Source: an uncultured Gemmatimonadota bacterium (GTDB taxonomy: Bacteria; Gemmatimonadota; Gemmatimonadetes; Palauibacterales; Palauibacteraceae). From it: a stretch of DNA of 64,000 bases. Below the pieces are notes generated by a model. It did not search any database and was not told where the DNA came from. It worked only from the letters and a program-made list of their open reading frames with translations. Position 1 is the first letter of the stretch. Every line of letters begins with the position of its first letter. The translations under genes were made by a program, and so were the position numbers. Location: the NCBI GenBank assembly GCA_964550085.1, contig CAZJXR010000001.1, positions 13,027 through 77,026 on the forward strand, read 5' to 3'. This document shows, piece by piece, positions 1 through 64,000 of this stretch.

Positions 1-1057
1 ACAGGTCGTAGGTGGTCGCGGAGGCGAGCGAGTTGAGGGAGGAGGACACGGTCGACATGGCGGCCGCCAGTATGGCGGCGATCAGCAGGCCGGCGAGCCC
101 GACCGGCATCCGTTCGACGATGAAGCGGGGAAAGATCTCATCCGGGGTCGCGAACTCGATTCCCCCGTAGTACGCGTAGAGGCCGATCCCGACGAACAGA
201 AAGAGTGCGAACTGCGCGATTACGAGGACGGCGCTTCCCACCAGGGCGCGCCGACCGTCGAGCAGCGAGCGGGCGGCGAGCAGACGCTGGACGATAAGGT
301 GGTCGGCCCCGTGGGACGCCATCGAAAGGAAACAACCTCCGATCAACCCGGTCCAGAACCAGTTCGCGTCCGCGGGCGCTCCGTCAAAGTGGAAGATGCG
401 CAGTCTGTGTGCGGGCGCGGCGACCTCGACGATACCGCCCCAGCCGCCCGGCACGGCGCCGATCAGCACCACGAGGGCGACGACCCCGCCGATCGTATAC
501 ACGGCGAGCTGCATCACGTCCACCCAGATGACGGCGCGCAGTCCGCCGAGGTACGTGTAGACGAGCGTCGCGGCGCCGATGAGCAGGATCGCCTGCCAGT
601 AGGGCAGTCCGCTGATCAGCACCAGCGGAATAGCGGCGACGAAGATGCGGACGCTGTCGGCGAGGCTGCGGGTCACCATGAACAGGAGCGACGCGAAGCG
701 CCGGGTCGCGCCACCGAAGCGGCGCTCGATAAGGGCGTACGCGGTGGCCATGCGGCCCCGGAAGTAACCGGGAAGCAGCAGGCCCGCGACCGCGAGCCGA
801 CCGACCAGGTAGCCGAGCGCGAGTTGCAGCAGCCACAGGTCGCCCTCGTACGCGGTGGCCGGCACGCTGACGACCGTGAGGGCGCTCGTCTCGGTGGCCA
901 CGATCGAGAAGCAGATGGCGGACCATGGCACGGCCCGTTCGGCGAGGAAGTAGTCGTCGGGGCCGCGTTGGCGGCCCGCGATCGCCACCCCGAGGGCCAC
1001 CACGCCGACGGTATAGCCCACCAGGACGACGACGTCGAGCGGTGCCAGCGTCAGCAT
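1..1057 (-). CDS. Sodium:solute symporter family (SSF) transporter, partial; N-terminus at 1057, C-terminus beyond the window edge
   Basis: Reverse-strand translation from ATG at 1057 gives MLTLAPLDVVVLVGYTVGVVALGV... with many TM segments and SSF-like features. Not in the ORF track because it runs off the edge. Confidence 0.55.
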   Translation of the reverse strand, partial: MLTLAPLDVVVLVGYTVGVVALGVAIAGRQRGPDDYFLAERAVPWSAICFSIVATETSALTVVSVPATAYEGDLWLLQLALGYLVGRLAVAGLLLPGYFRGRMATAYALIERRFGGATRRFASLLFMVTRSLADSVRIFVAAIPLVLISGLPYWQAILLIGAATLVYTYLGGLRAVIWVDVMQLAVYTIGGVVALVVLIGAVPGGWGGIVEVAAPAHRLRIFHFDGAPADANWFWTGLIGGCFLSMASHGADHLIVQRLLAARSLLDGRRALVGSAVLVIAQFALFLFVGIGLYAYYGGIEFATPDEIFPRFIVERMPVGLAGLLIAAILAAAMSTVSSSLNSLASATTYDL

Positions 1058-1117
1058 GCCTGTGGCACATCGAGGGCAGCCGCCGACGTGGTCACGGTGG
1101 CTCGGTGGCGCTCGGCG

Positions 1118-3007
1118 TCACCGACGCGCGATGCCGGCTGATCGTCTCTCCCCGGCTCCGATCGGGTAGCCGGGCGGGATCGATATCGGGGTCGTTCCGA
1201 CGATCGGGACCTCGCCGAGGATGCCGCGCACCGCCGACTCCTGAGCTACGTCTTCCTCGCCCCAGGCGAGCAGATAGCTGCCGACCGACCGGAACTGTCC
1301 GATCAGGTAGGGGCTGCCGAACGAAACCACGAGGGTCGGCTGTCGCGCGCCGATCGCTTCCACCAGGGCAGCCACGCGCGGGTCCATGCCGATCTCCGCC
1401 TTCCAGGACCGGACCTGCACCAGGGCGGCGACGATCACCAGGTCGGCTCCCGCCGTCGCCGCCAGGAGCGAGTCGAGCGTCGCGTCGGGAGTGCGGCGGT
1501 CGAGGAGCACGGGCTCGGCGGCGATCCGCTCGGAAAGCGCACGCTGAAAAGCGCGACCGGCCCATGGGTCGTAGTCATCGGTGTACACCATACTGACGAC
1601 ACGGCGGTCCGGATCGCCGGGGTTGATCGGGAGCAGGCGCTGACGGTCGCGCAGCAGGGTCAACGATCGATCCGCCACCTCGGCCGCGACGGCCCGGTGG
1701 GCGGGCGTTCCGACGATGGCTGCGACGCTGTCGAGAACGACGCGGCGCCGCCGATGCAGGCCGACTCGCGTCTTCAGGCTCAGCAGGCGCGTCACCGACG
1801 AGTCGATCCGCGCTTCCGGAATCCGTCCCGCGTCGACCTCCCCCACGATCGCCTCGATCGCCGCATCGATGTTCGGAGGCATGAGCAGGATGTCGGCCCC
1901 GGCCAGCAGCGCGCGTACCGCGGCTTCTTCACCCGGAACGCCGCGCATGTCGAGCGCGTCGGTGACGATGAGGCCCGCGAAGCCGAGCTCCGACCGGAGC
2001 AGGCCCGACAGCAGGGCGGGCGAGAGCGAGGCGGGGAGCGAGTCCCCGCTGAGAGCGGGGAAGGCGATGTGGGCGGTCATGACCCCCGCCACCCCGGCCG
2101 CGATTGCCGCCCGAAACGGTACCAGTTCGACGGAAGCGGCGCGCTCCGGCGAGGCGGAGAGGACCGGTAGCCCGAGGTGCGAGTTGGCCTCGGTGTCGCC
2201 GTGACCGGGGAAGTGCTTGGCGGTGGCCAGGAGCCCGTTCTCCTGCATGCCGCGGAGCTGCGCCACGGCCAGACGGGCCACGAGACCGGGATCTTCCCCG
2301 TAACTCCGGACATTGATGATCGGGTTGGCCGGATTGCTGTTGACGTCGGCCACCGGCGCGTACGCGAGGTGGATTCCCACCGCGCGGGCTTCGCGCGCGG
2401 TCACGCGCCCCATCTCGAACGCCAGCCGCTCGTCACCGGCCGCCCCAATCGCCATCGGCGGCGGGAACGCGGTACCGCCACCGATCTCTATGCCGTATGG
2501 AAGAACGGTCCCGCCCGTCAGCCGCTGCCCCGGACCGTGCTCGAGGTCCGAAGCGATCAGAAGCGGGATCGGCGCCCGGTCCTGAAGCAGGTTGAGCTTG
2601 GCGGCGACCTCGAGCGGCGGTCCGAGAGATACGACGATTCCTCCCACTCCCTGCTCCTCCACCATCGAGAGCAGGCGGTCGTACTCGGCGCCACCGGCCG
2701 GCAGGTAGTCTCCCGCCATCCACGGGACTATCATCTGGCCCACCTTCTCGCGCAGCGTGAGTCGGGACAGCACCTGCTCGACCCACGCCTCGTCGGGTGG
2801 GAGCAACGAGGTGATTCCGGGACCGGAGGTGGCGTCGGAGTCGTCGGCGCAGGCGACAACGCAGATCGATGCGGCGTACACAACTGCGCGGGCGAGGAGC
2901 GGTGCGGGGGAGAAGGCGACGGGACATCGCGCAGCCGGCGTGAACGGCGGTGCGGGGAGCCGAGGGCTCCGGCTCGGCGCGGAGTCGGTCCCGGGGCTTC
3001 GGATCAT
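1118..3007 (-). CDS. nagZ: Glycoside hydrolase family 3 beta-N-acetylhexosaminidase (NagZ-like), exported lipoprotein
   Basis: 629 aa. KHFPGHGDTEANSHLGLPV motif typical of NagZ/GH3, N-terminal signal with lipobox-like VVAC, C-terminal GH3 domain. Confidence 0.8.
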   Translation of the reverse strand: MIRSPGTDSAPSRSPRLPAPPFTPAARCPVAFSPAPLLARAVVYAASICVVACADDSDATSGPGITSLLPPDEAWVEQVLSRLTLREKVGQMIVPWMAGDYLPAGGAEYDRLLSMVEEQGVGGIVVSLGPPLEVAAKLNLLQDRAPIPLLIASDLEHGPGQRLTGGTVLPYGIEIGGGTAFPPPMAIGAAGDERLAFEMGRVTAREARAVGIHLAYAPVADVNSNPANPIINVRSYGEDPGLVARLAVAQLRGMQENGLLATAKHFPGHGDTEANSHLGLPVLSASPERAASVELVPFRAAIAAGVAGVMTAHIAFPALSGDSLPASLSPALLSGLLRSELGFAGLIVTDALDMRGVPGEEAAVRALLAGADILLMPPNIDAAIEAIVGEVDAGRIPEARIDSSVTRLLSLKTRVGLHRRRRVVLDSVAAIVGTPAHRAVAAEVADRSLTLLRDRQRLLPINPGDPDRRVVSMVYTDDYDPWAGRAFQRALSERIAAEPVLLDRRTPDATLDSLLAATAGADLVIVAALVQVRSWKAEIGMDPRVAALVEAIGARQPTLVVSFGSPYLIGQFRSVGSYLLAWGEEDVAQESAVRGILGEVPIVGTTPISIPPGYPIGAGERRSAGIARR

Positions 3008-3075
3008 GCGGGCGCTGGCGACCCCGTTTCAGAGAGAGAGCGGACGACCGGGTTGACCAAGGCTAAACGATCCCC

Positions 3076-4345
3076 GATGGGCGCGCAATTCGGACTCGTC
3101 CGGCTGCTTCCGCTGCTCATGCTGGGGAGCTGCACCCCCTCCTCCGACTCGCCCCCGAGCGACCGAGCGGTCGACGATACGCCGGGGGCGGGGGTTCCGG
3201 AGGTGCTGACCGGGATCGACGCCCTGGCCGCCGCTGACTTCGCGCCGCTCCGCGGCCGGCGCGTTGGCCTGATCACCAACCACACCGGCATCGATCGCAC
3301 GGGGGCGAGCACCATCGATCGACTGCAGGAGGCGCCGGAGGTGCAACTGGTGGCGCTGTTCAGTCCCGAGCATGGCGTTCGGGGGCGGGCGCAGCCGGGG
3401 GAGACGGTGAGCGACGCCACCGACCCGCGCACCGGCCTGCCCATCCACTCGTTGTACGGTCGGACCCGCGAACCGACGCGGGCGATGCTGTCGGGCATCG
3501 ATGTGCTGGTGATCGACATCCAGGATGTCGGCGCCCGCTATTACACGTATGCGTGGACGATGGTGCTGGCCATGCGTGCCGCCGCGGAGCACGGGATTTC
3601 TTTCATGGTGCTTGATCGGCCGAACCCGCTCGGCGGCCGGGTCGTCCAGGGTAACGTGCTCGACAGCGCCTACGCGTCCTTGGTGGGATTGTATCCGGTG
3701 GCCATGCGGCACGGTCTCACGCTCGCCGAGCTGGCGCGGATGGTGAACGAGGAGCTCTCGCTCGGCCTCGATCTGCACCTCGAGCGCATGTCCGGCTGGC
3801 GGCGGGAGATGCGGTTCGACGCGACGGGTCTGCCGTGGGTCGCGCCGTCGCCCAACATGCCGTCCATCGCCAGCGCGCTGCACTACCCCGGAACCTGCCT
3901 GTTCGAGGGGACGAACCTCTCGGTCGGACGCGGAACGGAGCACCCGTTTCAGCAGATCGGTGCCGCTTGGCTCAACAACGTGGCTCTCATCGGGTGGCTT
4001 CAATTACAGGGCCTGAAGGGCGTTCGCTTCGACACCGTCTCTTTCACTCCCAGGGGGCCGGCGGATGGAAAGTTCGCTGGCGAGCGAGTGCGCGGCGTGC
4101 GCTTCATCGCCACCGACGCCGATGCGTACGACCCCACCGTGGTCGCGGTCGCCGTGCTGGCCGGGATTCACGCCCTGCACGCGGCGGAGCTGGAGTGGAT
4201 CGCGACCCACTTCGACCGTCTGGCCGGCACGGACCGGTTGCGGCTCGCAGTGCAGAGTGGCGCCGGCTGGCAGGAGATCGTGGCCGGTTGGGGCCCGGAG
4301 CTGGAGCGGTTCCGGGCGCTCCGCGACCGTTACCTTCTGTACTAG
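3076..4345 (+). CDS. namZ: DUF1343 family protein (YbbC/NamZ-like exo-beta-N-acetylmuramidase), lipoprotein
   Basis: In-frame ATG at 3076 inside track ORF 2177..4345. MGAQFGLVRLLPLLMLGSC signal/lipobox. Body (GLITNHTGIDRTG..., VLVIDIQDVGARYYTY, FMVLDRPNPLGG) matches the DUF1343 pattern. Lies next to nagZ, as in the B. subtilis ybbC-ybbD arrangement. Confidence 0.7.
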
Positions 4346-4387
4346 CGAGTCGCCGAGGTTATCCAGCGGCCGGCAACGGTCGAGCAC

Positions 4388-5623
4388 TCACTCGTCGCCG
4401 TCCGCACGACCGGTGTCGAGGAACCGTTCGATCCGTGACCAGTCGTGCTTCGCGTCCTCCATTCCCAGCCCGAGCAGCCGACCGATGTATCCTTCCTCGA
4501 ACAGCATGTAGCTGAGGAAATCCGCGTTCCGCCCTTCTTCCGTGCCCAACCCCTTCACGAAGTAGCGGAGGGTGCGTGGCAGCTTCTCCTGGTACTCGAG
4601 CGCCAGGCGCCCGAGGTCACGCGTCGGCCGCAGGACGAGCAGGTCGATCGGTCGGAGGGGGTAGTCGCGCCGCGCCGGCTCCGGAATGCGGGACAGGGTG
4701 TGGTTGATGCGGGTGAGCCGCGCTGCGTCCGCGTCGATGGTGTCGAGGAAGATCGTGTTAAGCATGAGGCCGATAATCTGCGCCGGCGGTGGGTAGCCGC
4801 GGCCTTGCACGCTTTTCGATTCGGCTACCGTTCGCGGGTAGCGCGAGGAGACGGCGAGGACGCGTCGGGCACCGAGGTGGATGGCTGGCGCCAGCGGGGC
4901 AGACTGCCGGATGCTGCCGTCACCGTAGTAGCGGCCCTCTACCTCGATCGCGGGGAAGAGGATCGGGATGGCGGCCGACGCCATCACGTGATCGACGGTG
5001 ATGTCGGCGCGCTCGGAGCAGCGGAGGGGTCGTTCCCACATCTCGATGGCGGCCGACCCGTCGACGAAGGTGGTGGTCCGCCCGCTGTCGTAGGCGGTGA
5101 CCGAGACGGCCAGCGCGTGCAGGCGCCCCGAGCGGATGTTGCGCTTGATACCCGCCGGGTCAATCGAGTCGCGGAGGAACCGGTACAGCGGCTCGGTGTT
5201 GACGAGGCTGCGGGCCCGGGGCGTCAGCTGCAGACCGCCCGAAACCAGGGTCAATCCCCACCGGATCGCGATTCGGAACATCGACACGGGATCGGAACGG
5301 AAGACCCGATCGGGCCGCAGGCTGCGCCAGTTGTCTTGGAGCGCCTCGATCGCGGTTCCAAAGCTGCCGTCGTGCGCGGCCAGGAAGGCGGCGTTGATTG
5401 CCCCTGCCGAGACGCCGGTCAGAATCGAGACACGCTGTTCCGGGCGTCGTTGGCCGATGTAGCTGAGAACGCCGACCTGGTAGGCGGCGCGGGCGCCGCC
5501 GCCCGACAGGGTGACGGCCAGTGGAGACTCGACATCAGGCGACACGTCGGCCAAGGGCGCCGTCGCGGCGCGAATCAGCCCGGCGTCCTCGCGCCGGTGC
5601 GGCTCAGAAGCGCACGGTGCCAC
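4388..5623 (-). CDS. Patatin-like phospholipase
   Basis: GGGARAAYQVG oxyanion motif and GVSAG (GxSxG) nucleophile elbow. 411 aa. Confidence 0.8.
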   Translation of the reverse strand: MAPCASEPHRREDAGLIRAATAPLADVSPDVESPLAVTLSGGGARAAYQVGVLSYIGQRRPEQRVSILTGVSAGAINAAFLAAHDGSFGTAIEALQDNWRSLRPDRVFRSDPVSMFRIAIRWGLTLVSGGLQLTPRARSLVNTEPLYRFLRDSIDPAGIKRNIRSGRLHALAVSVTAYDSGRTTTFVDGSAAIEMWERPLRCSERADITVDHVMASAAIPILFPAIEVEGRYYGDGSIRQSAPLAPAIHLGARRVLAVSSRYPRTVAESKSVQGRGYPPPAQIIGLMLNTIFLDTIDADAARLTRINHTLSRIPEPARRDYPLRPIDLLVLRPTRDLGRLALEYQEKLPRTLRYFVKGLGTEEGRNADFLSYMLFEEGYIGRLLGLGMEDAKHDWSRIERFLDTGRADGDE

Positions 5624-6093
5624 GAACGGCCGGCGGGAACCTCCAGCAGCCCGTGTCGGAGCTGCTCCAGCCGCTCGAGCGTGAGGTCGATCACCATCGT
5701 CTCCTCATCCAGGCGCCCTTCGGCCGCCAGGGCTCGGAACTCGGCTCGGGACGCGGTGCGAATCGCGCCACGCTCATCCCGATACCACACCGACGAGCTG
5801 TCGACGAGCGACACACCGAGTCGTGCCTCGATCTCCCGCAAGTGACCGACGAGAGCATCGATCGAGCAACCGGATGCCGCCGTCTCGCTTTCGTCCACCG
5901 CGATCAGCAGGACGCGGTGCAGCCACCAGTCGACGCCGGCGCGCAGTGCCCGAGAATGTGCCGTCCAATCGAGCAGAAAGCCGCTCACGCTGTCCAGCAG
6001 CTTCGCGGTCTCGGAGGGCTCGAGCGTACGATCGGCGGCGAAGCACCAGAGTCTAGCGCTATCGGGAAGATGTGCGAGCTTGTGCAGGCTCAT
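5575..6093 (-). CDS. Hypothetical protein (start uncertain: ATG at 6093 or 6171)
   Basis: ORF 5575..6171. No recognisable motifs, no Walker A. Overlaps the patatin 5' end by ~49 nt. Confidence 0.35.
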   Translation of the reverse strand: MSLHKLAHLPDSARLWCFAADRTLEPSETAKLLDSVSGFLLDWTAHSRALRAGVDWWLHRVLLIAVDESETAASGCSIDALVGHLREIEARLGVSLVDSSSVWYRDERGAIRTASRAEFRALAAEGRLDEETMVIDLTLERLEQLRHGLLEVPAGRSWHRALLSRTGARTPG

Positions 6094-6223
6094 GGTCGCC
6101 GTGCGGAGGCAGAGTAGAGCGAATCGACGCGCAGCGGGGTCTGCGCTCCCCGCGCGCGCTGCATGGTCCAATGTACCGGACGCTCATCGCCGAGGTCCAG
6201 CGGCTTTCGGAAATCGGCAGCTG

Positions 6224-7432
<1,209 letters not shown>

Positions 7433-7440
7433 CGGTCGTC

Positions 7441-8886
7441 CTAGCTCCGGTTCATCCCGGGCACGGCGCTCCGTTCCTGGAACCGTTCCAGCAGTTCCCG
7501 CTGCTGGACGAGCGACATCGGGACCTGGATCACTTCGTCACCCTCGGCGAGGCCTGCCACGATCTCGGTGTACTCCCAGTCGCTGAGCCCGATCAGCACC
7601 GGCTTCAGCGTCAGTCCTCCGGTCTCGGTCTCCGTGAACACGAACGCCGGCTTCGGCCGCCCGGGGTTGGTTCGCTCGGCGGCGGCCGCCGCCTCCCGCT
7701 GCCCGCGCATGTAGTCGATCAGCCGCTGTCGGTCGGCGGCCGACAGACCCTGGAAGAACTCCATCCGCTCTTCTCGGGACATGCCCTGCATGCGCTGGGC
7801 CTGGGCGATGAGAGGGTCGGCAGACTCCGCCGGGACGGCGTCTTCGGTCCCATCGGCCGCGGCCTCGCCGTTCGCGGCTCCGGCGCCGGCTTCCGCCTTC
7901 GCTTCGACGCGCGCCTCCAGCAGGCCTCGGTCCAGGCCGAGCGCGTCGACCAGCGCCTGCGCCTCGTCCACGGTCTTCAGCCCGGCGTTCTTGAGCGCCA
8001 GCACCTCGTCCCGCTCGCCGACGATGACCTCGACGTCCGCGTTCATGCCGGGTCGCAGCAGGTCGTCCTCGTTCCGGATCCGGGTGAGCACGGCGAACAT
8101 GGTCACGTTCTGCTCGACCACCGCCTGCGGCTCCACCTTCAACACGGCGCCCCGGAACTCCCGGTCGGGGTACGCCTCCACCTCGATGCTCGCCGGGAGG
8201 CCCGCCGCGATCCGACCGATGTCGGTCTCGTCGACCAGGGTCCGCACCTGCACTTCGGTCAGATCGGCCATCCGGAGGATCACCGTGCCTCCGGTGACCT
8301 CGCGGGTGCCGGTGATCACCTGACCCTCCTCGACATTCTTCTCGACGATCGTGCCGCTGAGCGGTGCGCGCACCACCACGTCGTTCAGCCGATCACGGGC
8401 CAGCTCCAGGTTGGTCTCCGCCTTCACCAGGGCCGCCTTGGCGTTGGCGTCCTCCAGGATCGCGGTCTCGAGCTCGGCATCCGAGACGATCGCCGAGTCG
8501 TGCAGCGCGGTCGTGCGCTGCAACTGCCTCTGGCTCACCATGTAGCGCGCCTCGGCCACATCGAGATCGGCTTCCGCCTGCTCGAAGGCGTTGCGGACAT
8601 CGCGCGGATCGATTCGGACCAGAATCTCGTCCTTTTCAACGTAATCCCCGAGCTCGACCGGCATCTCCAGGATCTCACCCGATGCCTGCGACTTGACCTC
8701 GATCACCTTGATCGGCTCGATCGTGCCGGTGGCCGCCACGCTCGACACGATCCGCCGCACCTCGACGACGGTCTTCTGCAACCCGGTGGCGGCCTCGGTG
8801 GCCTCCCCGCTCCCGCACGCGAGCAGGGCGGGGGCGACCGCCAGGAGCGCGAGCTGGATGGCGTGTTTCTTCATGCGATGACTCAT
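7441..8886 (-). CDS. Efflux transporter periplasmic adaptor subunit (HlyD/MacA family membrane fusion protein), lipoprotein
   Basis: Signal MKKHAIQLALLAVAPALLACGS, coiled-coil hairpin region and beta-barrel/lipoyl-like segments. Placed 9 nt upstream of the permease. Confidence 0.8.
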   Translation of the reverse strand: MSHRMKKHAIQLALLAVAPALLACGSGEATEAATGLQKTVVEVRRIVSSVAATGTIEPIKVIEVKSQASGEILEMPVELGDYVEKDEILVRIDPRDVRNAFEQAEADLDVAEARYMVSQRQLQRTTALHDSAIVSDAELETAILEDANAKAALVKAETNLELARDRLNDVVVRAPLSGTIVEKNVEEGQVITGTREVTGGTVILRMADLTEVQVRTLVDETDIGRIAAGLPASIEVEAYPDREFRGAVLKVEPQAVVEQNVTMFAVLTRIRNEDDLLRPGMNADVEVIVGERDEVLALKNAGLKTVDEAQALVDALGLDRGLLEARVEAKAEAGAGAANGEAAADGTEDAVPAESADPLIAQAQRMQGMSREERMEFFQGLSAADRQRLIDYMRGQREAAAAAERTNPGRPKPAFVFTETETGGLTLKPVLIGLSDWEYTEIVAGLAEGDEVIQVPMSLVQQRELLERFQERSAVPGMNRS

Positions 8887-9097
8887 CCGTCTTGGGATTC
8901 GGATCACGGAGGATCCACGCGCCTTCGAGCGCGCGCCGTCCAATGCGCCCGATCCGCCTGCTCGAATCTAACGACAAACACCGGACAGGGCCCGATGGTT
9001 AGACCCCGCCCGGTGTCGTCGCATTCCCTGCCTGCTGACTACCGCCGTCCCCGCGCGGCTGTTCCCGCCGTTCGACCCGCTGGCCTGCCGGTTGGGT

Positions 9098-10393
9098 TCA
9101 ATCGCTTCCGAGTTCGGCCCCGATGAGCGCTTCGAGGGCGGCGATCGCCACCGGGTAGGAGAAGCGCTGGCGGACCAGCTCGACCTCGGACTCCGAGACG
9201 GCAATCTGTGCCGTCTGCAGATCGAGGATGGTGGCCAGCCCCAGCCGGTAGCGCTCCGCCACCACCCGCAGGTCCTCGCGGCTCAGCTCGACGCTGTTCT
9301 CGGCCAGCTCGATGCTGGCCAGCGCCACCTGCACCTCGTCGTACGCGCTCGCCACATCGCGCAGGAGCTGAAGGTACACCTGACGTTCCTGGGCGGTAGC
9401 GGCGTCGGCCTGCGAGCGCGCCGTGTATACGGCCGTCTCGCGCTGAAAACCGTTGAAGAGCGGGTAGTTGCCGGACAGCGCAATGCTCCAGCTCCGGTTC
9501 TCCGGAGGAAAGTCGCTCGACGCCCACGCCCAGCCGCCGCTGAAGCGCAGGCTGGGGATGTAGGACGACTTGGCGCTGGCCACGTTGGCGGCCGCCGCTT
9601 CGGCCGACGTTTCGGCGCTTACCAGCGAGGGTGCAGAACGGGTTGCCATCGACAACAGCTCCGCGCGCTCGTAGGGGAACGGAACGAGATCGAGCGTCGA
9701 TTCCGGTACCGGCTCCACCCGACGGTCGACCCCCACCACGACGGCCAGGTCGTACGTTGCGTTGCGCGCGTCGTTCGCCGCGCGCAGCAGACCCAGGTTG
9801 GCGTTGTTGAGGTCCACCTGGGACCGGAGCAGATCGGAACGGGTGGCGCGCCCGAGCTCGAGCTGCTGACGGACGAACTCGAGCTGGTTCTCCTGCCGCT
9901 GCACTCGGTCCTCTTCCACTTCGACCAGCTCGCGGGCCGCGATCGCCGCGTAGTACGCGCTCTTGACCTGGAAGATCGTGTTGTACTCGGTGCCGCGGTA
10001 GTCGGCCTCGCGTGCCTCGACCGTGAGCCGGGCGCTCTTCACGTCCGACACCCGGCGCAGTCCGGTGATGATGTCGTAGCTGGCGCCGAGCTGGAGCGTG
10101 TACGAGGTGGTCGCGAACGCCTGGCCGGTCGGGTCGATTCGCCCCGTGCTGGCGTTCGAGTACCCGTAGCCGAGGCTGACCGACGGCAGCCAGGCTCCGT
10201 AGCTGTCGAGACGGTTGTACTCGGCGATCTGGACGTCGGCGCGCGACTGTTCCAGACCGGGGTTGTTGCGGAGCGCGAGCCGGATCGCTTCCTCCAGCGT
10301 GATCTGCATCGCGGGCCGCTCTTCCTGCTGCTGTGCCGGAACGGGGGCCGCGCCCATGAACAGCGCGGCGGCCGCCAATGCCACCCCTCTCAT
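9098..10393 (-). CDS. TolC-family outer-membrane efflux protein
   Basis: Two repeated TolC-like alpha/beta segments, and signal peptide MRGVALAAAALFMGAAPVPAQQ after a GGAGG RBS. The alternative upstream ATG at 10474 would overlap the preceding gene by ATGA. Confidence 0.8.
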   Translation of the reverse strand: MRGVALAAAALFMGAAPVPAQQQEERPAMQITLEEAIRLALRNNPGLEQSRADVQIAEYNRLDSYGAWLPSVSLGYGYSNASTGRIDPTGQAFATTSYTLQLGASYDIITGLRRVSDVKSARLTVEAREADYRGTEYNTIFQVKSAYYAAIAARELVEVEEDRVQRQENQLEFVRQQLELGRATRSDLLRSQVDLNNANLGLLRAANDARNATYDLAVVVGVDRRVEPVPESTLDLVPFPYERAELLSMATRSAPSLVSAETSAEAAAANVASAKSSYIPSLRFSGGWAWASSDFPPENRSWSIALSGNYPLFNGFQRETAVYTARSQADAATAQERQVYLQLLRDVASAYDEVQVALASIELAENSVELSREDLRVVAERYRLGLATILDLQTAQIAVSESEVELVRQRFSYPVAIAALEALIGAELGSD

Positions 10394-10470
10394 CGGCCTT
10401 TTCCTCCTGCCATGCGGTTGTGTGGTCAGCGGGCGGTGTTTTGCGGCGCGGCGGACCATCGGGGCCCGCC

Positions 10471-10866
10471 TCAATCGGTCGGCTGGGCTCCGAACGCGCC
10501 CGCGTCGTACTGCTCCCGCAGCAGATTACGATACTGCTCGACCTGCTCCGGTGTCAGCACCGACTCGATCTCCAGTCGCACGGAATCGACCAGCGTACTG
10601 TAGCGAGGACGAAACTCGTCCCACATTTGTTTCCACGATGCCCGAAATCGGGTAAGCATTCCCTCGATCTCGGTTCGCTGCTCGGCGCTGAGGTTCAGGT
10701 CGTCGGCGAATCGCTCGATGGTGAAGCCGGACTCGGTCGTCTCCCCGCCACCGTCCTCGGCCGGCGCCAGGTTCAGCCACGCGCGTTCGATCGCGATGCC
10801 GCCCGCGCCGCCCGCGATGAACGTCAACACGAGCAGAGCGGTGAGTTTGATCCGGGCTGTCGTCAT
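10471..10866 (-). CDS. Periplasmic Spy/CpxP/ZraP-like (LTXXQ-motif, heavy-metal-sensor family) protein
   Basis: 131 aa. Single N-terminal TM/signal, then LSAEQRTEIEGML and LTPEQVEQYRNLL LTXXQ-type helices. Confidence 0.55.
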   Translation of the reverse strand: MTTARIKLTALLVLTFIAGGAGGIAIERAWLNLAPAEDGGGETTESGFTIERFADDLNLSAEQRTEIEGMLTRFRASWKQMWDEFRPRYSTLVDSVRLEIESVLTPEQVEQYRNLLREQYDAGAFGAQPTD

Positions 10867-11249
10867 TCGTTAGGGTCTTCGCGGGCCACGGCGGCCGATA
10901 GGATATCGTCGATGCCGGGCTCGGTGGCGGCGATGAGGAGCGCCGGCGGGCCGTCGAGTTGGGAGGGCTGGAGGAGCTGCTCCACGGTCGGTGGCCGCTC
11001 CGCGAGTTCGACCGGTGCCGATGCACGCTGGGCGAGCGCCGCGAAGGTGAGCGCCAGGGCGGCGGCGAGCGGAAGCAAGAGCGTCGTCCACCGGTCGGCG
11101 ACCGACAGCCAGCTGCCCGCCTCGCGGGCCCGGAGCACGGCGGCCGCCTCGGCGACGATGCGCCGTCGGAGCCGCTCGCGGGTGAGCGGGTCCGGCCTCA
11201 GCGGCTGTAGCCACGCGGGCCAGCTATCGGGATTTCGAGTGTGCTTCAT
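10863..11249 (-). CDS. Putative anti-sigma factor (single-pass membrane protein)
   Basis: 128 aa. Cytoplasmic N-terminal region, one TM (LLLPLAAALALTFAALA), 4-nt overlaps with the sigma gene upstream and the LTXXQ gene downstream. Confidence 0.45.
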   Translation of the reverse strand: MKHTRNPDSWPAWLQPLRPDPLTRERLRRRIVAEAAAVLRAREAGSWLSVADRWTTLLLPLAAALALTFAALAQRASAPVELAERPPTVEQLLQPSQLDGPPALLIAATEPGIDDILSAAVAREDPNE

Positions 11250-11833
11250 GTGCCTTTTTCTGTCTCCGGTCCGAGGATCGCCCGCAGGGCTCGGCGTCCG
11301 TGGTGGACGTGAGCCCGTGACGTGCCCTCGGCGATGTCGAGGATCTCGGCCACCTGCTGGTGACTGTACCCCTCCAAATCATACAGCGTTACGGCCAGTC
11401 GTTGCATCTCTGGCAGCTGAGCCAGCGCCGCGAGCACGCTTTCCCGGGCCAGCCGGCGCTCCAATTCGCGCTGCGGATTCGTGCTTCCCGACGCGCTGCG
11501 CGGCAGCGGATCGTGGTCGCGCAGCGCCTCTCGCCGCAACAGGTTCAGGCAGGTGCTTCGCAGCACCCGATAAAACCAGGGTCCGAACGGGCTGCCCGGC
11601 CGCAGCTGATCGATGCGCTCCAGGGCCCGAATGAACGCGCTCTGTAGCGCGTCCTCGGCGTCCTGCTGCTGCCGGAGAATAGACAGGGCGACCGCATAAC
11701 CGGGGTCCATGTATCGCTCGACCAGACGAGAAAAGGCGGACTGGTCGCCAGCCCGCACGGCATCCACGACCGCCGCCTCGTCCGCGAACCTCGCCGCGCG
11801 GCGTTCTTCATCTTCAGGAGTGGCTGCCGGCAA
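11246..11833 (-). CDS. ECF-subfamily RNA polymerase sigma-70 factor (start reassigned to TTG 11833)
   Basis: Sigma-70 region 2 (FSRLVERYMDPGYAVALSILRQQQDAEDALQSAFIRAL) and region 4 (YDLEGYSHQQVAEILDIAEGTSRAHVHHGRRAL). TTG at 11833 has a GGGGAG RBS 7 nt upstream and leaves room for an ECF promoter. Track ORF extends to 11962. Confidence 0.75.
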   Translation of the reverse strand: MPAATPEDEERRAARFADEAAVVDAVRAGDQSAFSRLVERYMDPGYAVALSILRQQQDAEDALQSAFIRALERIDQLRPGSPFGPWFYRVLRSTCLNLLRREALRDHDPLPRSASGSTNPQRELERRLARESVLAALAQLPEMQRLAVTLYDLEGYSHQQVAEILDIAEGTSRAHVHHGRRALRAILGPETEKGT

Positions 11834-11889
11834 GACGTCACTCCCCGAACCTTGCGCCCGGCTATGCGGCTGGGCACCCTTGTCTATGC

Positions 11890-11925
11890 GCACCCTTTTA
11901 ACACGCCTGTAACCGCGGACGTTGA
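11890..11925 (-). promoter_or_regulatory. ECF-type promoter candidate for sigma gene 11833..11246: reverse-strand AACGTC N15 CGTGTTAA
   Basis: Reverse strand reads tcAACGTCcgcggttacaggCGTGTTAAaaggg. AAC and CGT are the hallmark -35/-10 nucleotides of ECF promoters. Confidence 0.4.
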
Positions 11926-11953
11926 GCGGCAGCCGACCCGCCAGCGTGGCACT

Positions 11954-11981
11954 TAACGTCATCCCGGCCGGAGGCGTCTAA
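11954..11981 (+). promoter_or_regulatory. ECF-type promoter candidate for sigma gene 12059..12652: AACGTC N17 CGTCTAA
   Basis: ttAACGTCatcccggccggaggCGTCTAAggg, ~50 nt upstream of the second ECF sigma gene. The motif mirrors the divergent promoter. Confidence 0.45.
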
Positions 11982-12058
11982 GGGTCGACGCCGCGGCACG
12001 TCGCGACGGGTCCCGACGCTCATATGGCTCGGAGATCCGGTCGCGCGGGACCGGACCT

Positions 12059-12652
12059 GTGCGAGATCCGATGCTAGACGAGCGACGTGCCGTACAGCAA
12101 GCGCGGAGGGGAGACGATTCTGCATGGCGAACTCTCTACGAGAGTTACGCGGATTTCGTTTTCCGGCTCGCCGTGCGGAGGCTCGGCGACCGGGACGCCG
12201 CGCTGGATGTCGTGCAGGAGACCTTCCTGCGGGCGGCAACCGCCATCCGGGACTTTCGAGGGGATGCGACGTTCAAGAGCTGGATCGCCCGGATCGCGAT
12301 CAACGAGACGACGAGCCACCTGCGACGGGAAGCCCGACGCAAGCGGGCGCCCCTCGACACGGTCGAGCGAACGGCGGACAGCGCCGAGCGGCCGGACGAT
12401 CGGGCGGTGACGCACGACCTGGCGGCGCGGGCGCTGGCGTATATCCGGCGTCTGCCGGATCAACAGCGGGATGTGTTGCTGTTGCGCACGACGGAGGGCC
12501 TGTCGTACGCGGAGATTGCCAACATCCTCGGCTCGACCGAGGGGTCAGTGCGGGTCAGCTATCATCACGGGTTGCAGAAATTGAAGCGACATTTCGGTAG
12601 CACGAGCGAGCGGCGATCGCCGTCGCGTGCGGAAGGCGGAAACGCGCGATGA
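12059..12652 (+). CDS. ECF-subfamily RNA polymerase sigma-70 factor
   Basis: Region 2 (YESYADFVFRLAVRRLGDRDAALDVVQETFLRA) and region 4 (LLLRTTEGLSYAEIANILGSTEGSVRVSYHHGLQKL). Confidence 0.85.
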   Translation: MRDPMLDERRAVQQARRGDDSAWRTLYESYADFVFRLAVRRLGDRDAALDVVQETFLRAATAIRDFRGDATFKSWIARIAINETTSHLRREARRKRAPLDTVERTADSAERPDDRAVTHDLAARALAYIRRLPDQQRDVLLLRTTEGLSYAEIANILGSTEGSVRVSYHHGLQKLKRHFGSTSERRSPSRAEGGNAR

Positions 12653-13230
12653 GCATGAAACGCAGCGGGGAGCGACCCGCTGATCGGGAGCACGTCTCCG
12701 ATCAACTGCCCGACTATGTCCGGGGGGAGTTGACGAGCGAACAACGGACGCGCATCGAGGCACACTTGCGGGTCTGTCGTCCATGTGCCGAGGAACTCGA
12801 TCTGCTCGCGATGCTGGAGGAGGCGCCGCCCCCCGTCTTGACGGCCGAGGAGCGGGAGGAGCTCTTCTCTCCACTCGCGATCCGTCCCGAGCGTCGGCGC
12901 GCCGACTGGCGCAGCGGCCTGTGGAAGGCGGCCGCTGCGATCGCAGTGGTCGCCACCGGTTACGGCGCGTGGCAGGTATACCTCGCGGGCGGGGCTGTCG
13001 GGGAAGGGTGGGGGGTGGCGGCAGTCCTCCAGGCGTGGGAAGACGATGTGCGGGAGATCGATCCATCGTACGCGGAGGCGAGCCTGCTGTTGACCTATCT
13101 GGATCCCGGGGCGTCCGAGCTCGACTACGCGGAGGACGTCGACTTCGAGGCACAGATGACGGGGCTGCCGGACGACCTGGATGTCGGCGTGCTGGACGGC
13201 ATCGATGTGCCGTGGGAGGAGGGAAGATGA
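12649..13230 (+). CDS. Anti-sigma factor with zf-HC2 zinc finger, single TM
   Basis: HLRVCRPCAEEL (HxxxCxxC), TM WKAAAAIAVVATGYGAW, ATGA overlap with the sigma gene. Confidence 0.75.
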   Translation: MSMKRSGERPADREHVSDQLPDYVRGELTSEQRTRIEAHLRVCRPCAEELDLLAMLEEAPPPVLTAEEREELFSPLAIRPERRRADWRSGLWKAAAAIAVVATGYGAWQVYLAGGAVGEGWGVAAVLQAWEDDVREIDPSYAEASLLLTYLDPGASELDYAEDVDFEAQMTGLPDDLDVGVLDGIDVPWEEGR

Positions 13231-13922
13231 GCGGACCGATGGGCGGGTCGAGGACCCGGGGCCGGAGGTGGATCGGCGTACTGCTCGGACTGGCGCTCGT
13301 CAGCGGAGCGCCGCTCCGGGCTCAGGAAACGGAACCGGGCGAGGCGACCCCGGACGACCGCTACGACACCGGTCTCATGAGTCTCACCGAGGTCCAGCAG
13401 CGGCAGCTCCAGGAGCTCGAGCGCCGCTTTCTGGACCGGGTGTCCGAGGCGTTGGAGCTGAGCGAGGAACAGCGGCAGCGTCTGGAGGCCACGTTGCGCG
13501 AGAGCCGGGCCCAGCGCCTCGAGCTGGTGCAGCAGCGGACCGTCCTGCGGGAGGAGCTGGACCTTCTGATCGCCGAGCCGAATCCGGATCAGGAGACGAT
13601 CCAGCAGCTGCTGGATCGGCGCTCGACGCTCGACGAGCGGCAGGTACAGATCGGCCGGACGGAGGAGGAACGGCTGGGCGAATTCATGTCGCCGGTGCAG
13701 ACGGCACGCTTCATGTACCTCCGTCAGAAGATGGTACAGGCACTGCGTGATCGCGTCCGTCAGGTCGCACGACCGCAGGCGGGTGAGCGGCCGCGGCGGC
13801 CGGCGGCATCCGATCGGCCGCGGGTTACCGACGAAGCGGGCGACCGCGCTCTGCGACCCGATGGTGGCTCCGCCACCCCGGTACGGGACCGGGCCGCAAC
13901 CGGGAGCCCGGATCGGCCGTGA
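13227..13922 (+). CDS. Periplasmic Spy/CpxP-like LTXXQ-motif protein
   Basis: In-frame ATG at 13227 (ATGA overlap with the anti-sigma stop). Signal RRWIGVLLGLALVSGAPLRAQ. Repeated helices LTEVQQRQLQELERRF and LSEEQRQRLEATL. Confidence 0.55.
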   Translation: MSGPMGGSRTRGRRWIGVLLGLALVSGAPLRAQETEPGEATPDDRYDTGLMSLTEVQQRQLQELERRFLDRVSEALELSEEQRQRLEATLRESRAQRLELVQQRTVLREELDLLIAEPNPDQETIQQLLDRRSTLDERQVQIGRTEEERLGEFMSPVQTARFMYLRQKMVQALRDRVRQVARPQAGERPRRPAASDRPRVTDEAGDRALRPDGGSATPVRDRAATGSPDRP

Positions 13923-13965
13923 TCGGGGCGGCGTTGACCGGACAGCCCGAGAGCTCGGCCCTTCG

Positions 13966-14874
13966 GTGACAGGCCCGGCGTCGACCGGAGAAGGCGAATT
14001 CCCACCGCTTGGCGCGCACGTCTCGATCGCCGGCGGCATCAGCGAAGCGCCGGCGCGCGCCGTGCAGATCGGTGCCACCACCCTTCAGATCTTTACCAAA
14101 CAGCCGCAGCGCTGGGCGGAACCGACTCTCGCCGACGACGAGGTCGCCGCCTTCACCCGGGCCGTTCGGGAGGCAGATCTCCACCCCATCGCGGTGCACG
14201 ACAGCTACCTGATCAACCTCGCGTCGCGCGACCCGGCACTGTTCAAACGCTCGCGGCGTGCGTTCGAGGCCGAACTCGAGCGCTGCCAGCAGCTGGGCGC
14301 CGATTTTCTCGTCACCCATCCCGGCAACGCCACCGGCGGCGATCGCCAGGCCGCGCTTCGGCAGAATGGGACGGCGATTGCAGCGGCGCTCGATCGCCAC
14401 CCCGGCCGCTCGCGGGTGCTGATCGAGACCACTGCCGGCAGTGGGTCCGCCCTCGGATGGCGCTTCGAAGAGCTCGCCGGCCTGATCGACCGGATCGGGA
14501 TCCGTCACCGGGACAGAATCGGAGTGTGCTTCGATACCGCACACGTGTTCGCGGCCGGTTACGACCTTCGAGACGATTTCGATGGAGTCATCGCCGAGTT
14601 CGATTCCGTCGTCGGCCTGGACCGACTGGCTCTCTTTCACGTGAACGACTCACGGGCGGCACGTGGCAGTCGGGTCGATCGACACGCCGACATCGGGAAG
14701 GGATGCCTCGGCAAGCCGGCGTTCGCGGCCCTCATGCAGCATGCGGCGCTGCGCGCGATTCCCCGCATCATCGAGACGCCGAAGGGAAGTGACGCGACGG
14801 CGGCCGATCGCCGAAACCTCGACCGTCTGCGCTCTCTGGGCTCAGCGGCGCTGCGCACCTATCCGGCACGGTAG
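13966..14874 (+). CDS. nfo: Deoxyribonuclease IV (endonuclease IV, AP endonuclease family 2)
   Basis: GAHVSIAGGISEAPARAVQIGATTLQIFTKQPQRW closely mirrors the Nfo N-terminus. HD/E metal-binding motifs are present. Start set to GTG 13966; the track ORF begins at 13747, overlapping the upstream gene. Confidence 0.75.
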   Translation: MTGPASTGEGEFPPLGAHVSIAGGISEAPARAVQIGATTLQIFTKQPQRWAEPTLADDEVAAFTRAVREADLHPIAVHDSYLINLASRDPALFKRSRRAFEAELERCQQLGADFLVTHPGNATGGDRQAALRQNGTAIAAALDRHPGRSRVLIETTAGSGSALGWRFEELAGLIDRIGIRHRDRIGVCFDTAHVFAAGYDLRDDFDGVIAEFDSVVGLDRLALFHVNDSRAARGSRVDRHADIGKGCLGKPAFAALMQHAALRAIPRIIETPKGSDATAADRRNLDRLRSLGSAALRTYPAR

Positions 14875-14989
14875 ACCGGCGGACTCGCTTGCTCTCCGCG
14901 GGTCGCAGGTTCATTTTGGCCGGCGGGGAGCTCGACTCATCCCCGCCGGCTATGATCTTCACCCAGTCCACGCAGGTCTCGAACCGCCG

Positions 14990-15538
14990 ATGAGCGAACA
15001 GAGCGAATTCCCGGTCGGGTACGACGCGCTTCCGAGCGGCGAACTGGGCGTCGCGGCGCGCACGCTGATCGAGGAACGGTTGCGCGGCGTTCGCAAATCG
15101 GTCGGACGCGACCTCACGCCGATCGATATCGTGCTCAACCCCAGCCGTCCGGCGGCGCGCAAGCACCTGTTCGAGGAAGCGTGCGAGCTGTACTGGAACG
15201 AGCTGAACTGGGAGGAGCTCACCGATGAAGAGATGGTCGATGGGGGAGAGTTGACCGAGATGATCTTCCCGGGTCTGCTCGCCTTCGTGGACGCCCTGCT
15301 TCCGCGAGCGCGCAACGGAGAGCCCGATCGCGACCGGGAGCATCGGGACGTGGCCCACGATTTCCTGCTCTGGCTTGGCGGTCGCCTGGTGGAGCTCCGG
15401 AATGCGAAGGGCAACGGCCCGGACGAGCGGTTGCGGTGCCGGCGAGAGGCGGCGATCACGGACGAGCTGATCGACCTCATCACATACCGACTCTATTCGC
15501 TCGACGGCGCGGAGATCGAACGCCTCCGTCGGAGGTAA
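14990..15538 (+). CDS. Hypothetical protein
   Basis: 182 aa from ATG 14990 inside track ORF 14663..15538. The opposing 14768..15901 ORF is Ser/Arg-rich junk. No recognised domain. Confidence 0.4.
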   Translation: MSEQSEFPVGYDALPSGELGVAARTLIEERLRGVRKSVGRDLTPIDIVLNPSRPAARKHLFEEACELYWNELNWEELTDEEMVDGGELTEMIFPGLLAFVDALLPRARNGEPDRDREHRDVAHDFLLWLGGRLVELRNAKGNGPDERLRCRREAAITDELIDLITYRLYSLDGAEIERLRRR

Positions 15539-15626
15539 CCGCGCGCGGCTGGACACCCTCACGCCCCCTCCGTACATTCCGGCCCTCCCAACCCCACTGC
15601 ACGGTTCGACCTCACGGAAGACAGAA

Positions 15627-16376
15627 GTGAACACGATCGTCTGCATCAAGCGTGTGCCCGACACCGAAACGCGCGTGCGAGTCGGCAGCGACGGAAGGAG
15701 CATCGATCCGTCGGGCGTGAAGTACGTACTGAACCCGTACGATGAGTTCGCGCTCGAGGAAGCGCTCCGCCTCCGGGAGGAGGCGGGGGAGGGTTCGGTC
15801 ACCGTCATGACGCTGGGCGGAGACGATGCGCGAGAGACGCTCCGCACCGCTCTCGCCATGGGTGCCGACCAAGCGGTTCTGCTCAGGGCCGTCCCGACCA
15901 TGGATGCACTTCCGGTCGCGCGGGCGCTGACCGACGCGATCAGACCACGGTCTTACGACCTGCTGCTGTTCGGCAAGCAGGCGGTCGACGACGACAACAT
16001 GCAGGTGCCGCCGATGGTGGCCGAGTTGCTCGAGTTGCCGAGCGCCACGGTGGTCGTCGATCTCGAAGTGTCCGATCGCCGGGTGGTGGCCAGGCGCGAG
16101 ATCGAAGGCGGTCACGAGGTGGTGGAGTTCGAGCTGCCAGGGCTCGTCTCCGCGCAGAAGGGACTGAACGAGCCCCGCTACCCGAGCCTGAAGGGCATCA
16201 TGGCCGCCAAGAAGAAGCCGCTCGAAGAGGTGGACGTCGAGCTGGCGGAACCGCGACTCGAGGTGCGCGCCATCGAGCTGCCGCCCGAGCGCACCGGCGG
16301 CGGATACAAGGGAGAAGGTCCCGACGCGGTGCCCGAGCTCGTTCGCCGGTTGCGGGAAGAGGCGAGGGCGATATGA
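15627..16376 (+). CDS. etfB: Electron transfer flavoprotein beta subunit
   Basis: MNTIVCIKRVPDTETRV... canonical EtfB N-terminus. GTG start. Confidence 0.9.
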   Translation: MNTIVCIKRVPDTETRVRVGSDGRSIDPSGVKYVLNPYDEFALEEALRLREEAGEGSVTVMTLGGDDARETLRTALAMGADQAVLLRAVPTMDALPVARALTDAIRPRSYDLLLFGKQAVDDDNMQVPPMVAELLELPSATVVVDLEVSDRRVVARREIEGGHEVVEFELPGLVSAQKGLNEPRYPSLKGIMAAKKKPLEEVDVELAEPRLEVRAIELPPERTGGGYKGEGPDAVPELVRRLREEARAI

Positions 16377-17356
16377 GCGACGTCCTCGCCGTTGCCGAGC
16401 TGCGCGAAGGCGCACTGCGAGCCGTATCCCGGGAGACGATGGCCGCGGCGCGCGGGATCGCCGACTCGATCGGCGGCTCGGTGGATGGGATCGCCCTCGG
16501 TCCTCCCGGCACCGCCGACGCGGTGATCGAGCTCGGCCGGTTCGGCGCCGATCGAATCCTGGTCGCCGAGGACGACGCGTTCCGCCATTATCACTCCGAC
16601 GCGTGGCTGCGGGCGCTCGAGCAGGTGGTCGGAGAAGGCGAATACGCCGCGATCCTCCTTCCGGCCTCGGTCCTCGGCAAGGACCTGGCGCCTCGACTTG
16701 CGGTGCGGCTCGATCTCCCTCTCGCCACCGAGGTAACCGAGATCGCGGTCGAGGACGGAATTCCGGTGGTGACGCGACCGGTGTATGCGGGCAAGGCGCT
16801 GGCCCGGGTCGCGTTCGCGGCCGCGCCGGCCCTGATCAGCATCCGGCCAAACGTGTTCAGCGCCCAGACGCGCACCGCGTCGGCGCGCGTGGAGACCATC
16901 GCCATCCCCGCCGAGCCTCGCCGCCAGCGCGTGGTGGGGATCGAGCGGGCGGAGCGCGAGAAGCTCGACGTTTCGGAAGCCACGGTCATCGTCTCCGGAG
17001 GCCGCGGTATGCAAGATCCATCGAACTGGGGAATCCTCGAGGAACTGGCCGAGGCGCTCGGCCCGGAGGCGACGATCGGGGCCAGCCGCGCGGTCGTCGA
17101 TGCCGGCTGGCGCCCGCACGCGGAGCAGGTCGGTCAGACCGGCAAGGTGGTGTCGCCCGACCTGTACTTCGCGATCGGGATCAGCGGTGCGATCCAACAC
17201 CTGGCCGGCATGCGGACGGCCAAGCTCATCGTTGCCGTGAACCGGGATCCCGACGCGCCGATATTCAGCGTCGCCGACTACGGAATCGTCGGCGACCTGT
17301 TCGAGATCGTTCCCCGGCTCACCGAGGAGATCCGCAAGGCGCGCACCTCTGCGTAG
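16373..17356 (+). CDS. etfA: Electron transfer flavoprotein alpha subunit
   Basis: FAD-binding C-terminal domain (VSPDLYFAIGISGAIQHLAGM). ATGA overlap with etfB. Confidence 0.9.
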   Translation: MSDVLAVAELREGALRAVSRETMAAARGIADSIGGSVDGIALGPPGTADAVIELGRFGADRILVAEDDAFRHYHSDAWLRALEQVVGEGEYAAILLPASVLGKDLAPRLAVRLDLPLATEVTEIAVEDGIPVVTRPVYAGKALARVAFAAAPALISIRPNVFSAQTRTASARVETIAIPAEPRRQRVVGIERAEREKLDVSEATVIVSGGRGMQDPSNWGILEELAEALGPEATIGASRAVVDAGWRPHAEQVGQTGKVVSPDLYFAIGISGAIQHLAGMRTAKLIVAVNRDPDAPIFSVADYGIVGDLFEIVPRLTEEIRKARTSA

Positions 17357-17371
17357 CTGCACACCAGCGGC

Positions 17372-17863
17372 TTACGAAACTCGCTCGGTGCTGTCGCCGG
17401 CGGCGGGCGAGCCCAGCCGCCTCTGCACGCAGCGGCCGAAGCGGCCGAGGACGATGTCCGCCAGGCCGTGCACCAGCCCGAGTCGGCCGAGGACGGCCAG
17501 TGCACCGGAAAGGGTGACCGTTTGGTCGACGTCCACTCGCGTGGTTGAGTCGTCCAGCCGGGTCAGCGTGCTGGTCATCCGCATCTGTGCCGCCGCGCTG
17601 CCCCGTTCGCTCCGAGCGTCGCCCGACATTTCCACCCTGTATTGACTGTCGTCGATGAGGTCGAAGCGGATCACTCCACGAAGCGTGGCCGCAAGTGGTC
17701 CAGCCGTGATTCCCACTTCGCCCTCGAAGCTGTGGTCGTCGATCCGGCGCACCAGTCTGGCGCCCGGCATGCAGGGCACGAAGCGCGCCGGATCGAGGAG
17801 GAAGTCCCACACCACGTCCAGCGGACGCGCTACGTCGAACCGATTCGTGATTCGGATCGCCAT
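17372..17863 (-). CDS. coxG: SRPBCC-family protein, CoxG-like (carbon monoxide dehydrogenase subunit G family)
   Basis: MAIRITNRFDVARPLDVVWDFLLDP... resembles the CoxG/polyketide cyclase-like fold. Start at the internal ATG. Confidence 0.6.
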   Translation of the reverse strand: MAIRITNRFDVARPLDVVWDFLLDPARFVPCMPGARLVRRIDDHSFEGEVGITAGPLAATLRGVIRFDLIDDSQYRVEMSGDARSERGSAAAQMRMTSTLTRLDDSTTRVDVDQTVTLSGALAVLGRLGLVHGLADIVLGRFGRCVQRRLGSPAAGDSTERVS

Positions 17864-18036
17864 GGCAGAGAAGCTGCCTTCCCCTCCCGCACCGGTCAAA
17901 CCGCGTCCGGGCTCGCGGGGTTGGCCTCGGTGGCACGGCTCGATAAGCTGAGGACGAGGAGCGGCTCAGGGTTGCGGACCGCACTGTCGGGGTCTCGCGC
18001 CGTCGATCCGCGACGCGTTTGGAGAGTCGACGACGA

Positions 18037-19074
18037 ATGAGTTTGAGGGAAGTGCTGGAACCGCTGCGGCGCTGGGGCGCCGACGGAGGCGCGACCGCGG
18101 TCGCGACCCTGTATCGGGTCCGTCGCTCCGCCCCGCGGCCGCCTGGCGCCCGATTCGCAGCCAGCGAGCGGGGCGACATCGCGGGCTCGATCTCGAGCGG
18201 CTGCGTGGAGGGCGATCTGTTCGAGCGACTTCAGCAGGTGATCGCCACCGGCGAGCCGGCTGTCATCGAGTACGGCATCAGCGACGAGATGGCGGCCGGC
18301 GTGGGCCTCTCCTGTGGCGGCGAGATCGCCGTACTGCTGACGCCTCACGATCCGACGCGTCCCGTGTGGTCCGTCGTCGCGGATGCGATGGCGTCGGGCG
18401 AGGCGTGCGTGCTGGTGACGGGAATCTCCGAACAGGTACGGGGTAGCGCGCTGCTCGTGCGGGCGGACGGGTCCGTGGTGGGCGAGCTGGGGGTCGCCGG
18501 TCTGCTCTTGCAGGTACCGGCGAGCGTGGCGCCGATGTTCGACACGGGCGGCACGCGCTCGTTCGAGATCGCGGGGCACGAGCTGTTTGCCGAGGCCTTC
18601 CTGCCTCCGGCACGCGTAGCGATCATCGGGGCGTCGCCCGTGTCGGAAGCCCTCTGCCACCTGGCGGCGTGGGCCGGGCTCGAGGTGACGGTCATCGACC
18701 CGCGCCAGGCGCTGGCGCCGCCGGAGCGCTTCCCCGATGCGCGGGCGGTCTTCCACGACTGGCCCCGCGAGGGCCTGGAACGGCTGCGGCTCGACCGGTA
18801 CCTGAACGTCGTGGTCCTCGCTCACGACCCGAAGCTCGACATTCCCGCGCTGGCCGCGGCGCTCGAGGCCGGATGTCTCTACGTCGGTTTGCTGGGCGGC
18901 GGCCGGACCCAGAAGCTGCGGCGCGCGGCGCTCGCCGAGCTCGGATTCGGGGAGGAAGCGCTCGGCCGAATCCGGGGACCGGTCGGCCTCGACATCGGCG
19001 CCGACACCCCGGTGGAGATCGCGCTTTCCATCATGGCCGAGCTGGTGGCGGTCCGCCACGGCGCGCATCCGTGA
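18037..19074 (+). CDS. xdhC: XdhC/CoxI-family molybdoenzyme maturation factor
   Basis: N-terminal XdhC_CoxI domain (ISSGCVEGDLFE) and C-terminal Rossmann-like domain (RVAIIGASPVSEAL). Confidence 0.8.
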   Translation: MSLREVLEPLRRWGADGGATAVATLYRVRRSAPRPPGARFAASERGDIAGSISSGCVEGDLFERLQQVIATGEPAVIEYGISDEMAAGVGLSCGGEIAVLLTPHDPTRPVWSVVADAMASGEACVLVTGISEQVRGSALLVRADGSVVGELGVAGLLLQVPASVAPMFDTGGTRSFEIAGHELFAEAFLPPARVAIIGASPVSEALCHLAAWAGLEVTVIDPRQALAPPERFPDARAVFHDWPREGLERLRLDRYLNVVVLAHDPKLDIPALAAALEAGCLYVGLLGGGRTQKLRRAALAELGFGEEALGRIRGPVGLDIGADTPVEIALSIMAELVAVRHGAHP

Positions 19075-19697
19075 CCCCCGGCAGGATCGCAGGCATCGTC
19101 CTCGCCGCCGGCGAGTCGCGGAGGATGGAAGGCCTCCCCAAGATCCTGCTCCCGTTCGGGTCGGGAACGGTGCTCGACGCCGTGATCCGCACCGCCCGCC
19201 GCGGAGGCCTGCAGCCGCTCATCGTGGTGGCAGGGCTCGAAGCCGATTCGGTGCGCGCCTCCGTCGAACGGTCCGGCTTGCCGGTCGACCGCGTGGTCGA
19301 GAACCGGGGGTTCCGCGACGGGATCGCGACCTCGCTGGCGGCCGGCCTCGGGGTGCTGGTGGAGACAGAAGGCGTGGATGCCGCGGTCGTCCTCCTCGGC
19401 GACGAGCCCGGGGTCCGGGCCGAGGCCATCCGCGCCGCGGTGGGTGCGTGGGTGCGGACGGGCGCCCCGGTCGTGCGGGCCGTCTACCGAGACCGCCCCG
19501 GACACCCGGTGCTCCTCTCACGGGCAACGTTCGATGTCGCGCGCGAGCTGAGGGGCAATTCGAGCCTCGTCGATCAGCTCGGCGCGGCCGGATTCAAGCC
19601 GTTCGTCGCCAAACTGCCGATGGAGGCGCCGATCGATGTGGATACGCCGGCCGACTACCGGCGGGCGCTCGAGTCGAGCGCTGGCGCGTCTCCCTGA
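19071..19697 (+). CDS. mocA: Molybdenum cofactor cytidylyltransferase (MocA) / NTP-transferase
   Basis: IAGIVLAAGESRRMEGLPKILLPF nucleotidyltransferase motif. GTG start overlapping the xdhC stop (GTGA). Confidence 0.7.
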   Translation: MTPGRIAGIVLAAGESRRMEGLPKILLPFGSGTVLDAVIRTARRGGLQPLIVVAGLEADSVRASVERSGLPVDRVVENRGFRDGIATSLAAGLGVLVETEGVDAAVVLLGDEPGVRAEAIRAAVGAWVRTGAPVVRAVYRDRPGHPVLLSRATFDVARELRGNSSLVDQLGAAGFKPFVAKLPMEAPIDVDTPADYRRALESSAGASP

Positions 19698-19736
19698 ACG
19701 GGAGGGTCTGAGCCGATACGGGCTCCGCGTGGATCC

Positions 19737-20567
19737 CTATGAAGCGGGCGCGACCTGCGAGCGACGAAACGCTTCGAGACGCTGCCGGGCCTCGCGGATC
19801 TCGGCATCGGTGAACAGGCCCCGCTGCTGCGCGGCGAGCAGGTCTTCCAGCTGCTCCTCGCTGACGAAGGCCATCTCGACCGCCAGCTCCCCGAACCGCT
19901 TTCCAGGTTGACGTCTCTGTTCCATCAGCACGCGCGCCACCGCCTCGGGATCCATCACGTTCCGCACGATGGCGACCGTCCCGAGCATGAAGTGTCGCGG
20001 AATCGCTACGTCGCGGTCCGTCTCGCTCTCGGGCTCGCCTTGTGCAGCCCGCTCACCCTCGTTTTCCGGTCGGCCATCGCGTGGCGCAACGGTGCTCGAA
20101 CTGTCGTCGGTCGCGGCGACGGCGACGTCGTCCTGCCCCTCTTCATCATCCACCACCACCGCACCCTCGGGCCCATCTACGGAGTCCTTTTGCCACCGCC
20201 CCGCGACCGTCGACCACAGAGATTTGCGATCCGCTGCTTCGTTCTCGTCATCCAGATCGGCGCTGCCATTCCGGCTCGGCGTCTCTCCCCGCACGCGAGC
20301 GGTCGAGGACGGAGGAGCGGCGATCTGCGGCCCAACCGGGCCCGGAGACGCAGCCGCCAGAGAGGACAGGAATTCGGCCTGGACACGCGCGAGCTGTCGC
20401 ACGCTGAGCAGATGTACGGCGTAAAGCCCGAGAATCGCCCCCAGATACACGAGCCACTGGTCCTCGATCAGCCAGGCTGAGGCTGCCACCGCAGCCATCA
20501 GGGCAACGACCGCCCAGGTGTAGCGAGTGCCTTGTGCTTTCATCGCGCTCACGCTCGCACTTTCCAT
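19737..20567 (-). CDS. Membrane protein with C-terminal GspE-N/MshEN-like domain (putative c-di-GMP receptor)
   Basis: Two N-terminal TM helices, an acidic low-complexity linker, and a C-terminus (MLGTVAIVRNVMDPEAVARVLMEQ / RFGELAVEMAFVSEEQLEDLLAAQQ) matching the tandem 24-residue MshEN motif RLGxxLLxxGLLxxxxLxxxLxxQ. Confidence 0.5.
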   Translation of the reverse strand: MESASVSAMKAQGTRYTWAVVALMAAVAASAWLIEDQWLVYLGAILGLYAVHLLSVRQLARVQAEFLSSLAAASPGPVGPQIAAPPSSTARVRGETPSRNGSADLDDENEAADRKSLWSTVAGRWQKDSVDGPEGAVVVDDEEGQDDVAVAATDDSSSTVAPRDGRPENEGERAAQGEPESETDRDVAIPRHFMLGTVAIVRNVMDPEAVARVLMEQRRQPGKRFGELAVEMAFVSEEQLEDLLAAQQRGLFTDAEIREARQRLEAFRRSQVAPAS

Positions 20568-21342
20568 TTTGTGTTGTCGCCCCTTTCGGGCCGGGCCGCG
20601 TTGCACATTGCCGCGCCGCCAGCACATTGCCCGATCGGCTGTTCAGCCCGGTTTCGTTGATCCGACCGCAAACCGATGGCGGTCATCGGCCACCACCGTA
20701 GCGGGAGTCAGCACGAGCCTCGCTCCGTTGCGCTCTCTGCCGCGTCCCTCCGCCACATCCCGTTCGTGCGGGGTAGCCCGTTGCGTGGCGATGACCGGGC
20801 CGGTAACTGGCAAGACATATTCCAAGCCTCCGCCCGCCGGCCGTGTGCTTCGAGCGACAGGTGGCCGCCGGTTTCACGAACAGCCGTTCGACTCCTGCGC
20901 GTCGTGGTCGCTGCGCGCCACCCGTGATTCGGAAAGGGCGCCCGAACGGCACGAACCGGATCCCGGCGTAACTCGCCCGCCGCACTGCCGGCGCCGCGTC
21001 GCGGGCGTCTCTCTCTCCGGGTATCGGCGTGGCGGCCCCGCAACGCGCCGGACGCACGAGGTCGCACCGGCCCGGGCCGAGCGTGGCACTTTGCCGCCGG
21101 CACCGCGCAAAATGCAGTGGAGCCGGCCGGGTTGAGCCGCCGTAGCTGCGGTGCCCCATCCACACGCCGCCCTCCGGCTCCGAGCACGTTTCCGCATACG
21201 CCACCGACGTTTCCGCGGCGATCCCATGTCCAGAACCGGCCAGTGTCCACGATCGGCGTGCTTCTTCCAATGACCGGCCACCCGTTGACCGGGCGGCGCC
21301 GGACAAGCCGCCGACTCCTCCACTCGGACCGGACGCGGTGCC

Positions 21343-21894
21343 ATGCGTGCAGCACGAGAGGTTTCGGATGCGGATGTGGTGGATGAAGTGCTGGGAGGCC
21401 GTGCGGAAGCGTACACGACGCTCGTGCGCCGGTACCAGGGTTTTCTGTTCCGTCACGCGGAGCGGATGACCGGCAGCAGCGACGAAGCCGCCGACATCGT
21501 TCAGATGGCCTTCGTCAAGGGGTTTCGTAATCTCGAGCGGTGTCGCAACCCCGAGCGGGTCGGAGCGTGGCTGTTCCGGATCTCCGCCAACCTGTGCAAG
21601 GATTACCTGAAGAATCGCCGCCGGCTGAACCTGTCATTGCAGGATACGCCCGCCGTCACCACGCGTCGCGACAACCCCGGGGACGTCGCCGAACGCTCCG
21701 AGATGGGCAGCAAGATCGAGGTGGCGCTCCAAAAGCTGGCCGTGGATCAGCGCGAGGCGTTCGTGCTCAAACATGTGGAGGGGCGCTCCTACAAGGAGAT
21801 GTCCGATCTGCTGGAAGCCTCCGTGCCGGCCCTCAAGATGCGGGTTCACCGGGCCCGCGAAGAGCTGCAGACTCTTCTCTCCGTCTATCGCTAG
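21343..21894 (+). CDS. ECF-subfamily RNA polymerase sigma-70 factor
   Basis: Region 2 (YQGFLFRHAERMTGSSDEAADIVQMAFVKGF) and region 4 (FVLKHVEGRSYKEMSDLLEASVPALKMRVHRAREEL). Confidence 0.85.
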   Translation: MRAAREVSDADVVDEVLGGRAEAYTTLVRRYQGFLFRHAERMTGSSDEAADIVQMAFVKGFRNLERCRNPERVGAWLFRISANLCKDYLKNRRRLNLSLQDTPAVTTRRDNPGDVAERSEMGSKIEVALQKLAVDQREAFVLKHVEGRSYKEMSDLLEASVPALKMRVHRAREELQTLLSVYR

Positions 21895-21928
21895 TCACAG
21901 GCACCGCCCGTAGGCAGGGCGAACGGGG

Positions 21929-23110
21929 ATGTCGCCGGCCGGACATTCCATCCCGGTAACCCTTCCGACGAGGTTGGTGAGCCGCGCCTTCCTCGCGTTC
22001 GCCGTGCCGCTCTTCGCGTTTCCCGTACCGGTGCGGGCGCAGGCGAGCGGGAGCCCGGCGCTGATCCTCGACGCGGGCATCGCCCACTCCCTCCCGCCCG
22101 GCGAGGCGATCCTCGACGAGTCGGTGTCGTACGGACTGCTTGGAGTGCGGGTCGACGTTCCCGTCAGTCGCGCCCTGTTGCTGTTCGGCTCCGCCTACGG
22201 GGGTCTCACCACCGAGGCGCACGAGGGGAACTGGGCCTCGGGCACCGTCGGAATGGGTCTGGTCCATCCCGTGGGGACGACGGTCGATCTGGGTCTGGCG
22301 GGCTGGGGCAGCGGGTTCACGGTCGGCGGTCAGTTCCCGTACCGCGGCGTCACCGCCCGGCTGTCGCCGGAGCTCCGCCTGTTCTCCGGTAGCTGGTCGG
22401 CGGCGGCTCGCCTGACGGGAGCGATCGGCCGCACACACACGACCTTCCGGCGGCTCGATCGCGCGCTCACCTTCGCGAACGACGTGTGGAGCTGGGGGGC
22501 AAGTGTGGAGGTCGGCCGCACGGCGGGAGCCGCAGGCGCGTCGATGGCGTTCGACGCCTTCGACAGTTCGAGCGGGGCGTACTATGCGGGATCCGCGCGC
22601 GCGCGCCTGGCAACGGGTCCGGTGACCACGCGCCTGGAGCTGGACGTGTGGCAAACGCCGACGGGGTTCGAACCGGCAGGGAGGGTCGCCCTGTCGGTCG
22701 CGCTCGGACGGACAGTCGAGACCGAGCTGTACGGAGGGCGCTCGCCGCCCGATCCACTGCTGGCGACCCGGCCGGCGGCGGACTTTGGCGCCATCCTCAG
22801 CTGGCAGTTGCTCGGCTTCCCGAGCGTCGCTCCCGAGGCGCCGCCGCGCCCGGACAGCGTGATGGTCGCGGTTCAGCTCCGATACGAAGGCGCCGAGAAG
22901 GTGTACGTGGTGGGTGATTTCACCCTCTGGATCCCGGAGCCGATGCAGCTTCACGCCGGCGAGTGGGAGGTGCAGCTTTCGGTGGAGCCGGGAGTGTACG
23001 AATACGGGTTCATCGTGGATGGCGACTGGTACGTGCCCCTCGATGCGGGAGGACTCTCCACCGATGACTGGGGGCAGTTGACGGCCACACTCGTCGTTCC
23101 GCCTCCGTGA
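21929..23110 (+). CDS. Secreted protein with beta-strand-rich N-terminal domain and C-terminal glycogen-binding (CBM48/AMPK-beta-like) domain
   Basis: Signal AFAVPLFAFPVPVRAQA. C-terminus KVYVVGDFTLWIPEPMQL...GEWEVQLSVEPGVYEYGFIVDGDWY matches the AMPK1_CBM/CBM48 signature. Confidence 0.6.
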   Translation: MSPAGHSIPVTLPTRLVSRAFLAFAVPLFAFPVPVRAQASGSPALILDAGIAHSLPPGEAILDESVSYGLLGVRVDVPVSRALLLFGSAYGGLTTEAHEGNWASGTVGMGLVHPVGTTVDLGLAGWGSGFTVGGQFPYRGVTARLSPELRLFSGSWSAAARLTGAIGRTHTTFRRLDRALTFANDVWSWGASVEVGRTAGAAGASMAFDAFDSSSGAYYAGSARARLATGPVTTRLELDVWQTPTGFEPAGRVALSVALGRTVETELYGGRSPPDPLLATRPAADFGAILSWQLLGFPSVAPEAPPRPDSVMVAVQLRYEGAEKVYVVGDFTLWIPEPMQLHAGEWEVQLSVEPGVYEYGFIVDGDWYVPLDAGGLSTDDWGQLTATLVVPPP

Positions 23111-23263
23111 GGAGTGTGCCTTCAGCGTCCAGATAGGGCCGGCCCGTGATTGAGGGTCGCTGCGCGGCACCGTATTGTATACGACCGCCGGCTCCGGCCG
23201 CGGCGTGATCGACCTTCATTCCGTGAACGGTCCACACCGACCGCTCGTCAGCGTCTTCAGGGG

Positions 23264-24397
23264 GTGGCCTTGGCGTCGAGCGAACTCAGCGTCCACATCA
23301 TTGGGTCGGGGAGCTTCCTCCCGCCCACCGCGCTCGAAAACGCGGACCTGTTCGAGATGCCATCCATCCGCGAGAACTTCGACGTGGAAAAAGCGCGCGG
23401 CACGCTTCGCAACGGTGCCCAGGTGGATGACCTGACGCCGGTCGAAGTGTTCGATCTGTGGTCGCGACAGGTGACCGGGATTCGGGCCCGCCGGGTGCTC
23501 GACGCCGATGGGGAGACGACGACGGAAGACATGTGCGCCGAGGCGGGACGGCGGGCGCTGATGGCGGCCGGCATGTCCGCCGCCGAGCTCGACCTCATCA
23601 TCATCGCCTCGCTCACCGCATCGGAGGAGGTCCCGAACGTGGCCTGCACGGTCGCGTCGCTGCTCGGGGCGCCGTGGGTGGGCGGCTACGTCCTGAACGC
23701 GGCCTGTGCCGGCTTCATCTACGCGCTGGCCACCGGCTACTCCTTTCTGCGGGCGGGCGTCGCCGAGACGGCTCTCGTCATCTCGGGCGATGCGCTCTCG
23801 CACATCACCGACTATTCGGACCCGAAGACGGCGGTGCTGTTCGGGGACGGGGCCGGGGCGGTGGTGCTGCGAGCCCTGCCGACGGGCGGCGGCATTCTGG
23901 GCCGTCCCTTCCTCGCCGCCGAGTACTCGCACGAGCACATGAACCTGCGGGGTCAGTGGTGGGCCATCGAGGGGGCGGAGGAGGCGCGGCTTCGGATGGG
24001 CGGTGGGCCGAAGGTGTTGAAGCAGGCGATCAACGCCATGGCCGAGGTGGCGCGCAACGCGCTCGAGACGACCGGTCTGTCGTGGGATGATATCGACTTC
24101 GTCATCCCCCACCAGGCCAATCTGCGAATCACCAAGGGGCTCGAGAAACAGTTGCGGCTGAGCAAGGGACGGGTGATTCACACGATCGAGGACTACGGCA
24201 ACATGTCGGCCTCGACCGTTCCGATCGCCCTGGATGAAGTGCTGCGCGGCAAGCACGGCGCGGTGCCGGATCCTGCCCGCCTCGTCCTCACCGCCGTCGG
24301 CGGCGGGTACACGAGCGGCGCGGCCGTCGTCGAGTGGCGGCCCGGTGTCGCGGCAGGCAGCCGATCGACCCCGTCGGTGATCGAGCGTCGCGGCTGA
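23264..24397 (+). CDS. fabH: 3-oxoacyl-ACP synthase III (FabH/KAS III) family protein
   Basis: Active-site context ACAGFIYAL, FVIPHQANLRI and GNMSASTVPIAL motifs. Start set to GTG 23264 (TTG 23270 is also possible). Confidence 0.75.
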   Translation: MALASSELSVHIIGSGSFLPPTALENADLFEMPSIRENFDVEKARGTLRNGAQVDDLTPVEVFDLWSRQVTGIRARRVLDADGETTTEDMCAEAGRRALMAAGMSAAELDLIIIASLTASEEVPNVACTVASLLGAPWVGGYVLNAACAGFIYALATGYSFLRAGVAETALVISGDALSHITDYSDPKTAVLFGDGAGAVVLRALPTGGGILGRPFLAAEYSHEHMNLRGQWWAIEGAEEARLRMGGGPKVLKQAINAMAEVARNALETTGLSWDDIDFVIPHQANLRITKGLEKQLRLSKGRVIHTIEDYGNMSASTVPIALDEVLRGKHGAVPDPARLVLTAVGGGYTSGAAVVEWRPGVAAGSRSTPSVIERRG

Positions 24398-24407
24398 GCG
24401 GCCCGCT

Positions 24408-25520
24408 CTACGCCGCGGGCGGACCCGCGCTCGCGGTCACCGACAGCACCTTGGGGAGGAAGCCGGCGATCAACTCCCACCGCCGGCCGTCGCGGCTGCC
24501 GAACAGCTGTCCGGTCGACGTTCCGAAGTACACCCCGCACGGCTCGAGGCCGTCGCTCGCCATCGCTTCACGAAGGATCGAGACGTAGGCGTGCGCCTGT
24601 GGCAAGCCCTCCTCCCGAGCCGTCCACGAGCGGCCGGCGTCCGTCGTTTCGAACACCCGGAGCCGCGCATCGCACACCGACCGCATATGGCTGCTCTCCT
24701 CGGGAATCACCCAGCAGCGGGCCGGGTCGGACGGATCGAGGGCGAGCGCGTACCCGAAGTCGCTCGGAAGCCCGTCCGACAGCTCCACCCACGTCTCCCC
24801 GCGATCATCGCTCCGGTAGAAGCCGCAGTGATTCTGCTGGTAGAGTCGATCCGGCGCCGCTGGATGCAGACGGACGTTGTGCACGCACTGTCCGGCCTCC
24901 GGCATCGGGTCGGGGAGGAAGTCGGCCCGCACGCCCCGGTTGACCGGTCGCCACGTCGCTCCGCGGTCGTCCGTTCGGTACACCCCACCTGCGGAGAGGG
25001 AGACGTAGACGATCCCGGGATCACGGGGGTCGACCTGGATCGAGTGCAGGGCGAGTCCACCCTTGGCCGGTTGCCACAGTCTCCGGGTCGGCTGCTGGTC
25101 CAGGCTCTCCACCCAGCGCCAGCTCTCGCCGAGGTCGTCGCTGACGAAGAGCGCGCCGGGCTCCACCCCGGCGTACAGCCGTCGGGGCTCCTCGACCCCT
25201 CCGGGCGCCAGGTGCCAGATGGCGGCCACCTGGCGGCCGGCCTCCGGCGGCAAAGCAGGCCGTCCGGGCAGCTGCTCCCAGCTCCTCCCCAGGTCCCGGC
25301 TGCGATAGACGTGAGTCCCCCACACGACGTGATCGACGGCCGCGTACGCGTTGCGGCCATCCCGCGGATCGACGATCGCATGGTAGACCTCGTGTCCCTC
25401 GATGTGCGGTCCGTCCAGCTCCCACGCCGCCCGCATCGCGTCGGATGTGGCTACGAACAGCCCCTTGCGGGTTCCAACCAGCAGGGTGACCGCGGTGCCG
25501 CCGGGCGGGTCACTCGGCAT
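24408..25520 (-). CDS. BNR/Asp-box repeat protein (sialidase-like / Ycf48-like beta-propeller)
   Basis: Repeated S-x-D-x-G-x-(T/S)-W motifs (SRDLGRSW, SDDLGESW, TDDRGATW, SDDRGETW, TDAGRSW). Start at the internal ATG 25520. Confidence 0.65.
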   Translation of the reverse strand: MPSDPPGGTAVTLLVGTRKGLFVATSDAMRAAWELDGPHIEGHEVYHAIVDPRDGRNAYAAVDHVVWGTHVYRSRDLGRSWEQLPGRPALPPEAGRQVAAIWHLAPGGVEEPRRLYAGVEPGALFVSDDLGESWRWVESLDQQPTRRLWQPAKGGLALHSIQVDPRDPGIVYVSLSAGGVYRTDDRGATWRPVNRGVRADFLPDPMPEAGQCVHNVRLHPAAPDRLYQQNHCGFYRSDDRGETWVELSDGLPSDFGYALALDPSDPARCWVIPEESSHMRSVCDARLRVFETTDAGRSWTAREEGLPQAHAYVSILREAMASDGLEPCGVYFGTSTGQLFGSRDGRRWELIAGFLPKVLSVTASAGPPAA

Positions 25521-26775
25521 CGCCACCCACGTAATCGCGCAGCGGCAGCAGCTCGAGCTCCGCACCGCGTTCCAGTCGCTCCACGTCCTCCGGGATGATG
25601 GCCAGGCCATCGGCGGCGCTCATCGAGGTGAGGATGCCGGACCCTTGCGGTCCGGTGAGGACGACGGTGAGAAGCCCGCGTGCGCGTCCGGATGCACGCG
25701 CCCGGAGGAAATGCGTCAGGCCGGGCGCTGAGCGGATGTCCTCGCCGGCGATGGCGCGCAGCGATCGTCGGAACGGCCGCGCGTGGCCCGCCATCTTCCG
25801 GATCGCCGGCCGGAGAAAGATCTCGAAGGTGACCATGGCCGAGACAGGGTTGCCGGGTAGACTCCACACCGGTCGCCCGTCCAGCAGGCCAAGCGAAAGC
25901 GGGCTGCCCGGTCGAATCCGCGCCCGCCAGAAGACTCGTTCCATGCCGAGGTCGGCGAGGGCCGCCTTCACGTGGTCGTGCTCGCCCACGCTCACCCCGG
26001 CGGTGGAAATGATCGCGTCGAGGTTCGCCGCCCCCTCGAGCTTCTCTCGCACGTCGGCCGGGTCGTCGCGAGCGATCCCGAGCGCGACCGCGTCGGCACC
26101 CGCGTCGGCCAGCTGCGCGGCGAGCGCGTAGCTGTTCGAGTTCATGATGCGGCGTCCGGCGATCACCTGATCGAGCTGGTCGAAGTCCGCCAGCTCATCG
26201 CCGTTGGCCAGCACGCCGATGCGGGGCCGTCGATGGACGACCACCCGCGCGTGACCGGTCATCGCCAGGATCCCGATGACGGCCGGCGTCGCCTCCGATC
26301 CTCGCGCGGCCACCATCTCGCCGCGGGTCACGTCCTCGCCGGCGCGCCGGATATTGCGCTCGGCATCGGTGGCGGCGAAGACGGTCACCCGGGCGCCGGG
26401 CCCGCCGTCGGTGTGCTCCACCCGAATCACGCCGGTGGCACCGTCGGGCACCGGCGCTCCGGTGGTGATCCGGACCGCGGTTCCCGGCCGCAAGGGGCCG
26501 GTCGGGAAGCGACCGGCGGGGACATCGTCCGACACGGCGAGCACGATCGGCGCACTCGCCGTCGCTCCGGCGACGTCGGCGGCGCGGACGGCAAAGCCGT
26601 CCATGGCGCTGTTGTCCCACGGCGGATGCGCGATCGGGGACACGACATCTTCGGCCAGCGCGCGGCCGAGAGCCCGCTCCAGGCTCGTCGTCTCCGTCTC
26701 GAGTGGGGAGACGTGCGACAGGATGGCGTGGCGCGCTTCCTCGTACGATAGCCATTCCGGGTCGGGCCGGCTCAC
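25510..26775 (-). CDS. moeA: Molybdopterin molybdotransferase
   Basis: PPWDNSAMDGFAVR, GATGVIRVEHT and IISTAGVSVGEHD MoeA motifs. GTG start at 26775 overlaps the dacB stop (GTGA). Track ORF fused upstream to 27783. Confidence 0.85.
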   Translation of the reverse strand: MSRPDPEWLSYEEARHAILSHVSPLETETTSLERALGRALAEDVVSPIAHPPWDNSAMDGFAVRAADVAGATASAPIVLAVSDDVPAGRFPTGPLRPGTAVRITTGAPVPDGATGVIRVEHTDGGPGARVTVFAATDAERNIRRAGEDVTRGEMVAARGSEATPAVIGILAMTGHARVVVHRRPRIGVLANGDELADFDQLDQVIAGRRIMNSNSYALAAQLADAGADAVALGIARDDPADVREKLEGAANLDAIISTAGVSVGEHDHVKAALADLGMERVFWRARIRPGSPLSLGLLDGRPVWSLPGNPVSAMVTFEIFLRPAIRKMAGHARPFRRSLRAIAGEDIRSAPGLTHFLRARASGRARGLLTVVLTGPQGSGILTSMSAADGLAIIPEDVERLERGAELELLPLRDYVGGDAE

Positions 26776-28325
26776 CGATCCGTGCCGGTCCGGAACTGCG
26801 GCCAGCCGACGTCGATCGGCCGGTGGTAGAGGGCGAGCTGCTCCACGATGAGATCCTCGATCGCCACCGCCACATCGCCCGGGGAGTCGTACCCGTTCAG
26901 GAGCAGCGAGAAGACGATCGTCTCGCCATCGCCGTCGGTCAGGTAGCCGGAGAGCGCGCGGACGGAGGTGAGCGAGCCGGTCTTGGCCCGCACGTTGCCG
27001 GCGGCCGGTGTGCCCACCATTCGGGCCCGCAGCGTCCCGTCGATGGCCCCGATCGGCATCGCTTCGAGCCACACCGCGTGATCCGGATGGCGCCACATCG
27101 CCCGCAGCAGGCGAGTCATCGCCATCGGCGTCACCTCGTTGTAACGGGAGAGGCCCGAGCCGTCGCTGAGGTCGATTGCGCCCGGCTCGATCCCCCACTC
27201 GGCCAACGTCGACTGCACGACCGCCAGGCCTTCGGTGTCCGACCCCGAGGTGCCTTCGACGGATCCGATCGTCCGCAGGATCGATTCGGCGATCTGGTTG
27301 TCGCTCGGCTTGAGCAGCTCGGCGAGGACGGCGCCCAGCGAGTCCGACTCGAAGGCGGCGCCCCAGGTCGAGTCCTCGGGCATCTCCTCGCCGTGCGCGC
27401 GGCGATAGCTCCCGCCGACCGAGATTCCCGAGTCGGCGAAGGCGCGGGCGAGGTGCTCGAGCAGGTAGGGCGTCGGATGCTCCGCCGCCAGGAAAAGCCC
27501 GATCGAATCCGCGTTGGCCGGCACCCAGCCCCACAGCTCCACCGGTCCGCCGTCCGCGGAGGGGCGAAAACGGAGCCGGACCTCCGAGTCCGGCGGGCCG
27601 GTCCGCACACGCGTCGCGATCCGGATCGGGACGACGTCGGTCGCGAAGCGCAGCGTGGCAGGGTCGCCGAGCAGCGGACCCGGCTGAAGCCAACCCCGGG
27701 CCGAGCTCGGGTGCACCTGAAGGCCGGTCACGCCGGCCGCCCACCCGGCATACAGGTCGTCCCACATCCAGCCGATCCCCCACTGGGGTGGCTCGAACAG
27801 CCGGTCGTCGCCGATCACGTCGCCGCTTATGTGGCGAATCCCGGCCTGCCGCAGCGCACCGACCCAGCGGGCGAGGGCGGAGCGCTTGAGGCGAGGATCA
27901 CCGCCCCCGATGACCCACAGCGATCCATCCAGCTCGCTGTCCCGGATCGGGCCGCTGGCGATCAGACGCGTCCACCAGCGGTATCCGGGCCCCAGCTCGC
28001 GTAACGCCACAGCCGCGGTAACGATCTTCGTGTTGCTGGCGGGGGTGAATCGGCGCTCGCCGTCCCGCTCGAACAGGATCTCGCCCGTCTCGGCCACCTG
28101 GACGACGAGCCCGACGTGGGCGCGGGTGAGCGACGGGTCCTCGAGCAAACGCGACAGCCGGGAGCGCAGCTCGGCCGCGTCCGCCAGCGGGCGGGAGGCG
28201 ACCACGACGGCGCTCGAATCGCTCGCGATCTCTTGGGCGACCACCGCCGACGGGCCGAGACCGATCGCCGCCGACGGGCCGAGGCCGATCGCCGCCGACA
28301 GAACGAAGAGCGCCCTCGTCCTCAT
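26772..28325 (-). CDS. dacB: D-alanyl-D-alanine carboxypeptidase/endopeptidase, PBP4 family (peptidase S13)
   Basis: SNTK (SxxK), SDN and KTG motifs. Signal peptide carries a tandem AIGLGPSA duplication. Confidence 0.8.
   Translation of the reverse strand: MRTRALFVLSAAIGLGPSAAIGLGPSAVVAQEIASDSSAVVVASRPLADAAELRSRLSRLLEDPSLTRAHVGLVVQVAETGEILFERDGERRFTPASNTKIVTAAVALRELGPGYRWWTRLIASGPIRDSELDGSLWVIGGGDPRLKRSALARWVGALRQAGIRHISGDVIGDDRLFEPPQWGIGWMWDDLYAGWAAGVTGLQVHPSSARGWLQPGPLLGDPATLRFATDVVPIRIATRVRTGPPDSEVRLRFRPSADGGPVELWGWVPANADSIGLFLAAEHPTPYLLEHLARAFADSGISVGGSYRRAHGEEMPEDSTWGAAFESDSLGAVLAELLKPSDNQIAESILRTIGSVEGTSGSDTEGLAVVQSTLAEWGIEPGAIDLSDGSGLSRYNEVTPMAMTRLLRAMWRHPDHAVWLEAMPIGAIDGTLRARMVGTPAAGNVRAKTGSLTSVRALSGYLTDGDGETIVFSLLLNGYDSPGDVAVAIEDLIVEQLALYHRPIDVGWPQFRTGTDR
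28243..28300. repeat. 24-bp tandem repeat (~2.5 copies) inside the dacB signal-peptide coding region
   Basis: cgccgacgggccgagaccgat cgccgccgacgggccgaggccgat cgccgccgaca, which is in-frame (encodes the AIGLGPSA duplication). Confidence 0.8.
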
Positions 28326-28330
28326 GATAT

Positions 28331-28415
28331 CGCCTGTCCCGTCACCAGGTCGCCTGTCGCGTCATGATGTCTGCCTATCGCGTCACGATGCCTGCTTGTC
28401 GCGTCATGATGTGGT
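28331..28415. repeat. Array of 21-bp direct repeats (3 good copies plus 1 degenerate), each containing TCATGA, in the mobA-dacB intergenic region
   Basis: gcgtca recurs at 28359, 28380 and 28401 (exact 21-nt period). Units are cgcctgtcgcgtcatgatgtc / tgcctatcgcgtcacgatgcc / tgcttgtcgcgtcatgatgtg. The dacB start itself sits in a related tcatgatatcgcctgtccc context. Confidence 0.8.
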
Positions 28416-29042
28416 CCCTTTCGATGCGCTTCCGGCGAGCAGCGATTCGGCCAGCCGCCGGTCCTCGGGTCGGTTCACGTTCATGAACATGGTCGCCGGA
28501 TCACCGTAACGGGCCACCTGCTGCGCGTCCAACACGACCACCCGGATCGCGGGGTAAAAGGAAACTACCGCGCGCTCCCCGCGCGCGAGGGCCGCTTCGA
28601 TCGCCCCGCGACATCCGATGCCATACACGGCGCACAGCGGCTCGACCCCGCGCGGCCCCTCGCTGGCGGCGGCGGTCACCGCATTGCGGTCGGCCTCGTC
28701 GACCAGGCGTGCCAGGAGCGCCGGTGGGAGGAAGGGCATGTCGCAGGCAACCGTGAGTGCCACAGCGTATCCCTCCCCCTCGGCCCAACGCACTGCCGTA
28801 TAGACGCCACCCAGTGCCCCGAGTCCCGGCCGCACGTCTGGACGCACATCCGTCTCGATCTCCGCGTAGGTGGCGAGGTCGTTGGCCACCACCACGACGC
28901 GATCGACGGCGTCGCGCAGCGCATCGCCGACTCGATCGATGATGCGGTGGCCGCCGACGCGGGCCAGCGCCTTGTGGGAGCCGAAGCGCCGATTCTGGCC
29001 GCCCGACAGGATGACGCCGAGCGCCTCCGACCGTTCGCTCAT
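28404..29042 (-). CDS. mobA: Molybdenum cofactor guanylyltransferase
   Basis: LGVILSGGQNRRFGSHKAL N-terminal motif. ATG at 29042 inside track ORF 28404..29702. ATGA overlap with fdhD. Confidence 0.8.
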   Translation of the reverse strand: MSERSEALGVILSGGQNRRFGSHKALARVGGHRIIDRVGDALRDAVDRVVVVANDLATYAEIETDVRPDVRPGLGALGGVYTAVRWAEGEGYAVALTVACDMPFLPPALLARLVDEADRNAVTAAASEGPRGVEPLCAVYGIGCRGAIEAALARGERAVVSFYPAIRVVVLDAQQVARYGDPATMFMNVNRPEDRRLAESLLAGSASKGTTS

Positions 29043-29815
29043 CGCGCGGACGCTGCCGGGGTGGGGAGATACACGTACGGCTGCGGACGGCGGGCTCGCC
29101 CGACGATCGTCAAGCCGCACGCGCCGGCGACGTCCCGCGCCAGGGTGGTTGGAACCGACATCGAGGCCACGCCCGGCACACCGGCGCGACACAGCTTGTA
29201 CGCGATGGCGCCCGATATCCGTGCGGTCAGAATGAGGCTTACATCGCGGGCCGCAAGCCCGCGGAGCGCCGCGGTGCCCATGAGCTTGTCGACCAGGTTG
29301 TGACGCCCGACATCCTCCAGCACCGTGACCAGCTGGCCCTCCGATACGAGGGCGCCGGTGTGTACGCCACCGCCGGCGTCCCGCAAGGTCGCCCGCTCGA
29401 ACATGGCGGTGAACAGACGGTGCAGACGGTCCGAATCGAGGAGCGCCACATCGACGGGGGCCGGGTGGCGCCGTGCGGCGGGAGCGCCAGCGGACCGGCG
29501 GGCGATGGGATCCGCGCCGGGGCCGATCTCGCCCCGCTCGCCGGACTCGTCCGGGACCCGAGACGGTGCGGAGTGCAGCTCGACCCGAATGCACGATCCC
29601 TCGGGATCCGTCTCGGTCCGGGCGACCGCGCGCGCCGAGTCGATGATGCCTTCGCCGAGCAACCAGCCGACGGCGAGCGCGTCGAGATGCCCCGACGAGC
29701 AATAGAAGCGGGTCGTCTTCCTCCCGTCCACGTAGAGCGTGACCTCACGCTCCTCGGCCGCGTACGGGCCGTCGTCGGTTGACCGATCCTCCGTGGCGCT
29801 CCGTTCGGCTGTCAT
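29039..29815 (-). CDS. fdhD: Formate dehydrogenase accessory sulfurtransferase
   Basis: GRHNLVDKLMG and C-terminal CGLTIVG FdhD-like motifs. 258 aa. Confidence 0.75.
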   Translation of the reverse strand: MTAERSATEDRSTDDGPYAAEEREVTLYVDGRKTTRFYCSSGHLDALAVGWLLGEGIIDSARAVARTETDPEGSCIRVELHSAPSRVPDESGERGEIGPGADPIARRSAGAPAARRHPAPVDVALLDSDRLHRLFTAMFERATLRDAGGGVHTGALVSEGQLVTVLEDVGRHNLVDKLMGTAALRGLAARDVSLILTARISGAIAYKLCRAGVPGVASMSVPTTLARDVAGACGLTIVGRARRPQPYVYLPTPAASAR

Positions 29816-29818
29816 CGG

Positions 29819-30559
29819 TCAAAAGTAGTACCACAGGGTGAGGCTGAGCTCGAAGTTGTTGATCCAATCCGAGCTCTCCGCCGTCGGCGCCCCTTCCTCG
29901 GCGATCTTGAGCAGGATGTCAGGCCGGAAGAAGCCCTCCGGGGCCTGGATGCGATACAGGTGATCCCGGATCTCGGCCGCCAGGCCGACCTTCTGACCGA
30001 ACAGCCGCTCGATTCCGAGGCCGAGGTCGAACACCGGCTGGGTTCCGAGCTCGAAGCGGAACGGACCGGATGGAATCGCCAGCTCCGGACTCCGCTCCTC
30101 GTTCACCCCGAAGATGACGCCACCGCCGAGCACCAGATAGGGCTGAATGGCGTGCCACGTCCGCGCTCCGGTGAACGAGAACTGCACGCCCCCCTGCAGA
30201 ATGATCCAGTTGAGGCCGACCGTGTCGATCGGTGTCGGATACGTGTCCACTCGGGGATCGATCACGTACAGGTCCGGACTCAACCCGTAGCCGGTGTTGA
30301 TCTCGAGCGACAGGGGACTGCTCACGCGCACCCGAAGTCGGGCGCCGATATCCGGCGTCGGTCCGGGACCCATGTCGAGCATGCCACGGTTGGCGAACAG
30401 GTACCCGCCGTAGACGCCGACGCGAAACCCGGGCTCGATCCACCGGTACGGCGTGTCGATCGCGTCGCCGCCCTCGAGCTCGAAGTCCTGGGCACGCAGA
30501 TCCGGCACGAACATCAGGAACAGGACGGCGCAGCAGGATGTCAGGCGCTGGATTCGCAA
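29819..30559 (-). CDS. Outer-membrane beta-barrel (porin-like) protein
   Basis: Alternating amphipathic beta-strands, C-terminal ...LTLWYYF ending in Phe (OMP signature). TTG start at 30559 with GAGG RBS gives signal MRIQRLTSCCAVLFLMFVPDLRAQ. Track ORF extends to 30799. Confidence 0.5.
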   Translation of the reverse strand: MRIQRLTSCCAVLFLMFVPDLRAQDFELEGGDAIDTPYRWIEPGFRVGVYGGYLFANRGMLDMGPGPTPDIGARLRVRVSSPLSLEINTGYGLSPDLYVIDPRVDTYPTPIDTVGLNWIILQGGVQFSFTGARTWHAIQPYLVLGGGVIFGVNEERSPELAIPSGPFRFELGTQPVFDLGLGIERLFGQKVGLAAEIRDHLYRIQAPEGFFRPDILLKIAEEGAPTAESSDWINNFELSLTLWYYF

Positions 30560-30741
30560 GTCGGTGCCTCGGTTCTCTTTGTCCGGGGGCTCGTGCTCCC
30601 ACACTGGTGGGCTGCAGCGCGTCGATACCACCCCACGGCGGGCGACGAGTTCTGATTGACATGGTTTCCGCCCGGTCTCTATACTCGACCGGGCCGATGG
30701 GTACGACCTTGCGACGACGACGGCGGCCTGCCAGGCGCCGC

Positions 30742-31866
30742 ATGAACCTCTGTCGATCGGCGACGGAATGTAGACGGGCAGATCGGGCATTTCCAGCATT
30801 CCGGAGCCGGTTTCGACCGTACTCCATCCCAGCCGTCGTGGCCCTGGCCGTGCTCACCGCCGTCCCGGCCGCCCGCGGTCAGACCGTGGTGGTGGCCATT
30901 CCGCAGGAGAACATTCGTCAGCCGCCGCAGGGCGCAACCCCCGGGAAGCTGCTCGGGACCGTGTACGAGGGCACCCCGCTGGCGGTGGTCGGGCGTCGAG
31001 CGCAGTGGCGCCAGGTGACGCTCGAAGGCTGGATCTGGTCGGAGTCGGTTCGCACCACGGCGCGCGACGGCTTCGACCTGGTCGTCGCCAAGCGGGGCGG
31101 CGAGAATCTGCGGGCGCTGCCCAACGGACCGGTTCTCGGCCGTCTCCTGCAGGGCTTTCTCCTCGAGCGGATCGGCCAGCAGGGCGGGTGGACCCGCGTG
31201 CGGCGAACGGCGTGGATTTGGGGTCCGTCACTCGGCGCGCCGCCGCCCGAGTCGGCGCCCGAGACGCAGACGCCGACCGCCGAGCCGCAGGTCGCCGCCG
31301 AGGTGGATCCCGGTGCGCCGGTGTCCGACCGATCCACGGCCGCCGATCGGTCGTCGACATCCTCCGATCGCCTCGCGGTTCCGGAGGGGGGAGCGTACCT
31401 GCTCGTGTCGCCCGACGGGGATACGCTCGGTCACCTCGAACCCGGGGCGGATCTGCGCGTCCTCGCCCGACAGGGAACATGGGCGCGGGTGCGACTCGAC
31501 GCGTGGGTATGGACGCCGAGCTTCCTGACCGAAGAGGAACAGGCGAGCACCCAGCATCTCGGCGCCAGCGACCTGCGGGCGAATCCCGAGGCTTACAACG
31601 GACGTACCGTCCAGTGGGAGGTGCAGTTCGTGTCCATGGAGCAGGCCGACGCGGTGAGGACGGACTTCTACGAGGGTGAACATTTCATCCTCGCCCGTGC
31701 CCCGGACGCGTCGGATGGCTTCGTGTACCTGGCGGTGCCCCCGGAACTGGTCCCGGTGGCCGCGGAATTCCGGCCGTTGCAGACGATCCGGGTGCTGGCG
31801 CGCGTGCGCACCGGCGCTTCGTCGCAGATGGGCGCCCCGATCCTCGACCTTCTCGCCGCTGAATAG
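30742..31866 (+). CDS. Secreted protein with three SH3b-like repeats (GxW.RV...WIW)
   Basis: Repeats RAQWRQVTLEGWIWSE, QQGGWTRVRRTAWIWGP and RQGTWARVRLDAWVWTP. Hydrophobic signal-like segment SIPAVVALAVLTAVPAARGQ after a long basic N-region. ATG at 30742. Confidence 0.45.
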   Translation: MNLCRSATECRRADRAFPAFRSRFRPYSIPAVVALAVLTAVPAARGQTVVVAIPQENIRQPPQGATPGKLLGTVYEGTPLAVVGRRAQWRQVTLEGWIWSESVRTTARDGFDLVVAKRGGENLRALPNGPVLGRLLQGFLLERIGQQGGWTRVRRTAWIWGPSLGAPPPESAPETQTPTAEPQVAAEVDPGAPVSDRSTAADRSSTSSDRLAVPEGGAYLLVSPDGDTLGHLEPGADLRVLARQGTWARVRLDAWVWTPSFLTEEEQASTQHLGASDLRANPEAYNGRTVQWEVQFVSMEQADAVRTDFYEGEHFILARAPDASDGFVYLAVPPELVPVAAEFRPLQTIRVLARVRTGASSQMGAPILDLLAAE

Positions 31867-31881
31867 AACGGAGCCGAACCG

Positions 31882-33795
31882 ATGGGTATCGCCGCCTCGC
31901 TCAGCATTCTCGCCGCCCTGCAGGCGAGTCCCGCTCCCAGTCAGGTGACGGTGCAGCCGGCGACGGCGCTGGTGCCCGTCGACTCCTCGCTGCGACTGGA
32001 GGCGGCGGCCTACGATGCCGACGGCGAGCGCCTGCAATTCGACCGACAACCTCGCTGGTTCACCCCGGACGATGAGATCGTCTCGGTCGATGCGAACGGC
32101 GTGGTGACCGCCCGGAGGCCCGGCGAGGCCAAGGTGGTGGCGCTCCTGCGCGGCAAGTCTGGGCAGGCCGTGATCACCGTGCCCCAGCTCCCTCCGGACG
32201 CGCTGGCCCTCGCCCTCGAGGTCGAGGCCATCCCGGCGAACACGACCGCGTTGCTTGCGGTGACGGCGCGGACTCGTCTCGGTGATGAGGTGGAAACGAC
32301 CGGGGTTCGGCTCGAGAGCGCAGACGGTGCGATCGCCGAGGTGGACGAGAGCGGCCGCGTGTGGGCGGGAAAGGTGGGAACCACCACCATCCGGGCCACG
32401 CTCGGCGAAGCGAGCGCCGAGATCGCGGTGCGGGTAATCGACAATCCGGCCACCACCTACGAGCTGCAGCCACGCGCGGCCGTCGTGCAGACGGGAGACG
32501 TCGTGCGGTTCCAGGTGATGGGCCGCTCCCGCTCCGGTCAGGAGCTGCATGGCTATCGACCGCTCTGGTCGGTGAGCGGGGCCGGTTCCCAGATCGAGCC
32601 GGAGGGCGAGCAAGGAGTGTTCGTGGCCGAGGAGCCCGGCACCTACCGCGTCACCGCTCGGGTGGGGGCGAATCAGACGTTGAGCTCGACGGTCGAGGTC
32701 GAGCCGCGGCGCGCCCGCGGTCAGCTGTCCAAGGTGGGGCGCGGGCCGATTCGCACCCATCACTCCGCCGACATGTGGGTGTTCGAGGGCGTCGATGGTC
32801 GCGACTACGCCTACGTCGGCACCTTCGGTCATGACTGGATGATGGCCTTCGACGTGACGGATCCGACGCGACCCGTGGTCACCGACTCCGTGCAGGTCGA
32901 TGCGCGCCGCATCAACGACGTGAAGATCCACCCCGCCAACCGGCTGGCGATCATCACCCGGGAGGGAGCGTCGGACCGACACAACGGAATCGTCCTGCTC
33001 GACCTCGCCGAACCGGCTCACCCGGTCATTCTCTCCGAATACACGGAGACGGTTACCGGCGGGGTGCACAACGTCTGGATCCGCGGCGATCAGGAGCTCG
33101 TCTACCTGGCACACAACGGGACATCGGAGATGCACATCGTGGACATTTCCGACCCATCGCAGCCCCACGAAGTCGGCCGCTGGGGACTCGACAAGGAGGG
33201 CAAGACTCTGCACGACGTCATCGTTCAGGATGGATACGCGTATCTGTCCTACTGGAACGATGGGCTGATCATGCTCGACGTGGGCGCCGGGTCGCACGGG
33301 GGAACGCCGACCGAGCCACAGCTCGTCAGTCAGTTCAAGTATCCGGTGGGTCACACCCACACGGCTTGGCGGCATGGTCGCTATCTGTTCGTCGGAGACG
33401 AGATCTTTCCCCCCGACTGGGACGCGGACAGGCCGATCGAAGCGGCCGGCTACGTTCACGTCATCGACTACTCGGATATCGAGCGCCCACGAGAGGTGGC
33501 GCGCTATGAGGTGCCGGAGGCCGGCGCCCACAACTTCTGGGTGGAGGATGACCTGCTGTATGTGGGTTACTATCAGGGTGGTCTCCGGGTCGTGGACGTG
33601 TCCGGGGAGTTGCGTGGAGACCTGTACCGGCAGGGTCGGGAGCTGGCGGTGTTGAAGACCACCGACGCGGATGCGGTGGTGCCGAACTGGCCGATGGCGT
33701 TCGGTGCTCAACCTTTCAAGGGCAACCTCTTCCTCTCCGATTTCAACTCCGGGCTCTGGATCGCGCGCTTCCAGGGCGAGCCGCTGGTTCCGTGA
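31882..33795 (+). CDS. Surface protein with N-terminal Big_2 Ig-like domains and C-terminal LVIVD-repeat beta-propeller
   Basis: Big_2-like segments (IVSVDANGVVTARRPGEAKVVA) and five LVIVD repeats (GIVLLDLAEP, MHIVDISDP, GLIMLDVG, YVHVIDYSD, GLRVVDVSG). Confidence 0.65.
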   Translation: MGIAASLSILAALQASPAPSQVTVQPATALVPVDSSLRLEAAAYDADGERLQFDRQPRWFTPDDEIVSVDANGVVTARRPGEAKVVALLRGKSGQAVITVPQLPPDALALALEVEAIPANTTALLAVTARTRLGDEVETTGVRLESADGAIAEVDESGRVWAGKVGTTTIRATLGEASAEIAVRVIDNPATTYELQPRAAVVQTGDVVRFQVMGRSRSGQELHGYRPLWSVSGAGSQIEPEGEQGVFVAEEPGTYRVTARVGANQTLSSTVEVEPRRARGQLSKVGRGPIRTHHSADMWVFEGVDGRDYAYVGTFGHDWMMAFDVTDPTRPVVTDSVQVDARRINDVKIHPANRLAIITREGASDRHNGIVLLDLAEPAHPVILSEYTETVTGGVHNVWIRGDQELVYLAHNGTSEMHIVDISDPSQPHEVGRWGLDKEGKTLHDVIVQDGYAYLSYWNDGLIMLDVGAGSHGGTPTEPQLVSQFKYPVGHTHTAWRHGRYLFVGDEIFPPDWDADRPIEAAGYVHVIDYSDIERPREVARYEVPEAGAHNFWVEDDLLYVGYYQGGLRVVDVSGELRGDLYRQGRELAVLKTTDADAVVPNWPMAFGAQPFKGNLFLSDFNSGLWIARFQGEPLVP

Positions 33796-33949
33796 CCCGC
33801 CCCCCCACCCACCCGTCCTTCATACCGGACCGCAAAGTCCGCGGAGTCAGCAGGTCGCGTTTGGCGATCTGCTAGGGATTCCCGCACCGGGCCGCTATGT
33901 TAGCCCCATCCGGTGGGGGTTGATCGTGCACTCCGCCCGGAGACGCCGA

Positions 33950-35350
33950 ATGGACAGACGCAGCGGTCATAGAAGTTGGCCCCGCGATTTCGCCGTGGTG
34001 GGAGGGTCCGGGAGCGACGGATCCGTGATCCATCTGAAGCGCAGAATGCCCGTTTCGCGCGCGATTCGATGGAGCCCCCGTCAGGCAGAATCCCGCGGTC
34101 CCGCCGATGCGGGCGCAGCGACGGCATACGAGCTGTTCGTAACCCAACGTGCCCTGAGACAGCTCCGCGATCAGCAGCGCGCGGGCAGCCGCAGTGGTGC
34201 ATTCGGCTTTCTTTACGGAGAACTGTTCGAATGCACGAAGTCCGCCCTGCGTTACTCGGTGGTCGACGCGACGGTGGCCGCATCGTCCCGCTTCGATGAG
34301 TCGCGTCAGGAAGCGGTGCTGGACCGCGAGTGGCCCACGGTGCAGAAGTGGAGCGAGAAGCTCGGGCTGGCTGTGGCCGGCTGGTACCACACGCATCCGC
34401 ATCTTGGAGTCGTCTTGTCCGAGGCGGATGCCGGGACGCACGTCCAATGGTTCAGGGAGCCGTGGCAGACGGCGCTCGTGTTCGCACGGCGCGGTCGAGA
34501 CTGGGACGCGGGTTTCTTCCGTTACACGACCCGAGGCGGCCTGTCGCGCGTGCATCCGGCGGCCTTCTTCGAGCTGCTGGATCGGCTTCCCGAGGCGGGG
34601 AGCGCCAAGGTGACGTATGTGGACTGGGAAGGTTACATCACCGATGAATCGGTCGTTCCCCCGGCCGAGGATGTCGTCGAATCGGTGGTGGAAGCCGAAG
34701 CGGTGATCGAAAGTGCCGAATCGGTGATGGAAGAAGAGCGAATCGACCCGCCGCCCGAGGAGCAGGAGGCGTTCGAGGAGCGCGACATCGATCGCGACGA
34801 AGTGGCCGCGTCGGAGGCCGAAGAGCGGTTGCGGGACGTGCTCGGCGAGTTCGCCCACGATCGCGACAGCGAGATCACGCTGGTGCTGGCCAAGAAGGAC
34901 GGCGCCTCTCCCTTCGATCTGGACGCGATCCTCAGACGGGTCCGGTGGCCATGGATTCTCGGGCTGGCGGTCGTCCTGTTGGCCGGCTGGCTGATGGTGA
35001 ACGCCCTGCGCCGGCCTCCGGAGCCGCGTCCGCTGCCGCCGAGCCCGGCCCCCACCCGACCCGTGTCGCCGGCGGTGGCGGAGTTCGACGGCGCCGCGCG
35101 CGACCTGTCACGGGCGATCGCGGGGTACGCCGAGCGCAGGAACGATTTCGACCTGGGTCGCATCGACTGTTCCGGGCTCGCGGCCGGCTACCGGATCGCG
35201 GACGAGGCGCTGGTGACCGTCTCGCAGCGCTTCGTGGCCGCCCGGGCCGAGCTCGGGGCCCGACAGGCCGAGATGTACGATGAACTCGTGTCTCGGATGG
35301 ACACCGTCAACCAGCACTTCGACTCAACGGGATGCGCCCGCCCAGAATGA
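33950..35350 (+). CDS. Membrane-anchored JAMM/MPN+ (Mov34) family metalloprotease with C-terminal extracytoplasmic domain
   Basis: Complete JAMM motif: E in FLYGELFE, then WYHTHPHLGVVLSEAD (HxHx7Sx2D). Acidic linker, single TM WILGLAVVLLAGWLMVNAL, then a Pro-rich ~110-aa C-terminal domain with two Cys. ATG at 33950 has a GGAGA RBS; ATG 34046 is an alternative. Confidence 0.6.
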   Translation: MDRRSGHRSWPRDFAVVGGSGSDGSVIHLKRRMPVSRAIRWSPRQAESRGPADAGAATAYELFVTQRALRQLRDQQRAGSRSGAFGFLYGELFECTKSALRYSVVDATVAASSRFDESRQEAVLDREWPTVQKWSEKLGLAVAGWYHTHPHLGVVLSEADAGTHVQWFREPWQTALVFARRGRDWDAGFFRYTTRGGLSRVHPAAFFELLDRLPEAGSAKVTYVDWEGYITDESVVPPAEDVVESVVEAEAVIESAESVMEEERIDPPPEEQEAFEERDIDRDEVAASEAEERLRDVLGEFAHDRDSEITLVLAKKDGASPFDLDAILRRVRWPWILGLAVVLLAGWLMVNALRRPPEPRPLPPSPAPTRPVSPAVAEFDGAARDLSRAIAGYAERRNDFDLGRIDCSGLAAGYRIADEALVTVSQRFVAARAELGARQAEMYDELVSRMDTVNQHFDSTGCARPE

Positions 35351-37758
35351 GCCGTAGTCTCCCGCGTTCCTTTTCGGTCGCGACCGCGGCCGTGGTGGCG
35401 GCGACCATCTGCGTCGCGCCCTCCTCGTTATCGGCCCAGCAGGCGAGCCCGCTGCAAAAGAGCGACGTGGTGCGGCTGCTGACCGGCAGCACCTACACGA
35501 AGGGAGAGATCGCCTCGATCATCGCCGGGAGCTGCCTCACCTTCTCGCCCACATCCAAAGACCTGGTGGACTTCCGGACTCTGGGCGCCGACGACGGCAT
35601 CATCGAGGCGATCGAGACGTGCGACACCGCGGCGTCGGTTGAGATCACGCCCTCGCGCACCAGCCTGGCGGCCTCCGTTCGCAGCAGCGTGCGAATCGAC
35701 GTGCGGGTCACGCGCAACTCCCGCCCGGTGAGCGAGTTCGCGCTCGCGCTCCGCGGCAGCGGACGCATTCCCGGTGGTGCCGCCGGTGATCTGAGTGCCA
35801 CGACCGACGCCGATGGGCGTGCGAGTTTCACCGTGCCGACCGGGACGGCGGTCGCAGCCTACCGTCTCGCGATCGCGCCGGCGGCCGGGGATCCTGCGGC
35901 GGCGCGTACGGTTTCGCTCTCCGTCACCGCCGCCAGAGCCGCCTCCGTCTCGCTGCAGCCGGGGCGCCTCGCTCTGGCCGCCGGAGCGTCCAGCGCCACG
36001 GTGACCGCGAAGGTGACGGATGAGTTTGGTAACCCGGTCACCGGTGCCTCGGTCGGCTTGCGCGCGGCGCGGTCGGGCTCCGACGCTCTCGTCGCCGCCG
36101 GCACTACCGACGGGGCGGGCGAAGTGCGGCTGCGGGTAGACGCGACGCGGGTCGGCGGCAGCCGCGAGCTGGAGGTGGTCGTCGATGCGATCGTTCTCGG
36201 CGCTCTCGCCGTTACGGTGACCGCGCCGTCGCCCGAGAACTCGGCCTTCGTCGCCGGCACCGAGCAGCGGGCCGAACGCGGGGCGGTCCTGCCGGAACGT
36301 CTGGTGTTCGAGCTCCGGGACGCGAACGGCGATCCGGTGTCCGGAGCCGCAGTCGCGTTTACGGTCACCAACGGCGAGGTCGACGTCGCGCGCGGGGTGA
36401 CGGACGAACGGGGTCGCATCAGCGTCGCGGTGACGATCGGCAGCGAGGACGGACCGACGGTGGTCACAGCGGCGGTCGGCTCGCTGGACAAGCGAGTCGT
36501 CTTCGAGCCGTTGCCGGAGCCGGTCGCTCCGGACACGGCTCAGGCACGGCAGCTGGCCGGAGCGGCCGATCTTCTCGCCAGCGGCCAGTACGCCGCGGCG
36601 TACGAGGCGTACGAGGCAATCCTGGCCGACGATCCGTCCCAGATCGACGCATTGGTGGGTTCCGGCCAGAGCCTCGCCGCGCAGGGTCGCGAAGCGGAAG
36701 CAGCCACCCGGTTCCGGGAAGCGCTCCGCCTCTCTCCTTCGCGCCGTGACGCCCAGCGGGGTCTGGCGTTCGCCTTGCTCGAGTCCGGGAACCCGGGTGG
36801 TGCTCTCACCTGGTTCGAAATCACGGTCCGCCAGACGCCGAACGACGTGGCGCTGTGGGTCGGGCTGGCCCGGTCGCGCGCCGCGGTCGGACAGGCGATG
36901 GGCGCAAAGACTGCCTACGAGCGCGCCCTCCAACTCGATCCGGGCAACCGGGCGGCGGAACGGGGTCTCGCCGCGCTGGATCTTCCGCGACTCCCGCTCC
37001 TGGAGCTCGCCTTTCTCGGCGGCTACACGACGGAGAACGGACGGAGCGTCGGTCCCCGCATGGCGCAGGCCGTGGTGTGGCCCGTGCCGTCGTTCCGGCT
37101 CTGGTTCCGGTTCGACAACTTCCTGAGCATCGACAACCCCGCGTTCGTGCGCGGCGGGGACGATGTAGAGGGCTTCTACGGCGGAGCCGGCCTCGAGTGG
37201 GGTGAAGCGAGCCGTTACGCGACCAGCCTCGAGGTCGGTCGCCGCAACTGGCCCCCCGAGCCTACCACGACGCAGACTACCTGGCAGCTCGAGCAGAGCG
37301 CGAAGTTCCGGGGTGGTCGGGGCAACGTTATCGCCACGGTCGGGGGGTACTTCGGGCACTTCTTCGACCAGGACGACTGGATGGCGTGGGCGAAGGTGGG
37401 GGTGCCGGCCAGCCGCTCGCTCCTCATCGAGCCACAGATCTATTACGGAAACACGGCCAGTACCAACATCCGGGAGACCGGACGGGCTCAGGAGAAGGAA
37501 GGTCGCTTCGTGCTGTGGGCGAAATACGGATCCGCCGGCGGTTTGCAGGTGGAGCCAGGGTTCGGCGTCGGGAGCGTGAGCAGCGACCTCAGCGACGAGT
37601 TCTCCGGCACCCTGGTGGAGGGGCTGCTGCTCGCCAGGGCCCCGGTGGCGCGCGCCGGCCACCTCGAGCTCTTCTTCCGTTACCAATCGGTGCCGGGGAC
37701 CGACCCGTTCGCTACCGTGGCGCTGGGCTTCGACCTGACCCTTCCGCGATCCAATTGA
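35347..37758 (+). CDS. Large secreted protein: signal peptide, Big_1-like Ig domains, TPR repeats, C-terminal putative beta-barrel
   Basis: Signal RSFSVATAAVVAATICVAPSSLSAQQ. Ig-like repeats (SVSLQPGRLALAAGASSATVTAKVTDEFGNPVTGASVGL). TPR region (AAYEAYEAILADDPSQ..., GAKTAYERALQLDPGN). Last ~270 aa show alternating aromatic/hydrophobic beta-strand periodicity. ATGA overlap with the JAMM gene. Confidence 0.55.
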   Translation: MSRSLPRSFSVATAAVVAATICVAPSSLSAQQASPLQKSDVVRLLTGSTYTKGEIASIIAGSCLTFSPTSKDLVDFRTLGADDGIIEAIETCDTAASVEITPSRTSLAASVRSSVRIDVRVTRNSRPVSEFALALRGSGRIPGGAAGDLSATTDADGRASFTVPTGTAVAAYRLAIAPAAGDPAAARTVSLSVTAARAASVSLQPGRLALAAGASSATVTAKVTDEFGNPVTGASVGLRAARSGSDALVAAGTTDGAGEVRLRVDATRVGGSRELEVVVDAIVLGALAVTVTAPSPENSAFVAGTEQRAERGAVLPERLVFELRDANGDPVSGAAVAFTVTNGEVDVARGVTDERGRISVAVTIGSEDGPTVVTAAVGSLDKRVVFEPLPEPVAPDTAQARQLAGAADLLASGQYAAAYEAYEAILADDPSQIDALVGSGQSLAAQGREAEAATRFREALRLSPSRRDAQRGLAFALLESGNPGGALTWFEITVRQTPNDVALWVGLARSRAAVGQAMGAKTAYERALQLDPGNRAAERGLAALDLPRLPLLELAFLGGYTTENGRSVGPRMAQAVVWPVPSFRLWFRFDNFLSIDNPAFVRGGDDVEGFYGGAGLEWGEASRYATSLEVGRRNWPPEPTTTQTTWQLEQSAKFRGGRGNVIATVGGYFGHFFDQDDWMAWAKVGVPASRSLLIEPQIYYGNTASTNIRETGRAQEKEGRFVLWAKYGSAGGLQVEPGFGVGSVSSDLSDEFSGTLVEGLLLARAPVARAGHLELFFRYQSVPGTDPFATVALGFDLTLPRSN

Positions 37759-37799
37759 GCGGGCGCTCGAGCGGCAGGCCAGGGAGGTCACCTACCATC

Positions 37800-38117
37800 G
37801 TGGACAAGCCGTGGGGACGGGAGATCTGGTACGCGCACACGGATCGGTACGCCGGCAAGGTGCTGGAGGTCACGGCCGGTCACCTTCTTTCACTCCAGAA
37901 GCATCGCGTCAAGCACGAGACTCTGTTTCTGCACAGCGGAAGGATGCGCTTCACCCTCGGCGACGAGATGTTCGAGTGGGTGCCGGGGTCGGCGATCGAG
38001 GTCCCTCCTGACACGGTTCATCGCATGGAAGCGCTCGAAGACAGTGTGATCCTGGAGGTCAGTACGCCGGAGCTCGACGACGTCGTCCGGCTCGAGGACC
38101 GCTACGGCCGGCGGTAG
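37800..38117 (+). CDS. Cupin-domain protein
   Basis: VDKPWGREIWYAH..., HxH/E (LQKHRVKHETLFLHSG) and second motif (PPDTVHRMEA) fit the cupin two-motif pattern. GTG start after a GGGAGG RBS. Confidence 0.55.
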   Translation: MDKPWGREIWYAHTDRYAGKVLEVTAGHLLSLQKHRVKHETLFLHSGRMRFTLGDEMFEWVPGSAIEVPPDTVHRMEALEDSVILEVSTPELDDVVRLEDRYGRR

Positions 38118-38122
38118 GAGCG

Positions 38123-38647
38123 ATGACGGGGATGGTGGATCTGGTCGAAGGGCTCGGGCACCGGGAATACCCCCAGAGCTGGCTACTGATCGATGTGCTC
38201 GAGCGGCAGCCCCGGCTTCTGTCGCGAGAGGTTGTCGACCTGTCGCCCGGAGCGATCGAGCTCCGGCATGCCGCCAACGAACTTCGCCTATTCGCCGAGG
38301 CGCGAGAACGCTGGATCACGACTCGCGACGAAAGCAGCCTCGATGACCTCGACTCGCGGTACCGGCGCGACCTCTCGTTCGGACCGCGCATGATCTACTG
38401 CGTCGAGCACGATGCCTCTCGACTCATTCACGGCGGGAAGCCGTTTCGGCATCTGAGCGTGTGGCAGGGCGGCTCGATCCTCACGCCGGCCACTTCGGCC
38501 GAAATCGGCCTCTACTTCTACGGCAGACGGCCTGCTGCCTTCGGCTTCGTGGCCCCGGGTCGGGTCCACGGCTACATCGGAATGGAGTGGGAAGCGCTCG
38601 ATACGGAGGACATCCGTCGGTTGCTGAGTCGCGAGATGCGGAAATGA
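38123..38647 (+). CDS. Hypothetical protein
   Basis: 174 aa, no recognised motif. 5 nt downstream of the cupin gene. Confidence 0.4.
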   Translation: MTGMVDLVEGLGHREYPQSWLLIDVLERQPRLLSREVVDLSPGAIELRHAANELRLFAEARERWITTRDESSLDDLDSRYRRDLSFGPRMIYCVEHDASRLIHGGKPFRHLSVWQGGSILTPATSAEIGLYFYGRRPAAFGFVAPGRVHGYIGMEWEALDTEDIRRLLSREMRK

Positions 38648-38790
38648 AGAGCCCCGAGCCACGGACTGACTGCGGGGATAGGATCCAAAGGTGGGAGCCG
38701 TGGTCCCGGGGTCTTCGTGCTATGAAACACGGGTGACCGCCAAGGGTTCCCCGGGTTACGGACGCCGCGGACGCGCGCCGGGAGAGATAG

Positions 38791-39201
38791 ATGAACGGAG
38801 CGGCCGAGCCGAGAACAACGCAGGGCGACGGAACGGTGTTGCGAGTCGTGTATGGGGCACTGGTGGCGGGCGTGCTGGTGTTCGCCGCCGTCGCCCGGCT
38901 GCTCGTCGGGCCGGTGGGCGCGTTCGAAGAACTGCCCGTGCGCCTTGTATGGCTGACGGCCGCCGCAGCCTGCGTATTCGCCGCCGGCCTGTTCCGCACT
39001 CGCCTGGCCCGTGCCTCGGAACGGCCGTCACCCGGGCCGGCGCTGGTGGTATGGTCGTTGGCGGAGGGGCAGGCGCTGCTCGGGATCGTGGGCTATCTGC
39101 TGACCGGCGACGTGATCGTCTTCTGGGCGGCGCTCGCCGCCTTCGCCTACCTGTTCGCTCGTTATCGGCCGACGGTGTTCGTCACCCGTCCGCATCGATA
39201 G
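38791..39201 (+). CDS. Hypothetical small membrane protein (4 predicted TM helices)
   Basis: 136 aa with four hydrophobic stretches. Confidence 0.4.
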   Translation: MNGAAEPRTTQGDGTVLRVVYGALVAGVLVFAAVARLLVGPVGAFEELPVRLVWLTAAAACVFAAGLFRTRLARASERPSPGPALVVWSLAEGQALLGIVGYLLTGDVIVFWAALAAFAYLFARYRPTVFVTRPHR

Positions 39202-39406
39202 CCTCGAACACCTCTTCATGCGTGCAGTGGCGTCCGGTGCTTTTTTTGGAGTAGACGAGGCGACCGTCGGCCAGCACCTCGAACACACCTCCGCCCGAGG
39301 CGATCAACTCGACCTCGGTGTCGTATCGGTCTTTCAGCGCTGCCGCCAGACTGGCGGCTTTGGGCTGGTAGTTTCAGACGCTGCAGTATTCGATGCTGAT
39401 GCGCAC
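39182..39406 (-). CDS. selW: SelW-like (Rdx family) selenoprotein with in-frame UGA (Sec) at codon 11
   Basis: Reverse-strand GTG 39406 after a GGAGAAGG RBS. Translation MRISIEYCSV-U-NYQPKAASLAAALKDRYDTEVELIASGGGVFEVLADGRLVYSKKSTGRHCTHEEVFEAIDADG* gives the CxxU motif plus the GSGGxFEV..DG.L..SK..GRF core of bacterial SelW. TGA is at 39376..39374. Missed by the ORF track. Confidence 0.75.
39336..39373 (-). other. Putative bacterial SECIS-like hairpin downstream of the SelW UGA
   Basis: mRNA ...UGA AACUACCAGCCCAAA GCCGCC AGUCU GGCGGC AGCGCUG. Perfect 6-7 bp GC stem with a small U/G-containing loop about 15-21 nt 3' of UGA, flanked by CAGC/GCUG pairing. Confidence 0.45.
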
Positions 39407-39450
39407 TCGCCTTCTCCCTGGAGTTAGAGTCGATCGGTCCGACGCCGGCC

Positions 39451-40695
39451 GTGGCTGCGTTGCGACGAGCCGCGCCGTATCTGTCCGCGCTCACCGGCCG
39501 GCGCACACGGTCTGCGGCCGGCCGGCGCGTGCCCCAACCTGTCCGCCTCGTCGGCCGACAGCAAGAGAGGCCGCGAAGGCTTCGGATGACCGACGCGGGC
39601 CGACGCGCGTCGCCGGCGGCGGAGAAGGAACGTTTGAGTGACGGTGCGATGGTGTTGGAGCGGCTCGAGGAAGAGCTGGAACGTGAGGCCGCCCGGCTGC
39701 CCGACTCCCGGTCTGCCGTCTTCGACCTGCGGCTCGAAACGCGAGGGGGCAAGATCGTGCTGTGCGGATCGACCACCGACCCGGTCAGGACGGAGGAGCT
39801 GGCCGGGCGCCTGCGGGCCGCTGCGCGACCGATGGTGGTGAGAAGCCGAGTCCGCCCCCTGCCGGATCAGTCGCAGCTCGGCGATCGAACGGCGGGGATC
39901 GTGCGGCACGCGTGGGTGCCGGCGCGTCGCGAGCCTCGCCACCAGGCGGAGCTGGTGTCGCAATGGATCTGCGGTGAGCCGCTCGCCCTGCTCGAGGAGC
40001 AGGGCGACTGGCTGCGATGCCGGAGCCCGGATGGCTACATCGCGTGGACGCCCGGCGGCGGAATCATCCGGGTCTCCCCCGCCCGCGCCGACGCCTGGCG
40101 GCGGGTAGCGACGGGATTCGCCCTCGGCGCCCGGTTCGAGCTGCCGGATGGCATGCGTTCGATCCGGCTTCCCTGGGGCGCGCGGGTCGAGCCCGTGGCG
40201 GATGGAAAGGTGCGACTTGCCGACGGCTCGATCGCTCGACCGGAGACGCGGACCGGGTGGACGGCGGTCATGGAGCCGCGGCTCCCCGACCACGGGAGCG
40301 CTGTCGTCGAGTCGGCCCGCAGGTGGCTGGGCGTGCCGTACGTGTGGGGCGGACGCACCGACTGGGGAACTGACTGCTCCGGCTTCGTCCAGGCGCTGTT
40401 CGCGGCACACGGCATCGAGTTACCGCGCGACTCGGACCAGCAGCTCGCGCGGGGCCCACGGGTGAACCCGGAACAAGGGTTCGAGCCGGGTGATCTGGTC
40501 TTCTTCGCCGAGCGCCCGGACCGGGTGAGCCACGTGGCGATGGCGGTCGGAGGCTCGACGATCATCCATGCGGCGGCATCCAACGGAGCGGTCGAGTGCA
40601 ACGACCTGAACGGCGATCGTCCCCTCGAGGGTCGCCTGCGCCGCTGGCTGGCCGGCGCCACGCGCCCCCTGGCTGCGGCCGGGGCCTCCGTCTGA
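39451..40695 (+). CDS. C40 family (NlpC/P60) peptidase with N-terminal SH3b-like domains (YkfC/dipeptidyl-peptidase VI-like)
   Basis: WLGVPYVWGGRTDWGTDCSGFVQALFAAHGIELPRDSDQQ catalytic-Cys signature, with downstream His (SHVAMAV). No signal peptide seen. True start may be an internal ATG (39586). Confidence 0.8.
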   Translation: MAALRRAAPYLSALTGRRTRSAAGRRVPQPVRLVGRQQERPRRLRMTDAGRRASPAAEKERLSDGAMVLERLEEELEREAARLPDSRSAVFDLRLETRGGKIVLCGSTTDPVRTEELAGRLRAAARPMVVRSRVRPLPDQSQLGDRTAGIVRHAWVPARREPRHQAELVSQWICGEPLALLEEQGDWLRCRSPDGYIAWTPGGGIIRVSPARADAWRRVATGFALGARFELPDGMRSIRLPWGARVEPVADGKVRLADGSIARPETRTGWTAVMEPRLPDHGSAVVESARRWLGVPYVWGGRTDWGTDCSGFVQALFAAHGIELPRDSDQQLARGPRVNPEQGFEPGDLVFFAERPDRVSHVAMAVGGSTIIHAAASNGAVECNDLNGDRPLEGRLRRWLAGATRPLAAAGASV

Positions 40696-40742
40696 GCCCG
40701 GACCGGCTTCCTGTCGGCGATCGTCGCCCTGTTGGCGAACCG

Positions 40743-41120
40743 CTAGCCTTCGATCACCACCACGGCCACCGCCCGCCCGCCGTCGTGGCTGAAGCTCACG
40801 TGCACGATGGAACCGCCGCGCTCCCGCATTCTGTCGAGGGCGCGGCCGGAAATCGCCAGCGCCGGCTGGCCGCCATCCCGGATCGTGACCTCGACGTCGC
40901 GCCACACGATGCCGTCCGCCACTCCGGTTCCGAGCGCCTTCACGAACGCTTCCTTGGCGGCGAAGCGACCGGCGTAACAGAAGGCGGGTTCGGCGCGCCC
41001 CTCGCACTCGGCCCGCTCGGCCGGCGTGAATACGCGATCCACGAATCGTCCCGGATGCCGCTCGAGCAGCTCGGCGATCCGCTCCACCTCGACGTAGTCG
41101 ATACCGATCCCCACGATCAT
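40743..41120 (-). CDS. acpS: Holo-[acyl-carrier-protein] synthase
   Basis: MIVGIGIDYVEVERI..., RFAAKEAFVKALG. 125 aa from the internal ATG. Confidence 0.85.
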   Translation of the reverse strand: MIVGIGIDYVEVERIAELLERHPGRFVDRVFTPAERAECEGRAEPAFCYAGRFAAKEAFVKALGTGVADGIVWRDVEVTIRDGGQPALAISGRALDRMRERGGSIVHVSFSHDGGRAVAVVVIEG

Positions 41121-41376
41121 GGCGTCAATGCTAGTCGGCCGCATCGGTCCGCGCCAACCCGACCTCGTGCGCTTGATCCGCCCCTGTAGGACCGGCTCGC
41201 CGGGTCGTCGCACGGCGATCCGCGGCGTCGAGGGGGACAGGTCGGCGTGCCGGTACCATCGACATTGCCGACATGGCTGAAGTCCTCTATCCTGCATGCC
41301 TTCCACGGGGCCGAGGCGCCGGCTCCCAGCAGCGGAACGTCATCCGTCGAGGCCCGGCGAGCCGGATGTGCAACCG

Positions 41377-44300
41377 ATGGAACTCACAGCCAAGGCGAAG
41401 AGACATCTCGATGAGCTGATCGAGAGGCTCGACCACGGGGCCCTCGACGCCCCGGTCGAAGCGATCGGTCTCTTCACACGCAAACTGCTGGCCCGTGCCA
41501 GCACGGAGTTCTTCGAGGCACGCGACGCGCAGACGATCGCGTCCGATGTGCAGGCCCTGTTCGAGTTCGTCGCCGCCACCCCTCCCAGCTCGATAGCAGC
41601 GCGAGTCCGTTTCATTCCGGATCGACCGCACCGTGCGATCGTCGAGACCGTTATGCCGGACTGCCCGTTCATCGTCGACACGCTGCGGGAGTACTTGCAT
41701 TCGATCGGGTTCGGGGTGATTCACCTTCTGCACCCCGTGTTCGTCATCGATCGCGACAGGAAAGGCGGCATTCTCCAGATCCGGGATCGTCGCGCCGAGG
41801 GTCCGAAGACGTCGGTCGTCTATATCGTGATCGACGGTCACGTCGATCACGAGCAGGTCACCCACCTCGAGACGGAGATCCGGGAGCGCCTGCGCCAGGT
41901 CCAGATCGTGACCGCCGATTTCCACGCCATGCTCGAAAAGGCGAACGAGATCGTCGCTGATCTGGAGGTGGAGAAGAAGCGCTTTCCGTGGAGGGCGGCC
42001 GAGTTCGAGGAGATTGCCGATCTCCTGCGTTGGCTGGAGGATGGCTGCTTCGTGTTTCTCGGCTACCGGGCATACAACCTGTTCACCGATCACGCCGGAG
42101 CCCGGGTGATCCAGGTCGAGCCCGGCTCGGGCCTCGGAGTCCTGCGCGACGAGTCGACCTCCAAGTACTTCGAGCCGCAGCCGCTCGACGAGCTGGACGC
42201 CAACCTGCGTGCCCGCATCCTCGGCGGACCGATGCTGATCACCTCCAAGTCGAACGCGGAATCTCCCGTGCACCGGCGGGCACGGATGGACGACATCAGC
42301 ATCAAGAAGCTGGGTCCGAACGGTGAGGTCGAGGGAGAGCGACGGTTCCTCGGCCTGTTCACGGCCAAGGCCGTGTCTCAGGACGCATCCAAGATCCCCA
42401 TTCTGCGCCGCAAGCTGCGCGAGATCCTCGAAGCGGAGGGAGCCTCCGAAGGGTCGCACGACTACGGGCTCATCATTCGCGTCTTCAACAGCATGCCGAA
42501 AGAGGAGGTCTTCTTCGCCACCGTGCCGGAGCTGCTCGGCGAGATCCGGGTGGTCATGGAGACCGAGGGCGTGGACGAGGTTCGGGTGACGGTCCGCCCC
42601 GATCCGCTCGGTCGTGGCGTGTTCGTCATGGTGATCCTGCCAAAGATCCGCTTCTCGGGCGAAGTCAGGCTGAAGATCGAGGAGGCGCTCACGGAGGCGT
42701 ACGAAGGGACGATCCTCGCCGACCATCTGGCGCTGATCAGCGAGGGAGAACAGGCCCGCTTGCACTACTACCTGTCGTCCCAGCTCAAGGACGTGACGTC
42801 GGCCGATGTGTCCGAGCTCGAGGAGCACATCCGGCGAACGGCCCGCAGCTGGGAAGACCGGTTGTCCGAATCGCTCGAGCGCGAGCTCGACGCGGAACGG
42901 GCGCACGAACTGGTCGACCGCCACAAGGGCGACTTTTCCGCCCAGTACCAGGCCACTGTCGATGTCGACTCGGCGGTTCGTGACCTGGTCAATCTCGAGG
43001 CGCTGGAGACGACCGGTATGCAGCAGGTGGTGCTCGAGGAGCTCGACCAGCCTCGGCCGCACGCCGCGCTGCTCAAGATGTACGCTCCGCGGGGCCTGTT
43101 CGTCCTCAGCGACGTGATGCCCACGCTCGAGAACGCGGGCTTTCGGGTCATCGAAGCCGATGCGCTCGAGATCGGACAGACCGGGAGGCCCGGTGCCAGC
43201 ACCATCCACCGTTTCCAGGTGGAGACGCCCGCCGCCTGGAACGTGGACCGGAGGACGGTCGAGGCGCGGGTAGCCGCTGAGCTGACGGCCGTCCAGACGG
43301 GCAGGGCCGACGACGATCCTCTGAATTCTCTCGTCCTCTCGGCCGGGCTCGACTGGGAGCAGGTGGCCGTCCTGCGCGCGTACGCCGGCTACGCCTTCCA
43401 GATCGTCGCCGTAACCAGCCGCAGCGGATCGCGTCGGCCCCTCACCCAGCATCCGGCAACGGCCCGGCTCCTGTACGAGGTGTTCGAGGCGAAGTTCGAT
43501 CCCGCGATCGACGAGTCGGAACGGCGGTCGCTGCTCCGCAAGCGGGTCGGTGAGTACCGCGACTCGCTGGAGGGCGTGCACAGCATCGATGACGATCGCA
43601 CCTGTCGGCGGCTTCTCGCTCTCGTGCGAGCCACGGTGCGCACGAACTTTTTCCAGCGCCGCATGCGGGAGCGTGGAGAGCTGACCGTGGCGCTCAAGTT
43701 CGACTGCTCGCGCCTCGATTTTCTGCCGCGCCCGCGGCCGAAGTTCGAGGTGTACGTGCACAGCTCTCGAACGGAGGGGGCTCATCTGCGCATGGACTCG
43801 ATCGCCCGGGGAGGGATCCGCTGGAGTGATCGGATCGATGAGTTCCGAGTCGAGGTCCTCGGACTGGTCAAGACCCAGCAGGTCAAGAACGCTGTCATCG
43901 TGCCGGCCGGCGCGAAGGGCGCGTTCATCGTGCGCCGCCCGCCCATCGATCGCGACGCGCGGGCCGAGGTGGGACTCAGCAGCTACCGCGAGTTCATTCG
44001 CTCGCTGCTCGACGTGACCGACAACGTGAGCGGCGCCGGCGTCGAGCACCCGCCCGACTCGGTGGTCTGGGACGGCGAGGACCCCTACCTCGTGGTGGCG
44101 GCAGATAAAGGCACGGCGCAGAACTCGGATACGGCCAACGAGCTGGCAAAGGAATACGGGTTCTGGCTCGGCGACGCGTTCGCCTCCGGTGGCTCGCACG
44201 GATACGACCACAAGGCGCTCGGCATCACCGCGCGTGGCGCCTGGGAGTCCGTCACCCGTCACTTCGCCGAGCTGGGGACGGACATTCAGGAAGAGGAATT

Positions 44301-46221
44301 CACCGTCGTCGGGATCGGCGACATGAGTGGCGACGTGTTCGGCAACGGAATGCTGTTGAGTCGGACGATTCGTCTGGTCGCCGCCTTCGATCACCGCCAC
44401 GTGTTCATCGACCCGTCGCCGGATCCCGTCATCAGCTACACGGAACGCCAGCGGCTGTTTTCGCTCCCGCGGTCGAGTTGGGCGGACTACGATCCGAGCC
44501 TGATCAGCGAGGGTGGTGGGGTGTACGAGCGCGGGGCCAAGTCGATCAGCCTCACACCCGAGGCGCGTCAGCTCCTCCGCATCAACGACGAGAACGTGAA
44601 CGGGGAGACGTTGATTCGCGCCATCCTGTGCGCGCCGGTCGACCTGCTGTGGAACGGCGGCATCGGGACCTACGTGCGGGCCAGCACCGAGACCAACGCC
44701 GATGTGGGAGACCCCGGCAACGACGCCGTCCGGGTGGTCGCCACCGACCTGTCGGTCAAGGTGATCGGCGAGGGCGGAAACCTCGGCCTCACCCAGCGGG
44801 CGCGGGTCGAGTACGCCCTCAACGGGGGCCGCCTGAACACGGACGCGCTCGACAACGCTGCCGGCGTCGACATGTCGGACCACGAGGTGAACCTCAAGAT
44901 CTTCGTCGACAGCGCCGTGCAGGCGGGCTCACTCGACGAGGCCGCGCGCAACCACCTGTTGCGCGAGGTGACCGACGATGTGGCAGCGGCAGTGCTGCGT
45001 GACACCTACCTGCAGAGCCTGGCGGTGAGTCTGGATCAACAACGGGCGATCAAGCATGCGACCGAGTTCCGGGACAGTCTCACCACACTGGAGAGGTTGG
45101 GCCAGCTGGATCGCAAGCTCGAGGATCTGCCTACATCCGAGGAGTTGAACGAGCGCCAGGAGGCAGGTTTGGCGCTCACCCGTCCCGAGTTAGCCGTGAT
45201 GCTCGCCTACTCGAAGATGCATCTCAAGCGCGGGATCGCGGATTCGGAGCTCCCGGATGACCCGGCCCTGTTCGCACTCCTGCGCTCCTATTTCCCGGAC
45301 CGGGTGGTCGAAACGGTCGGAGTGGAGCACCTCGGCGGTCACCGACTGCGTCGCCGGATCGTCAGCGCGATGCTGACCAACCTCATGGTGGATCGCATCG
45401 GTGCCACTGGACACCTGCGGGTGGCCCGCGAAAGTGGCCTGCCTGCCGAACAGGTGGCCGGTGCTTGGTATGCGGCTTACAGACTGGGCGACGCGGGGTC
45501 GGTGTACGAGCGCCTGGAGGCCCAGGGCGGCGCCGTCACCGCCGGGCTCCAGCTCCAGTGGTTGTTGAGCGTGGGCGGAACCCTCGAGCGGGCGACCCGC
45601 TGGATTCTGTCCAATGTGGAGGAGGGGTACAGGGTCGAGCGCACCCTGGAGCGCCTTCAGGAACCGATCCGCGAGCTGCGGCGCGAGTTCGGAGGCCTGC
45701 TGACGGAGAAGAGCCGGGCGGAGCTCGAAAACCGGATGGCCCTGCACGAGATGGATGGCCTGGACGCGGAGCTGGCCGCCGATCTCGCCACCTTCGAGTA
45801 CCTCGACGCGCTGCTGCCGGTCGCGCAGCTGGCGACGGAAACGGACATCCCCGCTACCCTCGCCGGCGAGGTCTACTTCGGGCTCACGGATGAGATCGAC
45901 TTTCCGTGGCTCCAGGAGCAGCTGACCCTCGTCCCCCAGGCAGACCACTGGCAGCGTCGGGCGGTGCAGGTGCTGAGCCTGGAGCTGGAGAACGCACGGG
46001 CGCGCATGGCCGGCAGCATCTTGCGGCACATCGGGTCGGCGGAGGAGGTCGAGGGCGCGCGGGCTGACTTCCGGGAGCGTTTCTCGCGAGACTTGAGTCG
46101 AATCCGGCAGGTGCTGGACGAGGTGCGCCAGGCCGACTACGTGTCGCTCGCCTCGTTGATGGTGGCGGTGTCGGCGATCCGGGCCCAGTCGCGGGTGCTG
46201 GCGGAGCGGACCGTTACCTAG
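41377..46221 (+). CDS. gdhB: NAD-specific glutamate dehydrogenase, large (~180 kDa) form
   Basis: ~1614 aa. Catalytic-core motifs (VPAGAKGAFIV, DKGTAQNSDTANELA, GGSHGYDHKALGITARG) match the Bac_GDH family. The long antisense ORF 41287..44883 is a known artefact of this gene family. Confidence 0.85.
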   Translation: MELTAKAKRHLDELIERLDHGALDAPVEAIGLFTRKLLARASTEFFEARDAQTIASDVQALFEFVAATPPSSIAARVRFIPDRPHRAIVETVMPDCPFIVDTLREYLHSIGFGVIHLLHPVFVIDRDRKGGILQIRDRRAEGPKTSVVYIVIDGHVDHEQVTHLETEIRERLRQVQIVTADFHAMLEKANEIVADLEVEKKRFPWRAAEFEEIADLLRWLEDGCFVFLGYRAYNLFTDHAGARVIQVEPGSGLGVLRDESTSKYFEPQPLDELDANLRARILGGPMLITSKSNAESPVHRRARMDDISIKKLGPNGEVEGERRFLGLFTAKAVSQDASKIPILRRKLREILEAEGASEGSHDYGLIIRVFNSMPKEEVFFATVPELLGEIRVVMETEGVDEVRVTVRPDPLGRGVFVMVILPKIRFSGEVRLKIEEALTEAYEGTILADHLALISEGEQARLHYYLSSQLKDVTSADVSELEEHIRRTARSWEDRLSESLERELDAERAHELVDRHKGDFSAQYQATVDVDSAVRDLVNLEALETTGMQQVVLEELDQPRPHAALLKMYAPRGLFVLSDVMPTLENAGFRVIEADALEIGQTGRPGASTIHRFQVETPAAWNVDRRTVEARVAAELTAVQTGRADDDPLNSLVLSAGLDWEQVAVLRAYAGYAFQIVAVTSRSGSRRPLTQHPATARLLYEVFEAKFDPAIDESERRSLLRKRVGEYRDSLEGVHSIDDDRTCRRLLALVRATVRTNFFQRRMRERGELTVALKFDCSRLDFLPRPRPKFEVYVHSSRTEGAHLRMDSIARGGIRWSDRIDEFRVEVLGLVKTQQVKNAVIVPAGAKGAFIVRRPPIDRDARAEVGLSSYREFIRSLLDVTDNVSGAGVEHPPDSVVWDGEDPYLVVAADKGTAQNSDTANELAKEYGFWLGDAFASGGSHGYDHKALGITARGAWESVTRHFAELGTDIQEEEFTVVGIGDMSGDVFGNGMLLSRTIRLVAAFDHRHVFIDPSPDPVISYTERQRLFSLPRSSWADYDPSLISEGGGVYERGAKSISLTPEARQLLRINDENVNGETLIRAILCAPVDLLWNGGIGTYVRASTETNADVGDPGNDAVRVVATDLSVKVIGEGGNLGLTQRARVEYALNGGRLNTDALDNAAGVDMSDHEVNLKIFVDSAVQAGSLDEAARNHLLREVTDDVAAAVLRDTYLQSLAVSLDQQRAIKHATEFRDSLTTLERLGQLDRKLEDLPTSEELNERQEAGLALTRPELAVMLAYSKMHLKRGIADSELPDDPALFALLRSYFPDRVVETVGVEHLGGHRLRRRIVSAMLTNLMVDRIGATGHLRVARESGLPAEQVAGAWYAAYRLGDAGSVYERLEAQGGAVTAGLQLQWLLSVGGTLERATRWILSNVEEGYRVERTLERLQEPIRELRREFGGLLTEKSRAELENRMALHEMDGLDAELAADLATFEYLDALLPVAQLATETDIPATLAGEVYFGLTDEIDFPWLQEQLTLVPQADHWQRRAVQVLSLELENARARMAGSILRHIGSAEEVEGARADFRERFSRDLSRIRQVLDEVRQADYVSLASLMVAVSAIRAQSRVLAERTVT

Positions 46222-46328
46222 CGGGCCCGCCCCTGCATAGGGGAGCACCAGCCCCGGACCCCGAGTGACGCACCGCCGGCGGGTCACGCGGGGGGCAGCC
46301 TCGCACCGGGCGCCGCCGCCCCCGCGTT

Positions 46329-46390
46329 CCGACTCGCGGCACGCAGCCGCTACCGTCCGGACTCGCGGCGCGCAGCCGCGACTCCGCGGC
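46329..46390. terminator. GC-rich imperfect tandem repeats / stem-loops in the convergent gdhB-glnA intergenic region (likely bidirectional terminator)
   Basis: ccgactcgcggcacgcagccgc ... ccggactcgcggcgcgcagccgc, each containing a GCGGC-N5-GCCGC hairpin. No T-run, as usual in high-GC genomes. Confidence 0.35.
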
Positions 46391-47794
46391 TCAGTAGGTG
46401 GGCAGGTAGGTCTCCAGCTCCCACTCGCTCACCTGGGCGATGTAGTCGGTCCACTCCTCCTTTTTCGCCTCGACGTAGTGGGTCAGGATGTGCTCGCCCA
46501 GCGCATCACGCAGCACCTCATCGGCTTCCAGCTCGGCCACCGCCTCGGCGAGGTTGGCCGGCAGCGTTCCCATCTTGTACTTGCGGCGCTCCTCTTCACT
46601 GAGCTTCCACACGTTGGTGTCGACCGGAGGTCCGGGGTCGATCTGTCGGTGCAGCCCATCGAGTCCCGCCGCCAGCTGTACACCCAGAGCCAGGTACGGA
46701 TTGCAAGCGGGATCGGGCATCCGGAACTCGAGCCGGGTGCCGATGCCTCGCCGCTCCGGAACGCGAATGAGAGGAGAGCGATTCCGCCTCGACCACGCGA
46801 TGTTCACCGGCGCCTCGTAACCCGGCACCAGCCGCTTGTAGCTGTTCACGAGCGGGTTGGTCACGGCTGCGATCGCGCGCGCGTGTTCCTTGAGCCCACC
46901 GATATAGTGCCGCATCACGTCCGAGATCTGATATTCGCTCTCCGGATCGAAGAACGCGTTCTTTCCGCCCTTGAACAGCGATTGATGCGTGTGCATCCCC
47001 GAGCCGTTCTGTCCGAAAATCGGTTTGGGCATGAAGGTAGCGTGCAGTCCGTGCGCCAGGGCGGCGTTGCGAACGATGAACCGGAAGGTTGCCAGGTCGT
47101 CGGCCGTGCTGAGCGCGTCCGCGTACTTGAAGTCGATCTCGTGCTGGCCCGGCGCTACCTCGTGATGCGCCGCTTCCACCTCGAACCCCATCGCCTCGAG
47201 ATCCGTCACGATCATCCGACGTGCCTTCTCACCGAGATCGACCGGGGTAAGATCGAAGTAGCCGCCATGGTCGTGGGTGAGCGTCGTCGGCTCTCCCTGG
47301 CCGTTACGCTGGAAGAGGAAGAACTCCGCCTCGACCCCGGCGTTCATGACGTAGCCGAGCTCGGCGGCGGCGGCCGTGACGCGCTTCAGCGCCAGCCGCG
47401 GATCGCCGGCGAAGGGCGTCTCGTCAGGATTGTAGACGTCGCAGATGAGTCGCGCGACGCGGGATTCGGGATTCCCCCACGGAAACACGCGGAAGGTGCG
47501 CAGATCCGGCTTGAGGAGCATGTCGCTCTCCTCGATGCGGACGAACCCTTCGATCGAGGAACCGTCGAACATGATCTCCCCTTCCAGAGCCTTCTGGAAC
47601 TGGCTCGCCGGGACCTCGACGTTCTTGGAGTGTCCGAGGATGTCGGTGAACGTGAGTCGCATGAAACGAACGTTCAGCGCTCGGCACAATTCGAGGATGC
47701 CCGGGACTTCGGGCTCCGCGCCCAGGTGTTGACCGTACTCCGAGAATCGCATCCGGTGCTCCGGTGGTGCCGCGAACAATGCGTCGGGCGACAT
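46391..47794 (-). CDS. glnA: Glutamine synthetase, type I
   Basis: MFDGSSIEG, EAEFFLF, KPIFGQNGSGMHTHQSL and NRSPLIRVP motifs. Confidence 0.9.
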   Translation of the reverse strand: MSPDALFAAPPEHRMRFSEYGQHLGAEPEVPGILELCRALNVRFMRLTFTDILGHSKNVEVPASQFQKALEGEIMFDGSSIEGFVRIEESDMLLKPDLRTFRVFPWGNPESRVARLICDVYNPDETPFAGDPRLALKRVTAAAAELGYVMNAGVEAEFFLFQRNGQGEPTTLTHDHGGYFDLTPVDLGEKARRMIVTDLEAMGFEVEAAHHEVAPGQHEIDFKYADALSTADDLATFRFIVRNAALAHGLHATFMPKPIFGQNGSGMHTHQSLFKGGKNAFFDPESEYQISDVMRHYIGGLKEHARAIAAVTNPLVNSYKRLVPGYEAPVNIAWSRRNRSPLIRVPERRGIGTRLEFRMPDPACNPYLALGVQLAAGLDGLHRQIDPGPPVDTNVWKLSEEERRKYKMGTLPANLAEAVAELEADEVLRDALGEHILTHYVEAKKEEWTDYIAQVSEWELETYLPTY

Positions 47795-47869
47795 CGCACA
47801 TCCCTCCCAGTTCGGTGTGAGTGCCGGCGGCCGCGGGCGCGAGGCCCGACCGCGAGCGACGCGTCAGAC

Positions 47870-48010
47870 TGTCGAGCCGATGCTATGCACGTTTCGTGCG
47901 ACTGTCAACCGATATGTCATAAAGTGGCATATTAGAAAGAGTAATTGCTGCTATTTGTAAGCAATAATGATTATTAATCAAGAATTTTATGATCAATCGA
48001 GCAATATTGC
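47870..48010. promoter_or_regulatory. AT-rich divergent promoter island between glnA and the histidine-kinase gene; sigma70-like glnA promoter TTGACA-N17-TAGCAT on the reverse strand
   Basis: The ~110-bp stretch (tcataaagtggcatattagaaagagtaattgctgctatttgtaagcaataatgattattaatcaagaattttatgatc) is far more AT-rich than the rest of the window. Reverse strand reads TTGACAgtcgcacgaaacgtgcaTAGCAT (-35 at 47903-47908, -10 at 47880-47885). Confidence 0.45.
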
Positions 48011-48164
48011 CTCTCCCTCCGCCTCGTGGTTTCCGAGGGGTTGACGGTGTGCCGCGTCCGCGCGCCCCTCGTCGGCTGTTGCCCCCACGCCTCGCTGAGG
48101 CGCGGGCTGTGACTCACCGCCCGTCGAAGCCGTCCATTTCACGGCACTCACGAACGGGGAGGAT

Positions 48165-49529
48165 GTGCAAGCCGACACGACAGTCCTCGGCCGGTCCGTG
48201 CCGGCGACGTCCGACGAGGTCGCCCGGACGGCTGGCCGCACAGCTGCCGACAACACGGCTCGCGGCGCAGCGGGATCGCTGTCACTTCGGTTCAAGATGC
48301 TCAGCGGCCTCGCGATTCTACTGTTTCTGTCGCTCCTCGCATCGGCGTTCGTGACGGTCCTGTGGCTGCCACTGAGCGGACCATCGGGTGACCTCATGAC
48401 CGTGGTGGTCAGTCTCGCTTTCGTGTATGCCGCGGTACTGGTGTTCGCCGGAGACTATCTGCTGACGCGTCTGGTGCTCAGACCTGTGGAACAAGTCGTG
48501 GACGGAGTGGAGAAAATCGCGGCCGGAGACAAGGGGCATCGCCTGTCCGGGCGTGGCTCGCGTGAGATGCGCGGGCTGGCCACCACGGTGAACGCGATGG
48601 CGAGTCAGCTCCTGCTCAACCAGGAGAAGCTGGCCCGCAACGTGGAGTCGCTGAAAACGACCAATCGGGCGCTAAGCCAGACGAGGGCGGAGCTGGTGCA
48701 GGCGGAGAAACTCGCCACGGTCGGCATTCTGGCCGCCGGCATCGCACACGAGATCGGCAATCCGCTCGGCGCCATCCTCGGCTACCTCGAGCTCGCGCGA
48801 CGGGCGAACAATGCCGACGGATGGACCGACGACATCCGGGTCGAGGTGCAGCGAATCGATCGAATCATCAAAGCGTTGCACGACTACGCGCGTCCACGGA
48901 GCAGCACGCCGCGTCCCGTCGACGTCAACCGGACGGTCAGTGACACGGTGGAGCTGCTGGAGGTGCAGGGCAAGCTGAAAGGGATCGACGTGCGCCTCGC
49001 CCGCAGCGAACGGCTGGCACCGGTGCTCGCCGATCCCACGCAACTGCAACAGGTGCTGGTCAACTTGCTCCTGAACGCGTGTGATGCGCTGGCTCGAACG
49101 CCCGATGCCCGCATCGAGATGGAGACGAGCGAGGCGGTGTTCGATGCGGACGTCCAGGATGGTCCGACGCGGCGAGAGTCCGACCCCGCCGGGGTGGACT
49201 ATTCGCACCTCAGGCGGCTGCGAGATCTCCAGGCCGGGAGAGTGCACCTCCGCCTGGTGGATGGCGCTCCGATGGCCCGAATCGTGGTGGCCGATAACGG
49301 TCCAGGCATACCGGAAGCGCACTTGCAGCGAGTCTTCGAGCCCTTTTTTACCACCAAGGAACCGGGACGGGGCACCGGCCTGGGCCTCGCCGTCTCCGCC
49401 CGCCTGATCGAAGGAATGAACGGGATGATTCGGGCCGACAACCGGGCGCAGGGTGGTGCACGTTTCACTATTCAGCTCCCCATCTCGACGGAAAAGAACG
49501 CAAACTCAGCGGAGAAGAACGCGAAATGA
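48165..49529 (+). CDS. Sensor histidine kinase (HAMP-HisKA-HATPase; NtrB/AtoS-like)
   Basis: TM segments, a HAMP linker, H-box [18 protein letters not shown], and N/G1/G2 boxes ([23 protein letters not shown]). Start may be the internal ATG 48294 ([10 protein letters not shown]). Confidence 0.85.
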
Positions 49530-50890
49530 ACGTTCTGGTCATCGACGACGAGGCGGGCGTCCGCCGCACCGTTTCCCTCCTGCTGGAGGACGAAGGGTAC
49601 GCCGTGAACACGGCGGCCGATGGTCGGGAGGGGCTGAAAAAGGCACTCGACGATCCGACGGACCTCATTCTGTGCGATGTACGAATGCCGCAGATGGACG
49701 GCCTCAACTTTCTGGACGAGTACCGGAAGGAGGGGGGAGACGGCCTGGTCGTGATGATGACGGCGTACGGAAGCGAGGATCTGGCCGTGGAGGCGATGCA
49801 GCGGGGCGCCTACGACTACATCGCGAAGCCGTTCGCCCCTAACGAAGTGGTGCTGGTGCTCAAGAAGGCCGAGGAGCGCGAGAAGCTGTGGCGCGAGGTG
49901 GTCCGTCTGCGAGACCAGGTCAGCGCCGAGCGGCGCCATTCGGACATCGTGGCCAAGAGTGCCGGGATGAGCGCCGCCATCGACCTCGCCGACAAGGTCG
50001 CGCGTCATCGATCGACCGTGCTGATCACCGGTGCCAGCGGGACAGGGAAAGAGTTGATCGCGAGTCTCATCCACACCTCCTCCCCGCGCGCCGACGGCCC
50101 GTTCGTTCCGGTCAACTGTGGCGCGATTCCGGACAACCTGCTCGAGTCCGAGCTCTTCGGCCATGCCAAAGGGGCGTTCACCGGCGCGGCGGGCGCCCGG
50201 GCCGGTCTGTTCGAGGAAGCGAACGGGGGGACGCTGTTTCTGGATGAGATCGGCGAGCTCCCGCAAGCGCTGCAGGTGAAACTTCTGCGAGCTCTGCAGG
50301 AGGGAGAGATCCGTCGGGTCGGCGAGTCGAAGCCGCGCGAGGTGGACGTTCGAATTATCGCGGCGACCTCCCGGGACCTCGAGCGCGAGGTGCGCGAAGG
50401 TCGGTTCCGCTCCGACCTCTACTACCGCATCAACGTGGTTCACATCCACCTTCCGCCCCTGCAGCACCGGCCCGAGGATATCCCCCCCCTCGTCCGGCAT
50501 TTCGTGTCCAGGTTCAACAAGGCGCTCGGGCTCCAGATCACCGGCTTCGACCCGGCGGCAATGAAGCATCTGCTGGCCTACTCCTGGCCCGGCAATGTCC
50601 GTGAGTTGGAGAACGTCGTCGAACGGGCGATGGTGCTGGCGGACGGTCCGACCATGGATTCGGAGAAGCTGGCGGAGGCGATCCGGAATCCGGACTCCGC
50701 CTTCGGCCGGCCGGCCGAGAACCTGTCCGAGGACGAGCTGTCGGTCAAGAAGCGGACGGCCGAACTCGAGCGCCACCTGATCGCGCGAGCGCTCGAGGTG
50801 ACGGAGGGCAATCGGACCCGCGCTGCCTCGATCCTCGAGCTCAGCTACCGGGCGCTGCTGTATAAGATCCGGGAGTACGGACTGGGCTGA
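49526..50890 (+). CDS. Sigma54-dependent response regulator (REC + AAA+ activator + Fis-type HTH; NtrC family)
   Basis: REC (DLILCDVRMPQMDG), Walker A GASGTGKE, GAFTGA motif, ESELFGH, C-terminal HTH. ATGA overlap with the kinase gene. Confidence 0.9.
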   Translation: MNVLVIDDEAGVRRTVSLLLEDEGYAVNTAADGREGLKKALDDPTDLILCDVRMPQMDGLNFLDEYRKEGGDGLVVMMTAYGSEDLAVEAMQRGAYDYIAKPFAPNEVVLVLKKAEEREKLWREVVRLRDQVSAERRHSDIVAKSAGMSAAIDLADKVARHRSTVLITGASGTGKELIASLIHTSSPRADGPFVPVNCGAIPDNLLESELFGHAKGAFTGAAGARAGLFEEANGGTLFLDEIGELPQALQVKLLRALQEGEIRRVGESKPREVDVRIIAATSRDLEREVREGRFRSDLYYRINVVHIHLPPLQHRPEDIPPLVRHFVSRFNKALGLQITGFDPAAMKHLLAYSWPGNVRELENVVERAMVLADGPTMDSEKLAEAIRNPDSAFGRPAENLSEDELSVKKRTAELERHLIARALEVTEGNRTRAASILELSYRALLYKIREYGLG

Positions 50891-51309
50891 TCGGGGCGCC
50901 TTCGTCTCACCGGACGCCCTGCGGCGACCTGCGGCTGCGCTCCGCCGGACGTCCCGCACTGACCTCGGCTGCACCCCGCCGCCGCCGGCGAGCTGTGGGT
51001 GTGCCGCGACACCCATCACCCCGGGCCGCCTTCCCACTGGCGGCTATCCCGCCACCCCGCCGCGGTCTCACATCTGCACTTCGACCGCCCTCGACAGGGC
51101 GGGGCGACGCTCGGCCCGAAACGGCAACGAGAGGCGAGGCTCGGACCCAGGGTCCAATCATATAACGTGTTGTAGCAGTGGCAATTATGAGACAGTCGTC
51201 TCCTGTTGCCTCGGACGACGGTTGGCGGTAGTCAGTTCGTTACGTCGCGTCTACTGGCACCGGACCCGCGAGCGGGTCATCTTACGATCACTCCGGGGAC
51301 GCGATCGCA

Positions 51310-51325
51310 TGGCACCGGGCGTGCT
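51310..51325 (+). promoter_or_regulatory. Sigma54 (-24/-12) promoter candidate TGGCAC-N5-GTGCT upstream of the sugar transferase gene; a weaker second TGGCAC lies at 51255
   Basis: tggcaccgggcgtgct matches TGGCAC-N5-TTGC at 11 of 12 core positions with correct GG-N10-GC spacing, ~50 nt upstream of ATG 51376. The upstream copy tggcaccggacccgc sits at 51255-51269. Confidence 0.45.
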
Positions 51326-51375
51326 GTAGCGCGGGTTTTCTCGCGCGGCCCAGGATCCGCGGATGTGGAGACCAG

Positions 51376-52176
51376 ATGAGGCAGCGGTCAGGTTCCTATA
51401 AAAGACCGGACATCCGGTCGTTGTCGAGGCGGCTTCCCGATTTCCAACGGCTGGCTGCCCGCCCGGCGGGGCGGGAGGCCGATGAAGAGCTTGCCGATCG
51501 GGCGCACCGGCGACGCGAGCGGGCGATCCGGGCCTGCAACGTGGCGGTCGCCGCGGCGGCTCTGCTCCTGCTGTCGCCCCTCATCCTGTTGATCGCCATC
51601 CTCGTGCGCCTCGACTCACCGGGTCCGATCATCTACCGCCAGCTCCGGGTGGGCATCGACCGGCGGAACGGCGGCGACCCGACGATCGCCCGCAATCAGC
51701 TGCGCCGCTACGACCTGGGCGGGTGTCCGTTCATGATCTACAAGTTCCGGACGATGCGGGTGGATGCGGAGGACGACACGGGGCCCGTGTGGGCCCGCCC
51801 GGATGACGACCGCACGACGCGTGTAGGGCGGTGGCTGCGTCGCACGCGACTCGATGAGATCCCGCAGTTCTGGAATGTGCTGAGGGGGGACATGTCGGTC
51901 GTCGGCCCGCGTCCGGAACGCCCCAACTTCGTAGGCCGACTGCGCCGCGAGTTGGTCGATTATCCCGTGCGACACCGGGTGCGACCGGGCATCACGGGCT
52001 GGGCGCAGGTCAACAAGGGGTACGACCAGACGCTCGACGATGTGCGCGCGAAGCTGCATTACGATCTCGAGTACGTCCGCCGGCAATCCGTTTGGCTCGA
52101 CCTTCGGATCATGATGAAGACCGTGCCGGTGATGCTGGTGCGGCGACCCGACTCGCGCGAGGAGGACTCGGGGTGA
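51376..52176 (+). CDS. Bacterial sugar transferase (polyprenyl glycosylphosphotransferase, WbaP/EpsB small type)
   Basis: LDEIPQFWNVLRGDMSVVGPRPERP signature, single N-terminal TM. Confidence 0.9.
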   Translation: MRQRSGSYKRPDIRSLSRRLPDFQRLAARPAGREADEELADRAHRRRERAIRACNVAVAAAALLLLSPLILLIAILVRLDSPGPIIYRQLRVGIDRRNGGDPTIARNQLRRYDLGGCPFMIYKFRTMRVDAEDDTGPVWARPDDDRTTRVGRWLRRTRLDEIPQFWNVLRGDMSVVGPRPERPNFVGRLRRELVDYPVRHRVRPGITGWAQVNKGYDQTLDDVRAKLHYDLEYVRRQSVWLDLRIMMKTVPVMLVRRPDSREEDSG

Positions 52177-53180
52177 GATTCGCGGACACCGCGACCGGGG
52201 AGGCGACCCTCGACGCGAGCCGTGACTCGATCGACCGGGGAGCGGCGGAGGTGCGCGTGCTGCTGGCGAGCGGGCGTGACTGGTTCGCGTCCGCCTTGCA
52301 GGCGGTTCTCGAACCGGAGGGTTTTTCCTTCGTCCGGGTTCGCTCAGGTGAGGTGACACTTCGTGATGCGAGCCTCATCGACCCGGACATCGTGATCGTC
52401 GATGAGGGTCTGCCTGACATGAAGGCGGCCGACCTGTGCCGGGCGCTCTCGACCGGCGCCGCTTCCAGGAGTCTGCCCGTTTTGGTGTATTCCCCGAACT
52501 TCTGGCACGAGACGGAACAGGCGGAGGCGATGTGGGCCGGAGCCTGGGACATCATCCGGGAACCGGTCCGCTCGCGACTCGTGGTCGCCAAGCTCCGACG
52601 ACTGCTGGACATCAGCCGGCTGATCGAGACGAGCGAAGTCGGCTCGCTTTCGGATCACGTCACCGGCCTCTTCAACCTGGCCGGGCTCATGCGCGCCGTA
52701 GGCACACTCGGCGCCCTCGCCCGTCGCACGGGGGCCCCGCTCGCCTGCGCGGTGGTGGGGGCGACCGAAAAGCTCGACGGCGAGCGGCGGGAGCGACAGC
52801 GGGAGCAGATGACGGCTCTCTGTGCCCGAAACGTGCGCGGGTCCGACGTGTGCGCGTGGATCGACGGCCACGAGCTGGCCGTGGTTGCCTATGGAACGAA
52901 CGTGGAAGGCGCGGCCACCATGGTCCGCCGCCTGAACAGGATCGCCGCCGCCGAGGTCGGCAGCTCGGGCGCCTATCTGAGCGCGGGTATCGTGGAACTT
53001 CCGGCCTCGGGGTTTGTACCCGACCCGCGGCCGGCCGGGCGCCGGAACGGGGATACGGATGGGGAGGTGGTCTCGGTGGCGGAGAAGATCGCCAGCCTTT
53101 CCCGGTTTGCGGCCGCACAGAGCGCGCTGCGCCAGGCGCGCGCGGCGGGCGGCGGCATCCGGATCGCGGCCCTGTCCTGA
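52173..53180 (+). CDS. Response-regulator-like protein: REC domain plus degenerate GGDEF-like domain
   Basis: GTG 52173 overlaps the transferase stop (GTGA). REC-like N-terminus (VLLASGRDW...DIVIVDEGLPDMKAADLCRAL). C-terminal domain resembles GGDEF (SDHVTGLFNLAGLMRAV) but the GG(D/E)EF position reads DGHEL. Confidence 0.5.
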   Translation: MRFADTATGEATLDASRDSIDRGAAEVRVLLASGRDWFASALQAVLEPEGFSFVRVRSGEVTLRDASLIDPDIVIVDEGLPDMKAADLCRALSTGAASRSLPVLVYSPNFWHETEQAEAMWAGAWDIIREPVRSRLVVAKLRRLLDISRLIETSEVGSLSDHVTGLFNLAGLMRAVGTLGALARRTGAPLACAVVGATEKLDGERRERQREQMTALCARNVRGSDVCAWIDGHELAVVAYGTNVEGAATMVRRLNRIAAAEVGSSGAYLSAGIVELPASGFVPDPRPAGRRNGDTDGEVVSVAEKIASLSRFAAAQSALRQARAAGGGIRIAALS

Positions 53181-53312
53181 GCGCGCCCGGCCTTGGGCGG
53201 CGTCGGACTTGCGGCACGGTCCCGATAGCCTGCCGGCGGTGACGTTCCGACCCCGCCGCCAGTCGATTCGAACGAGAGAACGCGGGTCCCCTCAACCCCT
53301 CGCACGGGTCCA

Positions 53313-54929
53313 GTGGTTGCCGAGTCCGGAATGGGAATCAGTCGACTGGGGAAAGGCGTAGCCTGTCTGCTCGCTGCGGTGGCTCTTGTCGGAGCCTGCC
53401 GGGACGCGGGGAATCCCACCTCCGGCGGATCTCCCTCCGACGGGAACGGACCCCTCGATCCCGGCGGAGATCTGTCGGGACCATCCCTGACCCTCTCCTT
53501 CGCCACCTATCTGGGCGGCTCCGCAGAGGATGTCATCCGCGACGTGGTGACGGATCCGCAGGGCTTCATCTACGTGGCGGGGGGAACCGCGTCGCCCGAT
53601 TTCCCCGTCACCGCCGGCGCCTACGACCGGACCTTCAACAGCACCACCCCGGGCCTGCACGATGTGTTCGTCGCCAAGCTCGACCCGAGCGGAGCCCTGG
53701 TGTGGTCCACGTACATCGGCGGTCCGGGATACGACCGGGCGTACGGGATCGAGATCGATCGAAACGGCTATGTCTACGTCGCCGGCCGCGCCGGCGACGG
53801 CTTTCCCGTCACCCAGGGGGCGTTTCAGACGCAATTCGGCGGCAGTCCGGTGAGTCCGGAATACGGTCGCCAGGATGGTTTCGTCTGCAAGCTGGCACCG
53901 GATGGCGGATCGCTCGACTTCTGTAGCTACTTCGGCACATCGGACGATCGTATCGTCCGCGACCTGGCCGTCGACGCGAACGGCGACATCTATCTCGCCG
54001 CCTCGGTCGTCTCGGGCGCCTTCCCGGCCGAATGGTTCGCGTCGGCGTTCCAGCCTGCCGCCTCCGGAGGCATCGACCTGGTGGTGGCAAAAGTCGCCAC
54101 CGATGGCAGCGCCGTGCGGTGGGCGACCTATCTCGGCGGCGGCGGGGATGAGGCGAGCCAGCCCTCGATCCGCGTCGACTCGAGCGGACACGCCTACGTC
54201 ACCTCCTCCACCACCTCCGGTGACATGCCGACGCCCGGCGGCTTCGACCCGACCTACAACGGCGGCGCGGACATGTACGTGGCCAAGCTTACACCGGGAG
54301 GAGACGGCCTGGTGTACGGCACCTACCTCGGCGGCACCGACAAGGAGTACACGGAGACGCACGAGCTGGCGATCGATGCGCTCGGTCACGCGTACGTCGC
54401 CACCACTACGCTGTCGAGCGATTTTCCGGTTACCGGGACAGCGGTGCAGAAGGCGTACGGCGGGGCGGGAGGCTCCGGAACCGGCGGCGGAACGAACTAC
54501 AGCGGCGACATCTTCGTTGCCAAGATCTCGCCGAGCGGCGCCCAGCTCCTGAACAGCAGCTACGTGGGCGGCCGGTTCGGCGAAGGAGGAGAAGGGGTGG
54601 GGGTCGATGCGCTCGGGAACGTACTCATGAGCGGCGCCACCTTCTCGGACGATTTCCCCCTGTCGAGCAACGCGTCGCAGAAGAGAATCGGCGGCGCCGA
54701 GGATGCGGTGGCCGTGATGCTGTCGCCCGATCTGAGTACGATTCGGTTCTCGACCTACCTGGGCGGTAGCGGTCAGGATTGGGGGCGCACGCTCACGGTT
54801 GGATCCGACGGCAGCGTCCTCCTCGGCGGGGCCACCAGCTCGTTCGACCTGCCGACCCACAACGCCCGACAGCCGGGCTACGGCGGGGGGGCGTGGGACG
54901 GTTTTCTGGTCAAGCTCGCGCCGCGCTAG
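53313..54929 (+). CDS. SBBP (beta-propeller) repeat lipoprotein
   Basis: Lipobox LVGAC, then repeated ~50-aa units with Y(L/I)GG...D.G.AIAVD..GN.YV(A/T)G and DxFV(A/C)KL motifs. Confidence 0.65.
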   Translation: MVAESGMGISRLGKGVACLLAAVALVGACRDAGNPTSGGSPSDGNGPLDPGGDLSGPSLTLSFATYLGGSAEDVIRDVVTDPQGFIYVAGGTASPDFPVTAGAYDRTFNSTTPGLHDVFVAKLDPSGALVWSTYIGGPGYDRAYGIEIDRNGYVYVAGRAGDGFPVTQGAFQTQFGGSPVSPEYGRQDGFVCKLAPDGGSLDFCSYFGTSDDRIVRDLAVDANGDIYLAASVVSGAFPAEWFASAFQPAASGGIDLVVAKVATDGSAVRWATYLGGGGDEASQPSIRVDSSGHAYVTSSTTSGDMPTPGGFDPTYNGGADMYVAKLTPGGDGLVYGTYLGGTDKEYTETHELAIDALGHAYVATTTLSSDFPVTGTAVQKAYGGAGGSGTGGGTNYSGDIFVAKISPSGAQLLNSSYVGGRFGEGGEGVGVDALGNVLMSGATFSDDFPLSSNASQKRIGGAEDAVAVMLSPDLSTIRFSTYLGGSGQDWGRTLTVGSDGSVLLGGATSSFDLPTHNARQPGYGGGAWDGFLVKLAPR

Positions 54930-54993
54930 ACCGGTTCCGACACGAGCGCGCGCTCGCACTTCCGACCTCCCACCTCTTCGTTACCCGACGCCC

Positions 54994-56577
54994 ATGGCCC
55001 CCGCCTCCCCGCGCTCGATGTGGCACCACGTCCCGATGCCGGGTTCCGCAACCGACCTGGTGCTGGTCGCGGTGATGATCGTGGCGCTGTCGGGCTCGCC
55101 CGCTCGCGCCCAGCCGTCGCAGTCCGCCTCTGCACGGGGGGTCGATGTCCCGCTGGCCATCGTCGGCGCGTGGGTGATCACCGGGGTGGGTCCGACGCCC
55201 CTGCGCGACGCGGTGGTAGTGATGGCCGGTGAACGGTTCGCCTGCGTCGGAACCCGGGCGGAATGTCCGATCCCGTCGAATGCCCGGACGGTGGAGGCCT
55301 CCGGGCAGTGGCTCATGCCCGGCCTGATCGACACGCACGTGCACCTGTGGTGGGACTCCGCCGGCACGGCGATCGCGCAGCAGTGGAGGCTGGCGCACGG
55401 AATCACCAGCGTCCGTGAGATGGGCACGAACGGCGAGCTGCACGCCAATCTCGATGCGCGACGTGTGGCTCGCTCCGGCCGCGTCGCGACGCCGCGCCTG
55501 TTCGTGTCGGGACGGATGCCGCACGGCGGCGGCGATCTGGCGGTGGCCCTCGAGCGAACCGATCGGTTGATCGCGGCCGGCGTGGACGGGATCAAGATCA
55601 AGGACAGCGTGTCGATCGACGCTCTCCGGGCAGTGCTGGCCCGAGCGTATCTCTCGGGCATCCCGGTCTACGGTCACCTGTCGGGCATCGTTGGCGACTC
55701 GCTGCCCCTCTTCCTGACAGCCATAGACGCGGGGCTGGACGGAGTGGTCCATCTGTCCGACGCGCTCGGCTATCTGCTGCGCTCCGACCCGCACGACTTG
55801 CCACCGCCGACGGGTCACGGCGGAGATCTCGTGGCCCGCCGTCTTTTTTTCCGGGCCGTGTGGGCCCGGGTCGATCCCGCGAAACGCGACATCGTGATCG
55901 CGGCCATGGTGAAAGCTGGGGTGTGGCTGGAGCCGACCCTGCTCAGCGAGGAGTGGGCCCTCGTTCCGAGAACGGCGGCCGACGGCCCGGGCCCGGAGCT
56001 CGCCCTTCCGCCTGCAAACCCGGACGTCGGAGTGCCGGGGCGAGGGCGGCGCGGCCCATTGCCGGATCCCGACCCGGGAACCGAGGCCGGACGCGCCCGG
56101 CTGGCAATGGAGGATTTCGTCTTCCGCTTCGTCGCGGCCGGCGGCCGCGTGGTGACCGGCTCGGACAACGAGGCCGAGCCCGGCTTCGAGATCCACCGGG
56201 AGCTGGCGCTGCTCCAGGCCGCAGGTCTCCCGCCCGAGAGGGCGCTACGCGCCGCCACCCTCGATGCGGCACGCGCGATCGGCGTGGCCGACGAGCTGGG
56301 CTCGATCGAGCCGGGAAAACTCGCGGACGCCGTACTGCTGCGGAAGAATCCTCTGGACGACATCCACCACGTCAGTGAAGTGTCGCTGGTGATCAAAGGG
56401 GGCCACGTCTACGCCGCCGACGCGATCGCCGCGGCGGCCGATTCGGCCGCCGGCGCTCTGGCCGTGGCACGAGTGGACGATCGGCCGGAGGCGATCGGTC
56501 CGCGTCGAGCCCTCCTTCTCGTCACCCTCGTCAGCCTGTGTGCGCTGGCAACGCCGCTCGTGGTCGGGAAACGCTGA
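54994..56577 (+). CDS. Amidohydrolase-family (metal-dependent hydrolase) protein, exported
   Basis: Signal LVLVAVMIVALSGSPARAQ, GLIDTHVHLWWD metal-binding motif, C-terminal LVIKGGHVY. ATG 54994 inside track ORF 54799..56577. Confidence 0.7.
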   Translation: MAPASPRSMWHHVPMPGSATDLVLVAVMIVALSGSPARAQPSQSASARGVDVPLAIVGAWVITGVGPTPLRDAVVVMAGERFACVGTRAECPIPSNARTVEASGQWLMPGLIDTHVHLWWDSAGTAIAQQWRLAHGITSVREMGTNGELHANLDARRVARSGRVATPRLFVSGRMPHGGGDLAVALERTDRLIAAGVDGIKIKDSVSIDALRAVLARAYLSGIPVYGHLSGIVGDSLPLFLTAIDAGLDGVVHLSDALGYLLRSDPHDLPPPTGHGGDLVARRLFFRAVWARVDPAKRDIVIAAMVKAGVWLEPTLLSEEWALVPRTAADGPGPELALPPANPDVGVPGRGRRGPLPDPDPGTEAGRARLAMEDFVFRFVAAGGRVVTGSDNEAEPGFEIHRELALLQAAGLPPERALRAATLDAARAIGVADELGSIEPGKLADAVLLRKNPLDDIHHVSEVSLVIKGGHVYAADAIAAAADSAAGALAVARVDDRPEAIGPRRALLLVTLVSLCALATPLVVGKR

Positions 56578-56906
56578 CAGTCTGGGGCGAGGGCCCATCG
56601 GGCTGAGCGCTCTCTGATTCGCGCTTCCAGCCAGCAGCGACGACGCAGCCGGCAAGGCGCTGTGGACGCGGCGCGACAGTCCCCGGCGCGGGCGCAGGGG
56701 GTCGGGCCTGCCGGAGGGCGTATCTTGTTGCGATTACTGGGCATTGCGCCGATCGATCTGGCTGGTGTGCCGTTCGGCCCTATATTTGAACAGGCGGGGA
56801 CACATCGGTCAGGGCCCGACCCAGAGTCGCGTCGATAAGCCGTCGGCGAGGGACGGGCCTGCTGTTTGGCTTGGTTCGGGTGGAACACGAGGGAAAGGCG
56901 GCACGC

Positions 56907-57062
56907 ATGTACGTAGGTCCCGAGACTCTCATGCCGCTCGCATCGGCGCTGGCCGCCGTGGCGGGTGTATTGCTGCTCTTCTGGCGCCGTACGGTGGGAG
57001 CTGCTCGCTCGAGTTGGCAGTTCGTGACGCGCAAGGTCTCGGCCCTGTTTACGGACCGCTGA
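56907..57062 (+). CDS. Small (51 aa) membrane-anchored protein
   Basis: ATG 56907 after strong RBS GAGGGAAAGG. MYVGPETLMPLASALAAVAGVLLLFWRRTVGAARSSWQFVTRKVSALFTDR: PE(T) motif, TM helix, Arg cluster. Confidence 0.35.
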   Translation: MYVGPETLMPLASALAAVAGVLLLFWRRTVGAARSSWQFVTRKVSALFTDR

Positions 57063-57084
57063 TACACGCGCCCGCCGAAGGAGC

Positions 57085-59160
57085 TTGAACTCCGACCGCA
57101 CGGAGGCGTCGCGGATCGATCGCTATCTGCCGAGGGGGCTGCTCGTCCTCGGGGCGGTGGCGGTCGGGTTCGCCTTGTTGGTCGATCTCACCCCATGGGG
57201 TGATGCGGCCGGGATCGGATGGCGGCAGTTCGGCAACAAGCAGCGGGGTCTCGTCCTCGCCGGCCTCGCGCTCGCTGCCGTCGGTGCACTCCTTGGAACC
57301 GAGCGCGGCCAGCGATTCCTTCAGCGACATCCGGCCCCGCCCGCCGACCCCGGGCATATCGGGTATCTGCTGGTCGTAATCGGTTTGACGGCCGGCCTGC
57401 TCGAGCTGCTCCTGAGGTTGATCCAGAACAGCCTGCACGTCCGTTTCGTCCACCTGAGCCCCCATCTCACCTGGACGGCTCCCCTGTCGTGGGTTGCGTT
57501 TCTCACTGTTCCGGCGATGCTGTTCATCCTCCTCGCCCGGCTGCGGGTGCCACGTTTCGGCTCGCGGCCGGGAGCCACCTTTGCGCTCGTCTTCATTGCC
57601 GCCATCGGCGTGCTGGTCCTGTTCACGCCGGAACTTCACTGGACTGCCATCACCCTGCTCAGCGCCGGCGTCGCGTGGCAGCTATCGGGCCGCATCGCTC
57701 GCCATGCCGACGGCGCGAACCGCACGTTGCGACGGGCCGCCGGGATCCTTGTCACCCTGGTGGCCGTGCTCGGCATCGCAGTCACCGGGGCACGGCACGT
57801 CGGCGAGTCCATCCGTCGGGCGCGCCTGCCGACCCCGGAGGCGGACGCGCCCAACGTGCTGTTGATCATCCTGGACACGGTTCGCGCCCACAATCTCAGC
57901 CTGTACGGGTACACGCGGCCGACGACCCCTTTTCTCGGGGAGTTTGGCCGGCGCGGCGTGGTGTTCGAGCGCGCCTTCGCCACCGCGCCATGGACCCTTC
58001 CGTCGCACGCCAGCATGTTCACGGGGGCCTGGGCCGGGCAGCAGGCCGGCGACTGGCAACATCCGATCGACCCCCGGCACCCGACCCTGGCCGAGCTGCT
58101 GGCCGCGCACGGCTACCTGACCGCCGGTTTCGTCGCCAACAACAGGTACTGCGGGCTCAATACGGGCCTTCAGCGCGGCTTCAGTCGATACGATGTGGAT
58201 CAGCTGTCGACTGCCGAACTCATCGCGGCCTCCTCGCTCGGCCGCCTCCTGTTCGGACCCGGCTGGGTTCGGGAGCACGTGCGCAAGCCGGCCGACGAGG
58301 TGAGCGCCGAGTTTCTCGCCTGGCAGGCCGGCACCGGCGGACGCCCGTTCTTCGCTTTCCTCAACTACTTCGACGCCCACGACCCGTATCGGGCACCGCC
58401 ACCCTTCGACGGACGGTTCACGGTTCAAGATCTGCCCCCCGCCCCGCTCGACAGCTCGGTGCCGGGCTTTTCGGCGGGGAAGATCCGCCGCTGGCTAGCC
58501 AGCTACGACGGCGCGATCGCGCACCTGGACGGCGAGCTCAGGCGGCTGTTCGACAGGCTGGAGGATCGGGGTGTCCTCGATCGTACCGTGGTGATCATCG
58601 CTTCGGATCACGGAGAGCAGTTCGGCGAGAAGGGCCTCTTTTTTCATGGAAACAGCCTGTACGCTTCGCTCCTGCACGTGCCGCTGGTGATCTCTTTTCC
58701 CCCGTCCGTTCCGGCGGCTTACCGGGTGCCCGATCCGGTAACACTGCGCGACCTGCCCGCCACCATCCTCGATCTGGCGGGCATCCGCGGATCACCCTTG
58801 CCGGGCCGCTCCCTGGCCGCTTACTGGAGCCCGACGCTCGCCGCATCTGCGCCGCCTGGACCCTTCGCCGGAACGGTGGTGGCTGAAACCAGCGGGCGCT
58901 CGCAGGACGAGGCGTGGAACCCGACTTCGCGCGGCGACATGCGATCCGTAATCTCCGGCGACATGCACTACATCCTGAACGGAGACGGCGAGGAAGAGCT
59001 GTACGACATCGGACGCGATGAGTGGGAGCTGGAGAATCTCATCGCCGCTCCAGGCAGTGAAGTGGTCGTCTACCGCCTGCGGACGCAGCTCGAACGGATG
59101 ACGGTGGGAAAGGGCGAGACGGGCCTCAGCTCCGTTGCCGGAGGCGCAGCGGCCCGATGA
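57085..59160 (+). CDS. Membrane-anchored sulfatase-like hydrolase/transferase (alkaline phosphatase superfamily), paralogue 1
   Basis: N-terminal ~250 aa with several TM helices, then a PF00884-like domain: PNVLLIILDTVRAHNLSLYGYTRPTTPFL, WTLPSHASMFTG in place of CxPxR, FFAFLNYFDAHDPY, SDHGEQFGE, HVPLVI. Confidence 0.75.
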   Translation: MNSDRTEASRIDRYLPRGLLVLGAVAVGFALLVDLTPWGDAAGIGWRQFGNKQRGLVLAGLALAAVGALLGTERGQRFLQRHPAPPADPGHIGYLLVVIGLTAGLLELLLRLIQNSLHVRFVHLSPHLTWTAPLSWVAFLTVPAMLFILLARLRVPRFGSRPGATFALVFIAAIGVLVLFTPELHWTAITLLSAGVAWQLSGRIARHADGANRTLRRAAGILVTLVAVLGIAVTGARHVGESIRRARLPTPEADAPNVLLIILDTVRAHNLSLYGYTRPTTPFLGEFGRRGVVFERAFATAPWTLPSHASMFTGAWAGQQAGDWQHPIDPRHPTLAELLAAHGYLTAGFVANNRYCGLNTGLQRGFSRYDVDQLSTAELIAASSLGRLLFGPGWVREHVRKPADEVSAEFLAWQAGTGGRPFFAFLNYFDAHDPYRAPPPFDGRFTVQDLPPAPLDSSVPGFSAGKIRRWLASYDGAIAHLDGELRRLFDRLEDRGVLDRTVVIIASDHGEQFGEKGLFFHGNSLYASLLHVPLVISFPPSVPAAYRVPDPVTLRDLPATILDLAGIRGSPLPGRSLAAYWSPTLAASAPPGPFAGTVVAETSGRSQDEAWNPTSRGDMRSVISGDMHYILNGDGEEELYDIGRDEWELENLIAAPGSEVVVYRLRTQLERMTVGKGETGLSSVAGGAAAR

Positions 59161-61043
59161 AACGGCTCGTCATCGTCGGGGCGTGGATTGGGCTCGTGTA
59201 CGGAGCGGTGGAGGGGTTGGAGGTGATGAGTCTCTCCCTCATACCGGGGGCGCTGTCGTGGCGAAATGGAAACTCCGCCGACGTCTTGTGGTTCGCCCCC
59301 CTCTTCTACGGGCTCGCTTTCGGCCTACTGGCACTGCCGTTCGTCCTCATCGGGGGCATCGCGAAGCGCCTGCCCATCGATGCCATCTTCGTCTTCGTGC
59401 TGGTCGCCGGGTGCGGGTTTCTGGCGCTCACCCTGCCCAGCGGCGTGCTCTCCGACCTGGCGGCCGGCATTCTGGCGGTCGGGATCGCGAGTCAGGTCGT
59501 CCGCTTGTTCCGACGTCACCGCGGTCGTTGGGAGAAGACCATGACACGAAGCCTCCCGTGGCTGCTGGCAACGGTCGTCCTGGTCGGCGTCGCCGTCCGG
59601 GGGTCTTTCGCGATCCGGGAGCGGATGGCGATGGCCGGCCTGCCATCCGCGAATCCGCGGTCGCCCAACGTCCTGCTGATCGTGCTCGACACGCAGCGTG
59701 CCGACCACCTGTCTGCGTACGGCTACGAGCGCCCCACCAGCCCAAACCTTGAGGCGCTGGCTGTTGAAGGGGTCCTGTTCGAGCGCGCGCACGCCAACAG
59801 CTCGTGGACGCTACCCAGTCACGCCACCCTGTTCACGGAGAAGAGGCTGGTGGAACACCGGGCTGGCGAGATTCGTCGCCCGTATCTCGACGGTCGCTTT
59901 CCGACCCTGGCCGAAGTTCTGCGCCTCCGCGGTTACGCAACGGCCGGTTTCGTGGGGAATATCTTCTGGTGCGGACGGCAGACCGGATTGCAGCGCGGCT
60001 TCCTCCACTACGAGGACTTCTACGGCAGCCCGGGTGACGCCTTTGCCCGCACAGCGCTCGGCCGGCGGATCGCGTACGAGGGGTTGCCCCGGTTCGGGTT
60101 GATCGACGTTCCGGGTCGCAAGTACGCCGCCGAGATCAACGACGATTTCCTCGGTTGGGTGGACCGCAACCGGGACCGTCCCTTCTTTGCGTTCGTGAAC
60201 TACTTCGACGTCCACGGGCCATATCTGCCGCCGCCGCCCTTCGCGGGCCGCTTCACCGATGCTGCGGATGCGGGTCGGCGCAGCGTCAAGGAGATTCAGC
60301 TCGGCGCGCTGACCGGTGACATCACCGTCCCCGGTCTGGGCGAGCTCGAGCAGCTGGTGGGCACCTACGACGAATCGATCGCCTATCTGGACGCGCAGCT
60401 GGGCCGCCTGTTTGAACAGCTCGAGCGCCGCGGCGTCCTGGACGAAACGCTGGTCATCGTCACATCCGATCACGGTGAGAGCTTCGGCGAGCACGAGCTC
60501 ATGTACCACGGTCACAGCCTGTATCACGAGCAGACCCACGTGCCGCTCGTCCTTCGCTATCCCGGCGTCGTTCCGTCGAACACCCGCATTTCGACTCCGG
60601 TGGGCCTGGAGCGCATACCGGCGACGGTGATGGAAGTGGTCGGGTCGAAGGAGCACCCGTTCACGGCGCCATCGCTGAGCGAGAATTGGCACGGTGGGGA
60701 TGGGGACGGCGGGTTGGTTGTGACCGAGGTCGCGCGTCGTTCGACCGTTCCATACTCCTGGCCGTCCTCGCGCGGGTGGTCGCGATCCGTCATCACCGAC
60801 CGGTGGCAGCTGATCGTGCGAGAGTCTGGCGACACGGAGCTGTACGACGTCGTCAGTGACCGCAGCGAGCGGCACAACCTGGCGGAGACCGAGGAGGGGC
60901 GGGTCGTCGTAGTCGACTTGCGCGGACGGCTGGATCGCGTGCTGCCGGATCTCGAGGATCGGGCGGCGAGGTCCGAGCCGGCAACAGGGTCCGAGCCGGC
61001 AAGAGCGTCCGCGTCGACGCCGCTGCCCAGCAGGTCGAAGTGA
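59157..61043 (+). CDS. Membrane-anchored sulfatase-like hydrolase/transferase, paralogue 2
   Basis: Same architecture: PNVLLIVLDTQRADHLSAYGYERPTSPNL, WTLPSHATLFT, FFAFVNYFDVHGPY, SDHGESFGE. ATGA overlap with paralogue 1. Confidence 0.75.
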   Translation: MKRLVIVGAWIGLVYGAVEGLEVMSLSLIPGALSWRNGNSADVLWFAPLFYGLAFGLLALPFVLIGGIAKRLPIDAIFVFVLVAGCGFLALTLPSGVLSDLAAGILAVGIASQVVRLFRRHRGRWEKTMTRSLPWLLATVVLVGVAVRGSFAIRERMAMAGLPSANPRSPNVLLIVLDTQRADHLSAYGYERPTSPNLEALAVEGVLFERAHANSSWTLPSHATLFTEKRLVEHRAGEIRRPYLDGRFPTLAEVLRLRGYATAGFVGNIFWCGRQTGLQRGFLHYEDFYGSPGDAFARTALGRRIAYEGLPRFGLIDVPGRKYAAEINDDFLGWVDRNRDRPFFAFVNYFDVHGPYLPPPPFAGRFTDAADAGRRSVKEIQLGALTGDITVPGLGELEQLVGTYDESIAYLDAQLGRLFEQLERRGVLDETLVIVTSDHGESFGEHELMYHGHSLYHEQTHVPLVLRYPGVVPSNTRISTPVGLERIPATVMEVVGSKEHPFTAPSLSENWHGGDGDGGLVVTEVARRSTVPYSWPSSRGWSRSVITDRWQLIVRESGDTELYDVVSDRSERHNLAETEEGRVVVVDLRGRLDRVLPDLEDRAARSEPATGSEPARASASTPLPSRSK

Positions 61044-62947
61044 TCACATTGCGCGGTGAGCCAGGGAGCGCCCCACGCGCCTCGGAGACCTCTGCCGCGC
61101 TCGGGCCCGGGCGGACGGTCGAGATCAGCCTCTGGGTCGCTCTCCTCGGGGGCGGTCTGGAGGCGCTCGTCCTTTTGCTGCGTCAGCGCCTGCTCGGCCA
61201 TTATGTGTGGGCGGGTCCAGATGTGCTGTGGATGGCTCCGCTCGCTTGGGCCGCGCTGACCGTCCCGATCGGGCTGGCTGGCTGGGCCGGAGCCGCTGTG
61301 GCCCGTCGCCAGTTGGGCGCGAGTACGCTAGTCGGCCTCCTGGGTTTCTCGGTCGGGTCCATCCTGCTGTTGAACGTCCGCGCCCTGCACCCGGCCGCCA
61401 CTCTCCTGCTGGCGGCCGGCGCATCCGTGCAGCTCTCCCGCTCCGTGCGGGCCCGCGAGGTGGCCTTCGTGCGCCTCTCACGCCGTAGTGCGCCGCTCCT
61501 CATGTTGGGATTGCTGGTCGCCTTCTTCGACGTGAGCGCCTCGCGGCTGCTGAGGGAGGGGAAGACGATCCGGGAGCTCCCGAAAGGCGCCGGACCCAAT
61601 CTGCTGCTCATCGTTCTCGATGCGGTACGGGCAGGGAATCTGGGGCTGTCCGGATACGAGCGGCCGACCAGCCCGGTGCTCGACAGCCTCGGCCGGGCGG
61701 GCATCGTATTCGATCGGGCGTACGCCACCGCGTCGTGGACGCTTCCCTCGCACGGCTCGATGTTCACCGGCCGGCTCGCTCGGTCGCTGTCGGCGGACTG
61801 GCTGGAGCCGCTCGATACGGGATCTTCCACCGTGGCCGAACGGCTGCGCGATGCCGGCTACGTGACCGCTGCCTTCTCCGCCAACTTCTACTACGTGACC
61901 CGCGAGTCCGGGCTCGATCGCGGCTTCTTGCACTTCGACGACTACCGGTTGTCGTGGAAGCAGATTCTGCTCAGCTCGACCGCCGGCCAGATCCTGTTCG
62001 AGAACAGCGACCGGGTAGCGCGCCAGTTGCGGCGGGGTCGAATCGACCGGGCGCTTCTCGAGCTGCCGCCGCCTCCGGAACGGGTCGCCGACCGCAAGCA
62101 TGCGTCACGTCTGAACGCCGATTTTCTTGCCTGGCTGGACAAGACCGAGAAACGGCCGTTCTTCGCATTCCTGAACTACTTCGACGCGCATCGGCCCTAC
62201 TACGCGCCCGATTCCATCTTGGCACGCTTCCGGACCGGCGACGAGCGACGTTCGATCGATGACTACGATGCGGCGATCGCCTACATGGACCGGAGCATCG
62301 GAGAGCTGCTGGATTCATTGGACGCGCGCAGGTTGCTGGACAACACCGTGGTCGTGGTCACTTCAGACCATGGCGAGCTGTTCGGCGAGCACGACCTCAC
62401 GGGCCACGGCAACAGCCTCTACCTGGACCTGCTGCACGTTCCTCTGATCATTCGGGCGCCGGGCGTGACGGACGGAACGAGGATCGAGACGGCCGTCAGT
62501 CTGGTCGATCTCTACCCGACGCTGCTGGAGCTGGCCGGGCTGGAGATCCCCGAGTCCAACTCCGCGCGCACGCTCGCCTCCGCGTGGACGGATACCGTCG
62601 GCGACAGGCGTCTGGACCCGCGGCCGCTGTTTGCCGCCGTGCGGGAGGGAATCAACACGCCACCGGACCAGCCGGTCTCGCACGGCGACATGCTATCGAT
62701 CATCTGGGGCGGCTTTCACTATATCCGGCGCAGCGACGGCGCCGAAGAACTGTACGACATCGAAAGCGATCCGCTGGAGGAGCACCAGCTGGTCGGAGAG
62801 TCCGGTTGGGAGGACGAGCTGGAGGAGCTGCGGCTTCGATTGAACCTCGCGGACGGCATGGAGGGAGGGTTCCGCCAGGTCGTGAGCGGAGCGCCTCCCG
62901 TCTTCGGCGGGGCGAACGCGGATGTGGGGGCGAGGCGGAGCCAATGA
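61040..62947 (+). CDS. Membrane-anchored sulfatase-like hydrolase/transferase, paralogue 3
   Basis: PNLLLIVLDAVRAGNLGLSGYERPTSPVL, WTLPSHGSMFTG, FFAFLNYFDAHRPY, SDHGELFGE. GTGA overlap with paralogue 2. Confidence 0.75.
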   Translation: MITLRGEPGSAPRASETSAALGPGRTVEISLWVALLGGGLEALVLLLRQRLLGHYVWAGPDVLWMAPLAWAALTVPIGLAGWAGAAVARRQLGASTLVGLLGFSVGSILLLNVRALHPAATLLLAAGASVQLSRSVRAREVAFVRLSRRSAPLLMLGLLVAFFDVSASRLLREGKTIRELPKGAGPNLLLIVLDAVRAGNLGLSGYERPTSPVLDSLGRAGIVFDRAYATASWTLPSHGSMFTGRLARSLSADWLEPLDTGSSTVAERLRDAGYVTAAFSANFYYVTRESGLDRGFLHFDDYRLSWKQILLSSTAGQILFENSDRVARQLRRGRIDRALLELPPPPERVADRKHASRLNADFLAWLDKTEKRPFFAFLNYFDAHRPYYAPDSILARFRTGDERRSIDDYDAAIAYMDRSIGELLDSLDARRLLDNTVVVVTSDHGELFGEHDLTGHGNSLYLDLLHVPLIIRAPGVTDGTRIETAVSLVDLYPTLLELAGLEIPESNSARTLASAWTDTVGDRRLDPRPLFAAVREGINTPPDQPVSHGDMLSIIWGGFHYIRRSDGAEELYDIESDPLEEHQLVGESGWEDELEELRLRLNLADGMEGGFRQVVSGAPPVFGGANADVGARRSQ

Positions 62948-64000
62948 TTGAAGAAGGTCGCCGTCCGGCAAGGACGGAAGATTCTTGGGGCAGCGGGTTC
63001 ATCGTGCTCCTCGCCGCCTGGTTCGGCGGCTGCGTGGGCCTGATCGAGGTGGCGGCCCAGCTGGTACGAAAGTTCGGGTTCGGCGAGGTGATCCACCGCA
63101 GCGTGCACTTCGTGTGGACGGCTCCACTCACCTATGCGATCGCCTTCGGCCTGTGCGGCCTGCTGGTGGCCGCCGCAGCGCGCAGGTGGCCCCGGTTCGC
63201 TTCCCCCCGGGTCGTCGTGTTTGTGTTCATGGCGGCAGCCCTCGGCAGTCTCGCATTCCTGCCGCTCTTCCGTCGCATCCACCTGGTGGCGCTTGCGGTG
63301 CTCGCGCTCGGAGCCGCTGTTCAGCTCTCGCGTGTCCTCGGCGCGCGCGCGCCGCGTCTGGAGGGCGCGGTCCGCCGGAGCGGGCCGGTCATGCTGCTGG
63401 CAGTCGCCGTGAGCGCCATGGGAATCGTGGCGGCCCGGACGCTCGGCGAGCGCCGCGCCATCGAGACGCTTCCTGTCGCGGCCGCCGACGCCCCGAACGT
63501 GCTGCTCATCATCCTGGACACGGTCCGGGCCCAGAACATGAGCGTGTACGGGTACGACCGCCCCACCACACCGGGGCTCGAGCGGCTGAGCAGAGAAGCC
63601 GTGGTGTTCGAACGAGCCGTAGCGCCCTCTCCGTGGACGCTGCCCGCCCACGCGACGATGTTCACGGGCCGCTACCCGCACGAGCTGTCAACCGACTGGC
63701 TCGCGCCGTTGGACGACGCGGAGCCGGTACTCGCCGAGCGCTTTCGCCGACGAGGGTACCTGACGGCGGGGTTCGTCGCCAATCGAGCGTACGGAACGCG
63801 CGAGCACGGGCTCGCTCGAGGATTCCTCCATTACGAGGACTATCGCGTCTCGCCCGGCGAAATGATCCGCAGCACGGCGCTCGGCCGGCGGCTCGCCGAC
63901 GCGCGGAGCCTGCGCCCGCTGGTGGGCACGGACGCCCAGCTCGGCTTCAAGGACGCGGCCCGGCTCACCGACGACTTTCTGGCCTGGCAACAGGCGACGA
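62944..64000 (+). CDS. Membrane-anchored sulfatase-like hydrolase/transferase, paralogue 4 (partial, runs off the window)
   Basis: PNVLLIILDTVRAQNMSVYGYDRPTTPGL, WTLPAHATMFTG. ATGA overlap with paralogue 3. Truncated by the window edge. Confidence 0.7.
   Translation, partial: MIEEGRRPARTEDSWGSGFIVLLAAWFGGCVGLIEVAAQLVRKFGFGEVIHRSVHFVWTAPLTYAIAFGLCGLLVAAAARRWPRFASPRVVVFVFMAAALGSLAFLPLFRRIHLVALAVLALGAAVQLSRVLGARAPRLEGAVRRSGPVMLLAVAVSAMGIVAARTLGERRAIETLPVAAADAPNVLLIILDTVRAQNMSVYGYDRPTTPGLERLSREAVVFERAVAPSPWTLPAHATMFTGRYPHELSTDWLAPLDDAEPVLAERFRRRGYLTAGFVANRAYGTREHGLARGFLHYEDYRVSPGEMIRSTALGRRLADARSLRPLVGTDAQLGFKDAARLTDDFLAWQQAT

Follow-up and report, generated by a model that had tools for sequence, protein, structure and literature searches.

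Operons in which the gene of an ECF sigma factor is combined with those of a one-helix anti-sigma factor and an LTXXQ or "heavy-metal resistance" protein have been described for the groups ECF111, ECF281, ECF290 and ECF291, the last of which is represented by CnrYXH and occurs with an efflux pump (PMC7826278; 10.1101/2019.12.11.873521 supplement). Furthermore, a sigma/anti-sigma/spy operon, cirYZ-spy, with experimentally demonstrated autoregulation is known from Phocaeicola vulgatus (PMC13114119). Two modules of this known type of regulatory operon are encoded within a stretch of 64 kb from a Gemmatimonadota bacterium (the window; coordinates count from its first letter). The region probably comprises two independent self-activating ECF sigma modules, which would be transcribed divergently from separate back-to-back ECF promoters; for this explanation, including the mechanism proposed below, we estimate a probability of about 0.65. 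The features of the locus, with their evidence in brackets, are:

6224..7432, minus strand: MacB-type ABC permease (MacB_PCD and FtsX) without fused ATPase (Pfam)
7441..8943, minus strand: periplasmic membrane-fusion (adaptor) protein (HlyD_D23, HlyD_3, TIGR01730, MacA)
9098..10393, minus strand: TolC-like outer-membrane factor, probable start ATG 10393 (Pfam OEP, TIGR01844)
10471..10866, minus strand: rY, membrane-anchored periplasmic Spy/CpxP-like (LTXXQ) protein, 131 aa (motifs, profile search)
10863..11249, minus strand: rX, putative short membrane anti-sigma factor, 128 aa (position, topology)
11246..11833, minus strand: rSig, ECF sigma factor, 195 aa, TTG start (domains, orthologues)
11897..11927, minus strand: candidate promoter of the rSig operon (conserved motif, position-weight matrix)
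11953..11981, plus strand: candidate promoter of the fSig operon (conserved motif, pattern search)
12071..12652, plus strand: fSig, ECF sigma factor, 193 aa from ATG 12071 (domains, orthologues)
12649..13230, plus strand: fAnti, zinc-finger (zf-HC2) anti-sigma factor, probably single-pass membrane protein, 193 aa (zf-HC2)
13227..13922, plus strand: fY, secreted Metal_resist (PF13801, ZraP/CpxP-like) protein with Pro/Arg-rich tail, 231 aa (Pfam)

The two divergent ECF sigma genes recognised in an initial, sequence-only reading of the window were verified by Sigma70_r2 and r4_2 domains in both products (98 bits for rSig and 111 bits for fSig against TIGR02937). The overlaps of 4 nt at every junction were likewise found: all four internal junctions (rSig/rX, rX/rY, fSig/fAnti and fAnti/fY) consist of ATGA, which suggests translational coupling. 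The module bounds proposed in that reading (11833..10471 and 12059..13922) hold in part. TTG 11833 is retained as the correct start of rSig, as judged from the preceding Shine-Dalgarno sequence GGGGAG; both features are shared with two close relatives inspected, and an alternative longer ORF from ATG 11962 would take in the rSig promoter. The forward sigma gene, however, more likely starts at ATG 12071 than at GTG 12059, where the ORF opens: all fSig orthologues begin with MLDE or MLDD and ATGCTAGACGA at ATG 12071 is conserved in all of them. The reverse unit probably passes 10471.

That the two trios are paralogous, as had been assumed, is not supported by their sequences. rSig and fSig share 34% identity, no similarity was detected between rX and fAnti, and rY and fY appear only remotely related, with no BLAST match and a weak profile-profile link (probability 40%). 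The phylogenetic distributions differ as well. Orthologues of rSig with 58-88% identity, mostly of ~193 aa, occur in about 40 Gemmatimonadota genomes, and about 40 species share the order rSig-rX-rY-TolC(-MFP-MacB). Orthologues of fSig with 58-74% identity were found at only about 14 loci, all others having 41% identity or less. In about 31 species the reverse module is present but not the forward module. At four metagenome loci the forward module is present alone, divergent and adjoining the same pump, in place of the reverse module. The reverse module is the conserved module of the lineage; the forward module, of ECF281-like architecture, is accessory and found in some relatives only.

Both promoter candidates of the initial reading, AAC-N15-CGT at 11923..11903 on the minus strand and AAC-N17-CGT at 11955..11977 on the plus strand, were recovered and are conserved across orthologous loci. 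It is this conservation that makes them convincing, because by composition alone 0.27 such AAC/CGT matches are expected in 225 nt, and finding two is no more than slightly unusual (P about 0.03). The rSig promoter (-35 CAACG at 11924..11920 and -10 CGTGTTA at 11905..11899, minus strand) reaches 31.7 bits on a position-weight matrix, the runner-up in the 64 kb reaching 12.2; at 40 of the 41 orthologous loci its motif ranks first in the interval 50-200 nt before rSig, and just one other match of at least 13 bits was found on both strands of 337 kb of flanking DNA. The fSig promoter (-35 TTAAC at 11953..11957 and -10 CGTCTAA at 11975..11981, plus strand) is the sole exact match to its pattern within the window. 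TTAAC-N17-C[GA]TC occurs 15 times on both strands of 374 kb, each time upstream of fSig and in the correct orientation, namely at 14 loci with fSig and at one decayed locus. A conserved ECF-type promoter directly before each sigma gene across orthologous loci is what autoregulation predicts, and this part of the earlier proposal stands.

The proposal had also included possible cross-recognition between the sigma factors. Extended, it would let each sigma factor act on the promoter of the other, or link the two in a cascade, and the head-to-head pair would then control the pump as a single, integrated switch. The promoters of the window have AACGTC...GGCGT(C/G)T(T/A)A in common, the plus-strand reading of the reverse promoter (11898..11923) fits the forward pattern with one mismatch, and the four loci at which the forward module alone adjoins the pump suggest that the modules may be functionally interchangeable there. 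However, the positions conserved among orthologues differ between the promoters: the consensus is YCAACR-N15-GTGTT on the reverse side, with CAAC(G/A) and GTGTT kept and an AAC-to-CGT spacing of 15, and TTAAC-N17-CGTC(T)AA with a spacing of 17 on the forward side, which argues for separate recognition. Moreover, neither type of site was found before the other operon at any locus, and the species with the reverse module alone likewise speak against a joint switch. Among relatives, the two -35 elements lie 5 to 60 bp apart, so that the mirrored geometry noted earlier is not conserved and cross-recognition is left without positive evidence. We consider it distinctly improbable; the likeness of the two promoters within the window is partly incidental.

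The anti-sigma factors are of different types. fAnti scores 39.4 bits for a zf-HC2 finger, for which the cut-off is 22.2; the finger motif is H-x3-C-x2-C (AHLRVCRPC). fAnti also matches an NCBIfam anti-sigma model with E = 9e-9, under the cut-off of the model. Its Ala-rich hydrophobic stretch WKAAAAIAVVATGYGAWQVYL, at about residues 90-112, lies under the 19-residue hydropathy threshold used. rX contains no zf-HC2 finger, as had been read, and no match to it was found in Pfam or PDB; domain-family searches detected no similarity to known anti-sigma domains and no source gives a name to the rX family. Its single hydrophobic helix comprises residues 55-73. An AlphaFold2 model (mean pLDDT 67.5) places two helices in the cytoplasm, a short one at residues 12-17 and a long one at 21-43, ahead of a membrane helix at 47-77. 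The N-terminus of rX is more conserved than its tail and retains the motif WPxWLxxLRPDxxTRxRxRR in orthologues. What points to rX as an anti-sigma factor are its position and its topology: it follows rSig at position +1 with ATGA coupling in 40 loci, its N-in single-pass topology fits, and CnrY (short class II) as well as the Pfam-less one-helix anti-sigma factors of ECF290 are precedents. The missing domain match and a cytoplasmic part of only ~45 residues in the model would also be in line with an unrelated small membrane protein, rSig being controlled otherwise, which we regard as unlikely in view of the conserved coupling. With different anti-sigma types, the inputs of the modules probably differ too, as was suggested initially; the assignment of redox or zinc signals to the forward module does not follow, as the zf-HC2 motif by itself is no indicator of these. 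Many zinc-finger anti-sigma factors of the ZAS family use zinc structurally.

The third proteins were assigned with unequal strength. fY matches Metal_resist (32.0 bits, cut-off 29.2), has a signal-peptide-like N-terminus (RRWIGVLLGLALVSGAPLRAQE) and carries the LTXXQ-like motifs LSEEQ and MSPVQ, the latter being LTPLQ in orthologues. rY possesses an N-terminal hydrophobic anchor (residues 8-26) and the LTXXQ-type motifs LSAEQ and LTPEQ, which read LTxEQ and LTPEQ in orthologues. A profile built from rY orthologues matches E. coli Spy (PDB) with E = 3e-5. Of 26 orthologues, 24 weakly match Pfam LTXXQ; rY of the window by itself stays under the cut-off (17 bits, cut-off 24.3). Since the AlphaFold2 model of rY is of middling quality (pLDDT 61) and a Foldseek search gave no match, its Spy-like fold is indicated by sequence profiles only, and its assignment to the Spy/CpxP-like proteins is weaker than those of the sigma factors, fAnti and fY. 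Neither rY nor fY contains a His or Cys residue.

The two proteins may be outputs only, i.e., stress-induced periplasmic chaperones like E. coli Spy, with the anti-sigma factors alone sensing, for example by regulated proteolysis. The signal peptide of fY looks cleavable, so fY is probably soluble, and proteins without His or Cys offer no obvious ligand site. Against this, the membrane anchor of rY is present in all orthologues; a bulk chaperone needs none, and such an anchor is typical of the membrane-bound partners noted for ECF290 and of CnrX (ECF291). The short periplasmic tail of rX, mostly disordered in the model, would be a poor stand-alone sensor, and CpxP, a member of the same superfamily, is itself an inhibitor of signalling. 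We regard a pure output role as possible but rather doubtful, and infer a part for both rY and fY in sensing.

Downstream of rY, a TolC-like gene (Pfam OEP 220 bits, TIGR01844 181 bits; AGGAGG upstream of its probable start) follows in nearly every locus with available flank. Simple scanners detected neither a terminator-like site nor an rSig-type promoter in the gap of 77 nt, and transcription of the reverse module therefore probably continues into the genes of the TolC/membrane-fusion/MacB-type permease pump. The initial reading had missed these same-strand genes and the efflux-pump operon which the reverse module appears to head. The adaptor gene (HlyD_D23 and HlyD_3, TIGR01730 160 bits, MacA 98 bits), whose true start probably lies some codons inside the ORF, is syntenic in most loci, and the permease gene (MacB_PCD 161 bits, FtsX 77 bits) is syntenic as well. 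A simple motif scan of the window yielded no ORF with Walker A/LSGGQ motifs for the pump ATPase. In three loci (L006, L019 and L024) adaptor and permease genes are missing and TolC is retained; the pump is thus not an obligatory part of the reverse unit.

The pump and the name of the Pfam family matched by fY, "Heavy-metal resistance", bring to mind a Cnr-like resistance in which metal ions in the periplasm would be sensed by rY and/or fY and exported by the pump, the more so as ECF281, ECF290 and ECF291 have been proposed to be metal-related and CnrYXH controls an efflux pump. The conserved columns of rY and fY are, however, never His, Cys or Met, the pump is a MacB/FtsX-type with a MacA-like adaptor and not an RND pump of the CzcCBA/CnrCBA type, and both anti-sigma factor and gene order are unlike cnrYXH. 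This makes a metal resistance system very improbable.

For the two-module explanation we propose the following working. The YCAACR-N15-GTGTT promoter would drive rSig, then the single-pass rX and the membrane-tethered rY. rX would hold rSig at the membrane through its ~45-residue cytoplasmic helices, and rY, anchored in the periplasm beside rX, would modulate rX. An envelope signal, possibly the misfolding or aggregation of envelope proteins or a substrate of the pump, would lift the rX/rY brake; the freed rSig would increase transcription of its own operon and thereby supply more regulator, periplasmic chaperone-like protein and pump. The TTAAC-N17-CGTCTAA promoter would drive fSig, the zinc-finger membrane anti-sigma factor and the secreted Metal_resist/CpxP-like protein.

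Among the known systems, the forward module resembles ECF281 (ECF Hub, Casas-Pastor et al. 2021), especially ECF281s2, with a one-helix zinc-finger anti-sigma factor at +1 and a PF13801 protein at +2. The comparison of ECF classification with promoter motifs, proposed initially, is favourable here: the published -10 GTCTAA is matched by the conserved CGTCTAA. The -35 of ECF281 is GGAA(C/G)TT as opposed to TTAAC, Gemmatimonadetes are not among the published phyla, and in a crude BLAST of fSig an ECF281s4 example came first, marginally (31% identity, 84 bits).

The layout of ECF290 and ECF111, i.e., sigma factor, short Pfam-less one-helix protein and membrane-anchored LTXXQ-like protein, is that of the reverse module. 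Cyanobacterial ECF111 anti-sigma factors are collinear with rX in a non-significant alignment (profile comparison, 4% probability only), FLRQxRPxPP standing against WLxxLRPD of rX, followed by the membrane helix and then by LEAFL against VEELV of rX. The promoters of ECF290 (ACGG...CGT) and ECF111 (TTGAACCT...GTCTAAA) are unlike the reverse CAACR...GTGTT, to which actinobacterial ECF51 (GCAACCG-Xn-GCGTGTC) is the closest published motif, and a downstream TolC/MacB pump, as in the reverse module, is described for neither group.

CnrYXH-CnrCBA of Cupriavidus metallidurans (ECF291) shares with the reverse module a sigma factor, a short membrane anti-sigma factor, an anchored periplasmic helical partner and an adjacent tripartite pump, which the sigma factor controls in cnr and probably controls here. 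The gene order is Y-X-H, whereas the sigma gene comes first here; rX lacks a CnrY Pfam match and rY the His/Cys ligands, and CnrCBA is an RND pump, in contrast to the MacB-type ABC pump of the present locus, where a metal link is not evident.

The operons of P. vulgatus belong to a different phylum, are neither adjacent nor divergent, and are followed by cell-wall hydrolase-like genes instead of an efflux pump. Nevertheless, the Spy-like chaperone gene of cirY-cirZ-spy is co-transcribed with an autoregulated ECF sigma/anti-sigma pair, and for this operon and a second sigma/anti-sigma/spy operon of the genome different envelope stresses were proposed (PMC13114119). Spy and CpxP of E. coli (LTXXQ, PF07813) are under two-component control, whereas rY is membrane-anchored and under putative ECF control; like them, rY is predicted to be helical and periplasmic with two LTXXQ-type motifs, and its profile match to Spy spans both motif regions.

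The divergent ECF sigma factor operons of the window had been described in the sequence-only reading as two paralogous, mirrored trios, each encoding a sigma factor, an anti-sigma factor and a periplasmic protein, with possible cross-recognition between the two promoters. As far as comparison with related loci can tell, this description holds for the most part and the support for the two promoters is good, while paralogy and cross-recognition were not borne out. Moreover, the extent first assigned to the reverse module missed the pump genes, probably of the same operon, located downstream of its third gene. The G+C content of the window is about 68%, and the nearest relatives of its genes are all found in metagenome-assembled genomes of Gemmatimonadota. 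The following features were established:

11833..11246, minus strand: rSig, ECF sigma factor
11249..10863, minus strand: rX, 128-aa protein
10866..10471, minus strand: rY, 131-aa protein
10393..9098, minus strand: TolC-like outer-membrane factor
inside ORF 8943..7441, minus strand: periplasmic adaptor protein
7432..6224, minus strand: MacB-type permease
12059..12652, plus strand: fSig, second ECF sigma factor (ORF opens at GTG 12059, conserved start ATG 12071)
12649..13230, plus strand: fAnti, zinc-finger anti-sigma factor
13227..13922, plus strand: fY, 231-aa Metal_resist protein
downstream of fY, plus strand: endonuclease IV-type gene, followed by etfBA

The overlaps claimed for these genes could be confirmed within the trios, where all four junctions carry an ATGA overlap. 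An overlap between rY and the TolC-like gene was not retained, as it needs a TTG codon; a start at ATG 10393, with AGGAGG ahead of it, is more plausible and places this gene 77 nt beyond rY. For rSig, an alternative start at ATG 11962 corresponds to the public record of a 99% identical sigma factor (P0001, 238 aa) and would add an extension of 43 residues (11834..11962, minus strand). It was rejected because this extension would hold the conserved promoter and because most orthologues comprise about 193 aa, so that the database start is probably wrong. By exact look-up, neither fAnti nor the 238-aa sigma factor was on record in the assemblies. Rfam gave no match in the whole window, and a scan of positions 10300..14200 for sigma-70 promoters and terminators revealed nothing relevant between the genes of either operon.

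For the verification of the promoters, 39 orthologous loci from species-representative genomes, three assembly contigs and eight metagenome contigs with fSig orthologues were fetched. The sequence AACG-N14-CGT followed by GTT occurs exactly upstream of rSig in 28 loci, and a position-weight matrix was built from these sites. With this matrix the element was also recovered in loci lacking the exact match, which carry TGT or GGT instead of CGT; the conserved core of the reverse promoter can thus be given as (T/G)CAAC(G/A)-N15-GTGTT. When both strands of 43 loci (337 kb) were searched at a threshold of at least 13 bits, one site each was found in 40 of the 41 orthologous loci, always 50-200 nt upstream of rSig. 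Within the 64-kb window the reverse promoter at 11927..11897 scored 31.7 bits and the runner-up 12.2 bits. The sole extra reverse-like site in the fetched loci is a weak one (15.5 bits) between the TolC and adaptor genes of one relative (L022:7919). The forward pattern TTAAC-N17-C(G/A)TC was detected 15 times on both strands of 374 kb, in every case upstream of fSig and in the right orientation; these sites belong to 14 fetched loci with fSig and to one decayed locus, and the window itself holds one exact copy. Conservation and near-uniqueness across the orthologous loci indicate that both elements are genuine conserved signals, which upholds the proposal of an ECF-type promoter ahead of each sigma operon. 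Their positions would fit autoregulated ECF promoters. The leader of the forward operon spans 11982..12070 (roughly 80-90 nt) and contains a (T)CGACG(C/G) block a few bases past the -10 element, which is kept across the orthologues and has no Rfam match.

The two promoters differ in their -10 elements (GTGTT in the reverse versus GTCTAA in the forward promoter) and in their spacing (15 versus 17), and the distance between the -35 elements varies from 5 to 60 bp among relatives carrying both. The resemblance of AACGTC...GGCGT noticed in the window is therefore partly incidental, the mirrored geometry is not a conserved property of the locus, and the unlike conserved positions and spacing speak against recognition of both promoters by either sigma factor. 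Insulation of the two promoters seems more likely than sharing. Read on the plus strand, the reverse promoter gives TTAAC-N17-CGTT at 11898..11923, one mismatch from the forward pattern; this likeness is probably due to chance, since the TTAAC at this site is not conserved in orthologues.

Both sigma factors are group 4 members of the sigma-70 family, with scores of 98.3 bits (rSig) and 111.4 bits (fSig) against the ECF sigma model (cut-off 42.9), and both contain the Pfam domains Sigma70_r2 and r4_2. They share 34% identity, which is ordinary for two ECF sigma factors from different groups, and fSig is nearer to sigma factors from soil metagenomes (about 40%) than to rSig. A crude BLAST comparison of both proteins with nine ECF group example sequences from the published supplement yielded 25-33% identity to every example and gave no clear assignment. 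No similarity was found between rX and fAnti, nor between rY and fY by BLAST; in a profile comparison by hhalign the latter two are weakly linked (probability 40%, E = 3e-4) across the regions of their two LTXXQ-like motifs. Close paralogy of the trios can accordingly be dismissed. Judged from these sequences, the reverse and forward modules represent a common design in which neither was copied from the other, and are analogous, not paralogous.

The second gene of the reverse module, rX, has only a dozen detectable relatives, all of them unnamed. Neither Pfam nor the PDB contained a match to rX: none of 26 orthologues hit an anti-sigma family at E ≤ 1, and no anti-sigma chain was recovered from the PDB with the rX profile. 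Alignment of the profile with the ECF111 anti-sigma factors in the supplement of the ECF paper was collinear and not significant. The protein carries the conserved N-terminal motif WPxWLxxLRPDxxTRxRxRR, and AlphaFold2 predicts two cytoplasmic helices, one short and one long, ahead of a membrane helix, with a periplasmic tail that is mostly disordered. On the grounds of gene position, coupling to rSig and this topology, we infer that rX is a putative anti-sigma factor.

The protein rY is composed of an N-terminal hydrophobic anchor and a helical periplasmic domain with two LTXXQ-type motifs, LSAEQ and LTPEQ, which read LTxEQ and LTPEQ in the orthologues. As a single sequence it stays under the gathering cut-off of PF07813 (17.0 versus 24.3 bits), and LTXXQ was matched weakly by 24 of 26 orthologues (best E 3.8e-5). 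The orthologue profile matches the Escherichia coli Spy chains 5wo1 and 3oeo with E = 3e-5 over both motif regions. The helices were also predicted by AlphaFold2 in a moderate model (pLDDT 61), for which Foldseek returned no PDB match with E < 1. Single-sequence searches of the PDB with rY and fY gave noise only, and the fY profile produced nothing beyond coiled-coil noise.

In the forward module, fAnti matches zf-HC2 (PF13490) with 39.4 bits (cut-off 22.2), and its N-terminal H-x3-C-x2-C motif, HLRVCRPC, places it among the zinc-binding anti-sigma (ZAS) factors. The suggestion that this finger points to a redox or zinc signal found no support. The third protein, fY, looks secreted and exceeds the gathering cut-off of Metal_resist (PF13801) with 32.0 versus 29.2 bits. 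The name of this family would suit a system sensing metals, a reading to which we assign a low probability: neither rY nor fY contains a single His or Cys residue, and no conserved His, Cys or Met ligands were found in the alignments of their orthologues. The lack of His and Cys counts against a metal site of the CnrX or ZraP type, the family name notwithstanding.

Downstream of rY, three of the four parts of a putative MacAB-TolC-type pump are present, namely an outer-membrane factor, a MacA-like adaptor and a permease with MacB_PCD and FtsX domains. The permease (6224..7432) has neither a fused nor an adjacent ATPase, and a simple scan of the 64-kb window for Walker A and LSGGQ motifs detected no ORF for an ABC ATPase. 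The reverse module probably heads an efflux-pump operon, to judge by this gene order. Three loci (L006, L019 and L024) have kept TolC and are missing the adaptor and the permease. On the minus strand beyond the pump are encoded a conserved 198-aa protein without Pfam match (5575..6171) and a patatin-like phospholipase (4388..5623); both are still syntenic in these three loci.

Among the fetched Gemmatimonadota loci, three arrangements occur in the slot that separates the pump genes from nfo/etfBA. About 31 species carry only the reverse module, and both modules are found in the window and in the relatives L001, L005, L022, L023, L034, L042, L085-L087 and L091. In four metagenome contigs (L088, L089, L090 and L092) the forward module alone lies directly divergent from the genes for TolC, adaptor and permease, without rSig, rX and rY. 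One slot can thus hold either module or both, and the modules have apparently been swapped at this locus. That they serve as exchangeable inputs to one efflux pump, with two envelope signals being integrated where both are present and possibly with partial promoter cross-talk, we regard as improbable. A further relative, L008, retains at 3793-4810 a forward-type promoter and an ORF in which an fY-like protein is fused with a periplasmic tail resembling that of an anti-sigma factor, without fSig, and looks like a decayed forward module. In two loci with the forward module only, the stretch from the start of the TolC gene to the forward promoter contains a unit of roughly 31 nt (…GGGCAACNCGGCNCCGAG…), repeated three or four times in tandem (L088:~480-610, L089:~3270-3400). 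The 3.4-kb contig CAXMRU010000177.1 (L017), binned as Akkermansiaceae, shows the typical Gemmatimonadota order etfB, rSig, rX with the same promoter and is likely mis-binned.

To our knowledge, hardly any experimental genetics exists for the phylum Gemmatimonadota, which gains here a concrete predicted core envelope-stress regulon with a defined promoter consensus. In addition, rX is a candidate for a hitherto unrecognised family of short anti-sigma factors, a Spy/CpxP-like protein is tied to a MacB-type efflux pump, and two distinct, well-defined promoters provide ready material for tests of ECF promoter specificity.

The system belongs to a catalogued kind and is not a new kind of system. 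In the ECF reclassification by Casas-Pastor et al. (PMC7826278; supplement 10.1101/2019.12.11.873521) several groups share this layout. ECF281 has a zinc-finger anti-sigma factor at +1, in subgroup s2 a heavy-metal-resistance protein at +2, and the -10 element GTCTAA; the forward module shares all three, whereas the published -35 element GGAA(C/G)TT does not match its conserved TTAAC. In ECF111, the +1 gene encodes a one-helix anti-sigma factor and the +2 gene a protein of the LTXXQ or heavy-metal-resistance type; by published description the reverse module shares the gene layout of ECF290 and ECF111. The published motif most like the reverse promoter is GCAACCG...GCGTGTC of the actinobacterial ECF51. 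With ECF291, in which an efflux pump accompanies CnrH, CnrY and CnrX, the reverse module has the logic of sigma factor and pump in common. The order there is cnrY-cnrX-cnrH with the RND pump cnrCBA, in contrast to sigma-X-Y with a MacB_PCD/FtsX-type pump and a MacA-like adaptor here. For Phocaeicola vulgatus, a 2026 study demonstrated experimentally that an operon of sigma factor, anti-sigma factor and spy is autoregulated and reported that two such operons can occur in one genome (PMC13114119).

Follow-up and report, generated by a model that had tools for sequence, protein, structure and literature searches.

A membrane-anchored JAMM protein and a secreted Ig-repeat protein as a putative envelope-spanning module of Gemmatimonadota

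We analysed two adjacent genes, here called J and B, in a 64-kb stretch of DNA (the window). We propose, as a tentative reading to which we give somewhat less than an even chance, that their products form a Gemmatimonadota-specific, envelope-spanning module of two proteins, which would act as a receptor-like sensor-protease comparable to BlaR1/MecR1, with a JAMM domain as its catalytic part. This reading relies on the JAMM fold and motif, the conserved architecture of J, the adjacency of J and B, the proteins P0088, P0122 and P0136, the active and degenerate tandem copies of J, and the barrel model of B. J is the core component of the module, because B is absent beside J in many genomes. The trans-envelope signalling or processing device suggested by the original prediction is still the best reading of the pair, which we infer from the evidence below. 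What is new in J-B is that a complete JAMM site appears to be linked, across the membrane, to a conserved domain in the periplasm and to a secreted protein with Ig repeats, in an arrangement seen across Gemmatimonadota. Gene J is laid out as follows.

33950..35350, + strand: gene J, 466 aa, JAMM - linker - TM - periplasmic three-helix bundle; the ORF is the NCBI gene call P0001
34031..34669, + strand: JAMM/MPN+ domain of J (aa 28-240), from fold model and motif; probably on the cytoplasmic side
34229-34231 and 34388-34429, + strand: catalytic residues of J, E94 and H147xH149x7S157xxD160, respectively
34670..34948, + strand: acidic, Pro-rich linker of J (aa 241-333), predicted to be disordered (pLDDT below 50-60)
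34949..35005, + strand: single TM helix of J (aa 334-352), hydrophobic segment WPWILGLAVVLLAGWLMVN, a helix in the model
35069..35347, + strand: J-C domain, a three-helix bundle (aa 374-466) with C407 and C462 and a terminal GCxRP motif (pLDDT 93-98)

The JAMM active site had been called complete, and the motif E94...H147-T-H149-x7-S157-x2-D160 is indeed complete when read in the sequence. The Pfam-level match of J to the JAB families is borderline: J scored 22.8 bits against JAB, just above the cut-off of 22.5, and 23 bits against Prok-JAB, below the cut-off of 25. A phmmer search of the PDB gave marginal similarity to known MPN+ enzymes (E about 2e-3). The AF2 model of J (mean pLDDT 80) contains the MPN fold, and structure comparison showed that the JAMM domain is closest in fold to CSN5, Rpn11, BRCC36, archaeal JAMM1 and BilC. 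Judged by model and motif together, the N-terminal domain of J is a predicted deubiquitinase-type JAMM/MPN+ zinc peptidase with a complete catalytic site. It had also been considered that the domain might be a RadC remnant. A RadC-type identity was rejected; no RadC family was matched in Pfam or NCBIfam at E<=0.01, and the structural neighbours are deubiquitinases.

J lacks an N-terminal signal peptide and has paired Cys only beyond the TM helix, and because of this the JAMM domain is placed in the cytoplasm and the bundle in the periplasm. According to the model, J is predicted to be a single-pass (bitopic) inner-membrane protein. The acidic linker, the one TM helix and the Pro-rich, Cys-bearing extracytoplasmic domain of the original prediction were all seen. 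The linker is hypervariable in length and sequence among homologues, and a Pro-rich stretch (aa 353-373) lies between the TM helix and the bundle. The bundle itself (374-460 in the model) was modelled with pLDDT 93-98, and C407 and C462 are invariant in all 41 of the 41 homologues aligned. The J-C domain was found in 119 of 148 close representatives and in 55 of the 58 complete J copies of the loci; searched alone, it matched no Pfam family at E up to 10.

A word-index search with J retrieved no more than 4 homologues, and the family became visible by an exhaustive profile search, which gave 253 clusters at E<=1e-30. Relatives of J in genomes number 101, nearly all from Gemmatimonadota. The catalytic columns E-H-H-(S/T/A)-D are kept in 74 of 88 copies of the family. 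Tandem J genes often consist of an active and a degenerate copy (loci L021, L052, L073, L051 and L033), and in this they are like the eukaryotic complexes closest to the J model, which pair an MPN+ with an MPN- subunit. Housekeeping genes (pyruvate kinase, aldolase, dnaX, recR and others) make up the conserved surroundings of J in Gemmatimonadales, and none of them is a regulator gene; this counts against the sensor-protease reading. J-B might instead be a passive structural tether, TolA/OmpA-like, that ties the inner membrane to the periplasm or to the outer membrane, with the JAMM domain mainly a cytoplasmic binding module. The place of J within a housekeeping block across the order and the existence of degenerate MPN- copies would fit such a tether, as would the Ig rod, TPR and barrel of B, the Pro-rich spacers in J and the coupled synthesis of the two proteins. 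We consider it quite unlikely, however, since most copies, J of the window among them, have retained the catalytic residues, which argues for enzymatic selection, and since most B proteins have no outer-membrane anchor.

The stop codon of J overlaps the start codon of B as ATGA, as had been noted before, and B is predicted to be translationally coupled to J. B lies directly after 33 of the 58 complete J copies, and the two frames usually overlap when the genes are adjacent. The module occurs in the types JB, JJB and JBJB. J-B was present in 4 of 4 genomes of the window's lineage, so the conserved neighbourhood held there, but B was absent beside J in 23 of the 52 loci with enough downstream sequence. 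This suggests that J can work without a neighbouring B and counts against the sensor-protease reading. A single 3-kb contig encodes P0088, a natural JAMM-linker-TM-Big_1 fusion that has neither J-C nor the N-terminal domain of B (B-N). Such a protein is expected if joining J to the Ig arm is all that J-C and B-N are for. The lack of both domains in P0088 thus suggests that the J-C bundle docks on B-N. In P0122 and P0136, which are of the type JAMM-JAMM-TM, the TM is followed by a long region, and in P0122 this region consists of Ig-like repeats. The features of gene B are listed below.

35347..37758, + strand: gene B, secreted, 803 aa, NCBI gene call P0154
35347..35436, + strand: putative signal peptide of B (aa 1-30, ...SSLSA/QQ), recognised by sequence reading
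35437..35631, + strand: B-N domain, helical, conserved: LQKSDVVRLLTG..YTK.EIA.II..SCL.F.PT..D..DF..LGA...I.AI..C
35635..36510, + strand: three Ig-like (Big_1/invasin-type) domains of B (aa 97-388), from Pfam and as beta-sandwich modules in the AF2 model
36529..36981, + strand: TPR domain of B (aa 395-545, nine helices), from several Pfam TPR families and the AF2 model
36997..37755, + strand: putative C-terminal beta-barrel of B (aa 551-803), which models like 12-stranded outer-membrane barrels

B had been described as a secreted Ig-TPR-barrel protein of 804 aa. The Big_1 and TPR domains and a modelled barrel were found, but the length is 803 aa from ATG 35347, or 808 aa from the alternative upstream ATG 35332. 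Full-length homologues (P0155-P0157) share 39-47% identity with B. The B-N domain has 65 aa with two Cys, both invariant, and was modelled as four helices at a low pLDDT of 42-66. The invariant Cys pairs in J-C and B-N fit disulfides outside the cytoplasm. When the genes called in 81 loci were searched with a B-N profile, only proteins of cluster 8 (B) were found, 40 proteins in 36 loci; B-N alone matched no Pfam family at E up to 10. The Ig region matched Pfam Big_1 (5e-19) and Invasin_D3 (7e-11). B proteins generally have only B-N and the Ig repeats in common, and a TPR domain and barrel are seen only in B proteins of the window's lineage. Therefore, the proposed pairing of J with an Ig-TPR-barrel protein applies across the loci to the Ig partner, but its TPR and barrel parts only to this lineage. 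A partial B-like Big_1+TPR protein, P0158, is not beside a JAMM gene, so such TPR/Ig proteins also exist independently.

The C-terminal region of B had been expected to be a barrel, and the AF2 model, built on an alignment of only 4 sequences, has about 12-14 long antiparallel strands at 551-799 behind three Ig domains and nine TPR helices. The strands alternate hydrophobic and polar residues, and fold comparison gave the 12-stranded KdgM, NanC and EstA and the COG4313 channel as best barrel matches. Residues 545-803 matched no Pfam family, autotransporter or other barrel, at E up to 10. A profile search with the barrel region alone (36979-37758) was uninformative, as it gave no match at all and missed even the parent protein. 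The last strand lacks the terminal aromatic residue that is seen in another outer-membrane protein of the window. This lack and the four-sequence alignment count against the sensor-protease reading. B might also be an autotransporter-like surface adhesin, with an Ig/TPR passenger and a C-terminal 12-stranded translocator, and J would then be either a neighbour with no relation to it or a dedicated holder, in the periplasm, for the N-terminus of B while B is exported. Although Big_1 domains are typical of invasin/intimin adhesins, we regard this as very improbable: the Pfam search up to E 10 gave no autotransporter or barrel family, most B proteins lack the barrel and are still linked to J, and the overlapping frames and the P0088 fusion speak against a chance neighbour.

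The operon had been thought to include a cupin gene and a 174-aa orphan downstream of B. The cupin matches Pfam MannoseP_isomer / Cupin_2 and follows B after a 41-nt gap, with a likely start at GTG 37800 and GGGAGG 11 nt upstream. The orphan has no meaningful match in Pfam, NCBIfam or PDB. Both genes are present, but they were rejected as members of the module, because in three related genomes B and the cupin have imuA-imuB(-dnaE2) between them. The cupin and the orphan stay paired in locus L001, and imuA-imuB-dnaE2 separates them from B in L001 and L083. Two lineage-specific neighbours lie upstream of J.

30838-31866, + strand: secreted SH3_3 protein (Pfam)
31882-33795, + strand: Big_2/LVIVD beta-propeller protein (Pfam)

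The order SH3-(LVIVD)-J-B recurs in L001 and L083. A sigma-70-like promoter match (11/12) lies at 30656-30685, and no terminator-like site was found within the run from SH3 to orphan (30838-38647). The SH3_3 and LVIVD genes are possibly co-transcribed with J-B. A tie to the molybdenum-cofactor genes further upstream (MoeA, MobA, FdhD) was considered, MoaD being a Ubl, and was rejected; these genes are on the opposite strand and include no MoaD/ThiS, and other lineages do not have this context. Likewise, an upstream outer-membrane-like protein of 261 aa has no similarity to the OMP beside J in another lineage. J, the cupin and the orphan were also compared with the defence systems of PADLOC, and none of the three matched.

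A PgaC/IcaA-like GT2 synthase (NCBIfam TIGR03937, 9e-35), a TM-HEAT protein and a receiver domain are encoded directly beside J-B in 10 of about 80 loci, downstream in nine of them and upstream in L002. This looks like one subclade plus L002. The trio and the order of TPR then barrel in B would fit J-B as part of a synthase-dependent exopolysaccharide system, in which B exports the polymer in the role of PgaA/BcsC and J regulates or processes the machinery. We give this only a small chance. The trio is limited to these 10 loci, the window has no GT2 or HEAT homologue by tblastn over its 64 kb, and the B proteins beside the synthase lack TPR and barrel. An exporter porin of the PgaA/BcsC type has about 16-18 strands, and the 12-stranded type of barrel in B is smaller. 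B scored 27.2 bits against the NCBIfam PgaA model TIGR03939 (cut-off 366.65) and 33.1 bits against the BcsC model NF008520 (cut-off 858), in the TPR region only in both cases. Thus, the likeness of B to PgaA, BcsC and Slam exporters that had been suggested did not hold: the barrel resembles 12-stranded KdgM/NanC/autotransporter barrels, the family scores are far below the cut-offs, and residues 545-803 had no match to DUF560, the barrel of Slam, in Pfam at E up to 10.

Relatives of J outside the phylum score around 1e-50 with the J profile. In L082, L087 and L089, the JAMM relatives of other phyla lie in operons of ThiF-E1, YukD-like Ubl, UQ_con-like E2, JAMM, VWA and FHA genes, and one such relative is a JAMM-JAMM-TM-Ig protein. 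These operons, and the fold of the JAMM domain nearest to true deubiquitinases, would fit J as a membrane-anchored processing or deconjugating peptidase of a Ubl pathway whose E1/E2/Ubl genes are located at other genomic sites; B and the periplasmic parts would then only localise J. It had been stated that no E1, E2 or Ub-like gene is nearby. This is right for the window, where none lies within about 12 kb on either side and where Pfam and NCBIfam scans from 21.4 to 41.1 kb found none, but not for the related JAMMs of other phyla. Furthermore, tblastn with the E1, E2, YukD, VWA and FHA proteins of L082 and L087 matched neither the window nor any of about 80 Gemmatimonadota loci (<=20 kb each), and Pfam searches around J agreed. 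Against the Ubl-pathway role also speak the order-wide stable housekeeping neighbourhood of J without such genes and the conserved pair of J-C and B-N, which it leaves unexplained. We therefore think that this role is unlikely.

In the sensor-protease reading, which we prefer, the J bundle would dock onto the N-domain of B, and B would be the extracytoplasmic arm of J and, in the window's lineage, also its anchor to the outer membrane. The state of the B arm would control the JAMM domain, probably via MPN pairing as in Rpn11-Rpn8, CSN5-CSN6 and BRCC36-Abraxas. Once activated, the JAMM domain would cleave a peptide or isopeptide bond in some cytoplasmic substrate. If J-B works in this way, it would be a new catalytic module for bacterial transmembrane signalling and a bacterial setting in which to study the control of activity by MPN pairing, and it would give a function to several hundred unannotated proteins of a poorly studied, abundant soil phylum. 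A wider claim, possible but rather doubtful, is that J-type enzymes are a previously unrecognised, receptor-like class of transmembrane JAMMs that is widespread in Gemmatimonadota and descended from the membrane-associated E1-E2-Ubl systems of other phyla. Their Ig arm would be fused or docked via J-C/B-N, and the arm, outer-membrane-anchored in the window's lineage, would switch MPN+/MPN- pairing and so lead to cytoplasmic cleavage. If this class is real, it would be a bacterial transmembrane signalling route built on a deubiquitinase fold. The link to membrane-associated E1 / YukD-Ubl / E2 / VWA / FHA operons also points to an unexplored family of bacterial ubiquitin-like systems.

J-B had been said to match no recognised system, and Pfam, NCBIfam, PADLOC and the literature searched likewise yielded no described one. 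A literature search on membrane-anchored or TM-linked JAMM/JAB proteins, Gemmatimonadota JAMMs and YukD/JAB/vWA/FHA operons found no description of the J architecture. TM-linked JAB proteins are not mentioned in Iyer et al. 2006 (PMC1779556) or PMC11601603. J differs from the MPN+ deubiquitinases (Rpn11, CSN5, BRCC36, AMSH, the Caldiarchaeum Rpn11 homologue and Pyrococcus JAMM1) by its C-terminal TM anchor and periplasmic domain. JAMM/MPN+ enzymes are known either as soluble members of large assemblies (proteasome lid, COP9, BRISC) or as partners of E1/E2/Ubl genes in archaeal and bacterial operons and in phage defence. Unlike BilC, CBASS Cap3 and the JAMMs of the L082, L087 and L089 operons, J has no E1, E2, Ubl, VWA or FHA gene nearby, and it carries the J-C bundle in place of fused Ig repeats. 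Similarly, the J-B operon differs from Bil, Bub, CBASS E1/E2-Cap3 and ThiS/MoaD-JAB operons in having no gene for an E1-like, E2-like or beta-grasp Ubl protein.

B is like PgaA/BcsC/AlgK-AlgE in that a periplasmic TPR part is followed by a C-terminal outer-membrane barrel, here a modelled one, but it has extra Ig repeats and the N-domain, and the synthase of such systems is absent from the window and present beside J-B in the 10 related loci. From KdgM/NanC porins and type Va autotransporter translocators B differs by the lack of a sequence-family match and by a barrel that stands behind Ig and TPR domains, in a four-sequence model. Intimin/invasin inverse autotransporters share Big_1 with B, but their barrel is N-terminal whereas that of B is C-terminal, and B scored 16 bits against the intimin model (cut-off 1400). 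BlaR1/MecR1 are multi-span sensor-proteases of the M56 gluzincin type whose substrate is a known repressor. They differ from J in this fold and in their several membrane spans, and nothing like their repressor substrate was found for J. Nevertheless, as a functional analogy, J-B would resemble BlaR1/MecR1 in that an extracytoplasmic sensing part is joined via the membrane to a cytoplasmic zinc peptidase.

J, the gene for a JAMM/MPN+ membrane protein, and its 3' partner B lie in a run of plus-strand genes in the window, which is of high GC (~68%).

30656-30685, plus strand: sigma-70-like promoter match (TTGACA, 18 nt, TATACT; 11/12), upstream of the SH3 gene
First gene of the run (30.8-38.6 kb), plus strand: secreted SH3_3 protein
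Between the SH3_3 gene and J, plus strand: Big_2/LVIVD propeller protein
33950-35350, plus strand: J
35347-37758, plus strand: B
Probably 37800-38117, plus strand: cupin
38123-38647, plus strand: 174-aa ORF

NCBI calls J identically (P0001, 466 aa). It scores 22.8 bits against Pfam JAB (cut-off 22.5) and 23 against Prok-JAB (cut-off 25), so that the JAMM assignment is borderline from sequence alone. As originally predicted, the catalytic motif is complete (E94, H147-x-H149-x7-S157-x2-D160), and residues 28-240 have pLDDT >90 in an AlphaFold2 model based on 41 homologues. Together, motif and model identify the N-terminal domain as a deubiquitinase-type MPN+ domain. A RadC remnant had been considered as the alternative; Pfam and NCBIfam scans gave no RadC family match, and the modelled fold is of the deubiquitinase type. 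An acidic disordered stretch (residues 241-333), a single TM helix (334-352), a Pro-rich segment (353-373) and a C-terminal three-helix bundle, J-C, follow. The JAMM domain would lie inside and the bundle outside, because a signal peptide is missing and paired Cys residues occur only beyond the TM helix.

J runs into B through an ATGA, in which the stop of the first overlaps the start of the second. B (803 aa, P0154) carries Big_1 and several TPR families in Pfam. Its model, built from only four sequences (mean pLDDT 71), contains a helical N-domain of low confidence, three Ig domains, nine TPR helices (pLDDT >90) and 12-14 long hairpin strands at residues 551-799 (pLDDT 60-88), along which hydrophobic and polar residues alternate. 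The modelled strands and this alternation support a putative C-terminal barrel of the small 12-stranded type. The anatomy first proposed for J and B, from motif, linker and TM helix through the overlap to Ig, TPR and barrel, was right, and the barrel part of the prediction was supported. The proposed likeness to PgaA and BcsC was not, since these family models scored far below cut-offs against B and matched only its TPR part.

J is widespread in one phylum. A profile from four J proteins was run over 1.84 billion representatives; it matched 253 clusters with E<=1e-30, rising to 1392 with E<=1e-10, and the C-terminal bundle is present in 119 of the 148 best representatives, the remainder being mostly fragments. 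With each species represented by a single genome, a genome scan yielded 101 J relatives, nearly all from Gemmatimonadota; relatives of the window are almost all metagenome-assembled Gemmatimonadota. We called and clustered genes in 81 loci with J relatives. In Gemmatimonadales, J sits inside a fixed housekeeping block, with pyruvate kinase, a metallo-beta-lactamase-fold protein, aldolase, YtxH, BrkB/YihY and a beta-eliminating lyase upstream, and dnaX, ybaB, recR, MglB-like and MglA-like genes, on to grpE and dnaJ, downstream (named from sequence). J occupies the middle of this block, alone or together with B, and its housekeeping neighbours gave no functional clue to J.

B-N, the conserved 65-aa N-domain of B (profile consensus EPLRKTDLIRLLTGSTLSKAEIAALVRRNCLSFTPTERDRADLVALGADSAVLRAIDAC), matches 40 proteins in 36 loci; of the genes called there, only the class that follows J gives matches. 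Both B-N Cys residues are invariant. In 58 complete J copies that have 1.5 kb or more of sequence downstream, the next gene is B in 33, another J in 8 and something else in 17; sorted by locus, module types are JB (22), J (20), JBJB (4), JJB (3) and JJ (3). The frames of adjacent J and B usually overlap. J-B adjacency holds in 4/4 genomes of the window's lineage, where the genes upstream of B in L083 (425 aa) and L084 (397 aa) are J homologues with the full motif and GCxRP terminus. That B is an autotransporter adhesin and J an incidental neighbour is highly improbable. The original prediction put the TPR-barrel at the centre of the J-B partnership; instead, TPR and barrel are a lineage-specific addition, found only in the window, L001, L083, L084 and P0155-P0157, and B proteins of Gemmatimonadales (307-530 aa) consist of N-domain and Ig only.

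Fusion proteins also connect JAMM to Ig domains. P0088 (L088:349-2538, 729 aa) runs from JAMM through a Pro-rich linker and TM helix directly into Big_1; it has neither J-C nor B-N. P0122 (1113 aa) and P0136 (924 aa) share a JAMM-JAMM-TM layout that continues far past the TM helix; in P0122, Ig-like repeats can be read in this long region. So a cytoplasmic JAMM with a TM helix and an extracytoplasmic Ig arm recurs, and the arm either is covalently fused or would be attached by docking of J-C on B-N. A physical J-B complex, held together by J-C and B-N, is probable; its main support is indirect and comes from the fusion proteins, of which P0088 is known from a single 3-kb contig.

The promoter match could drive all plus-strand genes from SH3 to the 174-aa orphan; no terminator-like site was found inside this run, and one lies just beyond its end on the minus strand. 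The SH3 and LVIVD genes occur upstream of J only in the window's lineage. The operon had been predicted to reach the cupin and orphan, which we rejected as module members: an imuA-imuB-dnaE2 mutagenesis cassette separates them from B in L001 (6750-11986) and L083 (6874-12210), and imuA-imuB directly follows B in L084 (4407-6522). The cassette is absent between 37758 and 37800 in the window. It is therefore an insertion/deletion polymorphism, and its absence explains the closeness of B and cupin. The cupin (mannose-6-phosphate-isomerase-type) and 174-aa ORF (no family match) are 5 nt apart at 37800-38647. Their pairing persists in L001, where the frames overlap, and this suggests that they are a small two-gene unit. 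Elsewhere in the window, a 261-aa protein with outer-membrane-barrel features (29819-30604, minus strand; C-terminal ...LWYYF; no Pfam match) is divergent from the SH3 gene; a 252-aa gene occupies the equivalent position in L083. At 21376-23110, a gene for an ECF-type sigma factor precedes one for a 378-aa protein whose C-terminal domain is AMPK1_CBM (glycogen-binding-type), and the two may form a sigma/anti-sigma pair in which the sensor domain is unusual. A very large ORF (41296-46221, plus strand; about 1620-1640 aa) has a 1611-aa counterpart in L083 with Pfam domains of NAD-specific glutamate dehydrogenase.

Genes for a receiver domain, a TM-HEAT-repeat protein and a PgaC/IcaA-like GT2 (TIGR03937, 9e-35, below the equivalog cut-off) adjoin J-B in 10 loci, downstream in nine (L028:13164-16260; equivalents in L004, L006, L009, L011, L020, L027, L038 and L049) and upstream in one (L002:7297-9974). 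This direct neighbourhood, together with the TPR-barrel of the window's B, keeps an exopolysaccharide role alive. However, the GT2 synthase was not found in the window, the nine loci look like a single subclade in which B has neither TPR nor barrel, and it is very unlikely that J-B is part of an exopolysaccharide machine.

The catalytic domain of J groups with JAMMs of membrane-associated Ubl systems. L082 (Anaerolineae), the only non-Gemmatimonadota locus in the genome scan, encodes a ThiF-like E1, UQ_con-like E2, YukD-like Ubl, soluble JAMM, multi-TM FHA protein and VWA protein (5848-12589). L087 (5415-13808) encodes ThiF, a YukD-like Ubl, an E2-like protein and P0122, then VWA and FHA; L089 (634-6011), a short contig, encodes P0136, then VWA and FHA. 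All three operons come from phyla other than Gemmatimonadota, and the one in L087 adjoins Tad-pilus-type ATPase and platform genes. We found no description of this E1/YukD-Ubl/E2/JAMM/VWA/FHA operon type in the literature searched. E1, E2, Ubl, VWA and FHA partners gave no tblastn match in the window or the Gemmatimonadota loci, and are absent at least within ~10 kb of Gemmatimonadota J. That J is a Ubl-pathway peptidase with partner genes elsewhere in the genome is unlikely.

The catalytic columns E-H-H-(S/T/A)-D are kept in 74/88 J copies, and the single J of the window is catalytically complete by motif. In tandem loci (J genes at positions ~10-13.5 kb of each locus), the second copy has often lost the catalytic Glu and/or His (VRCSD in L021, MRSGD in L052, RRSSD in L073, RHRSD in L051, QHHRD in L033). 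A merely passive tether is quite unlikely. As a whole, we tentatively read J-B as a possible receptor-like sensor-protease, in which J-C would dock on B-N, MPN pairing would regulate JAMM activity, and the JAMM domain would cleave some cytoplasmic substrate. The prediction that no known system matches held: no Pfam, NCBIfam or PADLOC model, source annotation or paper in the literature searched describes this architecture. Eukaryotic complexes are what the J model most resembles, and the tandem active and inactive J copies mirror their MPN+/MPN- heterodimers, such as Rpn11-Rpn8. The JAMM catalytic domain is of an already known kind; what is new is the membrane wiring, the J-C/B-N pair and the phylum-wide distribution.

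Follow-up and report, generated by a model that had tools for sequence, protein, structure and literature searches.

The question raised by this locus is whether a TGA triplet within a short reading frame of the reverse strand ends translation or is read as selenocysteine (Sec). The stretch of DNA that was analysed, referred to as the window throughout, is 64 kb long, and all positions are counted from its first letter. A preliminary description had proposed that an unannotated gene for a SelW-like selenoprotein is hidden here, with the TGA in its redox motif and a SECIS-like hairpin behind it. Our analysis leads to the same answer: the locus is very probably a functional gene whose product is a SelW-like selenoprotein of the Rdx family with 74 residues. 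Its host is probably a member of the Gemmatimonadota. This reading is directly supported by the open reading frame (ORF), by the family to which it belongs, by the conservation of the UGA, by the structure and covariation of the SECIS, and by the use of UGA as a normal stop codon. The features of the gene are collected in Table 1.

Table 1. Features of the SelW-like gene, given in positions of the window.
Feature	Position	Strand	Remarks
Complete SelW-like (Rdx family) selenoprotein gene	39182..39406	minus	GTG start, Sec-UGA as codon 11, terminal TGA
Shine-Dalgarno-like site GGAGAAGG	39410..39417 (39417-39410)	minus	upstream of the GTG; read from the sequence
C-x-x-U redox motif, TGC AGC GTC TGA	39374..39385	minus	Sec codon UGA at 39376-39374
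Putative bacterial SECIS, apical hairpin	39342..39358	minus	folding, covariation and loop pattern
Ordinary TGA stop codon of the same gene	39182..39184	minus	no hairpin after the stop

On re-reading the minus strand, the positions given earlier for the start, the in-frame TGA, the stop and the hairpin all proved correct. The start codon is a GTG (39406-39404), and the GGAG core of GGAGAAGG stops 7 nt before it. Translation from this codon on the minus strand yields V/M-RISIEYCSV-U-NYQPKAASLAAALKDRYDTEVELIASGGGVFEVLADGRLVYSKKSTGRHCTHEEVFEAIDADG, 74 residues including U, in which the segment IEYC-SV-U occupies residues 5-11 and the two redox residues are Cys8 and Sec11. Exactly one in-frame UGA precedes the terminal stop, and it is the U position of the C-x-x-U motif. 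In the ORF list, this frame is represented by a single conventional ORF, a fragment of 41 aa with a TTG start (39307..39182). Both fragmentary ORFs named in the preliminary description, 39216..39776 on the minus and 39218..39427 on the plus strand, are indeed listed, and both are in other frames. A scan around the gene detected neither a sigma-70-like promoter nor an intrinsic terminator near it.

The family assignment was examined by profile searches, for which U was replaced by C in the translation. The alignment to Pfam Rdx (PF10262) that had been suggested gave a full-length match, covering profile positions 1-73 of 74 with an E-value of 2.1e-19 and 69.9 bits (cut-off 22.6). Two further models agreed with it: the protein scored 94.7 bits (cut-off 88) with the NCBIfam equivalog NF041051, 'SelT/SelW/SelH family (seleno)protein', and 61.8 bits (cut-off 34.2) with TIGR02174, CXXU_selWTH. 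When the part after the UGA was scored alone, the Pfam Rdx score was 46.5 bits, and the TTG fragment reached 30.9 bits. Approximately 23 bits thus come from the 10 residues in front of the UGA, which shows that both sides of the codon belong to one domain. In a sequence comparison with the PDB, only Rdx-fold proteins were matched (2LJK, 2FA8, 3DEX, 2NPB and 2P0G, the last named 'Selenoprotein W-related protein'), with E-values from 3.9e-9 for 2LJK to 1.9e-3 for 2NPB and with the CxxC/U motif aligned in each. The CxxU motif lies near the N-terminus, after the first beta-strand, where the family definition places it. These data support the assignment of the predicted product to the SelW/Rdx family, and from its homology to the solved Rdx structures, a thioredoxin-like alpha/beta fold would be expected.

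The relatives of the gene were searched for at the protein and at the DNA level. With the Cys-substituted sequence as query, 14 relatives were retrieved from a collection of 5.8 billion proteins; each is 50-55 aa long and covers only the C-terminal 47-74% of the query. Uniform fragments of this length are the signature of gene callers that start after a shared in-frame stop. A full-length CxxC close relative was not found among the 5.8 billion proteins searched, which held only fragments that begin after the UGA. The earlier expectation that standard annotation would miss the gene is thereby borne out, as every homologue in this collection is such a fragment. Fragments with 79-80% identity carry the JGI label 'selenoprotein W-related protein', and the closest relatives, at 78-80% identity, have the same gene order and have kept the features of the gene. 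In the DNA upstream of the relatives' genes, the same in-frame TGA was found after a conserved peptide, M-x-[VI]-[ST]-I-E-Y-C-x-x. TGA and peptide are present in the related loci L001-L003 and again in L005-L008, which represent a low-G+C marine lineage; the available sequence of L004 ends just upstream of its TGA.

At the DNA level, one genome was scanned for each GTDB species, which revealed at least 503 relatives; the best 80 loci were kept. Among these best 80 of at least 503 species-representative loci, 35 belong to the Gemmatimonadota, including Longimicrobiales, and the 11 top-scoring ones are Gemmatimonadota without exception. The other groups in the best 80 comprise Krumholzibacteriia, KSB1, Fibrobacteraceae, Planctomycetota, Desulfuromonadales, Acidobacteriota and others. 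Including these 80 species representatives, 88 related loci were available, all from independent assemblies and from several sequencing projects. The preliminary description had asked whether homologues carry Cys or TGA in the U column of the CxxU motif. The answer is uniform, with TGA in 88/88 loci and a Cys codon in none, and the first Cys of the motif, three codons before the UGA, does not vary. An extra conserved Cys, located within the segment GRHCTHEE, was found in the closest clade.

The sequence in front of the UGA was compared over 81 distinct segments. The codon at position -10 from the UGA is ATG, GTG or TTG in 75 of the 81 segments, and a Shine-Dalgarno-like 4-mer precedes the aligned start codon in 69 of the 81 distinct loci. 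Glu(-5) and Cys(-3) never vary, and Ile(-6) occurs in 80/81, each of them written with more than one codon. Since these residues are kept while their codons vary, purifying selection acts at the level of the protein; if the UGA terminated translation, selection would be preserving a pointless 10-mer. Taken with the conserved TGA column, the preserved frame, start codon and ribosome binding site upstream agree with the proposal that the UGA is read as Sec.

The second element of the proposal is the hairpin GCCGCC-AGUCU-GGCGGC, in which 39358-39353 pairs with 39347-39342 and the loop AGUCU occupies 39352-39348, with the loop G at 39351. The stem starts 15 nt and the loop 21 nt after the UGA. If the U of the UGA is counted as position 1, positions 19-24 pair with 30-35 and the loop spans 25-29. 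A25 and U29 are able to pair as well, which would give a loop of 3 nt on a stem of 7 bp instead of 5 nt and 6 bp. Folding of the 61 nt from the UGA onward gave -18.3 kcal/mol, compared to a mean of -11.0 for shuffled sequences (z = -3.15), and only 3 of 200 shuffles folded as well as the native hairpin region. A published description of bacterial SECIS (bSECIS) elements sets four criteria, and the hairpin lies within each of them: an apical loop of 3-9 nt on an upper stem of 4-16 bp (here 5 or 3 nt on 6-7 bp), a G in the first two loop positions, typically as N1-G-[G|U]-N-N2 with N1 and N2 pairable (here A-G-U-C-U), a UGA-to-loop spacing of 16-37 nt (here 21 nt, positions 4-24 from the U of the UGA), and a minimum free energy of -7.5 kcal/mol or lower (here -18.3 kcal/mol; PMC13188914, Fig. 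2).

For the comparison of the hairpin among relatives, 80 distinct 48-nt segments were aligned with zero gaps, in which columns equal nucleotide positions and the register between UGA and loop is the same in 80/80 sequences. Across these sequences, 90% of the cells of the 6-bp stem are paired, while shuffles gave 81.7 ± 0.7% and none of 500 reached the observed value; controls with slid partners ranged from 21 to 62%. Double-sided changes in the stem numbered 25, against 4.3 ± 1.8 in shuffles (0/500), and the covariation score of the stem was 0.207, against 0.067 in shuffles. The stem is written in the codons of the conserved peptide A-A-S-L-A-A, such that RNA and peptide constrain each other, and the Ala-Ala...Ala-Ala codons (GCN GCN ... 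GCN GCN) provide four G-C pairs for free. As part of the stem follows from the amino acids, the informative pairs are those which join two synonymous third codon positions. Pair 21-33 is of this kind and occurs as CG in 62 sequences, GC in 9, AU in 2, UG in 2 and UA in 1, with 4 unpaired. Pair 24-30 occurs as CG in 76 sequences, with AU, GC and UA once each and one unpaired. At pair 22-32, G-C is replaced by U-A in 9 sequences via coupled Ala->Ser and Ala->Glu exchanges (AASLAA -> ASRLEA), a change of the protein that keeps the predicted RNA pair.

The loop follows the pattern R-G-[U/G]-N-Y in 80/80 sequences. Its G in column 26 is present throughout (80/80), and column 25 holds either A or G. 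In column 27, 69 sequences have U and 11 have G, and U occupies column 29 in 78/80. A minimum free energy of -7.5 kcal/mol or lower was calculated for 74 of the 80 homologous 48-nt segments, with a median of -13.8. A lower stem suggested by the minimum free energy fold of the window's own sequence (positions 10-15 with 37-42) is paired in 51% across the homologues and was rejected as not conserved. A search of the whole window against Rfam gave zero matches at gathering thresholds. To our knowledge, Rfam holds no model for bacterial in-frame SECIS elements, in which case no match is expected. When E-values up to 10 were admitted, the sole match near the gene was CRISPR-DR on the opposite strand, which was discarded as a chance hit. 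In sum of geometry and covariation, the reading of the hairpin as a bacterial SECIS is supported, as had been proposed for it. Covariation at synonymous sites is evolutionary support for the prediction that the hairpin binds SelB and that recoding of the UGA depends on it.

With regards to the machinery for Sec decoding, the preliminary description had taken the gene to imply a complete Sec-incorporation system in this genome. ARAGORN found no tRNA in the 64-kb window or in 60 related loci, Pfam scans of approximately 46 window ORFs revealed no SelA, SelB or SelD domain, and the E. coli proteins SelA, SelB and SelD (NC_000913.3) gave no tblastn match in the window and the 88 loci, 610 kb in total. 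The absence of selA, selB, selC and selD from 64 kb of the genome is uninformative and not a negative result. The preservation of the gene itself suggests that the host has the machinery.

The fdhD and mobA genes nearby had been brought forward as consistent with this, as formate dehydrogenases are often selenoproteins. Both are present, with fdhD at 29039-29815 on the minus strand, followed directly downstream by the gene for a MobA-like NTP transferase (E 1e-32). The argument is weak, as no catalytic subunit of a formate dehydrogenase was found in the 64-kb window; the roles of FdhD and MobA extend to molybdoenzymes in general. With neither this subunit nor a second in-frame TGA candidate, the two genes do not stand as evidence for a selenoprotein formate dehydrogenase. 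A functional link between them and the SelW-like gene was rejected, given a distance of 10 kb and a window without a gene for the catalytic subunit. The immediate neighbourhood is shared with L001-L003 in the order GDH, ACPS, NlpC/P60, Rdx, a 137-aa ORF, a 172-aa ORF and cupin. The flanks of the Rdx gene also vary from lineage to lineage, with NlpC/P60 and the 137-aa ORF, a membrane-protein gene, here, and alcohol dehydrogenase and HAD hydrolase in L005-L008.

The stop codon usage of the window was evaluated with complete ORFs selected by GC3 periodicity (n = 43). TGA is the stop of 26 of these 43 ORFs and also that of the SelW-like gene, thus UGA is a normal stop codon in this genome. Four pairs of ORFs on the same strand abut exactly in frame, three of which are split by TAG or TAA. 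The sole TGA junction (29816-29818) was considered as a selenoprotein and rejected, being the normal stop of an outer-membrane-like protein that ends in ...WYYF, upstream of fdhD. In the upstream extensions past TGA of all GC3-selected ORFs of the window, no CxxU- or UxxC-like candidates were found.

Three other explanations of the in-frame TGA have to be weighed against a functional selenoprotein gene. The simplest is an error of sequencing or assembly, by which a TGC or TGT of an ordinary CxxC Rdx protein became a TGA. One base change suffices for this, and Cys-containing Rdx homologues do exist, among them the solved CxxC proteins 2FA8 and 2LJK. An error would, however, have to recur at the exact same column in 88 of 88 loci from independent assemblies without leaving a single Cys codon, and the codon is followed by a conserved and covarying SECIS hairpin. 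As the 5.8 billion proteins also contained no full-length close relative with CxxC, we consider the probability of an error negligible. Equally, an in-frame UGA alone does not fix the inserted amino acid, and the codon could have become a sense codon, for which genetic codes 4 and 25 are precedents, or a near-cognate tRNA could read through it; either would place Trp, Gly or Cys in the protein. Against this stand the 26 of 43 GC3-supported ORFs that end in UGA, the SelW-like gene itself among the users of this stop, and the adjacent in-frame ORF pairs, which offer no other candidates for read-through. Furthermore, the UGA falls where Rdx proteins have the catalytic Cys or Sec of their CxxC/U motif, and the hairpin behind it fits the model of a SelB-type SECIS. 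Reassignment or read-through is therefore extremely unlikely.

The third explanation concedes that the gene once encoded a selenoprotein and holds that it is a relic: the Sec machinery would have been lost, the UGA would terminate translation after 10 residues, and the remainder would be a decaying pseudogene. Bacteria have commonly lost selenoproteins and the Sec trait in the course of evolution (PMC1794560), and neither selA, selB, selD nor tRNA-Sec was found in the 64 kb. However, 64 kb is too small a sample of the genome for concluding that the machinery is absent. Moreover, decay has left no trace in the gene: start codon, Shine-Dalgarno site, CxxU motif and full-length Pfam match are intact, there is no frameshift, and the SECIS has a consensus stem of six Watson-Crick pairs and the invariant loop G. 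These features are also kept by the closest relatives, which have 78-80% identity and share the gene order. A relic is thus very unlikely, and a functional SelW-like selenoprotein gene remains the preferred reading.

How such a gene would be expressed can be outlined from the established mechanism of Sec insertion in E. coli, which is due to Böck and colleagues and summarised in PMC1088965. SelB recruitment, unwinding of the hairpin and redox cycling are transferred from that system, and for the present locus, the recruitment of SelB and tRNA-Sec, the actual insertion of Sec and the redox chemistry are to be read as predictions. The ribosome would start at the GTG (39406) and meet the UGA (39376-39374) at codon 11. 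While it sits at this codon, the complex of SelB, GTP and Sec-tRNA(Sec) would be recruited via the exposed G/U of the loop, and selenocysteine would be inserted instead of termination. The hairpin would then be unwound and translated as A-A-S-L-A-A, and elongation would continue to the TGA at 39184-39182, a stop without such a hairpin. The product would be a small thioredoxin-fold protein in which Cys8 and Sec11 may form a reversible selenenylsulfide, and it may serve as a thiol/selenol oxidoreductase or antioxidant.

In terms of novelty, the gene is an unannotated addition to a long-known and very common family of bacterial selenoproteins. Two points are mildly new, namely that Sec is found throughout its short clade, over 80 species representatives, and that this clade is prominent in Gemmatimonadota. 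The literature searched yielded no statement on Sec use in Gemmatimonadota. The broader proposition is that the short Rdx clade of 72-74 aa is Sec-only (88/88 loci, at least eight phylum-level groups) and especially widespread in Gemmatimonadota, and here we consider the chances evenly balanced. If it is true, Sec decoding would be a common trait of Gemmatimonadota and the gene a convenient marker for this trait. Likewise, a SECIS within AASLAA whose paired Ala/Ala residues are swapped for Ser/Glu would then show cleanly how the structure of an RNA can steer the evolution of a protein sequence.

The practical value of the finding lies in annotation, and no new biological question is raised by it. 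Standard ORF calling is blind to the gene, and the stored close homologues are fragments that lack the catalytic CxxU. In addition, the gene marks its host as a probable user of selenocysteine, which bears on how other in-frame TGA codons of this organism are to be read, and it is a further case in favour of an overwhelming dependence of SelW-like proteins on Sec.

Among known systems, counterparts are mammalian selenoprotein W (2NPB, mouse SelW) and MIEN1/C17orf37 (2LJK), which share a homologous Rdx domain with CxxU/CxxC at the same position. The bacterial protein is shorter, and eukaryotic genes use a SECIS of different structure in the 3'-UTR, which is bound by SBP2 and eEFSec (PMC1088965). 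Cys-containing bacterial Rdx proteins, such as Atu0228 of Agrobacterium (2FA8) and SAV_2001 of Streptomyces (3DEX), belong to the same fold family and have the motif at the same position. They differ in that they carry CxxC in approximately 105 residues and need no SECIS, whereas the protein described here has CxxU in 74 residues.

A parallel for the RNA element is the SECIS of E. coli fdhF and fdnG, which is recognised by SelB. Here as there, a hairpin with a G+C-rich stem and an exposed G-U in its loop lies within the coding sequence 3' of the UGA. In contrast to the E. coli elements, only an apical stem of 6-7 bp is conserved at our locus, with neither a conserved lower stem nor a bulged U. 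The loop reads A-G-U-C-U, compared to G-G-U-C in fdhF, and its G-U is placed approximately 3 nt further from the UGA than in fdhF.

A further comparison is with the bacterial SelW-like family itself (Pfam Rdx PF10262, formerly PF05169; TIGR02174; NF041051), whose members come from the Sargasso Sea, from GOS and from complete genomes, among them those of Geobacter sulfurreducens and Desulfotalea psychrophila (PMC1088965, PMC2398784, PMC1794560). Bacterial SelW-like proteins that combine CxxU with an in-frame bSECIS have been known since 2005, and a redox role was inferred for them from the CxxU motif (PMC1088965). The gene presented here has the same full-length domain with a CxxU near the N-terminus, and its SECIS is of the same in-frame kind, following the UGA directly and exposing a G in a small apical loop. 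Sec is likewise far ahead of Cys, as seen in the 88/88 loci of this work, in the 48 Sec against 7 Cys sequences of the Sargasso Sea (PMC1088965), and in the 427 Sec against 56 Cys sequences of the GOS data (PMC2398784). In marine metagenomes, no prokaryotic selenoprotein family has been more abundant than the SelW-like proteins since 2005, the GOS data included. Few or no Cys homologues of SelW-like proteins were noted in Sec-using organisms (PMC1794560). This comparison reveals no difference in kind between the known family and the copy described here, which comes from a genome with 68% G+C.

The 3' end of the SelW-like selenoprotein gene overlaps a convergent forward-strand ORF of 136 residues by 20 nt, and this ORF has no Pfam match. 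In three of the related loci that share the gene order of the window (L001, L002 and L004), the corresponding ORF of 137 residues shares 17 nt with the Rdx gene; the comparison is confined to these three, as L003 ends inside the ORF. Since the overlap recurs in all three loci, the convergent arrangement of ORF and Rdx gene is conserved.

Within the selenoprotein itself, an additional cysteine is conserved in the closest (Gemmatimonadota) clade, in the motif G-R-H-C-T-H-E-E (residues 58-63, 39197-39214 on the reverse strand), while G-R-H-A, G-R-F-P or D-R-F-P replace G-R-H-C in more distant relatives. This residue could be a resolving or regulatory cysteine.

The preliminary description had taken the nearby fdhD and mobA as consistent with a complete Sec-incorporation system, formate dehydrogenases often being selenoproteins; neither a formate dehydrogenase nor any other Mo-bisPGD catalytic subunit was found in the 64-kb window. 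The ATG of fdhD at 29815 adjoins the stop codon of the preceding outer-membrane-like protein gene. A second group of molybdoenzyme-related genes lies at 15471-19071, and no large subunit of a CO dehydrogenase or xanthine dehydrogenase was detected near it.

Nitrogen-assimilation genes are clustered at 41296-50887, and the adjacency of GDH and GlnA is kept in L001. Each of the three sulfatase genes carries a long N-terminal extension in its stop-to-stop ORF. Scanning roughly 0.4 Mb in total with ARAGORN yielded no tRNA or tmRNA genes, neither in the window nor in 60 related loci among L001-L064, so tRNA density across these sequences is somewhat low.

Features of the window discussed in the text
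Feature	Position	Strand	Remarks
ETF-domain protein	15471-16373	+	second molybdoenzyme-related group
CoxG	17375-17965	-	second molybdoenzyme-related group
XdhC/CoxI	17947-19071	+	second molybdoenzyme-related group
MobA-like guanylyltransferase	about 28404-29040	-	directly after fdhD
fdhD	29039-29815	-	within group 28404-30853
Outer-membrane-like protein	TGA stop 29816-29818	-	before fdhD; C-terminus ...WYYF
ORF, 136 aa	38791-39201	+	good GC3 periodicity; hydrophobic, membrane-like segments
NAD-glutamate dehydrogenase, large	41296-46221	+	1641 aa; nitrogen-assimilation cluster
Glutamine synthetase	46394-47863	-	nitrogen-assimilation cluster
HAMP/HisKA sensor kinase	48099-49526	+	nitrogen-assimilation cluster
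Sigma-54-dependent response regulator	49298-50887	+	nitrogen-assimilation cluster
Three paralogous sulfatases in a row	57028-62944	+	Pfam Sulfatase, E 1e-42 to 1e-50

In L005-L008, loci of the low-G+C marine lineage (about 10001-10824 in L005 coordinates), a HAD-family hydrolase gene directly follows the Rdx selenoprotein gene and shares one base with it, the final base of the Rdx stop codon being the first of the hydrolase gene; upstream there is a gene for a zinc alcohol dehydrogenase. These neighbours differ from those in the window, and the Rdx family therefore has no conserved operon partner.

Follow-up and report, generated by a model that had tools for sequence, protein, structure and literature searches.

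Type IV pilin genes are a familiar case of sigma-54 control exerted by the PilS/PilR pair, while polysaccharide operons can encode degenerate-GGDEF c-di-GMP receptors of the PelD and PssE type, with PopA as the example combining REC with a degenerate GGDEF domain. Exopolysaccharide genes are governed by sigma-54 and its activators in many phyla (PMC3162934, PMC4641369, PMC5491218), and in Proteobacteria the exosortase systems go together with a two-component system that acts through sigma-54 and has a cis motif of its own (PMC1569441). This 'PEP-CTERM box' motif of PrsK/PrsR was found only in Proteobacteria (Haft et al. 2006, PMC1569441). In Desulfovibrio vulgaris, the DVU0110 and DVUA0057 regulons were predicted by comparing genomes for pairs of UAS and −24/−12 sites, with the sigma-54 consensus given as tGGcacg / tTGCt (PMC4641369). 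For Gemmatimonadota, we found no promoter study in the literature searched.

Here we describe a Gemmatimonadota locus in which a sigma-54-type promoter, P1, precedes a gene for a Bac_transf sugar transferase, the priming glycosyltransferase (PGT). The whole 64-kb stretch of DNA analysed is referred to as the window, and its relevant features are compiled in Table 1.

Table 1. Features of the PGT locus, in positions of the window.
Feature	Position	Strand	Remarks
Sensor histidine kinase	48165..49529	+	HAMP, HisKA, HATPase_c (Pfam); two TM segments, ~45-68 and ~76-98
Sigma-54 enhancer-binding response regulator	49526..50890	+	REC + Sigma54_activat (AAA+, intact GAFTGA) + HTH_8 (Fis-type)
Palindrome TGTGGGTGTGCCGCGACA	50994..51011	.	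TGTGG-N8-CCACA; candidate UAS
A+T-richer tract with TAACGTGTTG	51150..51200	.	TAA-N4-TTG; GC dips to 0.61
P2, weaker second −24/−12-like element TGGCACCGGACCCGC / TGGCACCGGACCCGCG	51255..51270	+	TGGCAC; two mismatches
Sigma-54 promoter P1 TGGCACCGGGCGTGCT	51310..51325	+	GG 51311-12, GC 51323-24; orthologous promoters in relatives
Shine-Dalgarno GGAG	51367..51370	+	5 nt before PGT ATG; from sequence
PGT, small polyprenyl-phosphate sugar-phosphate transferase	51376..52176	+	PF02397, E 7.6e-64
REC + degenerate GGDEF protein	52173..53180	+	coupled to PGT
SBBP beta-propeller protein, lipoprotein-like signal	53313..54929	+	Pfam SBBP
Second palindrome copy TGTGGACGCGGCGCGACA	56661..56678	.	3' of amidohydrolase gene

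P1 is intergenic, on the same strand as the PGT and 51 nt ahead of its ATG. The preliminary description of this DNA had called it a near-consensus −24/−12 element, and rightly so: measured against TGGCAC-N5-TTGCW, its sole mismatch is a G for T at the weakly conserved position −15, the spacing is right with GG and GC separated by 10 nt, and the element is conserved in ten loci. Transcription would be expected to start near 51336, leaving a predicted 5' UTR of about 40 nt. The core TGGCAC-N6-TGCY is matched a single time in the 64-kb window, at P1, against 0.19 matches expected, the chance of an exact core being about 1.5e-4 per given 100-nt single-strand stretch. No enrichment is seen for the loose −24/−12 pattern with one mismatch (two matches in the window against 0.84 expected), and further one-mismatch matches at 14367 and 26984 are probably coding, as long open reading frames cover them on both strands. 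A sigma-54 PWM scan of the window, which had been suggested as a check, did not return P1 among the ten top-scoring positions; the 22-column matrix was derived from the ten orthologous promoters, gave leave-one-out scores of 14-32, and reached similar maxima on shuffled windows. With ten related training sites this matrix is probably overfitted, the G at −15 and the differing spacer likely being penalised, and P1 was therefore judged by conservation and by the exact-core count, which is significant. The + strand of the intergenic region 50891-51375 yielded no sigma-70-like site. An RpoN box was not found within the 64-kb window, and we infer the presence of sigma-54 in this genome from the GAFTGA-bearing activator.

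Across 168 loci fetched for comparison, nearly all of them metagenome-assembled, the core is matched 18 times, and ten of these matches are orthologous PGT promoters of the form TGGCAC-N5-ATGCY (L001, L002, L081-L084, L088, L089, L167 and L168), drawn from at least five sequence-diverged groups. They occur in 10/10 loci where the PGT is preceded by an upstream region of its own, ending 44-55 nt before the ATG (44-45 nt in nine), and no −24/−12 element stands directly before the PGT in five loci where this gene follows Poly_export. Conservation in orthologous loci puts P1 well beyond chance, and the comparison supports P1 as a real, evolutionarily conserved sigma-54-type promoter serving the operon of the PGT and the REC/degenerate-GGDEF gene. 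The gene order is conserved as well, with kinase, sigma-54 activator, PGT and REC/degenerate-GGDEF gene following one another in ten loci; orthologues of the kinase are present in all syntenic loci, and the latter two genes are adjacent at every locus extending far enough.

The nearest relatives (L161, L162 and L165), to whose activators that of the window is 86% identical, carry the series Poly_export-PGT-REC/degenerate-GGDEF-HpsJ-exosortase-EpsI. Just the PGT and its REC/degenerate-GGDEF partner are retained in the window, where the SBBP gene stands in the place of HpsJ-exosortase-EpsI and no exosortase is encoded within the 64 kb. Judged by synteny, the genes function in the setting of a polysaccharide cluster linked to an exosortase, which this genome has lost at the present locus. 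The three relatives have no canonical −24/−12 element before the PGT, so that P1 is not conserved in the window's own sub-lineage; a weak TGGTGC-N5-CTGCA lies ahead of their Poly_export gene, 67 nt after the palindrome discussed below. A search for closer relatives sharing the window's type of intergenic region gave none above 86% activator identity in the collections covered.

A search for NtrC-type enhancer sites 80-200 nt upstream of the promoter had been suggested, and none exists there; the only good palindrome is found 316 nt ahead of the −24 element of P1. It is the single intergenic match with up to two mismatches, and a 15-site PWM run over both strands (128 kb) gives it the best score of 19.0, followed by 13.3 for the next position. 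In all ten orthologous promoter loci of the relatives, TGTGG-N8-CCAYA begins 92-93 nt ahead of TGGCAC, the sequence between them not being conserved, and in three additional loci it precedes a conserved CAGCAC-N5-CTGCA in front of Poly_export by exactly 93 nt. That this distance is kept exactly in 13 loci whose spacers cannot be aligned argues that the palindrome and the sigma-54 promoter are functional partners. In the window, nothing palindrome-like was found 93 nt upstream of P1 or P2. The first palindrome is situated downstream of the activator gene in 16/16 palindrome-bearing loci, and just 3' of that gene in six loci other than the ten with the fixed promoter distance. Its stem is conserved and its centre of 8 nt variable, as would be expected of DNA bound by a protein and not of an RNA hairpin, and no T-run follows it. 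The adjacent activator is its presumed binding partner, an assignment kept from being firmer by the pilus clusters of other Gemmatimonadota, whose kinase-activator pairs are 70-72% identical to that of the window, share a near-identical HTH, and sit at a sigma-54-like pilin promoter that has no palindrome. The second palindrome copy, whose equivalent position in L161 (9947) is occupied too, may likewise be a site of the adjacent activator; a −24/−12 element was not found beside it, and the sole candidate, at 56959, was discarded as it falls within a conserved mini-ORF.

The intergenic region between the activator gene and the PGT spans 485 nt and is non-coding, as had been stated. Small and antisense ORFs were dismissed as not credible because they are Arg/Gly/Pro-rich or begin on non-ATG codons, and a riboswitch or sRNA was rejected since a search of the region matched no Rfam family. 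No terminator is predicted after the activator gene. The region is atypically long and rearranged in comparison with all relatives. Neither a mobile element or repeat (the window and all fetched loci lack a second copy) nor a decayed Poly_export pseudogene (no similarity in tblastn) accounts for the approximately 223 extra nucleotides. The second TGGCAC reported 55 nt upstream of P1 is indeed present and forms P2. Alignment of the two 55-nt segments 51255-51309 and 51310-51364 beats 498 of 500 shuffles, so P2 probably arose by local duplication of about 55 nt, and it has no counterpart in any relative compared. A conserved hairpin just 3' of the −12 element was likewise rejected: 5' UTR hairpins can be drawn at every locus, but their 5' arms would sit upstream of the predicted start, and the folding energies are no better than those of shuffles (z between −1.6 and +1.2 across loci, +0.76 for the window). 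The A+T-richer tract, placed between enhancer and promoter, might serve for DNA bending as an IHF-like site; a similar TAA-N4-TTG block is partly kept between palindrome and promoter in relatives, at a distance to the promoter differing from that in the window.

The catalytic PF02397 domain of the PGT scores 215 bits against a cut-off of 27, and the protein reaches 278.6 with TIGR03025 (EPS_sugtrans), slightly under the cut-off of 295.55. Its homologues are counted in thousands, the closest (≤73%) being from Gemmatimonadota. Translational coupling to the following gene, proposed before, is borne out by the GTGA stop/start overlap at 52173-52176 with GGAGGA ahead of it. The description of that gene product as REC plus degenerate GGDEF was equally correct, the GGDEF fold being present and its catalytic motif degenerate. 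While the Pfam GGDEF model gives a trace match only, a profile built from the orthologues matches PleD, WspR and the GGDEF-only chain 3ign (E 1e-6), aligning RESD with RAID of PleD and the degenerate motif with GGEEF. The protein lacks the GG(D/E)EF motif of an active diguanylate cyclase, reading DGHEL at that position, and its orthologues vary there (DGLDL, AEADF and others). An RxxD I-site motif (RGSD) is kept five residues ahead of the GGDEF position, and nine orthologues show R-x-S-D without variation. The acidic pocket of the REC domain is atypical, and the acceptor Asp is absent in one orthologue. Since the I-site motif is kept and the catalytic motif lost, the protein is more likely an effector responsive to c-di-GMP and/or phosphorylation, acting on polysaccharide synthesis, than a cyclase. 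The SBBP gene may be co-transcribed with this operon, as no + strand terminator is predicted in the 132-nt gap 53181-53312.

A sigma-54-dependent regulator with its kinase had been placed directly upstream of the PGT, and Pfam confirms the REC-AAA+-HTH architecture, in which GAFTGA is intact; its HTH (...LSYRALLYKIR.YGL) is conserved across all groups. The preliminary description went on to propose an enhancer-dependent circuit linking nitrogen and two-component signalling to polysaccharide synthesis. Promoter, activator and conserved synteny lend support to the circuit, whereas its nitrogen side is not supported by the kinase, the activator or glnA. An NtrB/NtrC-type pair coupling nitrogen status and glnA to polysaccharide synthesis would be in line with glnA being the conserved divergent neighbour of the kinase gene (window, L002, L090, L161-L164), with the large NAD-glutamate dehydrogenase gene adjoining glnA, and with exopolysaccharide being under NtrC in Burkholderia and Vibrio (PMC5491218). 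The kinase, however, is membrane-anchored with a HAMP domain and has no PAS match in Pfam; by hydropathy, the outside loop connecting its TM segments is very short (~8-10 residues), and its true start may be M45 at ~48297. With these two segments, HAMP, and AtoS, VirA-like and ZraS as its best NCBIfam models, all far below cut-off, it is not NtrB-like. The activator stays under the NtrC cut-offs (422.6 against 558.6 for the equivalog TIGR01818, 356.5 against 620 for PRK10923) and scores higher with the AtoC model, although an AtoS/AtoC pair is not indicated either (AtoC 512 against 714, AtoS 209.9 against 646). The promoter of glnA is sigma-70-type, with TTGACR, a spacer of 17-18 nt and TGCATAGCAT or a variant conserved in seven loci; a sigma-54 promoter or palindrome serving glnA was rejected, as its upstream region holds no conserved −24/−12 element and no palindrome. 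The conserved downstream partners are, moreover, polysaccharide, exosortase or pilus genes, and we regard the nitrogen reading as highly improbable.

We estimate a probability of about 70% that P1 is functional, sigma-54-driven, and activated by the adjacent regulator via the palindrome to express a polysaccharide operon. P1 would transcribe two genes, possibly three, the PGT followed by its coupled REC/degenerate-GGDEF partner. This would depend on an AAA+ enhancer-binding protein, most likely the response regulator encoded next to it, which the membrane HAMP kinase would phosphorylate. As a dimer or oligomer, the activator would bind TGTGG-N8-CCACA and reach the promoter-bound sigma-54 holoenzyme through DNA looping. 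The module in the window is probably the local remnant of a Gemmatimonadota-wide surface polysaccharide cluster. The sequences directly show the motif, its place and its conserved geometry in relatives, the domains of the four proteins and the synteny; action of the activator on P1 and on the palindrome, the role of the REC/degenerate-GGDEF protein and the nature of the glycan are what we infer from these features.

A genuine P1 could also answer to an enhancer-binding protein encoded elsewhere, the palindrome being the site of another factor or a structural or terminator-like element past gene ends. Palindromes do often occur just past stop codons: in L161, L162 and L165 the activator gene is followed by one after 2-5 nt, and others come after the amidohydrolase gene (window, L161) and a CitMHS gene (L002). 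Further points in this direction are the second palindrome without an accompanying −24/−12 element, the identical-HTH activators of the pilus clusters without a palindrome close by, and the second activator-kinase pair near the locus in L163 and L164. The variable centre within a kept stem, the missing T-run and the strict spacing to the −24/−12 element nevertheless speak against this reading, and the activator gene encodes the adjacent regulator in every case, which makes this alternative unlikely. That P1 is a chance match or decayed relic, with the PGT expressed by read-through from the kinase-activator genes or from an unrecognised housekeeping promoter, appears very unlikely. The lack of enrichment of the one-mismatch consensus, the long and rearranged intergenic region, the nearest relatives without P1 and the missing terminator 3' of the activator gene would fit this explanation; against it stand the unique exact-core match where one is expected, the same element kept at the same ATG distance in ten loci, and an intergenic + strand free of sigma-70-like sites.

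A more far-reaching interpretation, which we consider tentative and on the improbable side, takes the locus as one instance of a phylum-wide Gemmatimonadota module that is not PrsKR-orthologous. In it, two response regulators would receive their signal from a HAMP kinase with intramembrane sensing: the sigma-54 activator would switch on the PGT operon, with or without export and exosortase genes, from a TGTGG-N8-CCACA enhancer exactly 93 bp from the promoter, and the REC/degenerate-GGDEF protein would gate the priming step post-translationally in response to c-di-GMP. As members of this activator family whose DNA-reading helix is identical also occur where pilin genes have sigma-54 promoters, the system might switch the cell between pili and polysaccharide. 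In that case the window would represent a reduced derivative that lost the export and exosortase genes and had its enhancer re-spaced.

The present analysis provides a cis-regulatory annotation, comprising promoter, candidate enhancer, operon and regulator, for a Gemmatimonadota surface-polysaccharide locus. It adds a further phylum to those in which sigma-54 is linked with the cell exterior, and indicates a non-PrsKR regulator beside exosortase genes. Sigma-54 control of surface polysaccharides being already familiar, the annotation is solid but unsurprising, and the findings on P1 and the PGT operon do not overturn current understanding. Predictions that lend themselves to direct testing are the palindrome, its fixed spacing of 93 bp from the promoter, and the REC/degenerate-GGDEF partner.

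One of the closest known systems is PrsK/PrsR (PMC1569441), where genes for a membrane kinase and an NtrC-type activator likewise adjoin those for exopolysaccharide and exosortase, and where the targets are preceded by long non-coding regions bearing an activator motif and then a −24/−12 element. Exosortase_EpsH and EpsI occur in the operon of the nearest relatives, though not in the 64 kb of the window. In contrast to that system, the window's activator scores 363.9 against the TIGR02915 (PrsR) cut-off of 502.6, the PrsK model is absent among the best 25 of 80 NCBIfam models matched by the kinase, and no PrsT-like TPR gene was seen here; the TGTGG-N8-CCACA palindrome, at a fixed 93 nt in relatives, is not motif 1 of Haft et al., and the target is a PGT/export operon instead of PEP-CTERM protein genes. 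With NtrB/NtrC of Burkholderia cenocepacia (cepacian) and Vibrio vulnificus (PMC5491218), the locus shares a REC-AAA+-HTH activator driving polysaccharide genes, and glnA nearby, but not the type of kinase, an activator above the NtrC cut-off, or the type of glnA promoter. DVU0110 and DVUA0057 (PMC4641369) are similarly two-component GAFTGA activators with predicted polysaccharide or biofilm regulons, albeit from another phylum and with other binding motifs. As for PilS/PilR, the 70-72% identical Gemmatimonadota pairs with the same HTH lie between a pilin gene (TGGTCC-N5-TTGCA) and minor-pilin/pilMNOPQ genes, whereas no pilus genes flank the pair in the window or its syntenic relatives, and the palindrome is absent from the pilus loci. 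The REC/degenerate-GGDEF protein, finally, resembles the PelD, PssE and PopA type in having lost the catalytic motif, in keeping RxxD at the canonical distance and in being encoded with polysaccharide genes; it differs in its single REC-then-GGDEF order, which is that of PleD/WspR-like cyclases, and its role would be that of a putative c-di-GMP receptor.

The intergenic region of 485 nt that separates the activator stop (50890) from the ATG of the priming sugar transferase PGT (51376) contains no credible ORF, no Rfam family and no copy of any repeat found elsewhere. Inside this region we note a leftward sigma-70-like TTGCCA-16-TATGAT (10/12 matches; minus strand, 51184–51157), downstream of which no credible gene or RNA was detected. 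Furthermore, the 11-mer CGTGYTGTAGC occurs twice, in an A+T-rich tract (51166–51176) and overlapping the −12 element of the putative promoter P1 (51320–51330). The preliminary description had placed a −24/−12 element with a second TGGCAC upstream (here P1 and P2) in front of PGT, flanked by a kinase, a sigma-54-dependent activator and a GTGA-coupled second response-regulator protein, and all of these features were recovered as described. The GG and GC of P1 are separated by the canonical 10 nt, and its single departure from TGGCAC-N5-TTGCW is a G for T at −15. The consensus with one mismatch is matched twice in the window against 0.84 expected, while the core common to the relatives, TGGCAC-N6-TGCY, is matched only by P1 against 0.19 expected on both strands. 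The remaining one-mismatch matches (14367 and 26984) are each overlapped by long open reading frames in both orientations and are therefore probably located in coding sequence. Taken from the window alone, the evidence for P1 beyond chance is only moderate.

Coordinates of the features discussed (window positions unless a comparison locus is named)
Feature	Position	Strand	Remarks
glnA promoter	47908–47880	minus	TTGACA-17-TAGCAT; kept in six relatives
HAMP/HisKA/HATPase kinase	48165–49529		
REC + Sigma54_activat + HTH_8 activator	49526–50890		with GAFTGA
Candidate enhancer palindrome	50994–51011		TGTGGGTGTGCCGCGACA; sole intergenic palindrome with ≤2 mismatches
P2, second TGGCAC	start 51255		TGGCACCGGACCCGC; two mismatches
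P1, putative sigma-54 promoter	51310–51325	+	TGGCACCGGGCGTGCT; GG 51311–12, GC 51323–24
Bac_transf priming transferase PGT	51376–52176		266 aa
Second response-regulator protein (REC + degenerate GGDEF)	52173–53180		GTGA overlap with PGT stop; GGAGGA precedes
Type IV pilus clusters holding a kinase–activator pair	L085, L169, L170		L169 about 8100–19400

Syntenic loci were gathered by a genome scan with PGT, a metagenome scan with the C-terminal 58 residues of the activator and exact-protein look-ups. All close homologues of PGT and the activator come from Gemmatimonadota, and the source organism is Gemmatimonadota-like. More than 2,000 homologues of the 454-aa activator were counted. Ten loci, termed group A, have PGT with its own upstream region (L001, L002, L083, L167, L168, L081, L082, L084, L088 and L089), and TGGCAC-N5-ATGC(T/C) was found in every one of them, representing 10 of the 18 core matches over all 168 fetched loci. 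The distance from GC to ATG is 43–44 nt in nine of these loci, 54 nt in L167 and 51 nt in the window. A palindrome, TGTGG-N8-CC(A/C)(T/C)A, starts exactly 92–93 nt upstream of TGGCAC in all ten. When the ten regions are aligned, identity is concentrated at the palindrome, the −24/−12 element and the ATG, and a weak TAA-N4-TTG block lies between palindrome and promoter; the spacers are otherwise unconserved. Such a fixed distance over unalignable spacers would be expected for an enhancer facing a sigma-54 promoter. We consider this comparative evidence decisive, and judging from its own sequence and position together with the conservation in ten orthologous loci, P1 is very probably a real promoter.

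Variants of the arrangement occur in two further groups of relatives. In group B2 (L163, L164 and L090) the palindrome follows the activator gene, and exactly 93 nt on there is a conserved CCAGCACGAAGCCTGCATGA upstream of Poly_export, the gene ahead of PGT. Group B1 (L161, L162 and L165) comprises the nearest relatives of the window, with 86 % identity for the activator, 92–93 % for GlnA and 74–75 % for PGT; here the palindrome lies 2–5 nt after the activator stop, with a weak TGGTGC-N5-CTGCA 67 nt after it. The B1 loci also share a leader ahead of Poly_export, about 175 nt long (L161 3552–3727, L162 4003–4179, L165 3016–3192). It holds a conserved GC-rich hairpin with a T-run behind it, and a conserved GTGCCGGGCAA block precedes the start codon. 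This leader, for which no Rfam family match was obtained, resembles an attenuator or a leader RNA of unknown type.

Scored with a PWM from 15 sites of the relatives (training sites 13.6–31.6), the candidate enhancer palindrome outscores every other position of the window on either strand (19.0, next 13.3), and its central 8 nt (GTGTGCCG) recur unchanged in the L163 site. The preliminary description had proposed looking for enhancer sites 80–200 nt upstream, but the sole good palindrome precedes P1 by 316 nt instead of 93, and no similar palindrome is found 93 nt before P1 or P2. Enhancer-binding proteins can act from distances such as 316 nt; the enhancer–promoter geometry of the window is nevertheless atypical of its own family. 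The intergenic region could be aligned to none of the relatives. As the similarity between the 55-nt segments beginning at the two TGGCAC copies exceeds that seen in 498 of 500 shuffles, local duplication is suggested as one source of the extra intergenic length.

Across all groups the palindrome is adjacent to the activator gene (16/16 loci), and from this adjacency, along with the constant spacing from the sigma-54 element, the adjacent activator is the predicted binder. A caveat to this assignment is that kinase–activator pairs 70–72 % identical to that of the window, with the same HTH (…LDLSYRALLYKIRDYGL), are also present inside type IV pilus clusters of other Gemmatimonadota (gene order pilin–kinase–activator–minor pilins–pilMNOPQ), where they can be considered a PilSR-like system of this phylum. 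These pairs may be either orthologues whose genomes have been rearranged or paralogues. In such clusters TGGTCCCGAG(T/C)TTGCA stands before the pilin gene, and no TGTGG-N8-CCACA was found. Further upstream of the pilin gene lie conserved direct repeats, CGTTGC-N4-TGC.

The circuit had been read as a link from nitrogen signalling to polysaccharide synthesis, and only the second half of this reading stands, namely that an operon for polysaccharide priming is controlled in an enhancer-dependent manner. In the kinase, two hydrophobic segments lie about 8–10 residues apart and are followed by HAMP, a layout that points to an intramembrane or envelope sensor, not NtrB. The activator reaches none of the curated equivalog cut-offs (AtoC 512 vs 714, NtrC 422.6 vs 558.6, PrsR 363.9 vs 502.6). 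The conserved divergent neighbour glnA has in seven loci a conserved sigma-70-type promoter consisting of TTGACR, 17–18 nt and TGCATAGCAT or a variant, and its upstream regions show neither a conserved −24/−12 element nor the palindrome. Kinase layout, activator scores and glnA promoter type therefore leave the nitrogen part wrong, or at least unsupported. Within 47795–48160 (minus strand), upstream of the glnA promoter, we observed an A+T-rich tract with a GCAATATTGC palindrome and ATTGC/GCAAT repeats, a possible regulator site. Adjoining glnA, a 1641-aa ORF (41296–46221) is by its reading a candidate NAD-specific glutamate dehydrogenase.

Regarding the operon itself, B1 loci encode Poly_export, PGT, the REC/degenerate GGDEF protein, HpsJ, Exosortase_EpsH, EpsI and an amidohydrolase. 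The window retains PGT, the REC/degenerate GGDEF protein and, beyond an SBBP lipoprotein gene, the amidohydrolase; none of Poly_export, HpsJ, exosortase and EpsI was detected anywhere in its 64 kb. Pfam GGDEF gives only a trace match on the REC/degenerate GGDEF protein. Nine orthologues align over REC and the C-terminal domain, and their profile finds PleD, WspR and a GGDEF-only chain, 3ign (E 1e-6); R-E-S-D falls on the inhibitory-site RAID of PleD, and the degenerate DGHEL or its counterpart on GGEEF. The REC acceptor Asp is present in 8 of 9 sequences. R-x-S-D is invariant among the orthologues and the catalytic motif variable; the protein is thus, judged by sequence, not a cyclase. Degenerate GGDEF proteins of other polysaccharide operons are known as c-di-GMP-binding effectors, and a putative effector of this kind is our best guess.

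A second palindrome copy, TGTGGACGCGGCGCGACA, follows the amidohydrolase gene in the window (56661–57063 region) and in L161 (9947–10288). About 120 nt after it, both carry a conserved CTATATTTGA, which we take to resemble the Bacteroidetes-type −7 box TAnnTTTG, and then a conserved 51-aa mini-ORF (MYVGPETLMPLASALAAVAGVLLLFWRR...), whose layout of motif, TM helix and RR is weakly like an exosortase sorting signal (VPEID-CTERM, E 0.025, below cut-off). Three tandem paralogues of the membrane-anchored sulfatase/alkaline-phosphatase superfamily (PF00884), overlapping end to end at 57085–62947, may modify the cell envelope or polysaccharides. Downstream of the REC/degenerate GGDEF gene, some relatives (among L002 7751–10555, L168 5915–8769 and L167 6133–8813) carry genes for PAPS synthesis (inositol-phosphatase/CysQ-like, APS kinase and ATP sulfurylase) and others GlmS and UDP-GlcNAc 2-epimerase, which hints at sulfated or amino-sugar polysaccharides.

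For a phylum that has been little studied, the locus offers a good promoter annotation of modest surprise value. Across phyla, exopolysaccharide genes recur as targets of sigma-54 (PMC3162934). Such control was reconstructed for two-component activators of Desulfovibrio (PMC4641369), and NtrC control of such genes was shown in Burkholderia (PMC5491218). Haft et al. described PrsK/PrsR, a sigma-54 two-component system for which an activator motif and a −24/−12 motif lie upstream of PEP-CTERM genes, in Proteobacteria only, leaving other regulators to be found elsewhere (PMC1569441). The window module would work like the PrsK/PrsR, Desulfovibrio and NtrC exopolysaccharide systems; sequence membership tests place it outside PrsKR, NtrBC and AtoSC.
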